Below are positions 1 to 45,789 of a stretch of DNA of 45,789 nucleotides, piece by piece. Numbering within the stretch: position 1 is the first letter of the stretch; each line of letters opens with the position of its first letter. Position numbers and translations under genes: made by a program. Source of the DNA: Lentisphaeria bacterium (GTDB lineage: Bacteria > Verrucomicrobiota > Lentisphaeria > Victivallales > Victivallaceae); contig JAFTDL010000352.1 in assembly GCA_017454215.1 (NCBI GenBank), positions 1 to 45,789 of the forward strand, in the 5' to 3' direction. The notes beneath the pieces were generated by a model. The model was not told the origin of the DNA, did not search any database, and worked only from the letters and a program-made list of their open reading frames with translations.

Positions 1-595
1 ATTTTATGCTGAAGCCGTCCATTATCTCCTCGACCATCAGGTTGAACTGCTTCGCCAGGTATTTTTCCTCCACGGATTTGTAGTTGCCGTCAAGATACAT
101 GGGGACCCGGGAGGGCTTGGAAACGTCGGTGACCTTGCGGAAAATGTCTCCGGCCTGTCCGCCGCGCCCGGTCACCCGCTGGACGGAATAGGTCCCCTGA
201 AAGAGAGAGCCGTCCCTGAATTTGACGCCCGAATCGAATTTGCGGGTGTGCCGGGGACCGCCGGGACAGTTGAAAACCTTCGACGGGCAGTAGGCGTCAA
301 GCTGCTGATACCAGGCGATCGACTTGTAGACCAGCGTGGTGGTGGTGCCGCTGGCGAAGACCAGAAAGTCCTCGTAGTCGTTGCTGTACTGCTGTCCGGC
401 CAGCGCCAGCTGTTTCAGGTTGCTGAGACAGTTGGAGGTGCGGGCCCGGTCGCGGGCCTGCTGCAGCGCGGGCATGAGCATCGACGCCAGGATGGCGATG
501 ATGGCGATCACCACCAGAAGTTCGATCAGCGTGAAGCGGCAAAGCGTTTCGCGCGCGGAAGATGAGGCTTGAGACTGAAGTTTGCGTTTCGACAT
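1..595 (-). CDS. DUF1559/HX9DG-family pseudopilin-like protein (prepilin-type N-terminal domain); C-terminus lies outside the window
   Basis: Absent from the ORF track because it runs off the window edge. My reverse-strand translation from ATG at 595 stays open to base 1: [77 protein letters not shown]... It has the class III hydrophobic N-terminus with Glu5 and the NLKQ-LALA motif typical of DUF1559 proteins. It lies 40 nt downstream of the large GH-like gene on the same strand. Confidence 0.85.
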
Positions 596-635
596 GATCA
601 TTTTCCTTTCTGTGGACCGCGGGTCGCCGCGTTTT

Positions 636-3600
636 TTATTCCAATACGAGAAGTTTGAAATCGTAAGGCTCCATCTTTATCCGCGCGGGAGACTCCTCTT
701 CGCCCGTTTCGGCGTTTTTGAGCTTGTATCCGGGAGCGAGGCGCAGTTTTCCGGCGTCCGCCGCGAGGCGCAGTTCCTGCTCCCTGCCGGAGAGGTTCCC
801 CAGCACCAGCAGGACCCTTCCGGGGAAGCGCCAGGAACTGGCCAGCACGTCGGGAGAATCCACCCGGAGTGCCGCGGCGTCGGGCTCCCAGAAGGGAACG
901 AACCGGCACTCCGGCTTCCAGAAACCGAATTCGCCCGCAAGGGAAATGACGGAAAAGTAAAACCCGTCATCCGCCGCCCGTGTGACCGGGGCCTTGAACT
1001 TGGCGCCGAAAGGCAGCGACAGGGCGATCAGGGAACGGGTCAGTCTCCGGCAGACTTCGGGCCACTTCCTGTGCGGCGTTTTCCGGCGTTTGATGCCGCC
1101 CAGCACACAGCTTTCGGCGCCGACCTGAAGTCCGGTCCCGGTGGCGAGGATGTCGTCCACGGCAAAGCGGGTTGGCAGGGGCGTCTCGCCGTAATTCTTT
1201 TCCCAGCCCAGAGTGCTGGTCGCGAAACTGAAGCACGGGATCAGCAGCGCATTGGTCATGTGGACCTGAAGCAGCCGCGGATAAAGACCGCGCTTGTGCT
1301 GAAGCACCGCCACCCGTTTGACGAGATCGCGCATGGCGAGGATCCCCATGGCCGGATGCACAACGCCGTCGTCATCGGTCCGGGCCATCGTCTCGGGATT
1401 GGGATCGGGCATCAGATACATGTCGTCCAGATAGATGCCGTGGGCGCCGTTGGCAAGCTCCAGATCCAGACAGTGGACCATGTAATCCACGGCCGAGGGA
1501 GTCAGCGAGATCCTCCGGGCCCCGAAGTAACTCTGCGGAGCCGGATTGTACCACTCGGCCCGGAAATACTCGGGGATATCCTCGAACATCCAGGTGAGTT
1601 TCGGATCGCTGTACTTGTAGGGCAGCGACGGACGCCGCGCCGGATCCTGAAGCTGGGAACGGCGGAAATTGATCCGGACCTTGCGGTAATGCTCCGGGTA
1701 GTTCCCCGCGTTGGGCACCCGCTTCATCTCGGCGCGCATCTGCGGTTCGTAACGGAGGAGCCACCGGTCCAGTTCTTCGGCCATGTCGTCCTTTCCGCCG
1801 TTGCGCACCGCCCGGCAGGCCGCGCGGAAAAGCGAATAATCCCCGGCAAAAGCCTCATGATTCCACAGGGAAAACCCCATCAGCTGCCGGCCGATGAAAG
1901 TGAAGTTCTTCATGGTCCGCGCGCCGATGCCCCGGCTGTCGTGGGTGTACCGGCGCATTTCCGGATCGGCCCGCTTCACCGGCGTCGGCATCAGCCCGAA
2001 AGAAAACCTGCGGGAGTTTTTGACTGTCACGGGAACATTGACGATGTCCCATTCCACGGTCAGCACGCCGTTCCTGCGGATCAGACGCACGGCGCTCTTT
2101 TTGCGGCTCAGGGCGTATCCGAAGGTGCTTTCCATGAAAACGGCCGCTCCCCGCGAAGTGCCGCCCAGCCAGAGGTAGGGCACCGCCTGCGGATGAAGCG
2201 TCTCCTGTCCGGCGACGAGCCGCCGGGGCAGCTTGGAGCCGTCCCAGACAATGCCCTCGCCCGCAGGGATCTTCCCCGAAGGATTCTCGCGGATGAAATT
2301 GGAAACGGCGTGAAAGAGCGGCACTTCCGCGTCGCGCAGAGGGATCTGCAGCGTCAGCCGTTCGAGCCGGGCTTCCGGAGAGCCCGAGAGGGTCATGTCC
2401 AGATACTGAAATCCGTCGTACTCGACCCGGGACGTGCCCGAGAGCATGAATTTGTCTCCGATCTTCGTGCGGAAGCGGTGGTTCAGCGCATAGCCCGCGT
2501 CTTCCGCCGCCGGGGAAGAGAGTTCTCCGGCCGCGGCATGGCTCACCACTCCGTCAATGACCGCCTCCCAGCGCATCGGAGCGGCCAGCATGGAGACCCC
2601 CTCCGCCTTGAAATCACGCCATAAGCCGGAGGGACCGAGCTCGATCCGGCTGTGGGCGAGTTCAAGCACGTTCCCCTTGGCCGCGAGGGGTTTGAAGGGC
2701 GGCAGGATGATCCTGTCCCTGCCCAGATCTCCGTGCAGCCACGGCAAGTTTTTCTTTTCGAGCCGGAACACGTTCTCATGGCGCTGCGATCCGATCCTGA
2801 GCGCATAGGAGTAACTTCCGGGAGCCGCGGGCACCGGGAAGGAGAAGCGCAGCAGATCCTTCTCGGGCTTTCCCGCGATCTCTCTGCCGTCGGGCAGGAT
2901 CAGAGATACGCCGGACGCCGTTCCCCCGGCCGGACGGAAATGCATCGTCGCCTTGTCCAGACCGGGATAGTAACGGCACGCTCCGCCGCCCTTGCCCTTC
3001 AGCCGAAATTCCACGCTGACGGGATGGCGGTCCGAATTGCCCATGGCGCCGGAGAAGGAGCGCGAACCGTGGATCTTGCCGTTTCCGGGGTCGAAAAGGA
3101 CCGCGCAGAAGTGATAACGCGCCGCTCCCGGGGCCTGAAAAACGGCGGAGAGGGCACCGCTCTTTCCGGCGGGGATGCGGATCTCCTTCAGAACATCCTG
3201 ATGCACGGTCTTCTTTTTGTCCGCAAAGGTGAAGTGCCGCAGCAGAACGGCGAGACACAGTTCGGTATGCGCCGGATTGTCCGCCGCGAGCGCGATGTTC
3301 CATTCGCCTCTGCCCACGCCGCCGGGATCCTTCTGGCGCAGGATGCCGCATCCGCGGTCCCAGCGGACCGTGATCATGCGCTTGACGTCGAAGTACTTGC
3401 CCGGATTGAGCAGCGAGGGACCGTCCTTGCTCCAGTTTCTGCCCACGTTGAGTTTCAGATACTTCTGCGGGGCGCCCGTTTCTTCGAGCGGCAGGGCCAT
3501 TTCGAGATCCCAGAAGCCCTTGTCCACCCGGGAGCGGCACTTGAGAGCGCGGAGATCCCACGCCGTGTCGGCGCCCGTTTCGGGGGCGACCCGGCAGATC

Positions 3601-4094
3601 CGGTCGAAGACCGTGTCGCGGGAGTTGACGATCCAGTGATACATCTTGCCCGGCTCCCGGTCGGAGATCAGCATGAACTCGAGAGAATCGTCCTGATGGA
3701 CGCCGCCGTCGCGGACCGTGACGTTTGCGGTCAGACTGCCGCCGGGGTCGTTGTTGGGCGTCGTCGTGCGCACGGCGAAATAGAGGCGGGTCTTGTCGCG
3801 CATGAGCCGCACGAACCCCGTGCCGCCGGTGTAAAAGCTGCCGTCGGGACGCGAGAATCCCGCAAATTCCGCGGCGTTTTTCCACTCTTCCGGATCGATG
3901 ACGCCGTCGATCGCGGGGGCTTTTCTTATCTCCGGGATATTGATCCGCGCGTTGCCCGGCCACTGCCGCGCCAGCAGTTCCGCCGCGGATTTGCCCGCTC
4001 CGGCGGCCGCGACGCCGCCGCAGGCAAGACACGCAAGACCGATGAGAATTCTCCGCACCGGCACCGCATCCATTGCTTTTTTCACCGCTGTCAT
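636..4094 (-). CDS. Secreted multidomain glycoside-hydrolase-like protein with a CBM9/DOMON-like module (1152 aa)
   Basis: ORF 636..4451 trimmed to ATG 4094 ([27 protein letters not shown], signal-peptide-like). An AAGGGGGAA Shine-Dalgarno lies just upstream, and the longer N-terminus would overlap the GntR gene. CBM9-like motifs: [43 protein letters not shown]. The C-terminal half ([25 protein letters not shown]) resembles DUF6067/GH123-like hydrolase domains from memory; the family is unverified. Confidence 0.75.
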
Positions 4095-4116
4095 GACGTT
4101 CCCCCTTGCGAAATAT

Positions 4117-5109
4117 TTACAGGCAATGAAGTTTTTGAAGGAGTTCCGCCATGATCCGGCGGTACTCCTCCGGCGTCGGGCCGGGAAGTTCCAGATCGGC
4201 GAGTCCCGGCGGAAGCGCGACGGACCAGCCGGTGTTGACGACCACCTCCGGACGCGGGGATCCCGGATGCTCTTCCGCGAATTTCCGATAGCCGAGACAC
4301 TGTTCCCCGCAGAAAAACAGCAGTTCCGGCACTTCCGCGGGCGGCGTGAGGAGGCGGCTGATCTCGGGATACCCGTCCTCGCGGGCGAAAACGGTCTCCG
4401 CCCGGGATCCCGGCGCATTCCGCTCGAAGAACTCCGCATATATTTCGGCAAACCTGCGGTCGGAGTAAGAGGTATGAGGTCCCGCGATCACGGCGATCCG
4501 CCGGAAACTCCTGTTTTTCAGGAACCGGAGAAGACTTTTGCGGTTTTCCCGCCAGATCGAAATGGCGCCCGCCGCCGGATGCTTTTCGGAAACGGCGTAT
4601 TCCCCCAGCACGACGTAGGGCAGATTTCCACGGGCGAACCCGGTCAGCAGACTGTCGGCGATCCCTCTTCCGGTGAGAATGATCCCGTCGAGGTCGGCGG
4701 CGTTTTTCAGCAGTTCCTCCGCCGGAACGTCGCTTTCGAAGTTGTCGAAGGGGATCAGCTGATATCCGAAATACAGCGCCGCCGTGTACAGGGGATGATC
4801 CAGAACGGAGCGCAGCGGATTGATGTCGTTTCTCAGGTATCCTATGCGGTGAAACCGGCTCGGCTGGAATCCGTCCGCCAGAAAATATCCCCGGCGCGCG
4901 GAACTTGCGAGCACGCCCTGTTTGACCAGCTGACCCAGCGCGTACAGCACGATCTGCCGTCCCACGCCGAAGCGTTCGGCCAGCTGTCTCACGCTTTCGA
5001 GTTTCTCTCCCGGCCGCCAGCGTCCGGCGTAGATCTCTCCCCGCAGATAGCGTATGAGAGAACTGCTCGAAAAGGGTTTCCCCGTCTTTTTCTTCTCCGT
5101 CCTTCGCAT
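4117..5109 (-). CDS. GntR-family transcriptional regulator with a LacI/PBP1-like sugar-binding domain
   Basis: N-terminal winged HTH: LESVRQLAERFGVGRQIVLYALGQLVKQGVL. This is followed by a periplasmic-binding-protein-like effector domain. Start set at ATG 5109 (MRRTEKKK) with GGAGG 13 nt upstream, because the predicted promoter lies downstream of the alternative ATG at 5175. Confidence 0.8.
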   Translation of the reverse strand: MRRTEKKKTGKPFSSSSLIRYLRGEIYAGRWRPGEKLESVRQLAERFGVGRQIVLYALGQLVKQGVLASSARRGYFLADGFQPSRFHRIGYLRNDINPLRSVLDHPLYTAALYFGYQLIPFDNFESDVPAEELLKNAADLDGIILTGRGIADSLLTGFARGNLPYVVLGEYAVSEKHPAAGAISIWRENRKSLLRFLKNRSFRRIAVIAGPHTSYSDRRFAEIYAEFFERNAPGSRAETVFAREDGYPEISRLLTPPAEVPELLFFCGEQCLGYRKFAEEHPGSPRPEVVVNTGWSVALPPGLADLELPGPTPEEYRRIMAELLQKLHCL

Positions 5110-5154
5110 TTTTCCGTCCGCCTCCGAACCCGGACACCGCGTCCCTGAGTATGT

Positions 5155-5196
5155 AATATAACACCGGTCTGACATATTTCAAATGAAATCTGACAT
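5155..5196 (-). promoter_or_regulatory. Putative promoter of the GntR operon with an embedded repeat/palindrome operator candidate
   Basis: On the minus strand: TTGAAA (5182-5177), 16-nt spacer, TATATT (5160-5155). On the plus strand the region reads TCTGACAT-ATTTCAAATGAAAT-CTGACAT. This is two TCTGACAT copies 21 bp apart (5168-5175, 5189-5196) flanking the palindrome ATTTCA-AA-TGAAAT, which covers the -35. Confidence 0.4.
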
Positions 5197-5266
5197 TTTT
5201 TCGCCGAAACGCCGGGTGTTTTGAGGATGGAAGATATGGAGCCGTTTCAACGGGATTCCGTAAATA

Positions 5267-6256
5267 TTGCAAGACGGGACATTTCCGGAATTGACTTTTC
5301 CCGGAAGGAGGGGTATATTCACCCTATGTGCAAGGCAAATCGGCCGGCTTATCGTGGAGGATGAGCAAAACGGAGAAGCCCGCGCCGAATACGGCAAGAA
5401 AGTTCTGGACGAGTTGGCAAAGCGGCTGACCGCGGAGTTCGGGAAAGGCTTTGATGCCAGCAATCTTCGCTATATGAGGCTCTTTTACAAAGCATTCCCG
5501 AATTGTGACACACTGCGTCACGAATTGAGTTGGTCTCACTACCGCCTTCTGCTCCGGGTGGATAATCCGGCTGCCCGCGATTGGTATATGAATGAAGCTG
5601 TTGCCGAAAATTGGTCAAGCCGACAACTTGAACGGCAGATTTCCGTATTATACTACGACCGAATGCTGCTTTCCGCGGATAAGCAATCCACCAAGTCGGA
5701 TGCCGATGAAAACATGGCTCTTGCCAAGTTGGAACCGGAAAGTTTCATCCGCAATCCCTATGTGCTGGAGTTCCTCAATTTGAAAGATTATCCCAACCTT
5801 CACGAAAAGGACATTGAACAGGGTCTCATCAACAATCTTCAGACCTTTCTGCTGGAACTCGGCAAAGGGTTCTGTTTTGTCGCCCGGCAGAAACGTATCC
5901 GCTTTGAAGACCAGGATTTTTATATAGACCTTGTTTTCTACAACTGCATTTTGAAATGCTATGTTTTGATAGACCTGAAACTCGGAGAACTCACTTATCA
6001 AGACATCGGACAGATGGACGGCTATATCCGCTTGTATGAGGAACAATACCGCAAAGAAGACGACAACCCAACTCTGGGCATTGTCTTATGCTCCAAACGC
6101 AACGAGGCAATCGTCAAATACTCCGTTCTTCACGAGAGCAAACAACTTTTCGCCTCCAAATATCTGCTCTATCTTCCCAGCGAAGATGAATTGAAAAAGG
6201 AAATCGAGCGGGAAAGAAAACTACTGGACGCAAAGGAGCTCGACGGCCATGCCTGA
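5267..6256 (+). CDS. DUF1016/YhcG-family PDDEXK nuclease, apparently 5-prime truncated (possible pseudogene)
   Basis: Matches the YhcG family as I remember it: RAEYGKKVLDELAKRLTAEFGKGF..NLRYMRLFY, WSHYRLLL, GKGFCFVARQKRI, and a PDDEXK core FYIDLVFYN...VLIDLKLGE. Homology begins at QIGRLIV, roughly 40 residues into the family N-domain. The only upstream in-frame start is a TTG at 5267 without a Shine-Dalgarno. GC content is visibly lower than in the flanks. Confidence 0.7.
   Translation: MQDGTFPELTFPGRRGIFTLCARQIGRLIVEDEQNGEARAEYGKKVLDELAKRLTAEFGKGFDASNLRYMRLFYKAFPNCDTLRHELSWSHYRLLLRVDNPAARDWYMNEAVAENWSSRQLERQISVLYYDRMLLSADKQSTKSDADENMALAKLEPESFIRNPYVLEFLNLKDYPNLHEKDIEQGLINNLQTFLLELGKGFCFVARQKRIRFEDQDFYIDLVFYNCILKCYVLIDLKLGELTYQDIGQMDGYIRLYEEQYRKEDDNPTLGIVLCSKRNEAIVKYSVLHESKQLFASKYLLYLPSEDELKKEIERERKLLDAKELDGHA
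5291..5319 (+). promoter_or_regulatory. Sigma70-like promoter inside the 5-prime end of the DUF1016 ORF
   Basis: TTGACT (5291-5296), 17-nt spacer, TATATT (5314-5319). It sits just before the point where family homology starts. Confidence 0.4.
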
Positions 6257-6273
6257 TTTAGTAAAAGTCAACT

Positions 6274-6666
6274 ATGCCCGGACCGGCGTTGAAGTCAAAA
6301 AGTTCGGATGCAAGGATTCAAGCGATTGCCGACCTTTACAAAATAGGATATTGCACCGAACCCGTGGAAGAGCGTATTGCAAATGCGGAACAGGAACCGA
6401 CTTATCTGATGGCTCCCGTTGAAATAGTTGACACCTTCCGTTGTTTTAATCTCAATCCGGAAAAAATGGAGTCGCTGCTGCACAATTTCTTTGGCAAAAC
6501 CTGTCTGAATATCGACATCTTTGACAACAAGGGGATAAGACACTCCCCGAGAGAATGGTTCATCGTGCCATACCCGATCGTGCGTCAGGCAATACTTTTC
6601 GTTTTGGACGGGGAGATTCAAAATTTCCGTTATGACGCGGATAAGCAGGAAATTGTCGCGAAATAG
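6274..6666 (+). CDS. T5orf172/GIY-YIG-like domain protein, C-terminal fragment (likely gene remnant)
   Basis: The sequence IQAIADLYKIGYCTEPVEERIANAEQEPTYLMAPVEIVDTFRCFNLNPEKMESLLHNFFGKTCLNIDIFDNKGIRHSPREWFIVPYPIVRQAILFVLDGEIQNFRYD matches the T5orf172 (MUG113-like) family as I recall it. The leading GxxYVL strand and the whole N-terminal domain of full-length members are missing. There is an in-frame stop 4 codons upstream of the ATG. The region is low in GC. Confidence 0.65.
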   Translation: MPGPALKSKSSDARIQAIADLYKIGYCTEPVEERIANAEQEPTYLMAPVEIVDTFRCFNLNPEKMESLLHNFFGKTCLNIDIFDNKGIRHSPREWFIVPYPIVRQAILFVLDGEIQNFRYDADKQEIVAK

Positions 6667-6686
6667 CCGTTTCCGGCCGTTCCCCG

Positions 6687-6719
6687 GGAGTGATCTCTTC
6701 CCCGCCGGAGATCACTTCC
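6687..6719. terminator. Hairpin between convergent genes (possible bidirectional terminator)
   Basis: GGAGTGATCTC (6687-6697), 9-nt loop, GGAGATCACTTCC (6707-6719), giving about 10 bp of pairing. It overlaps the stop codon of the SGNH gene. No strong U-tract is present. Confidence 0.35.
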
Positions 6720-8031
6720 GGCTTTCTTTCAGAAACCGGAGGGTCTTGAGGGCGACGTAATCGTGGCCGCGGTCGGTGAGGTGGACACCGTCCTGAGGAC
6801 GGGTCAGGGCGGCCTTGTCGGGCATGGCCTTCATTTCGGTGTAGAGGTCCAGATATTCGAGGCCGTTCTCCCGGGCGAGGGTCTGCAGGACCCGGTTGAA
6901 AGCTTCCATATGGACGGGATCGCCGAAGCGGTTGTGGACACGGGCGGTCTTTTCCGCGATCTTTTTACAGACGTCGAAGTTGGAGGAGGTCGAAGAGAAG
7001 AGGATGATGCGTCCGATCCCCTTCTGCCGGAGTTCGGAGATCAGCTGCGTGTAGAGTTCCTTCTGCTTTGCCGGGACCATCAGGGGCACTTTGTACTGAT
7101 TCGCGCTGGAGGCTTTGGTGTCGTTGTGCCCCAGAAAGACGACGGCCCAGTCGTACTTGCGGGCCCAGAGGTCGTGATGGCGGTTTTCTCCGGGCCGGAA
7201 GCCCTTGCCGTGGAGCCGCATGAGGACGCGCTGAATATAATCGCCGCCGCAGGCGTAATTCCAGATCTTCACCTTGCCGGGGTTGTATTTGTTGAGAAAA
7301 TACCCGACCTTGTCCGCGTGGTTGCGGCCCAGATCGAAGAAGGTCAGCGAATCGCCGAGATAGAGGATGCTGACGGGCTTGTCGATCTTTATATCCTTTG
7401 CGGCGGCGTCGAAGGGCGCGGGGTCTCCCCTGTCGACGAAGGCGCGGGCCGTCGCGCCGGACAGGGGGTGAAAGGCGTCGGCCCCCTTTACGCGGATGTC
7501 GGCCCCGGGAACTTCCTTTTCGTTGCGGTAGAGTTTGAACACGAAAGGCTCCGGCTTCCCGGAAACGAGCTGGTACGGGGGAACCGCCTCGAGACGGTAC
7601 GCGGGGTCGCACAGACGGACCGCTTCGGCTTTGCGGTAACTGCCCGCGCCCTGAATGACGAGCGCGACGCTCCGGGCCCGCACCGGCAGTTCGACCGTAA
7701 AATCGCCCTTGCCGGAGAGTTCCCCGCTTGTCATCCGCAGGGCCTTTTGGCCCTTCTCCCCGGGATAGACGATGAAGCCGAGCCGGTAGGAGCCGGGGTC
7801 GGTCTTTTCGATGGAGAAACGGATCTTCGCGCCGAAGGGACAGACCTTGGGAACGGTGCGGAAATACGGCTTGTCATCCGGCAGGAGCAGGGTCCTGTTT
7901 TTCGTTTCGGCGTATTTCGAGGTGTTCACGATCCGCCACGCCGGACGGGTGAAGCTGTCCGTGTAAAGTTTCTCGTCGGCGGACGCGGTCAGGACCGCCG
8001 ACACGACTGCGAAAAAGAGAAATTTTTTCAT
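6712..8031 (-). CDS. Secreted SGNH/GDSL-family hydrolase (esterase) with an N-terminal beta-rich domain
   Basis: Start at ATG 8031 (MKKFLFFAVVSAVLTASA, signal peptide; GGAGGA Shine-Dalgarno). SGNH blocks: I LYLGDSLT, II NYACGGD, III FLGHNDT, V DGVHLTDRGH. Confidence 0.85.
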   Translation of the reverse strand: MKKFLFFAVVSAVLTASADEKLYTDSFTRPAWRIVNTSKYAETKNRTLLLPDDKPYFRTVPKVCPFGAKIRFSIEKTDPGSYRLGFIVYPGEKGQKALRMTSGELSGKGDFTVELPVRARSVALVIQGAGSYRKAEAVRLCDPAYRLEAVPPYQLVSGKPEPFVFKLYRNEKEVPGADIRVKGADAFHPLSGATARAFVDRGDPAPFDAAAKDIKIDKPVSILYLGDSLTFFDLGRNHADKVGYFLNKYNPGKVKIWNYACGGDYIQRVLMRLHGKGFRPGENRHHDLWARKYDWAVVFLGHNDTKASSANQYKVPLMVPAKQKELYTQLISELRQKGIGRIILFSSTSSNFDVCKKIAEKTARVHNRFGDPVHMEAFNRVLQTLARENGLEYLDLYTEMKAMPDKAALTRPQDGVHLTDRGHDYVALKTLRFLKESRK

Positions 8032-8054
8032 GTTTTCGTCCTCCGGGATCGAAG

Positions 8055-8083
8055 AAAATATCACCGACTGCGGACATTGTCAA
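8055..8083 (-). promoter_or_regulatory. Sigma70-like promoter for the SGNH hydrolase gene
   Basis: Minus strand: TTGACA (8083-8078), 17-nt spacer, TATTTT (8060-8055). It lies about 25 nt upstream of ATG 8031. Confidence 0.5.
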
Positions 8084-8269
8084 GCAAAAAAAGCGTCCGA
8101 TCAGTATTTTTCAGCCGTTTTTCCCGACGGCGCCGTCCCGTGAGGCCGGAAATCTGCGGAAAACACCGTTTCACGGCACGGCGGCCGACGTCACCGTGCT
8201 TCCCCGGATCGGTCATAGGGGCGGAACGGACGTCTGACGGCCGGGCAGCCGATCTCAAAATTGATATTT

Positions 8270-8326
8270 TTTGCAAACATATTGATATCCCCGGGATTTG
8301 CAAAAAACATTCCCCTGTCTTAAATT
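8270..8326 (+). promoter_or_regulatory. Bipartite TTTGCAAA-N19-TTTGCAAA element fused to the promoter of the pseudopilin/GH operon
   Basis: The palindromic octamer TTTGCAAA occurs at 8270-8277 and 8297-8304. The 19-nt spacer contains TTGATAT. The second octamer supplies -35 TTGCAA (8298-8303), followed by a 17-nt spacer and TAAATT (8321-8326). The same architecture is found at 15549-15605 on the minus strand. Confidence 0.5.
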
Positions 8327-8396
8327 AGTATTGCGCAAGGGCAAATACATTCAGAACAACCGGATCGAGAAACATGAACAGAAGGGGGATGTGTCG

Positions 8397-9284
8397 ATGA
8401 AACGTTCAGAAAATGCTGCTGTCGCGTCAAACGATTGTTATGATTTTCCCGGATCCGTCAAGTGTGCGCCGCGAGCGGGAAAGGCACTTCGGTCCTGCGG
8501 CAGGCGGTGCGTCGTCCGGTCCGCCTTCACGCTGATAGAACTTCTTGTCGTTATCGCCATCATCGCCATTCTTGCGGCGATGCTGATGCCGGCACTGAAT
8601 CAGGCAAGGCTGTCCGCCCAGGGCGGCGCCTGCAGGAACAATCTGAAGCAGATCGGCCTGGCGTCCGCACTGTATTCCGAAGCGATGGACGGCTGGATAA
8701 TCCCCGGCGATATGCCTTACAACGGCTCCACGGCAGCCTGGTATGCCGTACTGGGAGGGTATTACAAAGAACTTGGAAACTTCGGTGTTACGTATTACGG
8801 CAATACGAAATCGGCCGGATCTTTTGTTTGTCCGGCGGAACCGATCCCATTTTCCTCCGACAAAAACAAGGGTTTCACAGGCTGTCATTATGCGGCCAAT
8901 GTCGCTTTGGTCGGCTCCTATAAATATGCCGGTTCCGTCCGGAGCTGGGAAATGACCCGTAAAATCCAGGAGATGAAGAGGCCGGCAATGGTCATCTTTG
9001 CGCTGGACCATATCCGGTCCGGAGAAAATATCTTCACTTATTCTCTGTACAGTCCCGCATACCGTCACGGCACGGCGGATTTCCGGAAGCGCACCGTATT
9101 TCAGGAGATCGTTCAGCAGGGAAGAACTCAGGCGGCAATGCAGGACGGGCATGTGGAGGAGTTCAGTTACGGCGCTCTCGAATCACGCAAAGCGTTGTAT
9201 CCGCAGTCTCCGCCTCCGAATTGCGAACGCTGGCAGTGTGTCGGATTCGAAGCCTCCACTTCCGCCGGTAAGTTCGTCAAGTGA
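8397..9284 (+). CDS. DUF1559-family pseudopilin-like protein with an unusually long leader
   Basis: ATG 8397 is preceded by an AAGGGGGA Shine-Dalgarno. A 43-aa leader is followed by [50 protein letters not shown]. The C-terminus has YRH...DGHVEEF (an HX9DG-like motif with 25 rather than 9 intervening residues). Confidence 0.85.
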
Positions 9285-9357
9285 TCTTCCGGAGTCCGCT
9301 TTTCCGCCGGCCGCAACACCGCGGATGCCCAAATCTTTTCGATCGGAGAAACATAAA

Positions 9358-12300
9358 ATGCTGAAAAAAATATCGCTTCTGCTTCTGTCGACCGGAACTC
9401 TGCTGTCGCACGCCCGGCCCGAACTGCTGCAGAACGGCGATTTCCGGAATGGACTTGACTGCTGGAATGTACGGGACCCAAACGGTGTATCCGTCGTTGA
9501 AAATGCCGCTCCCGGCGGCGGGAACGCGTTGAAGGCGGTATCCGTAAAAGAACATTATGCCGTCAATTACACATTTAAGGGAAAAAAACTCAAGCCCGAT
9601 ACGGATTATACCCTGCACGGCTGGATCAAAACCGACGGCAGCGCCGGAGTTTACCTTTATTTCACCACGCTGCCGGTCATCGACGGGGTCCAGCGTTCCG
9701 CCCGTTCCCGGGTTTTCCGAAAGACTTCGGATTGGACCGAAGTCAGCGTTCTGCTCAACAGCGGCAAAGCGACCAGTATGCCGGTGCTGACGCGGGTGAT
9801 CGGCAAAGGAACGGCGTGGTTTGCCGGCATTTCCATCGAAGAGGGGAATCATCTGCCGCAGGAGAATCTGATCGCCAACAGTGATTTCAAATCAATGACC
9901 CGTTACCGCGAAGTTCCGGACAACTGGACCCCGAATCTCCACACGGGAGCGGCGGAGCCCGAAAACTATATTTTCAGACTCAGCAGGGAAACGCCGCCGC
10001 TGCCGGATGCCGGGGTGCTGGAAGTTGCCGGAGCGCAGATATCTCCGCAGCTGATCCAGCCGCCGGAACCGCAGCTGGCGCACACCTATTCCTTTTATGC
10101 CAAAAATGCTGTCCCCGGGAAAAACGCGCAGCTCGCCGTCCGTTTCGGCTTCAACACATACCGTCCGGCGAAGTTCCTGTTGACGGACCGTTGGAAACGC
10201 TACTCATTCACCAGCGATCTGAAAACAGGCAGTCCGTCCCTGTGCGTTTATTCGCCGGACAACGGACGTTTTCTCTATTCCGCACCGCAGTTGATCCTCG
10301 GGGAAAAACCGCAGCCGTGGAAAGCTCCGGATCCCCGTCCCGCCGTCCGTCCGGTCACGGAGAACCGGGAGGCTGCCGCGGAAGCCGTCAGCCGGGAAAT
10401 TTCAGGAGAGCCGTCCGAAGCGGATTGGTCTGCGGCTCCGGCTTATCCCATCCGTCATGTCAGCAGAGGAAACCGGCTGGGCATTGTCGGGTCACATGTC
10501 GGGATCCTGCACAATCGGGAATACATTTTTATCCGTTTCACCGGAAAAAAAGATCCGGCGATCGAACCCGGCAGCCGTTCGAGTCTGGATTGGCGGAATA
10601 TCGGCGATACCTTTGAACTGTTCATCACCGATACGGCAATGGACGGCACATACGTCCACTATGCCGTCAACGAAAACGGACACAGTTATTCCGGACGCGG
10701 CAAGGAAACCGAAATGCTGGAAATAACGTCCCGGGTGACTCGACATCACGACCGCTGGACCGCGGATGTCAAAGTCCCGCTCAACATGTTCCATTCCGAC
10801 AGAAGCTGGAAGATCGCCTTCGGGCGCTGTTACGATCACCGCCGTTACCGGAGAATGGCATTGGACTGGTCGATGCCCGAAAGCCGTCACAATACCGCGA
10901 AATTCGGTATTTTGAGAGGCGTGTCCGTCAAACCGCAGCCTTCGCCGGAACTGGCAAAGCTTTATGGGTCCATCGACGAAAGGAAGCTGCATTTCGAATT
11001 CAGAAATTTCAGAAAGGAAATGCTTCCCGGAAATCTGGAAGTTGTCATTTTCCGGCAGAACCGGCGTTTCTGGAGGCATGAACAGGTGTTGAACGGCACA
11101 TCCGGCGAAATCATTCTGCCGCAGAACTATGCGGAAATGATGGATTCGGAGACCCGGATCCGGCTGACGGTCGCCGGGAAGAACGGACATGCCTGCTATC
11201 AGGCCTCGCGGATACTTTATCTGCTGTTTTCTTCCTTTGCGCGGCATGATCCGGCGATGTTCGTTTATCCGAAATACAATTTTTTCACCGAACGGGATCG
11301 TACCGTCGATCTTCTCGTCAGACTGGATAAAAAACGGTATGACGATTTGCGGATTTCCGTTCTCGACAGAAACGGGAAAACGGTGTTCGAACGGACGACC
11401 TCCGGAAATATCTGCATCCCGGGCGACAAGATCCCCTTCGGCGATTACAGGATCAGGGTGACAGCCCTGAAAAACGGTGAAGCTGCCGGTATCCGCTGCT
11501 ATGAATCTTTCCGGAAACAGCCGTTCCGTCCTGAAATGATCAGGATCAACCGTTTGACCGGCTGTCTGATGAGTGCGGAAAAACCACTGCTCCCGATGCT
11601 GTACTATCCGGGCCCCAATGACCGTTACGCGTATGATCCCGACCGTGATTCGGATATGGATCGCCTGTTCGAGGGAGCGTTGAAAGCCGGATTCAATGGC
11701 GTGAAGACCGCATTTTCGCTGCGCGATCCGGTAAAAGAGGAACAATGGCTGAAAATCGCGGCAAAACACGGTTCATTCTTTCTCGCGGACCTCGAACCGC
11801 TGTATCCTCCCGGCTTTTACGGCAAACGGTCCGAAAACATGACCGGCGCAGAGACCGAAAAGATCATGATCGAATATACCGGAAAGATGCTCAAACACTG
11901 TTTCGGGAAACCGGGCATCCTCTCTTATGCGCCGTATCACGAACCGGGATATTACCGCCGGGGGAAAGGCATCGTCGATTCGTACCGGGCGGCAAAGCTC
12001 CTTCCGGAACTGCGAAAAGAAGATCCCTATCGCCCGCTCACCGGCTTCTGGGCGCCGCCGCATTGGGATTCCAACGGTGAACCGTTCGGTTCGGTCGATG
12101 CCGCGGATTATTTCATCGTGGATGTTTATACCCGCAACCTGAGAAAACATTGCGATGAATTGTTCCGCATCAGCCATGCCTCCCGTATCGTCCGGCGTCC
12201 GATCGGTCAGATCTTCAATATCGACAATCAGGGATCGGATGAGCGCGAGTGTCCGACTCCGGCAGAGTACAAAGCGGAAGTATATGCGGCTCTGGCCGCC

Positions 12301-12687
12301 GGATACCGGGTGTTCTTCCCCTATATCGGCGTTGCTCCGGTCCGGGAAACCTGGCGGGAAATGATCCGCGTCAACCGTCAGCTGCCGGTCATTGCCGGAT
12401 TCATTTGCCGCGACGACTGCAGGGAACTGGCTTCGGTCAATGACGAACATGTCTGCTATGCCGTCTATCGGCGCGGCAGTGAATTGATCGTGATCGCGGC
12501 AGGAAAAGAAAATGCCGCAAAAAGCCGTCTGCGCATAGACATGAAAAGATTGGCCGGCATCGGAAATGCTTCGGGGAAAGAACTTTTCACCTCTGAGAAA
12601 GTCCGTGTGCAAAACGGATCGTTCGAATATCTCCTGCCGCCGGCAGGCAGCGGCATCTGGGTATTCCGGTGTCCGGATGCAAAATGA
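9358..12687 (+). CDS. Secreted multidomain glycoside-hydrolase-like protein (CBM4_9-like plus CBM9-like modules, C-terminal TIM-barrel-like domain; 1109 aa)
   Basis: ORF 8998..12687 trimmed to ATG 9358 (MLKKISLLLLSTGTLLSHA signal peptide, GGAGAA Shine-Dalgarno). ELLQNGDFRNGLDCWNV is CBM4_9-like. WSAAPAYPI, YIFIRFTG, DTFELFI and WTADVKVPLNMF are CBM9-like. The C-terminal region contains YAPYHEPGYY, resembling the clan GH-A NEP acid/base motif. The family is unverified. Confidence 0.75.
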   Translation: MLKKISLLLLSTGTLLSHARPELLQNGDFRNGLDCWNVRDPNGVSVVENAAPGGGNALKAVSVKEHYAVNYTFKGKKLKPDTDYTLHGWIKTDGSAGVYLYFTTLPVIDGVQRSARSRVFRKTSDWTEVSVLLNSGKATSMPVLTRVIGKGTAWFAGISIEEGNHLPQENLIANSDFKSMTRYREVPDNWTPNLHTGAAEPENYIFRLSRETPPLPDAGVLEVAGAQISPQLIQPPEPQLAHTYSFYAKNAVPGKNAQLAVRFGFNTYRPAKFLLTDRWKRYSFTSDLKTGSPSLCVYSPDNGRFLYSAPQLILGEKPQPWKAPDPRPAVRPVTENREAAAEAVSREISGEPSEADWSAAPAYPIRHVSRGNRLGIVGSHVGILHNREYIFIRFTGKKDPAIEPGSRSSLDWRNIGDTFELFITDTAMDGTYVHYAVNENGHSYSGRGKETEMLEITSRVTRHHDRWTADVKVPLNMFHSDRSWKIAFGRCYDHRRYRRMALDWSMPESRHNTAKFGILRGVSVKPQPSPELAKLYGSIDERKLHFEFRNFRKEMLPGNLEVVIFRQNRRFWRHEQVLNGTSGEIILPQNYAEMMDSETRIRLTVAGKNGHACYQASRILYLLFSSFARHDPAMFVYPKYNFFTERDRTVDLLVRLDKKRYDDLRISVLDRNGKTVFERTTSGNICIPGDKIPFGDYRIRVTALKNGEAAGIRCYESFRKQPFRPEMIRINRLTGCLMSAEKPLLPMLYYPGPNDRYAYDPDRDSDMDRLFEGALKAGFNGVKTAFSLRDPVKEEQWLKIAAKHGSFFLADLEPLYPPGFYGKRSENMTGAETEKIMIEYTGKMLKHCFGKPGILSYAPYHEPGYYRRGKGIVDSYRAAKLLPELRKEDPYRPLTGFWAPPHWDSNGEPFGSVDAADYFIVDVYTRNLRKHCDELFRISHASRIVRRPIGQIFNIDNQGSDERECPTPAEYKAEVYAALAAGYRVFFPYIGVAPVRETWREMIRVNRQLPVIAGFICRDDCRELASVNDEHVCYAVYRRGSELIVIAAGKENAAKSRLRIDMKRLAGIGNASGKELFTSEKVRVQNGSFEYLLPPAGSGIWVFRCPDAK

Positions 12688-12848
12688 CTTTGCCGCTGCG
12701 GACCGCCGGGCGGAGCGGACCCGCGGAAGCCGCATCCCGCCGGCCTTGTCCGTCCCCGTGCGGTGCGGGAAACGGCGCGTTTCCGAAAAACGGTCAGACA
12801 GCCCTGGACCGACATGCTCCCCGGGGCGTCAGACCGCAGCGGATCCCA

Positions 12849-13694
12849 TCACTTTTTCCGGCAGGCTTCGTATTTTTCCAGCAGCGCGGTCAGCTTTCCG
12901 GCAGCCAGCCGGATATCGGCGATCTGCTGCGGACCGGAGATCTCCCGTTCGATGATCAGTTCACCGCTGAAATCCAATTCATACAACTTGGCGATGATCC
13001 GGTCGAAATCCGCACGGCCTTCGCCGAACGGGACTTCTTTTCCCAGACTGTGGCCGTCTGTCGGGAACATGCCGTCCTTGATATGCAGGTTCCGCACATA
13101 CTTTCCGATGACTTCCAGCGCGTCCACGGGATTGCCGCGCCCGTACAGGATCAGGTTCGCGGTATCCAGATTGACCCCGAGATTGTCCAGCCCGACGTCT
13201 TCCATGGTGCGGAGCAGGGTGAGCGGCGTCTCCTGTCCGGCTTCGAACCAGAAACCGATCCCGAGTTCCCTGCAGTGAAGCGCGACCTCCCCGACGGCAT
13301 CCACCGTTTCCCGGTATAACGGATCCATGGGATTTTCCGGAATGAATCCGCAATGGGTGATGAGCGCCGGAGCGCCGATCATTTTTGCGAAATCGGCTCC
13401 GCGTTTCAGTTCTTCGATGCGCCTTGCCCGCTGGTCCCGGGGAACGAGCCCGCAGGTTTCGGGACCGCCGTAGGAGTTCCAGATGATCCTGCCCGTGTAT
13501 CCGGCCCAGAAAGCGGCCAGACGTATCCCGGACTCCTCGATGTCGCGCTTCGTTTTTGCCGCGGTTCCGGGATTCAGATTGGCCATATCCCAGTTCTGCA
13601 GTTGAGCGGTCGTCAGTCCCAGTTCACGGATCGCCGGGAAAGGATTTTCTCCTTTCCTCAGCATGGCGAGAACACCGATCTCCATTTTTTTCAT
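12849..13694 (-). CDS. Sugar phosphate isomerase/epimerase family protein (xylose-isomerase-like TIM barrel)
   Basis: 281 aa. Typical AP_endonuc_2-fold segments: GAPALITHCGF, IGFWFEAGQET, GVNLDTANLILYG, NLHIKDG, ELIIERE. Confidence 0.85.
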   Translation of the reverse strand: MKKMEIGVLAMLRKGENPFPAIRELGLTTAQLQNWDMANLNPGTAAKTKRDIEESGIRLAAFWAGYTGRIIWNSYGGPETCGLVPRDQRARRIEELKRGADFAKMIGAPALITHCGFIPENPMDPLYRETVDAVGEVALHCRELGIGFWFEAGQETPLTLLRTMEDVGLDNLGVNLDTANLILYGRGNPVDALEVIGKYVRNLHIKDGMFPTDGHSLGKEVPFGEGRADFDRIIAKLYELDFSGELIIEREISGPQQIADIRLAAGKLTALLEKYEACRKK

Positions 13695-13710
13695 TCCGTC
13701 AGCTCCCGGT

Positions 13711-14508
13711 TTACCAGTTCCTTAACAGATCCGCCGTCTTTTTGAGGACCGCGGCGGCGGAGGATCTTCTTTCGAAATCGGTCGTTTCCAGATTCACGCG
13801 GAGTTCTCTGCCGCGGGCGTCGACGGTGTTCCAGAACGCCTTCAGGTCCAGATCGCCTTCTCCTATCACCGCATCGGCAAAATATTTTCCGCACCGCTTC
13901 AGATCGAAGTTTTTCCGCGGCCGGTCGGAAATCTTCCAGTCTTTCAGATGAAACTGCACCACGTAATCTTTCAAAACGGCATAGGAATTTACCGCGGGCT
14001 CGGCGGTTTCCATGTTTCCGGCATCCAGCGTGCACATGAGTCCCGGCACGGCGTGCAGGACTTCAAGCGTTTCCGCCGCCGTGGTGATCGGACTGTTGCG
14101 CAGTCCCGTGCTCTCGACCGTCAGCGTGATCCCGGCCGCCTGCGCCAGCGGCTGCGCCTGCGCATAAAAATCGATCCACGCTTTCCGGTCATCCTCCATG
14201 GAGATCTGGCCCTTTCTCGGAAACGGCGGCAGCATCATGACCGGCGCACCCAGATCGCAGGCGAAATCGAGACTGCGCCTGAAATCGTCCAGCGCATCCG
14301 GATCGCGGTCCACGAATGCCGAATCCAGCGTCGTATGGGCAATGATCTTCAAGCCGCCGTCTTCGGATAAGCTCCGCAGCCGTTTGGCCGGGGCATACTG
14401 ACGTCTGCAAACCCAGTCGATCGCATCCATGCCGCACGCCGCGGCGGTCTGAACGACCGTTCGCGGCGCGGCGCCCGGCATCATGCAGGACATCATGCAG
14501 AGCTTCAT
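13711..14508 (-). CDS. Sugar phosphate isomerase/epimerase family protein (xylose-isomerase-like TIM barrel), second copy
   Basis: 265 aa with GMDAIDWV, LGAPVMMLPP, ITLTVESTG, MCTLDAGNM and QFHLKDW. The start lies 2 nt after the stop of the upstream oxidoreductase gene. Confidence 0.85.
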   Translation of the reverse strand: MKLCMMSCMMPGAAPRTVVQTAAACGMDAIDWVCRRQYAPAKRLRSLSEDGGLKIIAHTTLDSAFVDRDPDALDDFRRSLDFACDLGAPVMMLPPFPRKGQISMEDDRKAWIDFYAQAQPLAQAAGITLTVESTGLRNSPITTAAETLEVLHAVPGLMCTLDAGNMETAEPAVNSYAVLKDYVVQFHLKDWKISDRPRKNFDLKRCGKYFADAVIGEGDLDLKAFWNTVDARGRELRVNLETTDFERRSSAAAVLKKTADLLRNW

Positions 14509-14510
14509 CG

Positions 14511-15524
14511 TCAGTTCCGCTCCTTCGTTTCCGGCAGCGGATAGTTCATCTCATCCGCGATCCGCGTGCAGCACAGAATCGTGCCGCGGGCGTCCTCTCC
14601 GGTGCAGATCCGGGACGGATCACCGGTCCTTACCGCCCGGATGAAGTCTTCCATCTCCGAGAAATAGGGATCGTCCGGCAGAAAATCGTATTCGGCGGTC
14701 CCGTCCTTCCGGTACTCCGAGACTTTTCCCGCCTCCGGGCTGATCAGCGTGCCGTTTTCGAAATACGCGGCATAACTCCGGCCGAACGGATACCCGGGAG
14801 GTGTCACGAACCCGCCTTCGACGACCGCATCGGCGCCGTTGAAACGCAGGACGGACGAGATCATTTTGAACTGGGAGCCGCCGAGATCCCTCACGGATTC
14901 GATCCGTTCGGGTTCCCCGAGACAGGACCGGACGAAATCAACGTCGTGGGAAACCAGATCGAACAGCGAACCGCCGGAAGCGCGGATGAACTCCGGATCG
15001 TTCCAGTTCCCCCACTCGGGGATCCCCGTGATCCGGGTCATTTTGAGATATTTCAATTTGCCGAGGCGCGCGGACAGGACGGTCTGTTTCAAAAACCGGT
15101 ACTCCTTCATCCAGCGGACGACGTAACCGACCGCGAGCTGTCTGTTCACGTTCCCGGCGGTCCGGACCATGCGGTCGCATTCCCGCAGGCTCACGGCAAA
15201 AGGTTTTTCGACAAACACATGCAGTCCCGCTTCAAGACACCGGATGACGGCGTCGTGATGCAGTTTCGTCGGCAGCGCAATGACCGCCGCATCCGGAGAA
15301 ACGCAGGTCAGCGCTTCTTCGGGATCGGTGAAATGGGGGATCGCGCGCACCGCATCGGCATCCGGCGGCACGGTCTGCAGGTTTCCCTTCACCGTCCGCA
15401 GACGCTCCAGAGGCTCCGCCGGATCGACGATGCCCGCGACTTGCACATCGGGCATTTTCAGCAGGTTTCCGCAATGGGTCTGGCCCATGAACCCGAATCC
15501 CAGAACGATCACTTTGATTTTCAT
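14511..15524 (-). CDS. Gfo/Idh/MocA-family NAD(P)-dependent oxidoreductase
   Basis: ORF 14511..15728 trimmed to ATG 15524 (MKIKVIVLGFGFMGQTH, Rossmann GxGxxG) with an AAGGAG Shine-Dalgarno. EKPFAVSL is the family signature. No signal peptide. Confidence 0.9.
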   Translation of the reverse strand: MKIKVIVLGFGFMGQTHCGNLLKMPDVQVAGIVDPAEPLERLRTVKGNLQTVPPDADAVRAIPHFTDPEEALTCVSPDAAVIALPTKLHHDAVIRCLEAGLHVFVEKPFAVSLRECDRMVRTAGNVNRQLAVGYVVRWMKEYRFLKQTVLSARLGKLKYLKMTRITGIPEWGNWNDPEFIRASGGSLFDLVSHDVDFVRSCLGEPERIESVRDLGGSQFKMISSVLRFNGADAVVEGGFVTPPGYPFGRSYAAYFENGTLISPEAGKVSEYRKDGTAEYDFLPDDPYFSEMEDFIRAVRTGDPSRICTGEDARGTILCCTRIADEMNYPLPETKERN

Positions 15525-15548
15525 TGACGGCTCCTTTTTCTCAGCCGG

Positions 15549-15605
15549 AATATACATGACCGCGCCCCCGTTTGCAAATTCTTCACATATCAAAATATTT
15601 GCAAA
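15549..15605 (-). promoter_or_regulatory. Bipartite TTTGCAAA-N19-TTTGCAAA element fused to the promoter of the oxidoreductase/TIM-barrel operon
   Basis: TTTGCAAA occurs at 15598-15605 and 15571-15578, and the 19-nt spacer contains TTGATAT when read on the minus strand. Then -35 TTGCAA (15577-15572), a 17-nt spacer and TATATT (15554-15549). The spacing is the same as at 8270-8326, with 12 of 19 spacer positions identical. Confidence 0.5.
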
Positions 15606-15654
15606 AAGTTTCATTATTTTTGCGCTCCGTGCCCGGGAGAGCATTTCACTTAAT

Positions 15655-15683
15655 TTGAATATTCCGGATACCCGCAGTATATT
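15655..15683 (+). promoter_or_regulatory. Sigma70-like promoter for the AraC regulator gene
   Basis: TTGAAT (15655-15660), 17-nt spacer, TATATT (15678-15683). Confidence 0.45.
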
Positions 15684-15787
15684 AACGCCGGCCGCCGGGA
15701 GACCCCCGGGGATCCGGCTGTTCCGCACTTTCGCAGGGCGTGCGGAGACAGGTCGGGAATTCCGGCAGGGCCGTCGGGAGAGTGACG

Positions 15788-16687
15788 ATGAAGACAGCGA
15801 TACCCCTTGTGCGGAGGATCCGCGCGAGACGCCCCTTTTACGATGAGGAGACGATCCTCTCCGGTTCCGGGGCGGACAGTCACAGCATGCCGCTGGATAT
15901 CTTCTGTTTCGGACATTCCCTTTTCAGACGGGGCGCCGAGATCCATATCGTGCGGCAGGACTGGATCGTGCAGTTTCAGCTCTCCGGAAAGGCCCGGATC
16001 ATCACCCGTGACGAAAAAATCCTCATGGAACCCGGCTGTCTGCTCATCTCGCCGCCCGGAGTGCCCTATACCTACAAGGTCCCGCCGACGAACGACATGA
16101 CCAAGTATTACCTGATCTTCCGCACAAGTCCTCTCCTCGAGATGCTGCTGGGGCGCGAGATCCGCCGGCACGGCATGAAGATCAGGTTCCAGCAGCCGTC
16201 CGCGGTCCGAGCCCTGCTGGAGGAGATCGGAACTCTGTTCGAAAAACAGGGATCCTCTTCTCAGGAACAGCTGAGCATCAGGCTCTACGAACTTGTCTGC
16301 CGGATCCGCAGCGCCGTCCGCATGACAAGTCCGGAGGGCGGCTTTTTCAGAAAACTGGAGAAATCCGTCAACGATCTGATGAATCAGCAGATAACCCTTG
16401 AAAGACTTTCGGCGAGCTTCGGCGTCGGCAAATTCACGCTGATCAGGGAATTCAAAAAACATACGGGCATGCCGCCCGTGGCCTACATGATCCGGATCAG
16501 ACGCAAATACGCCCGGCAGCTGCTTCTGATGAGCGATATGACCGTTGCCGAAATCGCCGCCTGCTGCGGATATTCCTCAGCCTCCTTTTTCATCAGCGAT
16601 TTCAGAAAACACTGCGGGATCACCCCCGGACAGTTCCGCGCCCGCAACGACGGCAAAGCCCCGCCGGACGCCGCCGAAAAAGAGTGA
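15788..16687 (+). CDS. AraC-family transcriptional regulator
   Basis: ATG 15788 (MKTAIPLV) with a GGGAGAG Shine-Dalgarno. C-terminal double HTH: LERLSASFGVGKFTLIREFKKHTGMPPVAYMIRIRRKYARQLLLMSDMTVAEIAACCGYSSASFFISDFRKHCGITPGQFR. Confidence 0.85.
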   Translation: MKTAIPLVRRIRARRPFYDEETILSGSGADSHSMPLDIFCFGHSLFRRGAEIHIVRQDWIVQFQLSGKARIITRDEKILMEPGCLLISPPGVPYTYKVPPTNDMTKYYLIFRTSPLLEMLLGREIRRHGMKIRFQQPSAVRALLEEIGTLFEKQGSSSQEQLSIRLYELVCRIRSAVRMTSPEGGFFRKLEKSVNDLMNQQITLERLSASFGVGKFTLIREFKKHTGMPPVAYMIRIRRKYARQLLLMSDMTVAEIAACCGYSSASFFISDFRKHCGITPGQFRARNDGKAPPDAAEKE

Positions 16688-16743
16688 CGCGCCCCGCCGC
16701 GGCATCCCGGCCGCCGGAAGAACGCTCCGGCGCTCCGGCGGTG

Positions 16744-16772
16744 TTGCAAAATCCCGCCGTCAGGTGTATATT
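16744..16772 (+). promoter_or_regulatory. Sigma70-like promoter for the alpha/beta hydrolase gene
   Basis: TTGCAA (16744-16749), 17-nt spacer, TATATT (16767-16772). Confidence 0.45.
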
Positions 16773-16848
16773 GTACGGCGATGGGCATGACCTGCCGGGG
16801 AAGGGGAAACGTCCTCCGGCGGAAAGCACGCATATCCGGGGAGCCGAG

Positions 16849-17658
16849 ATGAAAAAAACGCAAAACTGTGAATCGACTTTCAGGCGTACGCCGACCGTTG
16901 CCGACGCGGGAAGTTTCGACCGTTTTCCGCAGGGCGTGGTCAGAATAACCTACCGGAGCGACGCGGACGGTCTGGAGGACCGGGCGCTGGCGGTCCCGGG
17001 GGCGCATCCCCTCGGCATCGGCATCGTGGTCCTGCACGGACACGGAAGCGGCGGCGATCAGCTTTTCACCTGGAAGCAGCTGGGCAATGACCGGGATTTT
17101 CTGCGCAGACTGCGCTGCGGCGTGCTTTCGCCCGATCTGCGCGGCAACGCGTGGATGTGTCCGGAAGCGGTGGAAGACCTCGCCAAACTGATAACTTTTG
17201 CGAAGAAACGCTTCAAATGGCGGAAGGTCATACTGGCCTCGGGCTCCATGGGCGGCACGGGGGGACTGATCTTCGCTTCGCACCATCCGGAGCTGGCCGA
17301 TGCCGTGATCGCGCTGGGCGCGGCGACCGATCTTGCAAGTTACGTTTCATGGTGCGGCCGTCAGAAACCCGAAGTCTGCGGCCGTATCGCCGAAGCCATC
17401 CGCACGGCCTACAAAAACGACCGCGAACTCATGAAAACTCACTCGACTCTCGCCCGGTGGAAAAATCTCACCATGCCCGTATGGCTCTGCCACGGCGCCG
17501 CCGACGAGATAATTCCGGTCTCGCAGTCCCGCAGACTGGCCGGAAAAATGGCGGAGTCCCCCGGTTTCGTCTACCGCGAAGTGTGGCGCGGCGATCACGA
17601 TTCGCCGATGCTGTCGTTCACCGAATGCGTCAGTCAGGCGATCTTCACCCTCTTCTGA
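16849..17658 (+). CDS. Alpha/beta hydrolase (esterase/peptidase S9-like)
   Basis: ORF 16684..17658 trimmed to ATG 16849 (MKKTQN). It has VVLHGHGSGGDQ, the nucleophile elbow GSMGG, and a C-terminal HGAADEIIP...GDHD consistent with the Asp/His of the triad. Confidence 0.8.
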   Translation: MKKTQNCESTFRRTPTVADAGSFDRFPQGVVRITYRSDADGLEDRALAVPGAHPLGIGIVVLHGHGSGGDQLFTWKQLGNDRDFLRRLRCGVLSPDLRGNAWMCPEAVEDLAKLITFAKKRFKWRKVILASGSMGGTGGLIFASHHPELADAVIALGAATDLASYVSWCGRQKPEVCGRIAEAIRTAYKNDRELMKTHSTLARWKNLTMPVWLCHGAADEIIPVSQSRRLAGKMAESPGFVYREVWRGDHDSPMLSFTECVSQAIFTLF

Positions 17659-17691
17659 CGGACAAACCGCCGGTCCCGGTCCGAAAGACGG

Positions 17692-17720
17692 TTGACTTTG
17701 CGCCGGAAAAGCGCTATATT
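17692..17720 (+). promoter_or_regulatory. Sigma70-like promoter upstream of the 17765-rsmA-ybaK transcription unit
   Basis: TTGACT (17692-17697), 17-nt spacer, TATATT (17715-17720). Confidence 0.5.
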
Positions 17721-17764
17721 ACTGAATGAAAGAGTTTCCGGATCATCAACAGGAGATTTGAAAA

Positions 17765-18169
17765 ATGCACGGAATGGAAGTTTCACTGTCCTCGTTCTGG
17801 CTGGTCGCCATCATGATCTGCGTCATACTGCTCATCCTCGTGGCCCAGATATCCCATTTTTACGCAAAATTTCAGGAAGCCCGCAAGGACTACGAAGCCA
17901 ACATGATCGGGCTGGCCGGCCAGCTCAAGAAACTGCAGACCACCCTCAGCGAACAGCTGGGCGAACAGCGTCGGCTCCTCCGCCAGCAGGGCGAACTGCT
18001 CGAACTCAAGCGCGCCGAGATGACCGGGGATTTCGAGATCGTCGAAGAACCCGTCCCCGCCGCCGCGCCCAGGCCTCCGCAGGCCGCCGCCGCGCCTGAA
18101 GAGGCCCAAACGCCTCCCGCTCCGCCCCACCAGCCCGGGAAGAAGTTCCCCGACATAAATCTGGGCTGA
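17765..18169 (+). CDS. Hypothetical bitopic membrane protein with a coiled-coil and a Pro/Ala-rich tail
   Basis: TM helix FWLVAIMICVILLILVAQI. Heptad-like segment LAGQLKKLQTTLSEQLGEQRRLLRQQGELLELKRAEM. Then a PAAAPRPPQAAAAPEEAQTPPAPP tail. The stop lies 2 nt before the rsmA GTG start. I recognise no family. Confidence 0.55.
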   Translation: MHGMEVSLSSFWLVAIMICVILLILVAQISHFYAKFQEARKDYEANMIGLAGQLKKLQTTLSEQLGEQRRLLRQQGELLELKRAEMTGDFEIVEEPVPAAAPRPPQAAAAPEEAQTPPAPPHQPGKKFPDINLG

Positions 18170-18171
18170 CC

Positions 18172-18987
18172 GTGAGAAAAAAGGAACTCCTGACCGAACT
18201 GGAGAAGCTGGGCATGCGCCCCGGCCGCGGTCTGGGACAGAATTTTCTGATCGACGGAAATCTGCTTGACTGGATCGTCCGCCGCGCTGCCCCGGTCCGC
18301 GGCGAGGAGATCCTCGAAGTCGGACCCGGTTTCGGTGCTCTCACCGGCAGACTTCTCGAGACCGGCGCCCGGGTCACCGCCGTCGAATTCGATCACCGGC
18401 TCGCCGATTACCTCCGCGAGAAATACAGGGACCCCCGGCTGCGCCTGGTCGAAGCCGACGCCTGCAAGGTGGATTACGCCTCCCTCTTTCCCGAAGGGAC
18501 CGCCTTCCGCGCCGTCGCCAATCTGCCCTATGCCATAAGTTCGGTGTTCATCGCCCGCATGCTCGAGATCCCCCGCGGCCCCGGATTCATGCTCTTCATG
18601 CTCCAGCGCGAAATGGGCGAGCGTCTCGCCGCCGTTCCCGGCTCGAAGGAGTACGGTTCGCTCTCGGTGCGCGCCTCCCTCGATCACGAGGTGCGCATCG
18701 AGAAGATCGTGCCTGCGGCGGTGTTCTATCCGGAGCCGGGAGTCGAATCGGCCCTCGTCTCGCTGACCCGCGTCCGCACACGGCCGCCGGAGGAGTTGCG
18801 CCGCATCGCCGGGCTCACCAAACTCGTGTTCTCCCGGCGCCGCAAGCAGATGGGCAAAGTCCTCGCCGCGAGTTACGGCAGGGAGCGGGTGGAAAAGGCC
18901 TTTGCCGCCGCCGGGCTCGCGTGGGAGATCCGCCCCGACCGCGTCGCCCCCGAAGGATTCGCCGCCCTTGCGGGAGCCCTGGCATGA
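18172..18987 (+). CDS. rsmA: 16S rRNA (adenine1518/1519-N6)-dimethyltransferase
   Basis: GTG start. Motifs: LGQNFL, SAM-binding EVGPGFGALT, catalytic NLPY. Confidence 0.9.
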   Translation: MRKKELLTELEKLGMRPGRGLGQNFLIDGNLLDWIVRRAAPVRGEEILEVGPGFGALTGRLLETGARVTAVEFDHRLADYLREKYRDPRLRLVEADACKVDYASLFPEGTAFRAVANLPYAISSVFIARMLEIPRGPGFMLFMLQREMGERLAAVPGSKEYGSLSVRASLDHEVRIEKIVPAAVFYPEPGVESALVSLTRVRTRPPEELRRIAGLTKLVFSRRRKQMGKVLAASYGRERVEKAFAAAGLAWEIRPDRVAPEGFAALAGALA

Positions 18988-19679
18988 AGAACCTCAGGAC
19001 CAACGCCCTCCGTCTGCTCTCCGCAGCCGGGATCGCCTGCGAGGAACGCTTCTACGACGTTTCCGACGGCCGCATCGACGCCCTCGCCATCGCCGAAAAA
19101 CTCCGCGAATCCCCCGATCAGGTCTTCAAAACTCTCGTCACCTGTTCCAACAGGGGGGAGCATTTCGTTTTCGTCGTCCCCGCCGCGGCGGAGCTGGACC
19201 TCAAAAAAGCCGCGGCGGCGGCCGGGACAAAAAGCATCGGAATGATCCCGCAGAAGGCCCTTCTGCCCCTGACCGGATACGTTCACGGCGGCTGCTCTCC
19301 CGTGGGCATGAAAAAGTTTTTTCCCACCTTCATCGACGAAACGGCCCGGCTTTTCGACTACATCTGCGTCAGCGCCGGAGCCGTCGGCGCCAACATGGCC
19401 GTCGATCCCGACGCCCTCTGCCGCTTCCTCCCCGCTTCCTACGCCGACCTCGCCGTTTTCCGGTATGCTTTGTTCCCGGCGATACGGGAGCGGTCCGTTA
19501 CCCGTCTGCGCGATACGGGCCGGGCCTTTCACCGGCCCGTGCGGGGAACAGAGCCGAAAAAATATATTTTTTCTTCGACAATGGGAAATATGCGCCTTGA
19601 ATTTCGCTGTTTCCTCCGTATATTATATTCAGTATTGTCACAATGCGAACGGTCAACGTATTTCAACATCAAATTTTGA
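18984..19679 (+). CDS. ybaK: Cys-tRNA(Pro)/Cys-tRNA(Cys) deacylase YbaK-like, with a roughly 73-aa C-terminal extension
   Basis: ATG 18984 overlaps the rsmA stop (ATGA). YbaK-family segments: QVFKTLV, FVFVVPAAAELDLKKAA, TGYVHGGCSPVGMKK, YICVSAG. Family-like sequence ends near residue 158 (about nt 19458). The frame stays open to 19679. Confidence 0.8.
   Translation: MKNLRTNALRLLSAAGIACEERFYDVSDGRIDALAIAEKLRESPDQVFKTLVTCSNRGEHFVFVVPAAAELDLKKAAAAAGTKSIGMIPQKALLPLTGYVHGGCSPVGMKKFFPTFIDETARLFDYICVSAGAVGANMAVDPDALCRFLPASYADLAVFRYALFPAIRERSVTRLRDTGRAFHRPVRGTEPKKYIFSSTMGNMRLEFRCFLRILYSVLSQCERSTYFNIKF
19597..19624 (+). promoter_or_regulatory. Sigma70-like promoter upstream of the LysM/ATPase operon
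   Basis: TTGAAT (19597-19602), 16-nt spacer, TATATT (19619-19624), in an AT-rich patch. It lies inside the ybaK 3-prime extension. Confidence 0.4.
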
Positions 19680-19698
19680 AAAGGGCGGGAGTGTGAAA

Positions 19699-20802
19699 AT
19701 GAAAAAAAGCGGTGTTTTTCTGGCGTTTGCCGGTCTGGCGGTCCTGGCGGGATGCCGAAGCGAGGTGATGGATGATCGCAAGTATGCGCCTCTCAAAGAC
19801 GAAGCGGATGTGTCCCAGACACGCCGGATGGATGATATGAGTTCTCAGCAGGGCACGCAGTCCGTTCCCCAGCCGGGACCGGATGTTTCCCCGGCACCGG
19901 CACCGGCGGCGGCTCCCGCCGCGGCGACTGAGGCCGATCCCGTTCCGGCCCGGACTCAGGCGCCGGCGAGACCGGCTTTCGCACCGATGGAAAAGAGAGA
20001 TTATCCCGTGGGACTTGCCTCCGACGGCCGGGGCGCTTCCCGCAGGGGTTCCGCGGTCAGAGGCGGTGAAAAGGGCACTTACGTGGTCAAGGTCGGCGAC
20101 AATCCCGGCAAGATCGCGCGCCGCTTCAACATCTCCGTCAAGGCCCTCCTCGACGCCAACAACATGACCGAAAAGGACGCCAAAAAGCTTTATGTGGGCC
20201 GCAAGCTCGTCATTCCCGCCGGAGGAAAAGCCGCGCGGAGTTCCGAGTCCCGCGGCGGCAAAGCCGGTAAGAAAGGCAAAGCCGAAACCTCCGCCACGTC
20301 CGCCAAAGGCGGCGTCTACGTGGTCCAGCCCGGAGATTTTCCGGAGCGCATCGCCCGCCGCAACAAGGTGAAGCTGTCCGATCTGCTCAGGGCGAACGAC
20401 CTGACGGTCGAATCCAGCCGCAAGCTCAGGGTCGGTCAGAAGCTGGTGATCCCCGGCGCGGGAAGCACGGCGGTCGCCGCGGCCAAGCCCAAGGCGAAGA
20501 AGTCCGCCGCCGCGGCTGCGGCTCCTGCCGAAACTGCGCCCGCCGCGCCGGCGGACGGCGTGAAAACGGCGGACAAGCTTGCCGACGACCTCGAAAATAA
20601 CATGCCCGCGGCCAAGCCCGCCGCCGACGAAGCCAAAAACGAAACGGATCTTCTGGAGGTCCCCGAGGATACCACCCTTAAAGCTCTCGCGGCCAAATAC
20701 AACACCACCGAGAGCAGACTGCGCAGTCTCAACGATAATTTCGCCGGAGACACGGTGCCGAAAGGGACCATCTTCTTCGTTCCTGCCCAACTGAAAAAGT
20801 AA
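19699..20802 (+). CDS. Lipoprotein with three LysM peptidoglycan-binding domains
   Basis: ORF 19465..20802 trimmed to ATG 19699 (MKKSGVFLAFAGLAVLAGC, lipobox LAGC). LysM repeats: YVVKVGDNPGKIARRFNISVKALLDANN...GRKLVIP, YVVQPGDFPERIARRNKVKLSDLLRANDL...GQKLVIP, and LEVPEDTTLKALAAKYNTTESRLRSLND...GTIFFVP. They are separated by Ala/Pro/Lys-rich linkers. Confidence 0.85.
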   Translation: MKKSGVFLAFAGLAVLAGCRSEVMDDRKYAPLKDEADVSQTRRMDDMSSQQGTQSVPQPGPDVSPAPAPAAAPAAATEADPVPARTQAPARPAFAPMEKRDYPVGLASDGRGASRRGSAVRGGEKGTYVVKVGDNPGKIARRFNISVKALLDANNMTEKDAKKLYVGRKLVIPAGGKAARSSESRGGKAGKKGKAETSATSAKGGVYVVQPGDFPERIARRNKVKLSDLLRANDLTVESSRKLRVGQKLVIPGAGSTAVAAAKPKAKKSAAAAAAPAETAPAAPADGVKTADKLADDLENNMPAAKPAADEAKNETDLLEVPEDTTLKALAAKYNTTESRLRSLNDNFAGDTVPKGTIFFVPAQLKK

Positions 20803-20823
20803 GACGGCCGAGGGGAGAGCGCC

Positions 20824-22308
20824 TTGGAGTACAATCCCGTCACACTCATTCTTCTGCTGGCATGGCTTTTGTGCGGCATCCGCGTGCTGGACAAAGTCAA
20901 CGCGTCTCCTGCGAAATGGCGGAGGAAAAAAGAGGATGACGGGAAGCACGGCATCGAGTGGCTGATCCTCTTTTTCGGCCCCGTCTTTCTGCTCGTCACG
21001 GCCGGGAAAGAATTCTGGGAGACCCGTCTGCAGAATGTGTTCGTGCGGGTGAAACGCCGGGCCAGATACGGCGGTATCACGATCCTCGACTCCCGCGGCA
21101 GTCCGCTGTACGGAGACGACTGCGACAACCCCGCCGTCGACGCCTTCAAGGATATCTTTCTGGAAGCCGCGAAGAGAGGCGCCAGCGACGTTTTCTTCGA
21201 TCCGGCGCCGGAAGGCGGCACCGCGCTGCGTTTCCGCATCGACGGAATTCTCGTTGCGCAGGAACCCCTCGTCTCCGGTCTCGGTGAAAATGTCATCAGC
21301 GCCGTCAAGGTCGCCGCGGGAATGAACATCGCCGAAAAACGTCGCCCCCAGGACGGCGCGTTTTCGGCGATGATCTCCGGCAGACCTGTGTCGTTCCGCG
21401 TCGCCTCCGCAGGAGCCGCCGGCGGAGAGAAACTCACCGTTCGTCTGCTGGGCGCCGGGTCCGCCCCGCGGACACTTGACGAGATCGGTTTCAGCGACGA
21501 TCAGCTCCGGCTGCTGAAGCGCTCCGTTTCTCTCTCGTCGGGAATGATCTTGATATGCGGCGCCACGGGCAGCGGAAAGACCACCACGCTGTACGGGCTG
21601 ATCGAAAATATCGACTTTTCGCTCAAAAACGTCATCTCCATCGAAGATCCGGTGGAGCGCGTCATTCCCGGGGTGAGCCAGATGGAGGTCAATGCCGCCG
21701 CGGGGATCACCTTTGCCGGTCTTCTGCGCAACGCCCTGCGCCAGAATCCCGACGTCATCTGCCTCGGCGAGATACGCGACGAGGAGACTGCGCAGATCGC
21801 CGTTCACGCGGCGCAAACCGGACACCTGATCGTCTCGACCATTCACGGAAACGATGCCGTGGACACCTTCGACCGCCTGACCGGCCTCGGCGTTCCCCTG
21901 CGCAGTCTGGCCGCCACGGTCAGGATCATCGTCAATCAGCGCATGGCCCGCAGACTGTGCAGAAAATGCCGGGCACCCCTGCCGGAACTTCCCGAAAAAT
22001 GGCGCGCCATCTTCGCCGAAAACAAAATCGATCCCTCCGGCGTCTGCCGGGCCGTCGGCTGTCCCGAGTGCGGCGGCACGGGTTTTCAGGGCCGCGCAGC
22101 CTGTTTCGAAATGCTCGTCGTCGACAGCGAACTCAGGGAAGAACTGGAACAGGAAAATGTTTCGCTGTCGAAGATCAGACAGTTCGCGCAGGCGAGGGGC
22201 GCATCCGGCAGTTTGCCGATCCACGGCGCCCGTCTGGCCGCCGAAGGCATCACCTCGCTGGACGAGATCGACCGGATAACCCTTTCTCTCGACGGAGACA
22301 CAATATGA
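20824..22308 (+). CDS. GspE/PilB-type secretion ATPase with an N-terminal two-helix membrane anchor instead of the usual N1 domain
   Basis: TTG start with AGGGGAGAG 4-5 nt upstream. Predicted TM helices VTLILLLAWLLCGIRVL and WLILFFGPVFLLVTAG. Walker A GATGSGKTT (21559-21585), Asp box ISIEDPVE, Walker B DVICLGEIRDEE, His box TGHLIVSTIHGND. Tetracysteine motif CRKC...CPEC (21958-22071), characteristic of assembly-type ATPases. Confidence 0.9.
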   Translation: MEYNPVTLILLLAWLLCGIRVLDKVNASPAKWRRKKEDDGKHGIEWLILFFGPVFLLVTAGKEFWETRLQNVFVRVKRRARYGGITILDSRGSPLYGDDCDNPAVDAFKDIFLEAAKRGASDVFFDPAPEGGTALRFRIDGILVAQEPLVSGLGENVISAVKVAAGMNIAEKRRPQDGAFSAMISGRPVSFRVASAGAAGGEKLTVRLLGAGSAPRTLDEIGFSDDQLRLLKRSVSLSSGMILICGATGSGKTTTLYGLIENIDFSLKNVISIEDPVERVIPGVSQMEVNAAAGITFAGLLRNALRQNPDVICLGEIRDEETAQIAVHAAQTGHLIVSTIHGNDAVDTFDRLTGLGVPLRSLAATVRIIVNQRMARRLCRKCRAPLPELPEKWRAIFAENKIDPSGVCRAVGCPECGGTGFQGRAACFEMLVVDSELREELEQENVSLSKIRQFAQARGASGSLPIHGARLAAEGITSLDEIDRITLSLDGDTI

Positions 22309-22901
22309 CAGGACTTCTCGTTTTCATGGGCATTCCCCTGCTTTTCGCTCTCATGGCCCTGCAGTCGCCGTTTTTTCAGAACTGGCGTTTCTTCGTCGCT
22401 CTGTCGGCCTCGGTCTATTTCGCGCTGTGGACAGGATCCCTGCACCGGGCGGTCCTGCCGCTGCTGACGGGGGAGTTTTCCCCCTGGGCCCCGGTCATCG
22501 CCATCGGCGGCGCGGCGTTTCTGTGCTGCTCGGTTCTGCTTAAGATCGCTTCGGATCTCTCCTCCCACGGCGGCGGCGGATATCATCTGCCGGGCAAAAA
22601 AAATCTGCTGGTCCCCGTTACGGGATTTCTCTCGGGCTACGTTGTCTCGGGTCTGGCCGCATATCTGCTCTGCATCTCCCCCCTGCACGAAACCGTCGCG
22701 CGGGACAAGGCCTTTGCCGACCGGGCCGTGGACCGGGTGCTGGTGTTCACCCGCGTCATCGACCGGATGACTTTTCAGCGTATTCCGGCATCTTCCCGCA
22801 GAAGCTGCCTGATGGCGCGGATCAAGACGCCGCCCCCCGCGGCGTCCGCGTCCGAAAATTCTTCCGCCGCAGAAAAAACAACCGAAAATAAAGGAAAATG
22901 A
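22305..22901 (+). CDS. Hypothetical 4-TM inner-membrane protein (CvpA-like topology, family unverified)
   Basis: Last 198 codons of ORF 21555..22901. ATG 22305 overlaps the upstream stop (ATGA). Four hydrophobic helices: LLVFMGIPLLFALMAL, FFVALSASVYFALWTG, VIAIGGAAFLCCSVLLKIA, VTGFLSGYVVSGLAAYLLCI. A hydrophilic C-terminal tail follows. Confidence 0.6.
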   Translation: MTGLLVFMGIPLLFALMALQSPFFQNWRFFVALSASVYFALWTGSLHRAVLPLLTGEFSPWAPVIAIGGAAFLCCSVLLKIASDLSSHGGGGYHLPGKKNLLVPVTGFLSGYVVSGLAAYLLCISPLHETVARDKAFADRAVDRVLVFTRVIDRMTFQRIPASSRRSCLMARIKTPPPAASASENSSAAEKTTENKGK

Positions 22902-22904
22902 CCC

Positions 22905-25094
22905 ATGACCATCGGAGAACTTCTGGTTTACGCCTCCACCAGCGGGGCATCCGATCTTTTCATCACTTCGGGCAAGGCCCCCTCTTTCCGGATCAACGGC
23001 GAACTGACCGTGAGCGGGGAACAGCCCGCGGCGGCCGGAGACATCGACGATTTCCGCCGCAGCGTCATCGCCGGGGAAGACGAGGCGCGTTATCAGCAGA
23101 CGGGGAGCGCGGAATCGGCCTTTTCTCTCTCGACGGGCGAAAGGTTCCGGGTGAACTTCTTCCTGACCTCGGGCGGACCCGGTTTCGCCGCCCGCCCGCT
23201 TCCCTCCGGGGGCGATCTTTACATCGAATCTCTCGGTCTGCCTCAGGTGCTGGGAGAGATCTGTGCGCAGAAACACGGTCTTGTCATCGTTGCAGGCACC
23301 AGCCGGTGCGGCAAATCGACCACGCTCGGCGCGCTGATCAACCAGATCAACATGACGGAAAACCGCCACATCATCACGCTGGAAAACCCCGTTGAATTTC
23401 TCTTTCCGGACCAGACGGGCGTCGTTACCCAGCGGGCCGTGGCCGGAGGAAATTTTGCCGAAGCCATCCGCAGCGCCCGGCATGAAAGTGCCGACGTCAT
23501 CGCCGTCGGCGATCTGCCCGACCGGGATTCCGTGCGGGCCGCCGTCAAAGCCGCCCTCAACGGCCAGCTGGTCATCGCCGTCATGGTTTCTCCCGACGCC
23601 GTTTCGGCGATAACGAAACTCATCAGGATCTTCCCCGAAGAGGAGCGGACGCAGGCCGCCTCCGACCTCGGACGTGTGCTCGTTGCGGTCATGGCCCAGC
23701 GCCTTGTCCCCCGTCAGGACGGCGCGGGACTGGTCGCCGCAGTGGAATTGCTCCGCTGCACCGACGCGGTCAGGAAACTCGTCGAAGAACAGGATTTCGC
23801 CGCGATCCGGGAAACGCTGAGCCGTGCCGGCGGCAACGGAACGGTCAGTTTCAACCGGGCCCTCTTCTATCTGATCCGCGACGGTTACCTCGACGCCGCC
23901 CGCGCCGCGGAGTTCAGCGACACGCCCGACGAACTCGAACTGCTGGTCAAAGGAATGGATTCACAGACCAACGAAAAACAGTACGGCACCCCCGACGACG
24001 CCGCCGAAGGAGACGTGGTGGACCTGCCGAAACTTCTGCGTTCGGCCATCAAGCTCGGGGCATCCGATCTTCACATTTCGGTCAACGCCCACCCCATGAT
24101 GCGCGTCCACGGCGAACTGCGTTCGCTGGGATTGCCGAAACTCAGGCCGCAGGACACCAGGCGTCTCCTCTTCGGCATGCTCACGCCCCAGCAGAAGATC
24201 GCCTTCGAAACGAGCAAGGAACTCGACCTGGCCCTCACCGTCGAAGGCAAACCCGATGAAAACGGCGAGAGGGAGGTGAGCCGTTTCCGCGTCAACGCCT
24301 ACTACCAGCGGGGCTACGTGGGGATCGTCGCCCGCGTCATCACGACGAACATTCCCTCTCCCGAATCGCTGAATCTGCCGGAGCCGATCGTCAATCTCTG
24401 CGAGAAAAAGCAGGGGCTCATTCTCGTTACCGGTCCCACGGGAAGCGGCAAATCAACCACGCTGGCCAGTTTGATCGACCGCATCAACAGCACCCGGGCC
24501 GAACACATCATCACCATCGAGGATCCCATCGAGTACGTGCACAGGAACAAGAAGAGCCTGATCCAGCAGCGGGAACTCAACGCCGACACCATGAGTTTCT
24601 CAAGGGCGCTCAAATCCGCCCTGCGTCAGGATCCGGACGTGATCCTCGTGGGTGAAATGCGCGACCCCGAAACCATATCCGCCGCCCTCACCGCCGCGGA
24701 AACCGGCCACCTGGTCATGGCCACGCTGCACACCAACAGCGCCGCCCAGACCATCGACCGCATCATCGACACCTTCCCCTCGGAGCAGCAGAACCAGATC
24801 AGGCTCCAGCTTTCAAGCTGTGTCATAGGCATCATTTCTCAGCGGCTCCTGATGCGGGCCGACACCGACGGACGGGTGGCTGCCTTCGAGATCCTCATCG
24901 GCACCCCGCCCGTTCAGGCGCTGATCCGCGACGGCAAGACCAGTCAGCTCACCTCGGTCATGGAGACCGGTTTCAAGGACGGCATGATCACCATGCGCCG
25001 CTCCCTTGAGGAACTCCTCGCGCAGGGCCTCATTTACGAAGAGGATGCCAAGGCGCTCTCGCTCGACGCCGTCGAAGTCCAGTCTTTTGAATAA
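22905..25094 (+). CDS. Tandem PilT/PilU-type ATPase fusion (degenerate N-terminal copy plus canonical C-terminal copy), 729 aa
   Basis: One continuous ORF.
- N-half (aa 1-350): Walker A AGTSRCGKST is retained. The Asp box is TLENPVEF. Walker B is DVIAVGDLPD (Glu to Asp, Arg to Pro). The His box is NGQLVIAVMVS (both His lost).
- A roughly 20-aa acidic linker follows.
- C-half (aa 372-729): canonical GPTGSGKST (24432-24458), TIEDPIEY, DVILVGEMRDPET, TGHLVMATLHTN, and a PilT-like VQALIRDGK. Confidence 0.9.
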   Translation: MTIGELLVYASTSGASDLFITSGKAPSFRINGELTVSGEQPAAAGDIDDFRRSVIAGEDEARYQQTGSAESAFSLSTGERFRVNFFLTSGGPGFAARPLPSGGDLYIESLGLPQVLGEICAQKHGLVIVAGTSRCGKSTTLGALINQINMTENRHIITLENPVEFLFPDQTGVVTQRAVAGGNFAEAIRSARHESADVIAVGDLPDRDSVRAAVKAALNGQLVIAVMVSPDAVSAITKLIRIFPEEERTQAASDLGRVLVAVMAQRLVPRQDGAGLVAAVELLRCTDAVRKLVEEQDFAAIRETLSRAGGNGTVSFNRALFYLIRDGYLDAARAAEFSDTPDELELLVKGMDSQTNEKQYGTPDDAAEGDVVDLPKLLRSAIKLGASDLHISVNAHPMMRVHGELRSLGLPKLRPQDTRRLLFGMLTPQQKIAFETSKELDLALTVEGKPDENGEREVSRFRVNAYYQRGYVGIVARVITTNIPSPESLNLPEPIVNLCEKKQGLILVTGPTGSGKSTTLASLIDRINSTRAEHIITIEDPIEYVHRNKKSLIQQRELNADTMSFSRALKSALRQDPDVILVGEMRDPETISAALTAAETGHLVMATLHTNSAAQTIDRIIDTFPSEQQNQIRLQLSSCVIGIISQRLLMRADTDGRVAAFEILIGTPPVQALIRDGKTSQLTSVMETGFKDGMITMRRSLEELLAQGLIYEEDAKALSLDAVEVQSFE

Positions 25095-25108
25095 GGGGGA
25101 AAACAGTC

Positions 25109-25909
25109 ATGCGACAGAGAATGCTGCTTCTGCTGGCCGTCATCTTCGGCCTGCTGGCTTTCGTGCTGACCTATCAGCAGATCGAGGCGGAAAAACGGCG
25201 CATCGCGGGGGACTCCGAAACGGCGATCCTCATTCAGGTGACGCGCAACATGGTCGAGGGCGAGACGCTGACCGAAAAGGACGTGGCCCGCTACACGGTC
25301 AAACGCCGCCGCGAAGCCATGGCCAACAGCCGCGAGATCCCCTGGTCGCAGCTGTACAGGGTGGTCAACCACAAACTCGACACCTCCATCAACAGGGGAC
25401 AGATCCTCCAGACCACCGACATCAAGTTCGGTTCCCGGCGCAACGGTTTCAGCGGCATCGTTCAGGACGGCTGGCGGGCGGTCTCCATTCCCGTCGATCC
25501 CGTTTCGTCGGTCAACAACCTCATCCAGCCCAACGACAACGTGGACGTCATCGGGACCTTCCGTTTCCCCGACGTGCGGGGCGACAGCGCCCTCGACACG
25601 GTCACGCTGACCATCCTGCAGGACGTGAAAGTCCTTGCCGTGGGCAGCCGCTGGCAGTCCGCCGCGGCCGCCGAACAGAACGCCCCGCGGACCTACGGCA
25701 CCGTCACGCTGCAGCTGATGCCCGACGAGGTGGAAATGCTCATTTTCGCCTCGCAGAAGGGCAAGATAACCCTCTCTCTGCGCAACTTCGAGGATACCCG
25801 GATCGCCCGCGACATCGAGAAGCGCAGCGTCAACTTCAAACTGCTCGAAAAAGAGATACCCGGCTACAACAAACGCCGCGAAGACCGCCGCAACAGGAGG
25901 ATGAAGTGA
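25109..25909 (+). CDS. cpaB: Flp/Tad pilus assembly protein CpaB (RcpC)-like
   Basis: N-terminal TM helix MLLLLAVIFGLLAFVL. SAF-like domain (VTRNMVEGETLTEKDV). RcpC-like C-terminus (DVIGTFRF..., VLQDVKVLAVG, TLQLMPDEVEMLIFASQKGKITLSLR). AAGGGGGA Shine-Dalgarno. Confidence 0.85.
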   Translation: MRQRMLLLLAVIFGLLAFVLTYQQIEAEKRRIAGDSETAILIQVTRNMVEGETLTEKDVARYTVKRRREAMANSREIPWSQLYRVVNHKLDTSINRGQILQTTDIKFGSRRNGFSGIVQDGWRAVSIPVDPVSSVNNLIQPNDNVDVIGTFRFPDVRGDSALDTVTLTILQDVKVLAVGSRWQSAAAAEQNAPRTYGTVTLQLMPDEVEMLIFASQKGKITLSLRNFEDTRIARDIEKRSVNFKLLEKEIPGYNKRREDRRNRRMK

Positions 25910-27624
25910 CCGAGATCATCATCCGCCGGACCGGGAAAAATCCCGTGCGGGCCAGCCTTCCCGACGGAGCCTATCTCATCGGCGCCGGGAAAAACTGCCA
26001 CATCCCTCTCGATTCGCCGGATGTTTCCGGCCGCCACGCCCAGCTGATCGTGTCGGACAACGCCATCACCGTCATGGACCTGGGCAGCAGCAACGGCACC
26101 TATGTCAACGGCAGCGCGGAACCGCTTTTCGCCAATCAGATGACGCCCCTCGCTCCGGGAAGCGTCCTCCGGCTGGGCAAAAACGTGGAGATCACCATAG
26201 GGCGCGCACCCGCCGCGGACGCGTCCGCACGGGAGTCCCGGCCGCAAAAGGACGCGCCGCGTCCGCCGGAGACGGACGATTTTCTTGCCCCCGACAGGGG
26301 CGAGATCCCGGTCCTCACCGTCTCCGGCGTGCCGCCGCGGCTGCGGCCCCTCGTTCAGGAGATCAAGCGCCAGGCTCACAAGGAACTGCTCAAGCGCATG
26401 AATCTCAAGAAGATGGCTCTGTCGGGAATTTCCGAAAGCGAATTGGCCGATCAGGCCAAGCGCATGATCCGCGAGATCCTCTCGGTGCTCAACGTCAAAC
26501 TGCCAGAAGGACTTTCCGTCGAAGTCATCGAAAAGGAGCTCATCCAGGAAGCTATCGGCCTCGGGCCGCTGGAGTACCTCATTGCCCGGGACGATATCAG
26601 CGAGATCATGGTCAACGGTCCCAATCAGGTCTATGTGGAGCACAAGGGCATGCTCTACCGCACCGACGCCGCCTTTGCCGACGACAATCAGGTGCTGGCC
26701 TCGATCGAGCGCATCGTGGCCCCTCTGGGCCGGCGCATCGACGAAAGTTCCCCCATGGTGGACGCCCGTCTGGCCGACGGCAGCCGCGTCAACGCCATCA
26801 TTCCGCCGCTGTCGCTGGTGGGGCCGACGATCACCATCCGCAAATTCACCCGAACGCCCCTGCAGGCCCGCGATCTGGTCAATTTCGGCTCCATCAGTCC
26901 CGAGATGGTGAAGTTTCTCGCCGTCTGCGTGGCGGTACGGAAGAACATCATCATCTCGGGCGGAACGGGCTCCGGCAAAACGACACTGCTCAATGTGCTG
27001 AGCAGTTTTCTGCCCAACCGCGAGCGCATCGTCACCATCGAGGACGCCGCGGAACTTCAGCTCCATCAGGAGCATATCGTGCGTCTCGAAGCCCGTCCGC
27101 CCAACATCGAAGGCCGGGGAGAGGTGACGATCCGCGACCTCGTCCGGAACTCTCTGCGCATGCGGCCGGACCGCATCGTCGTCGGCGAGTGCCGCGGCGG
27201 CGAAGCGCTGGACATGCTTCAGGCCATGAACACCGGTCACGACGGCAGTCTGACCACGATCCACGCCAACTCGCCCCGGGATGCCCTGGCCCGTCTGGAG
27301 ACTCTCGTTCTCATGTCCGGATTCGATCTGCCTCTGCGCGCCATCCGCGAACAGGTGGCTTCGGCCATCAACATCATCGTGCAGATCACCCGCGAGCGCG
27401 ACGGCAGCCGCAAGGTGGTCAACATCAGCGAGATCGTCAAGATGGAGGGCGACATCATCACCATGCAGGACATCTTCGTCTTCCGTCAGACCGGCTGGGA
27501 CGCCCGGAACCGCATCACCGGCGTCTTCGAGCCCACGGGGAGCATTCCCAGCTTCATGGAGGACATCCGCCGCGCCAAGCTCGATCTGGACGTCTCCCTC
27601 TTCTCCCCCCGAAAACAGTCCTGA
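25906..27624 (+). CDS. cpaF: FHA-domain-fused CpaF/TadA-type ATPase
   Basis: GTG 25906 overlaps the cpaB stop (GTGA), with CAGGAGG upstream. It is the last 572 codons of ORF 25006..27624. FHA motifs: [40 protein letters not shown] Pro/Asp-rich linker follows. CpaF core: ISEIMVNG, Walker [10 protein letters not shown] (26959-26982), [36 protein letters not shown]. Confidence 0.9.
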
Positions 27625-27648
27625 CGGACCGCGGAACGCTCCGTTTTT
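27624..27648 (+). terminator. Candidate intrinsic terminator of the ATPase operon
   Basis: ACGGA-cc-GCG-gaa-CGC-TCCGT followed by TTTT, immediately after the cpaF stop. A second hairpin ACGGCG...CGCCGT+TTT follows at 27658-27679. Confidence 0.4.
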
Positions 27649-27678
27649 CTGACAGGGACGGCGGTTCCCGCGCCGTTT

Positions 27679-28488
27679 TCAGCGGGTGCGGTCCGTTTCG
27701 CGGAGCAGCCGCGCCGCCGCGGCGAAATTGCGGGTCACGTGCTGCGGGCAGTGGGCGTCCGCGCCGATTATGACGCGAATGTTCCGCGCGCGGGCTTCCC
27801 TGAGGATCTCCGGGGAGGGATAGGGTTCGCGGCACTCCTTGGACCACCCCGCGGTGTTGAGTTCGATGGGGATGTTCCTTGCGGCCGCGGCGTCGAGGAC
27901 GCGCCGGGCGTCCGGCAGATAAGCTCCGGGATCGGGAAGAAAGCCGAATTTTTTCGGCAGATCCAGATGGCCGAGCAGGGAGAAGCGTCCGCATTCCGCC
28001 GCGCCGAGCATTTTGTTCCAGTAGGTTTCGCAGACGGCGCGGATCCCGTCCGCCGAAAGCGCCTTCCAGTCGCCGGCACAGTTGTCGATGGGGAAACGTC
28101 CCGCGTAGTGCACCGAACCGATGAGATAGTCCGGCTGCAGGCGGTCGAGTCCCGCAAGGACCTCTTCGAAGTTCTCGAAGAAGAAATCCACTTCCAGTCC
28201 GGCCAGCAGCGTGAAATTTTCGTCGTTGAAGATGTCCTTGAGCCGCGCCAGTTCCTCCAGGTACGCCGGAAGTTTCCCGGGCGCGATGCTCCACGACACG
28301 GGCATGAGTTCCGGATCCGGATGGACGACCCAGTGGTCGGAGAGGCCGAACACCCGGACGCCCGCCTCTTTCGCGGCCCGGCACATCTCTTCGGCAGTTC
28401 CCGCCCCGTCGCTCCAGACGCTGTGGTTGTGCAGCGAAAGCACCGCTTCCTTTCCGCCGCCGTCGATATATTTTTCGAGAGGCTCCAT
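27679..28488 (-). CDS. PHP-domain phosphoesterase (histidinol-phosphatase HisJ-like)
   Basis: LSLHNHSVWSDG (the HxH metal site of PHP), GLSDHW, GSVHY, LGHLD, IIGADAH. Start set at ATG 28488 (MEPLEKY, GGAAGG Shine-Dalgarno) because a TATAAT box lies inside the longer GTG-initiated ORF that reaches 28536. Confidence 0.8.
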   Translation of the reverse strand: MEPLEKYIDGGGKEAVLSLHNHSVWSDGAGTAEEMCRAAKEAGVRVFGLSDHWVVHPDPELMPVSWSIAPGKLPAYLEELARLKDIFNDENFTLLAGLEVDFFFENFEEVLAGLDRLQPDYLIGSVHYAGRFPIDNCAGDWKALSADGIRAVCETYWNKMLGAAECGRFSLLGHLDLPKKFGFLPDPGAYLPDARRVLDAAAARNIPIELNTAGWSKECREPYPSPEILREARARNIRVIIGADAHCPQHVTRNFAAAARLLRETDRTR

Positions 28489-28527
28489 CCTTCCGTCCTT
28501 CCCCGTTGAGTCCCGTTCATCCGCCAT

Positions 28528-28556
28528 ATTATACACCGTTCAGGCGTTTTTTTCAC
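28528..28556 (-). promoter_or_regulatory. Possible promoter of the PHP gene
   Basis: Minus strand: GTGAAA (28556-28551), 17-nt spacer, TATAAT (28533-28528). The -35 is weak. Confidence 0.35.
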
Positions 28557-28656
28557 CCCCCGGCCGGGAAAAAAGCCGTTTTTTTTGCGTTCGGTATGGC
28601 GAAAAACGGTTTGAGGGGTTATCTTATAGAGCGTGTTAATTTTGAAAGAAGGAAAG

Positions 28657-30369
28657 ATGGGTTCTAAAAACTGGAAGTCGGCCGGGGTTGAAAAGACAGA
28701 CGAGATCAGAAGGATGCAGACCGAACTGGGTCTGCCCCGTTTGACCGCCGTCTATTTCGCCGCCCGGGGAATTGACATCAAGGACATCGGGGATTTTCTC
28801 GCCCCGAAACTGGGCAATCTCAGCGATCCGTACCGTTTCCCGGGGATCCGCGAGGCCTGCGCGCGTCTGTGGCAGGCCATCGACAAACGTGAGCCCATCC
28901 TCATTCACGGCGATTACGACACCGACGGCATCACCGCCAGCGCCCTGCTGGCCTTCGTCCTGCGGCAGAACGGCGGCGTGGTCCACTCCTTCATCCCCCA
29001 CCGTTTCGACGACGGCTACGGCTTCACCCCGGAATCGCTGACCAAAGCTCTCGACGCTTTCGGGCCCTGCGGCGTGCTCGTCACCGTCGACTGCGGCATC
29101 ACCAGCTGTGACGCCGTCAACGTGGCTCTCGAACGCGGCATCGACGTCATCATCACCGACCACCACGAAGCCGGCAGCGAACTGCCCGGCGCTCTGGCCG
29201 TCATCAATCCCAAGGTCTACCCGGAACTCGAGGATCTTCAGGTCCTCTCCGGTGCGGGAATGGCCTTCAAACTTTCTCACGCCTTCATCAAGTACGGCAG
29301 AGAAAACAATCTCGGCGGCTTCCAGACCCGGCTGGAAGAGGTCCTCGACTACGTCGCTCTGGGCACCGTGGCGGACATCGTCCCCCTGCAGGGAGAAAAC
29401 CGCATCATGGTCAAATTCGGCATCGACGCCCTGCGCCGCCAGCTCCGTCCCGGCGTCCGCGCCCTGATCGAAAGCTCGAAACTCCGTTCCGAACTCTCGC
29501 CCTCGGACATCACCTTCCGCATGGCCCCCCGGATCAACGCCGCGGGAAGAGTCGGCGACGCCAACGTGGCGCTGCAGCTTCTCGAGTCCGAACACATCGT
29601 CGACGCCTACAACTGCGCCTCGCAGCTGGAGTCCTTCAACCGCATCCGGCAGGAAAAGGAACAGGAGATCTATCAGGAGGCCTGCGAACAGATCGAACGC
29701 AACCTCGCGTGGCAGAGTCCCTACGCCCTTCTCGTCGCCGGACGCGACTGGCATCAGGGCGTCATCGGCATCGTCGCTTCGCGCCTCGCCCGCGATTACA
29801 ACCGTCCCACCATCGTGCTCACCATTCAGGGCGACGAGGCCTACGGCTCCGGCCGCAGCGTCTCGTGCCTCAATCTGGTGGACGTGCTGAGCAAGTCCGC
29901 GCACCTCCTCGAACGCTACGGCGGACACCCCATGGCCGTGGGCATCGGCCTCAAAGTCGAAAACATCGCCCCCTTCTTCGACGCCATGGACAAGGAGATC
30001 CGGTCCCGCGTCAAAGTGGAGGACCTCGAAAGCTTCATCTCCTACGACGGCGAAGCCGAGATCCACGAACTCTCTCCCGAGTTCTTCGACTACCTCACGA
30101 AACTTTCGCCTTTCGGCCACAGCAATCCGAAACCCGTGTACCGGTTCAACGAACTGCGCGTCGTCCGCTGCTCCCCCGTGGGCGGCGGCGCACATACACG
30201 CGGAACCTTTTCCGGACGCATGGGGCAGATCGACTTCATCGCTTTCAACCACCCCGTCTCACAGTTCCACGATAAACTGCTCGACGTCCTGGCCACTCCC
30301 CAGATCAACCGCCATATGAATCAGGAGACCCCCCAGCTCAACGTCGTGGACATCAAAGACGTCTACTGA
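28657..30369 (+). CDS. recJ: Single-stranded-DNA-specific exonuclease RecJ
   Basis: ATG 28657 (MGSKNWK, GAAGGAAAG Shine-Dalgarno). DHH-family motifs: IHGDYDTDGITASALL, TVDCGITS, IITDHHE, and the DHHA1 motif YGGHPMAVG. Confidence 0.9.
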   Translation: MGSKNWKSAGVEKTDEIRRMQTELGLPRLTAVYFAARGIDIKDIGDFLAPKLGNLSDPYRFPGIREACARLWQAIDKREPILIHGDYDTDGITASALLAFVLRQNGGVVHSFIPHRFDDGYGFTPESLTKALDAFGPCGVLVTVDCGITSCDAVNVALERGIDVIITDHHEAGSELPGALAVINPKVYPELEDLQVLSGAGMAFKLSHAFIKYGRENNLGGFQTRLEEVLDYVALGTVADIVPLQGENRIMVKFGIDALRRQLRPGVRALIESSKLRSELSPSDITFRMAPRINAAGRVGDANVALQLLESEHIVDAYNCASQLESFNRIRQEKEQEIYQEACEQIERNLAWQSPYALLVAGRDWHQGVIGIVASRLARDYNRPTIVLTIQGDEAYGSGRSVSCLNLVDVLSKSAHLLERYGGHPMAVGIGLKVENIAPFFDAMDKEIRSRVKVEDLESFISYDGEAEIHELSPEFFDYLTKLSPFGHSNPKPVYRFNELRVVRCSPVGGGAHTRGTFSGRMGQIDFIAFNHPVSQFHDKLLDVLATPQINRHMNQETPQLNVVDIKDVY

Positions 30370-30398
30370 GCTCCTTGTTTCGAAAGAAGCCTGATCTT

Positions 30399-30429
30399 CG
30401 GGAGAGGGAAACCCTTTTTTTCTCTCCCG
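30399..30429 (+). terminator. Hairpin downstream of recJ (terminator candidate)
   Basis: CGGGAGAGGGAAA-CCC-TTTTTTTCTCTCCCG. The T-tract is part of the descending stem. A related sequence follows the AraC gene at about 38187-38217. Confidence 0.4.
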
Positions 30430-30430
30430 A

Positions 30431-30576
30431 CCCCCAGTCTTTTTCCAAAACGCTCTGTTCCCGATAAAACCGGCGGTTCCGGGGGAGGGAAAGGGGGTTT
30501 GCCGAGGCCGGCGTTTCGGCTTTTCCCGGGGAAAGAGGATCTCCCTTTCCCCGGACCCGCCGGGCTTTATCTCGGG
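30431..30576. repeat. Long imperfect palindromic intergenic repeat, copy A
   Basis: The left arm CCCGATAAAACCGGCGGTTCCGGGGGAGGGAAAGGG (30460-30496) pairs with the right arm CCCTTTCCCCGGACCCGCCGGGCTTTATCTCGGG (30543-30576). The core is CCGAGGCCGGCGTTTCGGC. The right half aligns directly with 41763-41836. The left flank plus left arm aligns with the reverse complement of 41800-41870. Confidence 0.6.
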
Positions 30577-33245
30577 CTCATGACGTCCCGGGGACCGGGA
30601 GCGGTGCAGACTTCGAGCACGAGGGAGTGGTCTCCCGCGGCGAGTTCGACTTCCGTGCGGTACGGGGGGGCGAGCCGTGTCCCGGTCTCCCGGCCGTCGA
30701 TCACGATCCTCACGGACTCGTCGGAGAAGTCGAATTCGAGCGCATACCGGCCGGTTTCGGGCGCGTGGAGTCTGCCCGTGTACCGGGCCATTCCGGAAAA
30801 CGTGCCGTAACCGAGAGACGCGTAATCGCCCGTGCCCCCGACCCGGAACGTTTCCGGCGCCGGGGAGAGCACGACGCCGTCGCGGTCCGGCGGGAACGCG
30901 GTCTTGAAACGTCCCCGCAGGTACGGGGCGTTCTCGAACAATGCGCCGCTGAAAGTGACGGTGTTGACCCCTTTTTTCAGCAGGGCGCTTATGTTGCACT
31001 CCCGTTCGCGGCAGTCGCGGAAGCGGGCCTTTTCGTATCCGGTCAGCGCAGCGCCGTTGATTTCGAAACTTCCCCGGGCCAGAGCCGACTCCTCGGTGGT
31101 GAAGAAAACGGGCTCGAGGCTGTCTTCGACGGTGAACTCGGCGGAGAATTTTCCCGCGGGAAAATTCTCCATGTCGAAGGAGGTTTTTTTCAGCAGATCG
31201 ATCCGCGTCCCCTCCGGGGTCCGCCACAGGTTGAGCGGGACGCAGTTGAGGCCGAAGGCAAGGTCCCACTCGGAAACGGTCAGAGCGGGAATTTTTTCTT
31301 TCGGGCGCAGTTCGTCGGCGAACCCGGCTTCTCCGGGCGCGATCTCAAGGGGACTTCCGTCCAGTGTGCCGCGGAACGTCTCCGGACCGCGGTTGAAGAG
31401 AAAGAGCCGTTCCCGGCCCGCCTTGCGGATCCGTCTTGAAAGGATGTTTCCGCATCCTCTGCCGTCAAGCGGAAGTCCGGGGATCCGTTCGATGCACGCC
31501 GCCGCGGAGCAGGGGGCGGCGAAACGCCATTTTTCCCTCGTTTTCGCGGAAAGTTCCGGAATGATCTCGGGCGTGACGCCGATGATGAAGACTTTTCCTC
31601 CGCGGGCGGCATAACGTTCCAGCCAGTCGGCGGTCGTCCTCCCGATCACGGGGGTGTGGGCCAGCACGAAGTACGGGCGGAGCACGGCAAATGCCGCCGG
31701 ATCCTGTTCGAGAAGCGTTTCTTCGTCGATGAGCTCGAAATCCCGCTGATGCGAAAGCAGTTCCTCCGCGGTCCGGTGCAGTTTTTCGTCGAAGGGCGGC
31801 TCCCCGGGCAGACGGCTCTGCAGGGCGCTTGAGGGATAGAGCATTTCCAAGCCGCACACGTGCTCTCCCGAGAGTTCCTCACAGCGGCGTTTCAGGTGAT
31901 CCAGAAAACTTTTCATGTGGGGCCACTGGGAGTGCTGGTAAAAGAGCGACGGCGGCGCTTCGTCGCGGCGTTCGCCGTCGAGGGTGTAATAGAGGCCGTG
32001 GATATTGAACCAGGTGACGCCCATGACCAGATGATAATTGAGCATGAATTCGAGGTCTCTCAGGCTGACGGCGTCGCCTCCGACGGCGAAGGCGTCGGCT
32101 CCGGAAGCCCGTTTGCCGAAGAGCCGGGCCGCCGAGGTGACGGTCTTTATGCCGATATGGTGAGCCATTGATCCCGGCCGTCCGACGCCCGCGCCCAGGG
32201 GATCGCAGCAGGGAATGTCGAAATGCCTGAAGCAGCGCAGTTCATCGGGCCAGAACAGTCCCGACCACGAGAGATACTCCGAGCGGGTAAGGTGGCCTGT
32301 GCTTGCGATGTTTCTGGCGTTGAGCCACTTTCTGACGGGTTCGAGGTAGTTCCGGCACAGCAGGCGGCGGAGCGTCCGGCGGTAGTCGTTTCTCACTTTG
32401 ACGGAACCGGCGTCCACGTCCAGCGCCAGATGGGGCAGCAGGGGGAGCAGATCATAGCCGTGATCGCGCCGGAACTCTTCCGGCAGGCGGCGGGTCCACG
32501 GATAAACACCGGCGGGGGACGGTTCGTCCATGAAGGAGGCCGCGCAGTGCCGCATCCTGCCGCCGAAGTGCCGTTCATAGCGGGCGTGGACCAGGTCCAG
32601 CAGCACGCGGGTGGTTTCCGGGGCGAGCAGGTCGCTGCTGTGCCGTCCGGGGCCGTTGTAAATCTGTTCCGCGCAGACGATCCTGCAGTCCCTGTCGGGC
32701 GTCCAGGCGAGGGCGAAGCGCGGCGTATCCATGGAGCGCCGCCGGTGGGGCAGGGGCAGTTGTGCGTAAGGAGAGTAGGCCGTGGTCTGGATCCTCGCCG
32801 GGTTCCACTTGCTTCTCAATGTTCCGCAGTGGCCGGAAATGTCGGTGACTTCCCCGTTTCCGGTGACGGCGTAACAGCCGGCGAAGGCGCCGTCGACGGA
32901 AAAATATTCCAGCACGGGAACGTCTTTTTTCGCCTCGATCACGCGGAAATTCAGCTGTGAGGAGGCCAGTTCCGGAAAGGCGTTGCAGATCCTGTTGCCC
33001 GCGTCGCCCGAGGGATAGTTGTCCTCGTCCCAGATGGCGAATTTGACGCCGTGCCGGATCAGTTCGTCCGCCGCCGCGTCGAGCGCGTCGAACCAGTCCT
33101 GCGAAAGATAAGGCGTCTTCAGTCCCGCCCGGGCGTGCAGAAAGATCACTTCGTACCCCGCCCGGCACAGCTCCCCGATCTGTTCGCGGATCTCCTCCTC
33201 ACGCAGATCCGTGTTCAAAAAATACTGTCCCGCAAGATGTTCCAT
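30567..33245 (-). CDS. Cytoplasmic glycoside-hydrolase-like protein (N-terminal TIM-barrel-like region, C-terminal galactose-binding-like domain; 892 aa)
   Basis: No signal peptide (MEHLAGQYFLNTDL). VIFLHARAGLKTPYLSQDWF..FAIWDEDNYPSGDAG resembles GH106-type or related hydrolases from memory. The C-terminus GTFSGMARYTGRLHAPETGRYALEFD...VRIVIDGRETG is like GH2-type sugar-binding beta-sandwiches. The family is unverified. Confidence 0.7.
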   Translation of the reverse strand: MEHLAGQYFLNTDLREEEIREQIGELCRAGYEVIFLHARAGLKTPYLSQDWFDALDAAADELIRHGVKFAIWDEDNYPSGDAGNRICNAFPELASSQLNFRVIEAKKDVPVLEYFSVDGAFAGCYAVTGNGEVTDISGHCGTLRSKWNPARIQTTAYSPYAQLPLPHRRRSMDTPRFALAWTPDRDCRIVCAEQIYNGPGRHSSDLLAPETTRVLLDLVHARYERHFGGRMRHCAASFMDEPSPAGVYPWTRRLPEEFRRDHGYDLLPLLPHLALDVDAGSVKVRNDYRRTLRRLLCRNYLEPVRKWLNARNIASTGHLTRSEYLSWSGLFWPDELRCFRHFDIPCCDPLGAGVGRPGSMAHHIGIKTVTSAARLFGKRASGADAFAVGGDAVSLRDLEFMLNYHLVMGVTWFNIHGLYYTLDGERRDEAPPSLFYQHSQWPHMKSFLDHLKRRCEELSGEHVCGLEMLYPSSALQSRLPGEPPFDEKLHRTAEELLSHQRDFELIDEETLLEQDPAAFAVLRPYFVLAHTPVIGRTTADWLERYAARGGKVFIIGVTPEIIPELSAKTREKWRFAAPCSAAACIERIPGLPLDGRGCGNILSRRIRKAGRERLFLFNRGPETFRGTLDGSPLEIAPGEAGFADELRPKEKIPALTVSEWDLAFGLNCVPLNLWRTPEGTRIDLLKKTSFDMENFPAGKFSAEFTVEDSLEPVFFTTEESALARGSFEINGAALTGYEKARFRDCRERECNISALLKKGVNTVTFSGALFENAPYLRGRFKTAFPPDRDGVVLSPAPETFRVGGTGDYASLGYGTFSGMARYTGRLHAPETGRYALEFDFSDESVRIVIDGRETGTRLAPPYRTEVELAAGDHSLVLEVCTAPGPRDVMSPR

Positions 33246-33282
33246 GTTTACATCCGGTCCCCGGTGTTGTTTCCGCGTCCCG

Positions 33283-36279
33283 TCAGCGGCCGCCGGGGCG
33301 CTGGGGAACGAATTCCAGACAGCCCTTGTATTTCCACTTGGGAAAATCGCGGTGGGGGCCGATAACTTTGCACGGCGCGAAATCGTTTGGTTTCCCGGCG
33401 GAGGAAAGGGTCCCGGCTCCGGAAGCCATGAGGATGTCTCCGCCGTTTCCGAAAACCGTCCACACCAGCCCGGTTTTCCGGTGTCCGCGATTGACGCATT
33501 TCATGGTGATCTCGTTTCTTCCGGGCCGGAGCCATTGCGGGATGCGGTATTCGAAAAGTTTTCGCTGCTCGTCGCCGCGGTCGATCTTATTTCCGTTGAC
33601 GTAAAGGGTCCATGCGCTGTTGGTGTTGAAGAGGATTTTCGCGTCGCCGGGCACGGTCTTCACGTCGAATGTTCCGCGGAAAAAGGTCTCTCGGGCCGCC
33701 CTGACCGGCATGATCCAGTCCGCAGGAAGCGTGATGTTCCGGTTTTCGCAGTAAGACGGTCCGCCGTCCTGTTCGGAGAATTTCACGCGGGGGATCGGGG
33801 TCCGTTCGGTCGAGAGCAGAACGACGCCGTATGCCTCCAGCCGTATGGGTCCGCCGCGATACTCTTTGCCGGAACGCAGCTCATGGAGTTTTTCCGGAAG
33901 CGGGCAGGTGAATTCGGCAACGGCGGGATGGTCGAGTTCGTTGACGGCGGCGAACAGGACCCGTTCCCCGTTCTTCCACGCCTTGGCCGCGATGAATTCG
34001 GGGAATTTGCCGGAGAGTTTCAGCGGAGTGCTCCCGGCCAGGATCTTTCCCGCGGCGGCAAGTTCGCGGTTGACCCATGCGAAATCCGCCCACCAGTCGC
34101 CGTATATCTCGTCGCAGGGACCGTAACGGTGGGGATATCTTCCCTCGCTGTGCCAGTCGATGCCGGTCGCGCCGCGCAGAATGGCATCCCACGCCATGAA
34201 GCGCAGTTCCCGGTAATCGGGACGCGGCAGGATATCCAGCCGGTTGACGGCGGTGTTTTCTCCCCAGCCCCAGGCCTGAAGTATCATCCATGCGGGCTTT
34301 CTGTTCCATCCGGCGGCCCTGGCCAAATCCGTGTAATCTCCGACGCAGCTGAGTCTCCGGTTGGCGAGGCGGTTGTGCGCGACGCCCGGCGCGGGAACGG
34401 GATAGATGTCGACGCTCAAGACGTCGAACGTCGTGGAGAAACGCCGGACATAGGGCAGAAACTCCCTCTTCGGCGCACTGGTCTTGCCGTCGATGCGCGG
34501 CGCGTGATTTTCCCAGAGGATATAATCCGGCAATTCGCGGAACGCGACTCCGTTGTTGCGCACCGCCCGCTCCGGCGGGACATTCCGGACCACCGCCTCG
34601 TCGGACAGCAGACCGATGAACTTCGGAAAGGCGTCATACCGCACCTTCATCCGCCGCAGGAACTCGGCCAGTTCTTCGGGACTGCCCCGCCAATCCGCCT
34701 GATTCACCCAGTCCATCACGGCCAGATCATGTTTTTTTGCCTGCGCAAGAGCATAATCCGCCCCGCGGCGGTTCTGCAGATCCTGAAGAAAGCAGACGGT
34801 ATTGATCCCCGAAGCCGCCGCCACGCGGAAGAAATCGCTGCTGCTGGTGGGGATATGGTTCATCATGATGGGAAAAAACGGTTTCCCGTTGAGCAGAAGC
34901 CAGCCGTTGCGGTCGAAACTTGCGCCGCGGGTCTGGGGACCGCGGATCCGGAAAAACTCCGTGTCGCCCGGCATGCCTTCCCCCGTGAAAGCAAGTTCGT
35001 ATGCTCCTGCCGCCAGAGGGGGAAGCTGCAGTTCCCGGCGGGCAGGAACGCCGGGAACCAGCCCGGTCACCGCGATTTTCTGCAGAACGGGTCCCCCGAT
35101 CGCCTTCAGTTCGGCGACGAGGACCGGCGCGGCGGGCAGAATTTCAAGAGACAGTTTTTTCGGCACTTCGGGAAGAAAATAAGTGTTCCTGACCGGAAAA
35201 TCCGTCACCCGGGCATAGCAGGCCTGCGTTCGGTACCAGCCGTCGTCCCGCTTTTCCGGCGGCGCATCCGAACAGGAAGCGCTCGAGAATTTCACCGTAT
35301 CGCCGGACACGCAGCGTACGGAAAAACTCACCCGATCCGGTTTGCCGTCGGGAACGGTGAACTGAAAATGACGCGTCTCCCAGCCGACATAGACCGTCTG
35401 CGCCGGAGACTTCTGAAACGCCAGCACCTTTCCGTCGCGCTCGAAGCGCGCCCCGACCGCAAACCGTGTGGAGGGATCGCTGTTGCTGCTCACCGTCATC
35501 GTGAACCGTACATCCGTCCCCTTTCCGGCATTTTCGAGAGCCGCGGAAACCGCCGCTTCCGCTCCGGGGCGCGGCAGTATGACGGCGGACTCGTTCCCGT
35601 CGTATCTTGCGCCGTCGGTGAACCGCCAGCGCCCGGGATCCGCCGCCCCGCCCAGAAGATCGGCCGGTGTCGGAAGGACCGCCCATGCGTACCGGCAGAA
35701 TTTCGTCGTCGTCCACGCAAGATCCGTCTTTTCTCCGGGCAGAACCGGAGCTTTGCCGCTTCTGATGTTCACCGGTCCCAAATAGGCGCTGCCGATCAGG
35801 ACCCGCCCCTTCCCACGGAGCCAGACATTGACAGTCGGCGCCCTGAAGGGTTTATCGGGCAGTCGGAACCGCACCCTGACACGAAAACTGCGGCGCACCG
35901 GATACTCCCTCAAATCCGCCAGCGCACAGAATTTGTCGGGGATCGACTCGAAATAGATCAGCAGACGGGTACGGGGTGAAACCTCCTCCGCCTTGAGAAT
36001 GACCGAATACTCCATTTCGAGACCGCTTCCGTACAGAGACGCCAGTCCTTTGTTCAGACCGCGTTGAACGATCCTGAAACCGCGGCCGTCCGGCATTTCA
36101 CCGAGCTCCGCCGCCGCAGGACCGGAGAAACCGGGAGACACGGGACGGGCCAGTTCCCAGCCGATGACTTTCCCGCCCGACACCGCGGAAAAATCCGGAT
36201 TGCTCAAAACGCAGTGATCCCCCCGCAGGACCGAAAACGAAGCCAGCAGCAGAACCGTCAGCAGCAGAGTTTTGCCCAT
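33283..36279 (-). CDS. Secreted multidomain glycoside-hydrolase-like protein (CBM-like N-terminus, TIM-barrel-like core, C-terminal galactose-binding-like domain)
   Basis: ORF 33283..36294. I prefer ATG 36279 (MGKTLLLTVLLLASFSVLRG, signal peptide) because GGGAAG lies 8-13 nt upstream. LSNPDFSAVSGGKVIGWEL is CBM4_9-like. NGKPFFPIMMNHIP...GINTVCF...LLSDEAVV is paralogous to the core of the 9358-12687 protein. The C-terminus has FFRGTFDV...AWTLYVNGNKI. Confidence 0.75.
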   Translation of the reverse strand: MGKTLLLTVLLLASFSVLRGDHCVLSNPDFSAVSGGKVIGWELARPVSPGFSGPAAAELGEMPDGRGFRIVQRGLNKGLASLYGSGLEMEYSVILKAEEVSPRTRLLIYFESIPDKFCALADLREYPVRRSFRVRVRFRLPDKPFRAPTVNVWLRGKGRVLIGSAYLGPVNIRSGKAPVLPGEKTDLAWTTTKFCRYAWAVLPTPADLLGGAADPGRWRFTDGARYDGNESAVILPRPGAEAAVSAALENAGKGTDVRFTMTVSSNSDPSTRFAVGARFERDGKVLAFQKSPAQTVYVGWETRHFQFTVPDGKPDRVSFSVRCVSGDTVKFSSASCSDAPPEKRDDGWYRTQACYARVTDFPVRNTYFLPEVPKKLSLEILPAAPVLVAELKAIGGPVLQKIAVTGLVPGVPARRELQLPPLAAGAYELAFTGEGMPGDTEFFRIRGPQTRGASFDRNGWLLLNGKPFFPIMMNHIPTSSSDFFRVAAASGINTVCFLQDLQNRRGADYALAQAKKHDLAVMDWVNQADWRGSPEELAEFLRRMKVRYDAFPKFIGLLSDEAVVRNVPPERAVRNNGVAFRELPDYILWENHAPRIDGKTSAPKREFLPYVRRFSTTFDVLSVDIYPVPAPGVAHNRLANRRLSCVGDYTDLARAAGWNRKPAWMILQAWGWGENTAVNRLDILPRPDYRELRFMAWDAILRGATGIDWHSEGRYPHRYGPCDEIYGDWWADFAWVNRELAAAGKILAGSTPLKLSGKFPEFIAAKAWKNGERVLFAAVNELDHPAVAEFTCPLPEKLHELRSGKEYRGGPIRLEAYGVVLLSTERTPIPRVKFSEQDGGPSYCENRNITLPADWIMPVRAARETFFRGTFDVKTVPGDAKILFNTNSAWTLYVNGNKIDRGDEQRKLFEYRIPQWLRPGRNEITMKCVNRGHRKTGLVWTVFGNGGDILMASGAGTLSSAGKPNDFAPCKVIGPHRDFPKWKYKGCLEFVPQRPGGR

Positions 36280-36303
36280 TTTCCGACTTCCCATGCCGGC
36301 AAT

Positions 36304-37146
36304 TTACTTGAGAGCCGTCCCGTTGAACGGCGCATAGTTGCGCAGGATCACCTGCGGGTGACCCTCCTGCACATCCGTGCGGATGGCATTGGTCTGCAGT
36401 CTGGCGGGTGCGGCGCCGACCCATGCCTGCTGCTGCGGTATCGCGACCGTCTCCATGTGACCGTCGCACATGACCATGTTGTAGCTTCCGGAGTGCCGGA
36501 AGTTGACGAGACCGGAGTCGATCCCTGCGGAATTACCGTCCATGACCCACGCCATCTTGGAGTAGGACGCCGTGCCGCGTACGCCGCTGAGCTTGAACAT
36601 CCCCGCGACCCAGTCGCCGCTCCACTGCGGAGTCACCCCGGTCGTGCCGCCTCCGTCGCCCAGAGCCATATTCAGAAAGTAGGAGGTCCCGCCCCGGAAT
36701 CCCTGCGTCGTGGACGGACAGCGCGCAATGCCCGTGGGGACCGTCTTGCCGATCTTCACACCCTCGACATGGACCGTCATGTTGAGGTAACCCAACTTCC
36801 CGGGACGCGTCGTCGAACTCGTCGGATCATACGCGCTGCACAGAAGAACGGTCCAGTAGACTCCGTCCGTCTTGCTCATGACCTTGCTGTAGCCCGCCCC
36901 CCAGCCGCTGTAGTCGTTGGCATAGAACGTCAGTCCCTGCCCCGTCTGCCGGAGGTTGCCGACACAGGAAATGGCCCGCCCCCTCTCCCGCGCCTGCTGC
37001 AAAGCGGGCATCAGCATCGCGGCCAGAATGGCGATGATCGCTATCACGACCAGAAGTTCGATCAACGTGAAACGCGCATCCGTCCTGCCCTTGTCCGTCG
37101 CCCGAATGCTTTTTGCCCCGTCGCGAAAGGTGTCTCTTTTCATCAT
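36304..37146 (-). CDS. DUF1559/HX9DG-family pseudopilin-like protein
   Basis: [75 protein letters not shown]. The C-terminal [14 protein letters not shown] is an exact H-X9-DG. The AGGAGG Shine-Dalgarno favours the second ATG (37143). Confidence 0.85.
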
Positions 37147-37184
37147 TGCCTCCTGTTTTCAATGCGGTTCGGTTTTCTTTTCAT

Positions 37185-37213
37185 ATTTTACTTGAGAAAC
37201 CGCTTCCCGGCAA
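37185..37213 (-). promoter_or_regulatory. Sigma70-like promoter of the pseudopilin/GH/GH operon
   Basis: Minus strand: TTGCCG (37213-37208), 17-nt spacer, TAAAAT (37190-37185). Confidence 0.45.
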
Positions 37214-37265
37214 TGACCGGTTTTCTTTTTTGATGATTTATTTTCTCAAATAACGTCGAAAACTG

Positions 37266-37294
37266 TTGACATCCGCCCGCGAAACGGGTATAAT
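37266..37294 (+). promoter_or_regulatory. Consensus sigma70 promoter of the divergent AraC gene
   Basis: Perfect TTGACA (37266-37271), 17-nt spacer, TATAAT (37289-37294). It lies 24 nt upstream of ATG 37318, which has a GGAAGGAG Shine-Dalgarno. Confidence 0.6.
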
Positions 37295-37317
37295 AAGCGA
37301 TCGGAAGGAGAAAAATC

Positions 37318-38169
37318 ATGCTGGACCGCAGTTACTACAAGACGACCGACTGGATCTTCAGAAAGGATCCCGGCTTTCCGCTGCGCGTCAGCAAACAGCT
37401 TCCGCAGGAGGTGTCGCACTCCCACGAGCACGAGTTCTGCGAGTGCATCTTCGTCATTTCAGGCAGCGGCATGCACCAGTCGGAGAAAAATCCCCCCGTG
37501 CCCGTCCGGCGCGGAGACGTGTTGTTTATTCCCATCGGCGGTCACCATGCCTACACCGAAGTGCACGATCTGATCATCTTCAACCTGCTCTTCTACGCCC
37601 CCAGACTCCCCTCGGTCCTGCTGGAACTCTACGCTTCCGCCGCCTACAAACAGGTGTTCCTCAAAAAATTCGTCCCCGGAGACAAAGAGGATTTTCCCAT
37701 GACCCGCCTCGACGAAAAAACCTTCTCCGAACTGGAGACCCTGCTGAATTTCCTCGCCCGAAGCGACAGCCACTGCTGCAAAATGGGCATCTTCGTCGCC
37801 ATCATCGGCCGCCTGTGCGAAGTCTGGAAGATCCCCGAAGAGGAAAAACTTCCCCCTCTCGATATTTTCAAACTCACCGCCTTCATGCAGCAGAATTTTC
37901 AGCGTCCCCTCACCATGAAAGACCTCTGCCGCCTCGCCGCCATGTCCACCGCCACTCTGCAGCGCCACTTCCGCGCCGCCCTCGGCGTCCCTCCCATGAC
38001 CTATCTGCACAACCTCCGCCTCGAACACGCCGCGGAACTGCTGATAAATACCGAACTTACCCTCACCGAGATCGCCGAACTCTCCGGCTTCCCGCAAATG
38101 CCCCCCTTCTTCCGCGCGTTCAAAAAATGCTACCGCGTCACCCCTCTCCAATACCGCCGCAAAAAGTGA
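37318..38169 (+). CDS. AraC-family transcriptional regulator with an N-terminal cupin domain
   Basis: Cupin-like HSHEHEFCECIFVISGSGMH...GDVLFIPIGGHH. C-terminal HTH pair: MKDLCRLAAMSTATLQRHFRAALGVPPMTYLHNLRLEHAAELLINTELTLTEIAELSGF. Confidence 0.85.
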   Translation: MLDRSYYKTTDWIFRKDPGFPLRVSKQLPQEVSHSHEHEFCECIFVISGSGMHQSEKNPPVPVRRGDVLFIPIGGHHAYTEVHDLIIFNLLFYAPRLPSVLLELYASAAYKQVFLKKFVPGDKEDFPMTRLDEKTFSELETLLNFLARSDSHCCKMGIFVAIIGRLCEVWKIPEEEKLPPLDIFKLTAFMQQNFQRPLTMKDLCRLAAMSTATLQRHFRAALGVPPMTYLHNLRLEHAAELLINTELTLTEIAELSGFPQMPPFFRAFKKCYRVTPLQYRRKK

Positions 38170-38238
38170 ATCCGGGGCGGGGGACCGGGAGGGAGGAAAA
38201 ACTTTTTTTCCCTTCTCTGCGCCTTTTTGTCTGTCATT

Positions 38239-39102
38239 TCAGCATTTGCCCGCGCTGCCGAAGAAGCGGATCTTTTTGCGGATGACTTCGCGCATGGCGG
38301 CGTCGGGAGCGGGGCGCAGGCGGGAGGGCCATGCAGCCATGTGGGGAAGTTTGCTCAGTTCTTCGAGCATCGCCTGATTCCATGCCGCGATGAGTTCCGA
38401 AAAGATGTTCACTTTGCAGACGCCGTGGGCGATGGCGGAAGAGAGCTGGTCTTCGGGGGTGCCCGAGCCGCCGTGGAGCACCAGCGGGATGTCGGAGGCT
38501 TCCGTGATCCGGTCGAGGCGGTCGATGTCCAGTTGCGGGGCTTTGATGTAGACGCCGTGGGCGGTGCCGATGGAGACGGCCAGAGCGTCGACGCCGGTCT
38601 TTTCGACGAATTCGGCGACTTTTTCGGGTTCGGTCAGCATATCCGGATCGGAAGCGCCGTCCGCGCCGGAGCCGACCCAGCCGCTGCCCACGTGACCCAG
38701 CTCTGCCTCCACGGAAATGTTCCGGGCTCTGACGGCTTCGACGACTTCACGGGTGCGCCGGATGTTTTCCCCGAAGGGCGAAGCGGAGGCGTCCAGCATG
38801 ACCGAGGTGAATCCGATGTCGGCGGCTCTCCCCACCTGGTCGAGGGTGGCGGCGTGGTCCAGATGGATGCACACGGGCGCCGAAGACCTTTTCGCCGCCA
38901 GTTGCGCGAGCGCAAACCAGTAGTCCAGACGGGACCCTTCCACATCGGGACACAGGGCGGCGAGGATCACGGGAGAACGCAATGACTCCGCCTCCTCCGC
39001 CACGGCGCGGATCATTTCCAGATCGGACACATCGAACATCCCCACGGCGTATTTGCGTTTCGACGCGTCCTGAAGCATTTCCTTCATGTTGACAAGAGAC
39101 AT
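38239..39102 (-). CDS. Class II fructose/tagatose-bisphosphate aldolase family protein
   Basis: YAVGMFDV, VCIHLDHA, SVMLDAS, VEAELGHVG, ALAVSIGTAHG, PLVLHGGSG, VCKVNI. These are the class II aldolase signature blocks. Confidence 0.85.
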   Translation of the reverse strand: MSLVNMKEMLQDASKRKYAVGMFDVSDLEMIRAVAEEAESLRSPVILAALCPDVEGSRLDYWFALAQLAAKRSSAPVCIHLDHAATLDQVGRAADIGFTSVMLDASASPFGENIRRTREVVEAVRARNISVEAELGHVGSGWVGSGADGASDPDMLTEPEKVAEFVEKTGVDALAVSIGTAHGVYIKAPQLDIDRLDRITEASDIPLVLHGGSGTPEDQLSSAIAHGVCKVNIFSELIAAWNQAMLEELSKLPHMAAWPSRLRPAPDAAMREVIRKKIRFFGSAGKC

Positions 39103-39118
39103 GTTTAACTCCTTTCTC

Positions 39119-39137
39119 TCGAAAAAATGTGTTTCGA
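39119..39137. promoter_or_regulatory. TCGAAA-N7-TTTCGA inverted repeat just upstream of the aldolase RBS (operator candidate)
   Basis: TCGAAA (39119-39124), 7 nt, TTTCGA (39132-39137). It has the same core and spacing as the perfect 12-bp inverted repeat at 40646-40676. Confidence 0.4.
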
Positions 39138-39303
39138 CGCGGGCGGGATGCGCGGCGCGGTGTTTTGTTCTTCTGTTTCTGTTTTTATGGGAACTTTCTC
39201 CGCTTGCGCGGCGACCAGCGTCCCGCCGCTGGACCGCGTGCGGGCAGCGCCCGCCGGCAGATGCGCGCTTGCGCGCGGTGTTTTTGTTTTATTGTTTTAT
39301 TGT

Positions 39304-40563
39304 TCAATATGCTCCGAAGTGTTTCAGCAGGATCTCCTCCGCCTCGCTGTTCCACAGACCGCCGTGCGCTTCACAGCACACCGCCAGTTTCGCGAACAGC
39401 GGATCGTCTTTTTTTGAAGAAAAATCAGCGATCGCCGTCAGCGGACACCGGATCCCCGGATAGATCATCTTCTTGCCCCCCGGGATCGACGGCAGATCCA
39501 GCGTCGTGTCGATCACTGCATCCAATCCGCCGATATGCGTGATCATCACCTCCGGATGAATGCGGCCCTCCTCCATCAGACGCAGGGCGATCCGCAGATC
39601 CGTCACCGTTCCGCCCGAGGTGCCCGTCACGTGCGTCGAGCCGTAGTGTACGTTGTAGAAGTTGAAGTCGGCGCTGAAACTCCTGTCCATCGGTCCCGCA
39701 AAGAAATTGAGACACCCGTCCCTCGCAAGGACCCTGTCCGCCAGTTCCACCGCCGCCTTCACGGGAGCCATGCACAATATGTCGTCGAAACCCCTGCCGC
39801 CGCTGAGCTCCATCAGCGTTTTGAAGCCGTCGCAGGCGCCCGTGTCGACGAATTTCAGCACTGTCCCGTTTTTCGCGGCCTCCGCGGGAGAGAAGATCTT
39901 CTCCGCCCGCGCCAGCCGCTCGGAGTTGATGTCCGTCACGATGAGGACCCCCGGCTTGCGCGTCCCGCCGTGCAGCGCGCAGTCGACCGCTCCCAGCCCC
40001 ATGGGACCCGTGCCGCCGATGATCGCCATTCTGCCCCCGTCGACGATCCCCATTTCATGGGTGTATTCCTCTTTCCCGCTGTGATAAAACGCCCGGAAGC
40101 CGCCCACGATGCAACTCATCGGCTCCGCCAGACTGCCCTTGAAACAGCCGTCTCCCGTGTACGGCAGAATGCACCCCTTTTCGACGATCCCGCCGGGAAT
40201 GACGACGTATTCCGAATCCCCGCCGACCGTGCCGAAAGAGTAGCCGATCGTGTCGTAATTCACCGTCTGATCCACCACCGGCTGGACCGCGAAACGCTCT
40301 CCGGCGTGGTAGCGGTCCGCCCACTTTCTGCCGACTTCGAGGATCACGCCGCAGAGTTCGTGCCCGATGATCACGGGATTCTCCGCCACGTTGTCCGGCA
40401 CCCGCTTGTGGGATGCGCCCTGTTCCGCCGTTTTGTAAGTGGACATGCAGACGCTGTCCGAAACGATCTTCGCCAGTATCCCGTCGTCTCCGGTCTCCGG
40501 CAGGTCGAAGGTCTCCAGACGGAGGTCCCGCTTTCCGTACAATCTTACCGCTGTGGTCCGCAT
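39304..40563 (-). CDS. Zinc-binding medium-chain dehydrogenase/reductase (sorbitol/ketose-phosphate dehydrogenase-like), 419 aa
   Basis: ORF 39304..40701 trimmed to ATG 40563 (MRTTAVRLYG, GGGAGA Shine-Dalgarno). MDR motifs: VCMSTYK, IGHELCGVILEVG (Zn ligands), and the Rossmann segment MAIIGGTGPMGLGAV. Confidence 0.85.
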   Translation of the reverse strand: MRTTAVRLYGKRDLRLETFDLPETGDDGILAKIVSDSVCMSTYKTAEQGASHKRVPDNVAENPVIIGHELCGVILEVGRKWADRYHAGERFAVQPVVDQTVNYDTIGYSFGTVGGDSEYVVIPGGIVEKGCILPYTGDGCFKGSLAEPMSCIVGGFRAFYHSGKEEYTHEMGIVDGGRMAIIGGTGPMGLGAVDCALHGGTRKPGVLIVTDINSERLARAEKIFSPAEAAKNGTVLKFVDTGACDGFKTLMELSGGRGFDDILCMAPVKAAVELADRVLARDGCLNFFAGPMDRSFSADFNFYNVHYGSTHVTGTSGGTVTDLRIALRLMEEGRIHPEVMITHIGGLDAVIDTTLDLPSIPGGKKMIYPGIRCPLTAIADFSSKKDDPLFAKLAVCCEAHGGLWNSEAEEILLKHFGAY

Positions 40564-40602
40564 CTTTTTTCTCCCGGTTCCAATCTTCCGATGATGGTCC
40601 GG

Positions 40603-40631
40603 AATATAATCGTGTTCCCGGGATAAGTCAA
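40603..40631 (-). promoter_or_regulatory. Sigma70-like promoter of the dehydrogenase/aldolase operon
   Basis: Minus strand: TTGACT (40631-40626), 17-nt spacer, TATATT (40608-40603). Confidence 0.5.
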
Positions 40632-40645
40632 TCACTTTCTTCCGG

Positions 40646-40676
40646 AAATGATCGAAATAGCCCCTTTCGATCATTT
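40646..40676. promoter_or_regulatory. Perfect 12-bp inverted repeat between divergent promoters (DeoR operator candidate)
   Basis: AAATGATCGAAA (40646-40657), 7-nt spacer, TTTCGATCATTT (40665-40676). It lies between the two -35 boxes at 40626-40631 and 40683-40688. Confidence 0.55.
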
Positions 40677-40682
40677 TTTTGA

Positions 40683-40711
40683 TTGAACAGCGGCGGTCCA
40701 AGTGCTAAATT
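40683..40711 (+). promoter_or_regulatory. Sigma70-like promoter of the DeoR regulator gene
   Basis: TTGAAC (40683-40688), 17-nt spacer, TAAATT (40706-40711). Confidence 0.45.
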
Positions 40712-40733
40712 ATCCGGCGGAGGAAAACGGATC

Positions 40734-41525
40734 ATGGGAACTGCCGCAAGAAGAAAACGGATACAGGAGTATCTTTCGGGAAAGGAAATGCTGACCGTGG
40801 ACGAGGCGGTGCGGCTTTTTGATGCCAGTCCCGCGACGATCCGCCGGGATTTTGCCGAGATCGCGCAGAACGGCGGCGTGATCCGGCTCCGCGGCGGCAT
40901 CCGGCGTCTGGCGAACCGGCAGGACGAATTGATCCCCTTCATTCTGCGGGCCAAGTGGTATTCCGAAGAAAAACGGTATCTGGCCTGGCGCGTTCACGAG
41001 TACGTCAGGAACGTCAAGACCCTGTTCGTCGACGGGGGCTCCACCACGACCCATCTGGGGATCTTTCTCAGGGATCCCCGGCAGGTGATCATCACCAATT
41101 CCCTGCCGCTGTGCAATGTTATCGCCGAAGTGTTTCCCTCCGGCGGCGGACCGCAGGTTCACGTGACCGGCGGCTGTTTTCAGCCCGAGAGCGGGCTTTT
41201 TCTCGGCTCCAACGCGGAGACCGCCGCGGCGGCATATCACGCGGACGCCGCCGTTCTTTCGGCCCGGGGCGTCACGCCCGAGGGCTTTTTCAACCACAAC
41301 GAAGCGATCGCCGGGATCAACCGCAGCATGATCGCCCATGCCGACCGGGTGATCCTGATGGCGGACCACAGTAAGATCGGCGCAAGCGCCATGAATCTGG
41401 TCTCCTCATGGGAAAAGATCGAAGCGCTTTTCACGGTGGAGACCGCCGAGAACCGCAGATGCCTCGACGCCATCCGCGCCCGCGGCGTGAAAGTCTTCAG
41501 CGATTACCCCCTGAAAAAACTCTGA
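40734..41525 (+). CDS. DeoR-family transcriptional regulator
   Basis: ATG 40734 (MGTAARRKRIQEYL, GGAGGA Shine-Dalgarno). HTH: LTVDEAVRLFDASPATIRRDFAEIAQNG. The C-terminal DeoR sugar-phosphate-binding domain has LFVDGGSTT, VITNSL and ADRVILMADHSK. Confidence 0.85.
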   Translation: MGTAARRKRIQEYLSGKEMLTVDEAVRLFDASPATIRRDFAEIAQNGGVIRLRGGIRRLANRQDELIPFILRAKWYSEEKRYLAWRVHEYVRNVKTLFVDGGSTTTHLGIFLRDPRQVIITNSLPLCNVIAEVFPSGGGPQVHVTGGCFQPESGLFLGSNAETAAAAYHADAAVLSARGVTPEGFFNHNEAIAGINRSMIAHADRVILMADHSKIGASAMNLVSSWEKIEALFTVETAENRRCLDAIRARGVKVFSDYPLKKL

Positions 41526-41762
41526 CCGCCGTCCCTGCGTTCCCTGATCTCAACAGGCGGTCCGCTCTTTTGAAAGCCTCTGTTGCCGACACGGAGCGGT
41601 GATCCGGTCCCCAAACACCCCGCTTTTCTCGAAAAGGATGGGGGCCGGGGGAAGGGCGGGTGGCACCCGGCTGCGGATAACGGCGCGTTGCCCTTTGGGG
41701 ACGCGCCGGACAGGAAACTGATCTTTTCCTGCGGCTCCCCGTCAGGGCAAGCCGCAGTCACA

Positions 41763-41870
41763 CCGAGGCCGACGTTTCGGCTTTCCCCGTGAAAAGAGGT
41801 TTTCCCTTCCCCCGGAACCACCGACCTTTATCGGGAATAGAGCGGTTTGAAAAGGACAGGGGACCCGGGG
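41763..41870. repeat. Long imperfect palindromic intergenic repeat, copy B
   Basis: CCGAGGCCGACGTTTCGGCTTTCCCCGTGAAAAGAGGTTTTCCCTTCCCCCGGAACCACCGACCTTTATCGGG aligns base-for-base with most of 30502-30576. The continuation AATAGAGCGGTTTGAAAAGGACAGGGG is the reverse complement of the left flank of copy A (30433-30459). Confidence 0.6.
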
Positions 41871-41884
41871 GCTTTCGGCGGAGG

Positions 41885-43093
41885 TCAGTAGCGGTAGGAC
41901 TCCAGTTTGGAGTACATGAAACTGCGGACGAGGCGGCCGCGGGGAAGGAGGCCTTCGCGGCCGGGTTCGACGGCGTTGATGAAGATCGTGCGGTCCACCC
42001 GGCCCTTGGGCAGCATGGTGTAGGTGGCCGCCGCGCCGAAGAAGTTGTGGATGCTCATCCAGTTTTTCTCGAATTCCTCCGGTGTTCTGGCGTTGTTGAG
42101 TCCGATGGCCAGCAGTTTCGTCGCATCGTAGGTCATGGTCTCGTCGTTGCCGGGATCGTGGTAGAACTTCTGCCTGAAGCCCGCGCGGAAGTCTTTGAAC
42201 TCCTCGGTGGGATTTTCGGGAGAGAAGTACGAGACGTAGAGGCAGTCGCCGATATTGTTCAGGTTCTTGAGCCCTTCGAAGAGTCCGGGGTCGTCCCATG
42301 AATCCAGTCCGCAGATGGTTCCGGCGTAGCCCTCTTTGCGGAGGGCGCGGATGACTGCCGCGGCCCGGGGACCGCGGGCGGAAACCACGATGGCCTGAGG
42401 TCCGGTGATGAGGGCGGCCTTGAGGGCGGCGGAGAAATCGTCTCCGCGGTATTCGGGCATGATGGTGATGTTGCCGCCCAGTTCGCGGAAGGCCCGGGCG
42501 GCGGCTCCGGCGGTGTTGCGTTCGTAGACCGAGCCCGGATCGGTGTCGATCAGCACGCTGATGCGGACGAGCTGACGCCAGTACCACAGGTAGGCGGCGA
42601 GGGCTTCGCCCTGCTGCTTGTCGGTGAAGGCGTTGCGTTTCATGTAGAGGCTGGAGCCGACCGTGGCGTCCGAGGTGGCCATGGAGATGACGGTGGGGAT
42701 GCGGCACCGGGCGGCGATGGGCGAAACGGCTTCGGCCTCGTTGGTGTTGTGTCCGGTGACGATGCCGTTGGCGCCTGCGGCGACGGCGGCTTCGAAGGCC
42801 TCGGCGGCGCCGCGGGAGTCGCTGCCGGTGTCGAAAGGCAGCACTTTGACCCGGCGGCGGCTGATGCCGCGGCGGTTGTTGAGTTCCTCTTCGGCGAACT
42901 TTATGCCGTTGAGCATGCGTCTGCCGTGGGACTGGTATTTGCCGGTGAGGGGCAGCACGGCGCCGATGATGACGGGACCGTCGAGCCGCCGGCTGTTGCC
43001 GAGCATTTCTTCTTCACTTGCGCATCCGGGGAGCAGGGCGCAGCAGACGCCCGCGGCCAGAATGAGCGCGGCCGGTCTCAGGGATATTTTCAT
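41885..43093 (-). CDS. Lipoprotein of the type-1 periplasmic binding protein fold (LivJ/Peripla_BP_6-like)
   Basis: MKISLRPAALILAAGVCCALLPGC (lipobox LPGC). IIGAVLPLTGKYQSHGRRMLNGIKFAEEELN is the typical N-terminus of branched-chain amino-acid-type binding proteins. The start lies 3 nt after the lpxA stop. No ABC permease or ATPase gene is adjacent. Confidence 0.75.
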   Translation of the reverse strand: MKISLRPAALILAAGVCCALLPGCASEEEMLGNSRRLDGPVIIGAVLPLTGKYQSHGRRMLNGIKFAEEELNNRRGISRRRVKVLPFDTGSDSRGAAEAFEAAVAAGANGIVTGHNTNEAEAVSPIAARCRIPTVISMATSDATVGSSLYMKRNAFTDKQQGEALAAYLWYWRQLVRISVLIDTDPGSVYERNTAGAAARAFRELGGNITIMPEYRGDDFSAALKAALITGPQAIVVSARGPRAAAVIRALRKEGYAGTICGLDSWDDPGLFEGLKNLNNIGDCLYVSYFSPENPTEEFKDFRAGFRQKFYHDPGNDETMTYDATKLLAIGLNNARTPEEFEKNWMSIHNFFGAAATYTMLPKGRVDRTIFINAVEPGREGLLPRGRLVRSFMYSKLESYRY

Positions 43094-43096
43094 TCC

Positions 43097-43915
43097 TCAC
43101 TCCTCTTCATCGGCGGCTGAGCCGATGGATTTCAGTTTGGGGTCTCCGGGCATGATGCCCCGTTCGGTGGCACGGATGAATTCGGCGAAGTGGCCGATAT
43201 CCGGATTGTCGGGATTTTCCGCGAGGATCTCCTCGAGGGCGTTGGCGGAGTTGAGTCCGCGGAAAAAAAAGGTCTTCACGGCCTTGCGGATGGCGAAGCG
43301 CCGGGCGTTGTCGAACCCGGCCCGGCGCAGACCGACCACGTTGGGACCGCAGATGCATTCGTTTTCGGCCAGCATGCAGTAGGGCGGGATGTCCTGCCGG
43401 ATGATGGTGCGGCCGCCGACCATGGCCAGCGCGCCGATGCGGCAGAACTGATGGACCAGCACGTAACCCGAGATCACCGCGCCGTCCTCGACGATGACGT
43501 GTCCCGAGAACGCCGTCTGGTTGGCCGCGGTGACCCGGCTGCCGATGCGGGCGTCGTGACCCACGTGAACGAAGGCCATGAGCAGCGTGTCGTCACCCAC
43601 CGAGGTGAGCCTGCCCGCAAAGGGCGAGCGGTGGATCGTCACGTATTCCCGGATCGTGGTGCGCTTGCCGATGACGGTGGGGGCGAAGGTGTCCGGCACG
43701 AAGCGGTGATCCTGCGGATCGTCGCCCACCAGGGCGCCGAAATAGATCCGGCTCCCTTCGCCGACGGTGGTCCAGCGGCCGATCTTGACGTGGGAGTCGA
43801 TCCAGCAGCCGTCTCCGATGACGCAGTCCGGTTCGATCACGCTGTACGGGCCGATATGGACGTCTTTGCCGATCTTGACGCCGGGCGCGATGACGGCTGT
43901 GGGATGGATGTCCAT
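43097..43915 (-). CDS. lpxA: Acyl-ACP--UDP-N-acetylglucosamine O-acyltransferase
   Basis: ORF 43097..44677 trimmed to ATG 43915 (MDIHPTAVIAPGVKIGKDVHIGPYSVIEPDCVIGDGCWI). It has left-handed beta-helix hexapeptide repeats, a GHDARIG motif, and the C-terminal helical domain NVVGLRRAGF. Confidence 0.9.
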   Translation of the reverse strand: MDIHPTAVIAPGVKIGKDVHIGPYSVIEPDCVIGDGCWIDSHVKIGRWTTVGEGSRIYFGALVGDDPQDHRFVPDTFAPTVIGKRTTIREYVTIHRSPFAGRLTSVGDDTLLMAFVHVGHDARIGSRVTAANQTAFSGHVIVEDGAVISGYVLVHQFCRIGALAMVGGRTIIRQDIPPYCMLAENECICGPNVVGLRRAGFDNARRFAIRKAVKTFFFRGLNSANALEEILAENPDNPDIGHFAEFIRATERGIMPGDPKLKSIGSAADEEE

Positions 43916-43929
43916 GGTCTGTGCGCCTT

Positions 43930-44646
43930 TCACGAGACGATGGTACCGCGCGAAGTGTCGCCGCACAGCACGCCTTCCAGCGCGCCGGGTTCGGCGAAGT
44001 TGAAGACGACGATGGGCAGACCGTTGTCGCGGCACAGCGAAAACGCCGCCGCGTCCATGACTTTGAGGTCCAGTTCCAGGGCGCGGTCGAACGAGAGTTC
44101 GTCGAATTTCACCGCGTCGGGATTTTTGCGCGGATCGTCGGAGTAGACCCCGTCCACCTTGGTCGCCTTGAGGACCGCGTCGCATTCGGTCTCGATGGCC
44201 CGGAGCGCGGCGGCGGTGTCGGTGGTGAAATAGGGATTTCCGGTGCCGCCGGCGAAAATGACCAGCTGGCCCGCGGCCAGTGCTTTGCGGGCGGTCTCGC
44301 AGTCGTAGCGGGGCATGACGCCCTCGACGCCGAAGGCGCTCTGGATCAGCGTGGCCACCCCGGCCATGCGGAAGTGTTCCTGAAGGGCGATGGCGTTCAT
44401 CATCGTGGCGAGCATGCCCATGTGGTCGGCTCTGACCCGGTCCATGCCGCCGCTGCTGCCGGCGAGGCCGCGCCACAGGTTGCCCGCGCCCACGACGAGG
44501 GCGATCTCCACGCCCTGATCGTGTACGGCGCCGATGCGCTTGACGATGGCGCTGATGGCTTCGGACTGGTATCCGTGCTCCTGATCCCCCTTGAGGGCTT
44601 CGCCGCTGAGCTTGAGCAGCACGCGATTGTAACGGAATCGGCTCAT
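43930..44646 (-). CDS. pyrH: UMP kinase
   Basis: ATG 44646 (MSRFRYNRVLLKLSGEAL) with an AAGGGAG Shine-Dalgarno. VVGAGNLWRG, FAGGTGNPYFTTDTAAALRA, KATKVDGVYSDDP. Confidence 0.92.
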   Translation of the reverse strand: MSRFRYNRVLLKLSGEALKGDQEHGYQSEAISAIVKRIGAVHDQGVEIALVVGAGNLWRGLAGSSGGMDRVRADHMGMLATMMNAIALQEHFRMAGVATLIQSAFGVEGVMPRYDCETARKALAAGQLVIFAGGTGNPYFTTDTAAALRAIETECDAVLKATKVDGVYSDDPRKNPDAVKFDELSFDRALELDLKVMDAAAFSLCRDNGLPIVVFNFAEPGALEGVLCGDTSRGTIVS

Positions 44647-44708
44647 TTTCACTCCCTTTTTCAAGAATAACGGTCAAAAACCGCGAATGCGTTCCTCTTT
44701 CCGGAGAG

Positions 44709-44737
44709 AATATAGCACGTCAAAGGCTTTTTGGCAA
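44709..44737 (-). promoter_or_regulatory. Sigma70-like promoter of the pyrH-lpxA-binding-protein operon
   Basis: Minus strand: TTGCCA (44737-44732), 17-nt spacer, TATATT (44714-44709). Confidence 0.5.
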
Positions 44738-44749
44738 CAGTATTCCGGA

Positions 44750-44793
44750 TAAAAATCCGCCGGCCCTCCCGTTCGCGGCGGGAAAGACCGGCG
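44750..44793 (-). terminator. Intrinsic terminator after the His/Pro-rich protein gene
   Basis: Minus strand: CGCCGGTCTTTCCCG-ccgcgaa-CGGGAGGGCCGGCG followed by GATTTTTAT. The stem is GC-rich with an outer CGCCGG/CCGGCG and an inner TCCCG/CGGGA pairing. Confidence 0.55.
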
Positions 44794-44814
44794 TTTTCGG
44801 CAGGATCGGAGCCG

Positions 44815-45225
44815 TCACCATCTGGGGCCGTGGTGATGATGACGCGGCGGAGGCGGCGGCGCGGGCCGGTAGACCACCGGACGGGGCGCGGGCCGGTAGA
44901 CCACCGGCGCCGGATAGACCGCGGGCGCCGTTTCGTAGACCACGGGCGCCGGAGCCGGAGCCACCACCACCGGAGCCGGGGCCGGCTGGACCACCACGGG
45001 CGCCGTCACCACGGGACGCTCGACCACCACCGCCGGACGGGGATTGGTCACCGCGCCGAGAGTGTAGATGGAGGCTCCCACCAGTCCCACGATGTCGCTG
45101 GCCAGCCGCACGCCGCTGCTGCCCCCGTGGTGATGATGACCGCCCCCGTGTTTCGGCGGCGGGGGACCCGCCATCACTGCCCCTGCCGCAAGAACCGTGA
45201 CGCACATAAACAGAATCTTTTTCAT
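44815..45225 (-). CDS. Small secreted His- and Pro-rich repeat protein (hypothetical)
   Basis: ATG 45225 (MKKILFMCVTVLAAGAVMA signal peptide) with GGGAGG 11 nt upstream. Mature part: GPPPPKHGGGHHHHGG, a hydrophobic stretch LASDIVGLVGASIYTLGAV, then PVV-rich repeats (PVVTAPVVVQPAPAPVVVAPAPAPVVYETAPAVYPAPVVYRPAPRPVVYRPAPPPPP) ending in RHHHHGPRW. The low complexity lowers my confidence that it is translated. Confidence 0.55.
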   Translation of the reverse strand: MKKILFMCVTVLAAGAVMAGPPPPKHGGGHHHHGGSSGVRLASDIVGLVGASIYTLGAVTNPRPAVVVERPVVTAPVVVQPAPAPVVVAPAPAPVVYETAPAVYPAPVVYRPAPRPVVYRPAPPPPPRHHHHGPRW

Positions 45226-45345
45226 TATCACTTGACCTCCCAAGTTGGTTTGACGTTTCTGTCCGGCCCCCCGCGGCCGGATCGTTCTACCCCTATAACG
45301 CGAAAAACAGTTAGGATATTTTAACTATTTTTCAAAAAAACGAAT

Positions 45346-45789
45346 TTATTTCGACAACTGGGTCCGGCAGTAGGCGGCCCTGACCACGTCCCTTTCTGCA
45401 GACGAGAGGTTTCTGCCCGCGTTTTTCTGGAGATGCGCCGGGTGGATGGTGAGGAACATTTCGTTGACCCGGTGGATATCCACGTTGTTGAAGAGTCCCA
45501 TATCGACGCCCATGCGCAGGCCCGAAAGGCAGTTGAGCGCCTCCTTGCTCGAGAGTTTGTAGCTGTGACGCAGGATGCCGTAGGAGCGGCCCACGTGGTC
45601 GAGAAGAGAGGCCTGATCGCGTTCGAGAAGCTGGAGCCGGGCGGCTTTTTCGTGGGTGATGAGCTGACGGATGACCTGCGTCAGGTTTTCGACGATCCCG
45701 GACTCCGTTTCGCCCAGAGTCACCTGATTGGAGACCTGAAAGAGATTGCCCTGATTGTCGGAGCCTTCGCCGAAGATGCCGCGTACGGC
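45346..45789 (-). CDS. mcsB: Protein arginine kinase McsB (ATP:guanido phosphotransferase), N-terminus outside the window
   Basis: The reverse frame is open to the window end. AVRGIFGEGSDNQGNLFQVSNQVTLGETESGIVENLTQVIRQLITHEKAARLQL...LSGLRMGVDMGL matches the C-terminal catalytic and dimerisation region of McsB (RGIYGEGSE..GNIFQISNQ.TLG in Bacillus). Confidence 0.85.
   Translation of the reverse strand, partial: AVRGIFGEGSDNQGNLFQVSNQVTLGETESGIVENLTQVIRQLITHEKAARLQLLERDQASLLDHVGRSYGILRHSYKLSSKEALNCLSGLRMGVDMGLFNNVDIHRVNEMFLTIHPAHLQKNAGRNLSSAERDVVRAAYCRTQLSK

Follow-up and report, generated by a model that had tools for sequence, protein, structure and literature searches.

A compact six-gene operon of a Lentisphaeria bacterium probably gathers three separately inherited type IV filament motor modules

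A group of six co-directional genes from a Lentisphaeria bacterium encodes one ATPase of the GspE/PilB type, one of the PilT type (as a tandem) and one of the CpaF type, and the block itself is devoid of genes for a platform, secretin, peptidase or pilin. This composition raises the question of whether the genes encode one machine with three motors or a clustering of motors that are inherited separately. The window analyzed here is the entire 45,789-nucleotide stretch of DNA that carries the block. The genes (G1–G6) are treated below as module A (G1–G3), module B (G4) and module C (G5–G6), and related loci are referred to by L numbers. The features of the operon are:

19597..19626, + strand: candidate sigma-70-like promoter (TTGAAT, 16–18 nt spacer, TATATT/TATTAT; 9/12 consensus positions)
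19699..20802, + strand: G1, LysM lipoprotein (three domains, Pfam LysM 4.6e-31; lipobox LAGC and signal peptide)
20824..22308, + strand: G2, membrane-anchored GspE/PilB-type ATPase (T2SSE 333 bits, residues 102–484)
22305..22901, + strand: G3, predicted divergent CvpA-family 4-TM protein (family-level link to PF02674; ATGA coupling to G2)
22905..25094, + strand: G4, tandem PilT-PilT fusion (two T2SSE units; TIGR01420 727 bits)
25109..25909, + strand: G5, CpaB/RcpC (PF16976 6.7e-28; TIGR03177 139.7 bits vs a cut-off of 71)
25906..27624, + strand: G6, FHA-CpaF/TadA-type ATPase (FHA 4.8e-16, T2SSE 7.1e-64; GTGA coupling to G5)
27631..27652, + strand: weak terminator-like hairpin and T-run (5 bp stem; 7 nt past the G6 stop codon)

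The six ORFs have high GC3 and form a tight operon, with successive junctions of +21, -4, +3, +14 and -4 nt from G1 to G6. The two overlaps are ATGA at 22305 (G2/G3) and GTGA at 25906 (G5/G6), and the gaps between modules are 3 nt (A/B) and 14 nt (B/C). G2 starts with TTG, in agreement with the N termini of its homologs, and G6 with GTG; purine-rich stretches resembling Shine-Dalgarno sequences are found ahead of the start codons of G1, G2, G5 and G6. ORF calls and Pfam searches bear out the genes, domains and all five junctions given in the original prediction, which had also described non-standard N-terminal modules on each of the three ATPases (TM helices, an extra PilT unit and an FHA domain, respectively) and a composition unlike that of any described locus. 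Those modules are present, and no paper describing a locus of this composition was found. The motors look active by sequence, with intact catalytic motifs in G2, the C-terminal half of G4, and G6. The promoter and hairpin that were said to bracket the operon both exist, the former within AT-rich sequence preceding G1, but comparison with shuffled sequence shows no enrichment of either kind of site (3 promoter-like sites vs 1.3 expected; 10 terminator-like sites in the region vs 8.3 expected), and both are weak evidence.

The larger ORFs of the window contain no T2SSF (PF00482), secretin, A24 peptidase or Flp gene, and no Flp-type motif occurs in any of its six frames. Among the window ORFs scanned there was also no GspF, GspD, GspC/L/M or PilC and no PilMNOPQ domain, and neither TadZ/CpaE nor a TadV/CpaA peptidase was seen in the window. 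Genes for prepilin-like (N_methyl/DUF1559) proteins are abundant in the genomes considered here. Comparison with relatives, described below, suggests that the operon is probably not one new machine but a combination of three pilus/secretion motor modules, each conserved separately.

The first module begins with the lipoprotein G1, whose three LysM domains are joined by Ala/Pro-rich linkers and are not accompanied by any other recognizable domain. In combining peptidoglycan-binding LysM domains with pilus motor genes it recalls TsaP and FimV of type IV pilus machines, but beyond LysM it probably shares no homology with either. Orthologs of G1 are encoded next to GspE in L003 and L007; in L004 the neighbor is the tandem PilT. 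The ATPase G2 resembles GspE of type II secretion, PilB and PilF in having the N2 and catalytic domains, the Walker A and B motifs, the Asp and His boxes and the Zn-binding tetracysteine motif. It differs from them in lacking the N1/MshEN domain, in place of which residues 1–96 comprise two hydrophobic helices (approximately residues 4–22 and 43–61) and a linker. Matches to PilF, GspE and PilB structures in the PDB (260–270 bits) accordingly start near residue 97–100. Relatives share the N-terminal region, and family members show no variation in the tetracysteine or in any catalytic motif. G2 scores about half of the NCBIfam equivalog cut-offs (355 bits vs 630 for GspE, TIGR02533; 346 bits vs 676 for PilB, TIGR02538), which places it outside both equivalogs.

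The third protein of the module, G3, is predicted to have four TM helices in addition to a cytoplasmic tail. The original prediction had left it as an anonymous 4-TM protein. G3 itself has no Pfam or NCBIfam match at E ≤ 0.01, and it is too divergent to match PF02674 directly; however, phmmer finds the L006, L009 and L007 proteins (E 3e-16 to 6e-72), and jackhmmer adds homologs encoded immediately after GspE in L003–L027, L030 and others. PF02674 is matched by 22 of the 28 aligned family members, at best with E 3.7e-11 and in several cases above the 29.3-bit cut-off. By these family-level matches, G3 is classed as a divergent member of the CvpA (Colicin_V) family, which it resembles in size and in the four TM helices. 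Its family differs from other CvpA proteins in its fixed position downstream of a GspE-like ATPase; cvpA of Escherichia coli adjoins purF. No similarity of G3 to T2SSF platform proteins was detectable; hhalign against TadB/TadC gave a probability of 1.1%.

At every readable locus in Lentisphaeria and Planctomycetota, a CvpA-like gene comes after the gene for a GspE-like ATPase that carries hydrophobic helices at its N terminus. The CvpA-like gene lies just downstream, mostly within about 20 nt, in L003–L014, L016–L027 and L030 (L015 ends at the GspE stop codon). A second GspE clade, in L028, L029, L033, L034 and L036, has CvpA-like genes of greater length behind it. Ahead of the N2 domain, CvpA-linked GspEs carry between one and three hydrophobic segments (two in most cases), in contrast to canonical GspE/PilB genes in the same scan, approximately 46 of 57 of which have none and the remainder one, mostly weak. 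In a neighbor-joining tree, computed without support values, the GspEs that have TM segments and a CvpA link group in a single clade, which contains a Lentisphaeria and a Planctomycetota sub-branch. Unlike GspE and PilB, this family is never found beside GspF/PilC: no T2SSF was seen within about 6.5 kb of the pairs, and neither it nor GspF, GspD or GspC/L/M is among the families that recur in 125 neighboring ORFs from 17 PVC loci. In five Planctomycetota loci, the pair is immediately preceded by a gene for a small FHA protein, and the CvpA-like members of Planctomycetia carry C-terminal cadherin/Ig-like domains. This GspE–CvpA pairing is a new result; no paper describing it was found.

The absence of any nearby pilin, platform or secretin gene, together with the usual position of the pair alone among housekeeping genes (thrS, infC, rplT, pheST), leaves room for another function. 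Module A might be a PVC-specific envelope or export device rather than a filament motor, placed beside PilT and CpaF for shared regulation only. We know of no established biochemical function for CvpA; the family is named for colicin V production and not for any role in pili, and membrane homeostasis and peptide/protein export have been loosely suggested for it. The low equivalog scores and missing N1 domain of G2 would agree with such a device. However, in both phyla the pair repeatedly has a PilT-type retraction ATPase as its neighbor (the window, L003 and L012; L020b, L028 and L036), and to our knowledge PilT acts on type IV filaments only. Moreover, G2 still has features typical of assembly ATPases, namely the N2 domain, the catalytic domain and the tetracysteine, and prepilin-like genes are plentiful in these genomes. 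A device of this kind is thus unlikely, even as the strongest of the alternatives.

Module B is a single chain of 729 residues with two PilT units, and meets the PilT/PilU family model over two stretches at 727 bits (cut-off 319). The C-terminal unit is a canonical PilT with all motifs (339 bits to PilT structures). G4 differs from PilT and PilU in the fusion itself and, within the clade of the window, in the degenerate catalytic site of the N-terminal unit, which keeps Walker A but has Asp for the Walker B Glu, Asn for the Asp-box Asp, and neither His-box histidine. The original prediction had correctly described this copy as degenerate, and motif comparison limits the description to the window clade, since most of 115 tandem-PilT relatives retain the catalytic motifs in both halves. 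Nor is the fusion peculiar to this locus; the family, annotated simply as PilT, spans several phyla and also occurs in Polyangiales.

Module C shares two components with the Tad/Flp (type IVc) system, with G5, anchored by an N-terminal TM helix (residues 5–23), as a CpaB/RcpC equivalog and G6 as a close homolog of CpaF (433 bits to the Caulobacter CpaF structures 9e24 and 8rkd). The ATPase-associated platform, secretin, Flp pilin and prepilin peptidase of Tad systems were not found in the window ORFs scanned. In Tad systems, CpaF alone powers both extension and retraction of the pilus (PMC6920026), and RcpC/CpaB forms a periplasmic ring (PMC12307814). More than 100 protein clusters from Lentisphaeria match G6 with 69% identity or higher. 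Three Lentisphaeria genomes (L089, L171 and L172) carry orthologs of the window pair at 69% identity with two T2SSF genes directly downstream of them, in a seven-gene Tad-like operon (CpaB, FHA-CpaF, T2SSF, T2SSF, DUF192, FHA, PEGA) whose conserved downstream partners include an FHA protein of about 460 residues. Most metagenome CpaF loci likewise have TadB/TadC immediately downstream. The Pfam-annotated flanks of these three loci contain no secretin, Flp pilin or prepilin peptidase, and none of secretin, Flp pilin, TadV/CpaA or TadZ/CpaE lies within 10 kb in relatives. As CpaB-FHA-CpaF heads a platform-bearing operon in relatives, the CpaF motor of the window is probably detached from its platform rather than platform-less, as it had originally been read. 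A similar arrangement is described for the Kil system of Myxococcus, in which the Tad genes are divided among loci and an FHA-CpaF is accompanied by additional FHA proteins, and which its authors consider restricted to Deltaproteobacteria (PMC8460266). G6, an FHA-T2SSE protein apart from TadB/TadC, agrees with that published description; Kil further comprises a short secretin, KilC, and contact-dependent killing, and no secretin was found among the window ORFs scanned.

The full six-gene block occurs only in close relatives (L003), there with different flanks. Elsewhere in Lentisphaeria it is split into modules: LysM-GspE-4TM-CpaB-CpaF in L007, GspE-4TM-PilT2 in L012, LysM-PilT2 in L004, GspE-4TM alone in L006, L008–L011 and L013, PilT2 alone in L002 and L005, and CpaB-CpaF alone in L090. 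The block is therefore not a conserved syntenic unit, and the original reading of an orphan three-motor operon stands for the composition and for the lack of a platform in the block, but not for its conservation or for the CpaF motor, whose platform is present in relatives, an outcome that the original prediction had itself named as counting against it.

These distributions also bear on whether the six genes form one integrated, self-sufficient apparatus that works without a GspF/TadB-type platform. The compact operon with its two 4-nt overlaps, the retention of the block in L003 despite the change of flanks, the several combinations in which modules adjoin in other Lentisphaeria and the lack of a platform gene in the window all point in that direction. 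Against it, the modules are unlinked in most relatives; in GCA_964609825.1 the GspE-4TM pair (L008) and the CpaB-FHA-CpaF operon (L089) are on separate contigs; CpaB-FHA-CpaF orthologs are normally followed by TadB/TadC; and the tandem PilT stands alone in Lentisphaeria and in Polyangiales. An integrated apparatus consequently seems improbable, slightly more so than an envelope device. An accident of rearrangement among functionally and regulatorily unrelated modules is the least credible reading, since, despite the scattering of operons in PVC genomes and the confinement of the block to a narrow clade, the three modules are all drawn from a single ATPase superfamily, the gaps between them measure only 3 and 14 nt, and different module pairs have been joined independently in L004, L007, L012 and the Planctomycetota triads.

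The original prediction had proposed that the block might be a shared motor set for DUF1559 pseudopilins, or a peptidoglycan-tethered Tad-like apparatus gated through FHA. The favored explanation is that the block is probably not a self-contained machine: three motor modules of the type IV filament superfamily, each inherited separately, would have been clustered in a lineage-specific way within a single family-level group of Lentisphaeria. In module A, the N-terminal helices of a hexameric GspE/PilB-type ATPase would anchor it to the inner membrane, with the LysM lipoprotein as a possible tether to peptidoglycan. The ATPase may act on or through its CvpA-like partner, which would replace the membrane-coupling role that the N1 domain and GspL, or GspF/PilC, play in canonical systems. 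Its likely task would be the building of filaments from prepilin-like (N_methyl/DUF1559) proteins, a link that is conjectural. The tandem PilT of module B is most likely a retraction motor, three chains of which could form a pseudo-hexamer with three active sites and three inactive sites that bind nucleotide. Module C would be the detached front end of the conserved Lentisphaeria Tad-like operon (CpaB, FHA-CpaF, TadB, TadC, DUF192, FHA, PEGA), with its platform genes elsewhere in the same genome and its motor placed under phospho-threonine signaling by the FHA domain. TadB/TadC, GspF/PilC, secretin, peptidase and pilins, which were sought in the window, are inferred to be encoded elsewhere in the genome.

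Co-transcription of the three motors probably serves their co-regulation. A genuine physical cooperation of the motors would, however, be equally compatible with the tight translational coupling over six genes and with the recurrent pairwise adjacency of modules (A with C, A with B, LysM with B). The most unusual part of the operon is the anchored GspE-type ATPase, which is tied to a CvpA-like protein and not to the usual platform protein.

The operon occupies positions 19699–27624 of the window as six forward-strand ORFs, with third-position GC high as in coding sequence:

19699–20802, forward: G1, LysM lipoprotein; three LysM domains (Pfam), a signal peptide and an LAGC lipobox
20824–22308, forward: G2, membrane-anchored GspE/PilB-type ATPase; full-length T2SSE (Pfam), two hydrophobic helices within the first 61 residues; TTG start at 20824 after a 21-nt gap, with GGGGAGAG just upstream
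22305–22901, forward: G3, 4-TM CvpA-like protein; no Pfam match; ATGA overlap with G2 at 22305
22905–25094, forward: G4, tandem PilT-PilT; two T2SSE units (Pfam); 3-nt gap after G3
25109–25909, forward: G5, RcpC/CpaB (Pfam); single N-terminal helix; 14-nt gap after G4
25906–27624, forward: G6, FHA-CpaF ATPase; FHA and T2SSE (Pfam); GTGA overlap with G5 at 25906, AGGAGG upstream

The junctions were read directly and agree with the six co-directional genes and five junctions of the original prediction, and the TTG start of G2 agrees with the N termini of its homologs. The domains claimed for these proteins were borne out by Pfam in all cases except the unmatched G3. Promoter-like and terminator-like sites are present where they had been predicted to bracket the operon, although neither kind is enriched in the region over shuffled sequence. 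Unrelated genes flank the operon: those for KsgA and a YbaK-like editing protein precede it, and those for a PHP protein and RecJ follow. The YbaK-like gene, whose 3′ end is uncertain, reads as an ORF (18921–19679) that extends ~80 codons beyond its tRNA_edit domain into the AT-rich stretch with the promoter-like site. As predicted, no T2SSF platform, secretin or A24 peptidase is encoded among the larger ORFs of the window, and all frames are free of Flp-type motifs; neither Rfam nor a tRNA scan gave an RNA gene in the window. A low-GC patch at 4500–6500 (0.51 versus ~0.61), possibly inserted recently, includes the gene of a YhcG/DUF1016 PDDEXK nuclease (5267–6256).

Judged from their sequences, the three motors belong to three clades and all appear active. 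The alignment of G2 to the solved structures of PilF, GspE and PilB begins only at residue ~100; therefore, the N2 and catalytic domains are present and N1 is absent. Across a 26-member family alignment, neither its catalytic motifs nor its four cysteines vary. Module A (G1–G3) does not qualify as T2SS or T4aP: G2 scores about half of the NCBIfam equivalog cut-offs for GspE and PilB, lacks N1, and is not accompanied by GspF/PilC. G5 is above the CpaB equivalog threshold, and G6 matches Caulobacter CpaF with 433 bits. G6 is at least 69% identical over more than 100 Lentisphaeria protein clusters, a conservation far above that of G2 or G4.

The C-terminal half of G4 is a canonical PilT (339 bits to PilT structures). 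In 115 full-length tandem PilT relatives, Walker A, the Asp box, the Walker B Glu and the His box are usually kept in both halves; in the clade of the window, only the P-loop remains in the N-terminal half (E to D, D to N, H to Q and H to V), and the degenerate first copy that had been proposed is thus real for this clade. The tandem fusion has a broad distribution (Lentisphaeria, Victivallaceae, Polyangiales including Chondromyces crocatus, and one alphaproteobacterial MAG) and is annotated everywhere as plain PilT. In the chromosome of C. crocatus (CP012159; L001:10001–12259, where L-numbers denote homologous loci fetched from other genomes, with coordinates within each locus) it is 44% identical and stands alone, with genes for an FHA/sigma-54 activator and a Ser/Thr kinase ~3–5 kb downstream. 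In L002 and L005, which represent two other Lentisphaeria clades, it is directly preceded by the gene of a conserved ~220–240-aa protein that has two TM helices and is helical in its C-terminal part (L002:9328–9984; L005:9283–9999; 34% identity, E 1e-44). This protein, found neither in the window nor in any other fetched locus, may be a dedicated partner of tandem PilT. The genes upstream of tandem PilT in Chondromyces and L002 were considered as G3 homologs and rejected, since they are not homologous to G3.

Synteny of the block in relatives had been put forward as a check, and it holds in close ones only: all six genes are intact in L003, with different flanks and a tandem PilT 75% identical to that of the window. 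In other Lentisphaeria it is split, as follows:

L007: LysM-GspE-G3-CpaB-FHA-CpaF, without PilT
L012: GspE-G3-tandem PilT
L004: LysM-tandem PilT
L006 (Victivallales CCUG 44730), L008–L011 and L013: GspE-G3 alone
L002 and L005: tandem PilT alone
L090: CpaB-CpaF alone

Three modules (G1–G3, G4 and G5–G6) that associate in varying pairs thus make up the operon as a mosaic, and the three-motor arrangement is local and less remarkable than at first sight. A truly integrated three-motor machine is a weaker reading than a clustering of separate motor modules, and so is an accidental adjacency of the modules.

The CpaF motor does not lack a platform in its relatives. In three Lentisphaeria genomes, the orthologous CpaB-FHA-CpaF genes run without gaps into two T2SSF (TadB/TadC) genes, followed by genes for DUF192, a 456–478-aa FHA protein and a ~440-aa PEGA protein:

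L089:9204–16621: CpaB, FHA-CpaF, TadB, TadC, DUF192, FHA, PEGA
L171:9188–16730: same seven-gene operon, with flanks differing from those of L089 and L172
L172:9078–16634: same seven-gene operon

No secretin, Flp or peptidase genes were found within 10 kb of these operons. A metagenome scan with G6 listed mostly generic CpaF loci of other phyla rather than close relatives; among the 80 metagenomic CpaF loci listed, the usual order is CpaB...CpaF-TadB-TadC, often then DUF192, FHA-bearing versions included, and DUF192 also lies 3′ of TadC in many unrelated Tad loci among these matches. What the window contains is therefore the front end of a Tad-like operon, detached from the rest, and we infer that the TadB/TadC genes of this organism are located elsewhere in its genome. 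L089 and the GspE-G3 pair of L008 are on different contigs of one assembly (GCA_964609825.1), and the modules are therefore physically separate in that genome. The FHA-fused ATPase, extra FHA proteins and split loci resemble the Myxococcus Kil system (PMC8460266). The nearest known relatives of the modules are Tad/Kil, GspE/PilB, PilT and CvpA. Seemingly orphan motors in PVC bacteria can be detached parts of ordinary operons, as CpaB-FHA-CpaF is here, and call for caution.

The identity of G3 was obtained by an iterative search (jackhmmer) over all ORFs of the fetched loci. The family is assigned to PF02674 (Colicin_V/CvpA), matched by 22 of 28 members (best E-value 3.7e-11); the G3 of the window has diverged too far for a match of its own. 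G3 itself gave only 29 phmmer matches among 1.84 billion representatives, indicating a narrow, fast-evolving family. An AlphaFold2 model from the single sequence (mean pLDDT 49.8) is usable for helix positions only. A cryptic T2SSF platform was rejected, with a profile-profile probability of 1.1% between the G3 family and TadB/TadC. Likewise, ~380-aa proteins 3′ of planctomycete GspE, connected to G3 by jackhmmer and suspected to be GspF, proved by Pfam to be CvpA with cadherin/Ig domains; such C-terminal domains are found on two CvpA-like proteins (L033 and L034).

The genomic coupling of GspE and CvpA is obligate. A G3 homolog lies just 3′ of the GspE-like gene, mostly within ~20 nt, in L003–L014, L016–L027 and L030 (L015 breaks off at the stop codon of GspE), from Lentisphaeria and Planctomycetota (Phycisphaerae, Sedimentisphaerales, Anaerohalosphaeraceae and MAGs labelled Pirellulales). 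In a second planctomycete GspE group, the 3′ neighbor is a longer relative (L028, L029, L033, L034, L036 and a second pair in L020). All CvpA-linked GspEs with an available N terminus have one to three, usually two, hydrophobic segments in the ~115 residues before N2; in the same scan, ~46 of 57 canonical GspE/PilB genes had none, and the others had one, mostly weak. In a neighbor-joining tree computed without support values, a single clade, branching into Lentisphaeria and Planctomycetota, contains the TM-bearing CvpA-linked ATPases, and the CvpA-linked ones of Planctomycetia make up a second.

The recurrent neighbor families of the pair (125 ORFs, 17 loci) are housekeeping genes (thrS, pheS, infC and rplT) and genes for small FHA proteins; T2SSF does not recur. 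The FHA proteins (146–173 aa, stand-alone) are encoded directly upstream of the pair, on the same strand, in five Planctomycetota loci (L017:9188–9631, L020:8634–9155, L025:9256–9711, L026:1674–2114 and L027:710–1180). Across L006–L027, the pair is often beside translation genes (thrS, infC, rplT and pheS/pheT), which hints at constitutive expression. PilT adjoins the pair in the window, L003 and L012, and Planctomycetota contain PilT-GspE-CvpA triads with CvpA-like proteins of 378–497 aa (L020:15308–19397, L028:7834–12719 and L036:6996–11127). The Planctopirus operon Plim_0410–0401 was considered as such a triad, and no match was made. With PilT as a recurrent neighbor, the GspE-CvpA pair may take part in cycles of extension and retraction of a type IV filament; a non-filament role of the pair is a weaker explanation.

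Type IV filament machines are thought to need a polytopic GspF/PilC/TadB-type platform through which the motion of the ATPase moves pilins. The GspE-like ATPases described here form a deep clade spanning two phyla, have their own membrane helices, and are paired with a CvpA-like protein, with no platform gene adjoining; they are therefore a natural candidate for alternative coupling. We tentatively propose, while considering it rather improbable as a whole, that the GspE-like ATPase and its CvpA-like partner are an unrecognized, PVC-specific minimal motor, in which CvpA replaces GspF/PilC/TadB as the membrane transducer and which powers N_methyl/DUF1559 filament assembly, with PilT for retraction. 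More probable is a general scheme in which the anchored hexamer acts with the CvpA-like protein at the inner membrane, possibly tethered to peptidoglycan by the LysM lipoprotein. In this scheme, three tandem PilT chains, each a fused dimer, would assemble so that active sites alternate with inactive ones, CpaB-FHA-CpaF would serve a separate, FHA-gated Tad-like machine, and one promoter might coordinate all three motors. Text searches of the literature found no paper linking CvpA with GspE/PilB, or describing anchored GspE-type ATPases or tandem PilT, and papers on DUF1559 and Lentisphaerae T2SS were not found to describe these arrangements.

Obvious candidate substrates would be the many prepilin-like (N_methyl/DUF1559) genes of these genomes. 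Those of the window lie beside giant CBM/GH-like genes:

8298–12687 and 30567–37146: regions with prepilin-like genes (N_methyl motif)
36304–37146: DUF1559
8998–12687, 30567–33245 and 33283–36294: giant CBM/GH-like genes
37318–38169: AraC-type regulator gene

L171 has comparable cassettes (N_methyl with GH99 and GntR; SBP_bac_10 with cellulase). Genes for DUF1559 prepilin-like proteins number in the dozens in Lentisphaerota and Planctomycetota. We know of no motors for this repertoire, which makes the GspE-CvpA module a concrete target for genetics. Proteins of the CvpA family are widespread, and none, to our knowledge, has a known mechanism. In Planctopirus, no paralog family is larger than DUF1559, two members of which are essential (PMC10632474), and Planctomycetes bear polysaccharide-binding fibers whose genetic basis is not known (PMC5394234). 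The GspE-CvpA pairing, conserved over two phyla, is a worthwhile and testable lead and, if the proposal is true, would provide the first mechanistic role for CvpA-family proteins.

Follow-up and report, generated by a model that had tools for sequence, protein, structure and literature searches.

A tandem PilT-PilT protein of Victivallaceae with a degenerate N-terminal catalytic site: a possible single-chain version of the PilT-PilU double ring

The window examined here, meaning the whole 45,789-nucleotide stretch of DNA from a gut Victivallaceae bacterium, was found to encode a tandem PilT-PilT gene at positions 22905..25094 (+), an ORF with an ATG start and no internal stop codons that specifies 729 aa followed by a stop. 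Upstream of it, a LysM-repeat protein with a lipoprotein-like N-terminus (MKKSGVFLAFAGLAVLAGC) and three Pfam LysM repeats is encoded at 19699..20802 (+), this upstream neighbour also being present at loci L001, L005, L007, L022, L033 and L034. Next are a PilB/GspE-like ATPase of 494 aa (20824..22308, +; Pfam T2SSE, 333 bits), whose motifs are canonical and whose N-terminus is hydrophobic, and a 198-aa protein with three to four hydrophobic segments (22305..22901, +), whose ORF overlaps the stop of the pilB-like gene by 4 nt. No Pfam match was obtained for the 198-aa protein, copies of which (38-46% identical) were identified at L005, L006, L007, L022 and L033. Downstream of the tandem gene are ORFs for a CpaB/RcpC-family protein (25109..25909, +; Pfam RcpC, 97 bits), which is 85-93% identical in group B loci, and for a 572-aa protein with an FHA domain fused to a CpaF/TadA-like ATPase (25906..27624, +; Pfam FHA and T2SSE), which is 76-82% identical in group B loci. 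No pilin, platform (pilC-like) or secretin gene was found in the operon, an absence that counts against the double-ring reading given below. In groups A and B the tandem gene was found inside a conserved six-gene module. The pilB-like gene lies upstream of every N-site-degenerate tandem gene of groups A, B and C and adjoins no canonical tandem gene.

Both halves of the tandem protein were found to match the TIGR01420 (pilT_fam) model end to end, giving two stretches with a sum of 727.3 bits. In a profile search, residues 3-343 of the N half matched positions 2-343 of the 343-position model with 267.8 bits, and the C half matched positions 2-338 with 463.6 bits. The curated cutoff of this model is 319.1 bits, which the C half exceeds, while the N-unit, in spite of its full-length match, falls below it and would not be assigned to the family on its own. 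The two halves are 31% identical over 349 aa (E = 2e-52), and the C-unit scored 341 bits against PilT_Gm (6ojx). Assignment of the tandem protein as an extension ATPase of the PilB/GspE type was rejected, as PilB/GspE models gave only 220-233 bits against cutoffs of 630-676. The tetracysteine motif CxxC...CxxC is absent from the 729-aa sequence.

The N-unit (aa 1-350; 22905..23954, +) possesses a complete PilT fold, with an N-domain and an ATPase domain, and belongs to a divergent paralogue lineage with a degenerate catalytic site. Its motifs were called by column-by-column alignment with Aquifex PilT (2gsz/2ewv). The Walker A GTSRCGKST (aa 131-139; 23295..23321, +) retains the GxxxxGK[ST] pattern, and the Asp box TLENPVEF (aa 158-165; 23376..23399, +) has Asn in place of Asp with both Glu residues kept. 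In the atypical Walker B DVIAVGDLPD (aa 197-206; 23493..23522, +) the catalytic Glu is replaced by Asp and the GEMRD Arg by Pro, and the His box NGQLVIAVMVS (aa 219-229; 23559..23591, +) has lost its two histidines, to Gln and Val respectively, and has Asn instead of the preceding Thr. The C-unit (aa 373-729; 24021..25091, +) begins at the equivalent of PilT D2 and is by sequence a genuine PilT whose motifs are all canonical, namely Walker A GPTGSGKST (aa 510-518; 24432..24458, +), Asp box TIEDPIEY (aa 537-544; 24513..24536, +), Walker B with catalytic Glu DVILVGEMRD (aa 578-587; 24636..24665, +) and His box TGHLVMATLHTN with two histidines (aa 600-611; 24702..24737, +). Hence the Walker A pattern is found in both units, while the Dh4GE pattern (Walker B and catalytic Glu) and intact His and Asp boxes are found in the C-unit and not in the N-unit, where only the Asp-box Glu residues remain. 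Between the units lies a junction (aa 351-372, MDSQTNEKQYGTPDDAAEGDVV; 23955..24020, +), an acidic C-terminal extension of the N-unit that resembles the one specific to PilU, of which residues 352-372 (DSQTNEKQYGTPDDAAEGDVV; nt 23958-24020) form the acidic linker. A sequence-only reading of this DNA had proposed two complete PilT units in one chain, a fully canonical C-unit, these same N-unit substitutions and an acidic linker, all of which were borne out, the motif calls in alignments to PilT of known structure.

Segments resembling AIRNLIRE are recognisable but imperfect in both units (PPVQALIRDGK in the C-unit, family consensus PPVxALIREGK; DAVRKLVEEQD in the N-unit, consensus VRKLIxE), and family member P0106 carries an exact AIRNLIRD. 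An AF2 model built with an alignment gave pLDDT values mostly of 85-97 over the N-unit range and of about 55 at the junction; with a pTM of 0.56 for the monomer, the mutual placement of the two units is not fixed by this model.

The same fusion was sought in other genomes and was found in more than 110 proteins of the same length, including those of cultured strains. The identical tandem protein is present on five contigs, and 115 of the best 120 homologues were 690-780 aa long with a query coverage of 94-100%. The continuous ORF with its conserved junction recurs in more than 110 independent assemblies across several phyla, and complete genomes or cultured strains with the tandem architecture include Chondromyces crocatus (CP012159), Victivallis vadensis DSM 14823 and Lentisphaerota zth2 (CP071032). 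Tandem PilT-PilT proteins form a real, ancient and monophyletic family that is rare, accounting for about 12 of 7,816 PilT-family clusters. It was hitherto unnamed and unstudied and is defined in this analysis by two complete PilT units in one ORF, a junction of 20-28 aa and the conserved pattern G-M ... D-[LM]-x-x-L-L, all of which are present in the window protein (G350, M351, D373, L377). The canonical members (from V. vadensis DSM 14823, Lentisphaerota zth2, C. crocatus and C. apiculatus), whose annotation goes no further than 'PilT/PilU family type 4a pilus ATPase', have their architecture, junction and two-clade structure in common with the window protein. However, in these members both units are canonical and the genes are orphans without shared neighbours, whereas the clade of the window has a degenerate N-site in a gene situated behind a pilB-like gene.

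A neighbour-joining tree (100 bootstraps) including four PilT references and a single PilU reference (PilU_Pa) placed all N-units in one clade and all C-units in another, each with 100/100 bootstraps, with the two units of the window protein falling in the respective clades. Because of this support, and because the N-unit and C-unit subtrees mirror one another, the fusion is attributed to a single ancient event. Within these clades the window protein falls inside the branch of the Lentisphaeria, beside the canonical Victivallis-type P0032. The C-units together with the four PilT references were split from the N-units and PilU_Pa in 90/100 bootstraps, a neighbour-joining result with one PilU reference. 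These relationships indicate that the C-unit is a true PilT and that the N-unit represents a separate PilT paralogue lineage. PilU_Pa joins the branch between the N-units and the group of PilT and C-units, at about equal distances (1.20 versus 1.11), and since the N-units form a clade of their own they were not filed as PilU. The tree thus shows no specific affinity of the N-units for the one PilU sequence included, an observation that counts against a PilU-type position for them in a double ring.

The junction was found to be constrained across the family, its length being held at 20-28 aa, with G350 conserved in 99% and M351 in 91% of members and a net negative charge in 109 of 115 proteins. 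The window protein carries K349-G-M-D-S here, and the junction of P0032 (LLLKGMESGVDSLRSLY) aligns with residues 345-364 of PilU_Pa (LMIKLGSESDADHLSSLT). The N-unit extends about 30 aa beyond the end of PilT_Pa, giving it the extended C-terminus characteristic of PilU, for which a contact with the PilT N-domain may be supposed. A helical DEFxLL segment ahead of the junction is also present in Aquifex and Thermus PilT, so that only the part following it is PilU-like. It has been described that the C-terminal extension of PilU (K348, D366, E368) contacts PilT D2, R35, K36 and E53 in the stack of the two motors. The first residue of the C-unit corresponds exactly to PilT residue 1-2. The D2 equivalent is Asp in 91% of tandem C-units versus 33% of 54 free PilTs, with the R35 equivalent being Arg in 73% versus 13%; neither position is conserved in the N-unit. 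Conservation in the tandem family does not extend to the equivalents of K36 and E53, a Lys like PilU K348 occurs in only 61% of it, and AIRNLIRE-like segments occur in both tandem units and not in PilU; these observations count against a double ring. PilU drives retraction with its own ATPase activity and so has a catalytically competent site. The window N-site departs from this, since its catalytic Glu is absent, as are the Arg and the His pair, all of which canonical family members have.

The degenerate N-site in the lineage of the window is confined to a Victivallaceae subclade (P0001-P0030), which is monophyletic in both halves (bootstraps of 99 and 100, and of 100 in a second tree) and sister to P0032. 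The dead N-site is a derived condition reached by stepwise loss in this one subclade, and the fusion is not the intrinsic pairing of an active with an inactive unit for which it had at first been taken, as both units are normally canonical in the family. The Asp-box Asp, the GEMRD Arg and the second His were lost first; in the window protein and its 91%-identical relatives, replacement of the catalytic Glu by Asp and of the first His by Gln came afterwards. Independent decay of the N-unit was identified in P0130, where the Walker A Lys is also gone, and in P0146, where no recognisable motifs remain, with canonical C-units in both. Loss of the N-site has thus arisen at least three times across the family with C-unit motifs unchanged, and no cluster was found with loss of the C-site only. 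Given this one-sided pattern and the N-unit always being the faster-evolving half (49% identity versus 59% for the C-unit among canonical pairs), catalysis at the N-site is probably dispensable.

The dN/dS values of both units (0.15-0.19 for the N-unit versus 0.04-0.09 for the C-unit) indicate purifying selection. In a 71-sequence alignment of the N-unit, G131, G136 and K137 of the P-loop, the N-domain arginines R80, R82 and R97 and the Asp-box residue E164 were invariant, and the Asp-box E160 was conserved in at least 90%. The length of the protein is steady at 729-733 aa throughout the clade, down to an N-unit identity of 46-48%, and no truncated form without the N-unit was found among close relatives. 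These data point to an N-unit that is still functional and kept by selection. The suggestion made from the sequence alone, that the N-unit binds nucleotide and does not hydrolyse it, is a reasonable reading of a site in which the P-loop, the arginines and E164 are invariant and the catalytic residues are gone.

PilT and PilU are described as head-to-tail stacked hexamers on the basis of genetics, AF3 modelling and cryo-ET, with PilT bridging PilU to the machine, and were reported to be separate homohexamers and not mixed rings (Chlebek et al.). A stacked double ring had been considered undescribed for retraction ATPases in the sequence-only reading, which these non-covalent double hexamers now contradict. 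For the tandem protein, we regard it as an even prospect that it forms a covalent double ring of the PilT-PilU type, with a live proximal C-ring and a distal N-ring that would bind nucleotide without hydrolysing it. Six chains would form two coaxial, head-to-tail hexameric rings, of which the PilT-like C-ring would engage the platform protein, hydrolyse ATP and by itself power retraction, while the N-ring would occupy the position of PilU and its acidic 'linker' of about 23 aa would serve as a C-terminal extension akin to that with which PilU grips the PilT N-domain. This arrangement is favoured because the junction is PilU-like, because the C-unit has its first residue at PilT position 1-2 and because the positions equivalent to D2 and R35 are conserved. 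In the subclade of the window the distal ring would have lost hydrolysis stepwise; as its P-loop, arginine fingers and fold are kept under purifying selection, it may have become a nucleotide-binding ring with a structural or regulatory role.

The first arrangement raised in the sequence-only reading, a single alternating ring, appears unlikely. Here three fused chains would make a pseudo-hexamer (N-C-N-C-N-C) of C3 symmetry with three live sites and every second site dead, the N-unit ATPase domain and the C-unit N-domain forming an intramolecular 'packing unit'. In PilT/VirB11-like hexamers each packing unit indeed pairs the N-domain of a chain with the ATPase domain of the chain next to it, PilT adopts a 'trimer of dimers' state (C3, OCOCOC) that would be open to an alternating ring, and both tandem units have a complete N-domain and ATPase domain. 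Furthermore, the constrained linker of 20-28 aa could equally span neighbouring subunits, and loss from the N-unit of the closed-interface Thr/His pair (T221 and H230, PilT_Gm numbering) would fit alternate interfaces that never close. However, a C2-symmetric rotary cycle has been proposed for PilB and PilT, with which an ABABAB ring clashes because opposite sites would always be one live and one dead. Loss of one site type should cripple such a ring, yet the N-site was lost at least three times; stacked rings would leave a homomeric live ring. The PilU-like junction and the D2/R35 conservation specific to the C-unit likewise point to the PilT-PilU stacking interface, and PilT and PilU were separate homohexamers in Chlebek et al.

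That the N-site is alive, as a slow yet functional ATPase in a divergent fusion of two motors like its canonical relatives, is improbable. In its favour, an Asp could in principle still polarise water, neither the P-loop nor the arginine fingers nor the Glu residues of the Asp box have changed, purifying selection acts on the N-unit, and group B relatives still have the catalytic Glu. On the other hand, the N-unit scores below the family cutoff and four separate catalytic elements are changed together in it. [quoted passage not shown] The His box has been described to contribute a gamma-phosphate contact, made by one of its histidines, and inter-chain cooperativity (PMC5424180), and Gln and Val replace its two histidines here. 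The lost Arg corresponds to R206 of PilT, of which the natural single change R206S is already retraction-defective. It nevertheless counts against the double-ring reading that the Glu to Asp change might leave slow hydrolysis in the putative dead tier.

It is very improbable that the N-unit is a relic heading for loss, with no nucleotide-dependent role and no use beyond that of a passive spacer or a tag for solubility. The N-unit evolves 2-4 times faster than the C-unit and the N-units of P0146 and P0130 have lost all motifs and the Walker A Lys, respectively, but its dN/dS denotes strong purifying selection, neither the Lys of the P-loop nor the arginine fingers vary, and the clade keeps both the length range of 729-733 aa noted above and, among the close relatives found, the N-unit itself. 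An artefact, in which a sequencing error, the loss of a stop codon or chimeric assembly had joined adjacent pilT and pilU genes, is excluded for practical purposes by the conservation of the fusion across independent assemblies and finished genomes, the identical copies on five contigs and the purifying selection on the junction (dN/dS of 0.02-0.12 in the four comparisons that allowed an estimate of dS), with no support found for this earlier concern.

Compared with PilT of known structure (2gsz/2ewv, 3jvu, 6ojx-6olm), the C-unit is full-length and motif-perfect, its identity being about 50% and its TM-scores in Foldseek, normalised to the target, 0.8-0.9. The N-unit shares the fold and domain order but differs in its sub-cutoff score and in missing the catalytic Glu, GEMRD Arg, Asp-box Asp and both His. 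The tandem protein further differs in having two units per chain, and no PDB chain covering both was found with Foldseek (best query-normalised TM-score of 0.45). Like the PilT-PilU stack of V. cholerae, A. baylyi and P. aeruginosa, it combines two PilT-family units, one a conserved 'primary' and one an accessory, with what is in the stack a contact between the PilU C-terminal extension and PilT N-domain residues D2 and R35/K36 corresponding to a covalent link from that C-terminus to PilT-like residue 1-2. The known stack is non-covalent, and orthology with PilU is not demonstrable for the N-unit, which keeps an AIRNLIRE-like segment; that the tandem protein stacks in this way is our inference from sequence. 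One catalytically dead ring is tolerated in the PilT-PilU stack, where ATPase-dead PilT with live PilU still retracts pili. In that published work it was PilT, the proximal ring, that was inactivated, whereas in the tandem protein the presumed distal, PilU-like unit is naturally dead.

Ring ATPases with non-catalytic nucleotide-binding units include F1 (alpha3-beta3), the D2 tier of NSF and the D1 tier of p97 (both type II AAA+) and KaiC CI/CII. In these, a duplicated P-loop unit keeps binding, loses hydrolysis and serves assembly or regulation, either in an alternating ring (F1) or in stacked tiers from a tandem chain (NSF, p97, KaiC). The tandem protein belongs instead to the PilT/VirB11-like ASCE ATPases, to which it would add a pseudo-ATPase example.

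Coordination of PilT and PilU is an active question. A head-to-tail stack of hexamers is favoured by the genetic work of 2019 and likewise by the AF3 models, cryo-ET and PilU structures published in 2025-2026, with no high-resolution structure of the pair in the literature. If the tandem protein is a double ring, the position of its junction, where a PilU tail would meet the PilT N-terminus, would be independent evolutionary support for the stacked geometry, and the single chain would offer a natural model for the cooperation of two stacked retraction motors and a stoichiometrically locked sample for solving the structure by cryo-EM. If the protein is instead an alternating ring with three dead sites, the C2 rotary model would be challenged, so that either outcome is informative. 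The dead N-unit and its canonical sisters, such as that of the culturable V. vadensis, would also provide a ready comparison for which tier must hydrolyse ATP.

More tentatively, and with some doubt, the family may be viewed as a natural 'Rosetta-stone' fusion of a two-tier motor in which evolution has repeatedly turned a PilU-like distal ring into a nucleotide-binding pseudo-ATPase, in the clade of the window and in at least two independent lineages. The core role of the distal tier would then be structural or regulatory (nucleotide sensing, stabilisation of the proximal ring or docking of other motors), and not the addition of power. In the clade of the window, this presumed conversion of the distal ring coincides with the gene joining the pilB-like / CpaB / FHA-CpaF operon.

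An ATG-initiated ORF at 22905-25094 (+) was found to encode a protein of 729 aa in which two PilT units follow one another, as the sequence-only reading had claimed; this was borne out by two full-length alignments to TIGR01420, the PilT/PilU family model. The front copy (N-unit, aa 1-350) aligned from end to end (residues 3-343 with 2-343 of the 343 model positions) and scored 267.8 bits, short of the model cutoff of 319.1 bits, and the rear copy (C-unit, aa 373-729) likewise aligned from end to end, at 463.6 bits. The halves share 31% identity (E = 2e-52) and are joined by residues 352-372 (DSQTNEKQYGTPDDAAEGDVV). Alignment with Aquifex PilT (2gsz/2ewv) placed all N-unit motifs in register and confirmed the losses read from the sequence earlier: Walker A (GTSRCGKST) retains the GxxxxGKS pattern, while the Asp box (TLENPVEF) has D replaced by N, Walker B (DVIAVGDLPD) has the catalytic E replaced by D and R by P, and the His box (NGQLVIAVMVS) is missing both His. 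All C-unit motifs are canonical. Alignment-based AF2 modelling gave four confident domains (mean pLDDT 88) without fixing the arrangement of the two units (pTM 0.56, junction pLDDT approximately 55), and single-sequence AF2 yielded a model of no use (mean pLDDT only 34). Foldseek matched PilT and PilU chains, one unit per match, with no PDB chain among these matches spanning both units.

The same fusion had been proposed as something to be sought in other genomes, and it was recovered there, including in cultured strains and a finished genome, which rules out an artefact. The protein of the window is present as identical copies on five contigs, and 115 of the 120 best homologues are 690-780 aa in length with query coverage of 94-100%. 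Their sources are MAGs of Lentisphaeria and Victivallaceae, one alphaproteobacterial MAG, Polyangiales (among them Chondromyces crocatus, with a finished genome), Lentisphaerota strain zth2 and Victivallis vadensis DSM 14823, whose tandem gene is canonical. The junction is constrained to 20-28 residues across the family, with strong conservation around it (G350, 99%; M351, 91%; D373, 91%; L377, 98%). An exhaustive HMMER search of 1.84 billion cluster representatives (E <= 1e-30) returned 7,816 PilT-family clusters, with the tandem signature in only about 12; the remainder of the list, beneath these, consists of single PilT units at approximately 350 bits or less. Judged from these comparisons, the tandem PilT-PilT architecture is real, old and rare.

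Two Saccharibacteria (Candidatus) loci (L028 and L030, 8001-10316), each a single match covering the whole tandem query, were rejected as further tandem PilTs, their first part being PilB-like and followed by PilT. As this part matches the PilB-like protein of the window (approximately 230 bits) and not a PilT unit, the loci most likely consist of a pilB and a pilT gene lying side by side. An internal start at M351 yielding a free C-unit was also rejected, with no Shine-Dalgarno-like motif found at a usable spacing. Synonymous sites upstream of M351 vary freely, and the conservation of this residue lies at the level of the protein. Databases label the tandem proteins merely as 'PilT/PilU family ATPase'. 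Literature on tandem, fused or double PilT, on pseudo-hexamer or trimer-of-dimers PilT, on PilT in Lentisphaerae and on PilT-PilU, with subscription journals thinly covered, yielded no account of a PilT-PilT fusion occurring in nature.

Relationships were examined in an NJ tree with bootstraps that covered 18 N-units and 18 C-units and, as references reconstructed from PDB alignments, four PilTs and PilU_Pa, the latter representing PilU. N-units and C-units each formed a single clade (100/100 bootstraps for both), their subtrees were mirror images of each other, and C-units grouped with the true PilTs apart from PilU (90/100). Mirrored subtrees of this kind, together with the two clades, indicate that the family goes back to a single ancient event in which a bona fide PilT (the C-unit) was fused with a separate, faster-evolving paralogue lineage (the N-unit). 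Mean identity among canonical members, those with intact catalytic motifs in both units, is 49% for N-units and 59% for C-units. Identification of the N-unit as PilU was rejected, as the tree gives it no support; the likeness to PilU is limited to the C-terminal extension, and orthology is not demonstrable.

Both sites are canonical in most of the family, with typical N-unit motifs of GxTGSGKST, TLEDPIEF, DVIVIGEMRD and TGHLVISTVHT. The pairing of an active with an inactive unit proposed earlier thus stands for the window, with its dead N-site, and does not extend to the family at large. Degenerate N-sites define a clade of homologues (P0001-P0030), all from Victivallaceae/Lentisphaeria of animal-gut origin; either half recovers this clade as monophyletic, and its sister is the canonical Victivallis-type P0032. 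Its group C (61-65% identity to the window) has mostly TLESPVEF, DCIMIGEMND and SGHLVLAATRA, with P0025 and P0029 more degenerate than the remainder, and group B (approximately 77%) has GTSRCGKST, TLENPIEF, GEL[ST][ST] and NGHLVIAVVVA. In group A, comprising the window and two relatives at 91% identity, two further residues have changed: Asp now stands in place of the catalytic Glu, and Gln in place of the first His. The N-unit Arg, among the residues lost first, is equivalent to R206 of PilT; a natural R206S variant, known from V. cholerae MO10, has a retraction defect and renders PilU indispensable. The His box touches the gamma-phosphate (PMC5424180), and mutating these catalytic motifs has been described to abolish PilT-like ATPase activity.

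Two distant homologues also carry a degenerate N-unit beside a canonical C-unit; in P0130 the Walker A Lys is gone (GNRGSGRSC), and in P0146 all motifs are gone. Because these sit elsewhere on the C-unit tree, the N-site has been lost at least three times, and its death is derived, stepwise and recurrent. Loss of the C-site alone was found in none of the clusters compared. Within P0001-P0030 the N-unit is still maintained despite the decay of its site: dN/dS is 0.15-0.19 (versus 0.04-0.09 for the C-unit), indels are absent, and G131, G136, K137, R80, R82, R97 and E164 are invariant. We read the N-unit of this Victivallaceae subclade as a pseudo-ATPase unit kept by selection.

Other distant tandem clusters depart from these patterns. 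Substitutions affect the N-unit and the C-unit alike in P0137 and P0157, with C-unit Walker B motifs (EIIVATDLPD and EVIAVSSLPD, respectively) reminiscent of the 'DLPD' in the N-unit of the window, and the C-unit of P0128 is partly degenerate. Approximately 200-400 aa beyond the two PilT units are found in P0123 (1024 aa), P0116 (1122 aa; PF14332 among its precomputed Pfam matches) and P0128 (942 aa).

The tandem gene lies within a tight same-strand module of six genes. Upstream are genes for a lipoprotein-like LysM-repeat protein (19699-20802, +), a PilB/GspE-like ATPase (20824-22308, +) and a 198-aa putative multi-pass membrane protein with three to four hydrophobic segments and no Pfam match (22305-22901, +); downstream are CpaB/RcpC (25109-25909, +) and an FHA-domain-CpaF/TadA fusion (25906-27624, +). 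With PilB-like, PilT-PilT and CpaF-like proteins, three types of type IV filament ATPase are therefore encoded in one operon. The module contains no pilin, platform or secretin genes, no platform or secretin was found among the window ORFs scanned, and no other Tad genes (TadB/C, secretin or pilin) are near CpaB/RcpC and FHA-CpaF. The same set of six genes recurs at four group B loci with differing outer flanks, and gene order matches in the two 91% relatives as far as their short contigs extend. Group C loci have the pilB-like gene upstream without CpaB and CpaF, whereas the canonical tandem genes are orphans, their neighbours being unrelated; decay of the N-site therefore coincides with linkage to the pilB-like gene.

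Extension ATPases are usually soluble, so a membrane-anchored PilB-like ATPase would be unusual. The PilB/GspE-like protein has canonical motifs, a CxxC...CxxC zinc motif and a strongly hydrophobic N-terminus (residues approximately 3-26, with a second segment at approximately 42-62), the last also kept in the homologues at loci L033 and L034. The 198-aa gene is translationally coupled (it overlaps the pilB-like gene by 4 nt and is separated from the tandem gene by 3 nt), and its product is conserved in groups A and B only, at 38-46% identity, and thus evolves fast. A conserved partner of approximately 200 aa just upstream of the tandem gene (window, L003 and L004) was rejected, as these genes are not homologous. 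The LysM gene, which has Ala/Pro-rich low-complexity stretches, is a conserved upstream neighbour of degenerate tandem genes, being present at locus L001 (8693-9721) although the pilB-like gene is absent there. LysM domains are known in the T4P-associated FimV and TsaP.

PilT and PilU have been described as separate hexamers in a head-to-tail stack, in which PilT is the bridge between PilU and the machine, one ring may be catalytically dead, and the PilU-specific C-terminal extension (K348, D366, E368) grips the PilT N-domain (D2, R35, K36, E53). The tandem C-unit starts exactly at PilT residue 1-2 (VD373LPKLL versus MD2ITELL), and the entire linker is therefore C-terminal extension of the N-unit. 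It continues past the point where PilT_Pa stops and can be aligned with the extension of PilU_Pa (P0032 LLLKGMESGVDSLRSLY versus PilU LMIKLGSESDADHLSSLT), and 109 of 115 proteins have a linker that is acidic overall. Asp at the D2 equivalent is found in 91% of tandem C-units and Arg at the R35 equivalent in 73%, versus 33% and 13% of 54 free PilT representatives, by which conservation as a merely general PilT trait was rejected; it is specific to the tandem family. The same positions are unconserved in the N-unit, and unlike D2 and R35, the equivalents of K36 and E53 are not conserved in the tandem family.

An alternating single ring (C3, OCOCOC-like) is a possible but less likely arrangement of the fusion, as it would place a dead site always opposite a live one, at odds with the proposal that these motors follow a C2 rotary cycle. 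This conflict adds to the argument for an inferred double ring linked covalently, in which the live C-ring would lie proximally and the N-ring distally, and which we favour because of the PilU-like junction, the conservation of the D2 and R35 equivalents and the acidic linker. [quoted passage not shown]

Elsewhere in the window, a prepilin-like ORF with a class III signal motif (8286-9284, +), its only pilin-like sequence, was identified directly upstream of and overlapping a 1229-aa ORF (8998-12687) with a CBM_4_9 carbohydrate-binding domain. Long antisense ORFs cover real genes at 19669-22224 (-), 22086-23483 (-) and 25864-27264 (-) (851, 465 and 466 aa, respectively); their Arg/Gly/Ala-rich, low-information translations are typical of high GC (approximately 62%), and they are almost certainly not genes. 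Lower GC (0.49-0.55 versus approximately 0.62 elsewhere) was observed at 5001-7000, 8001-9000 and 37001-38000.
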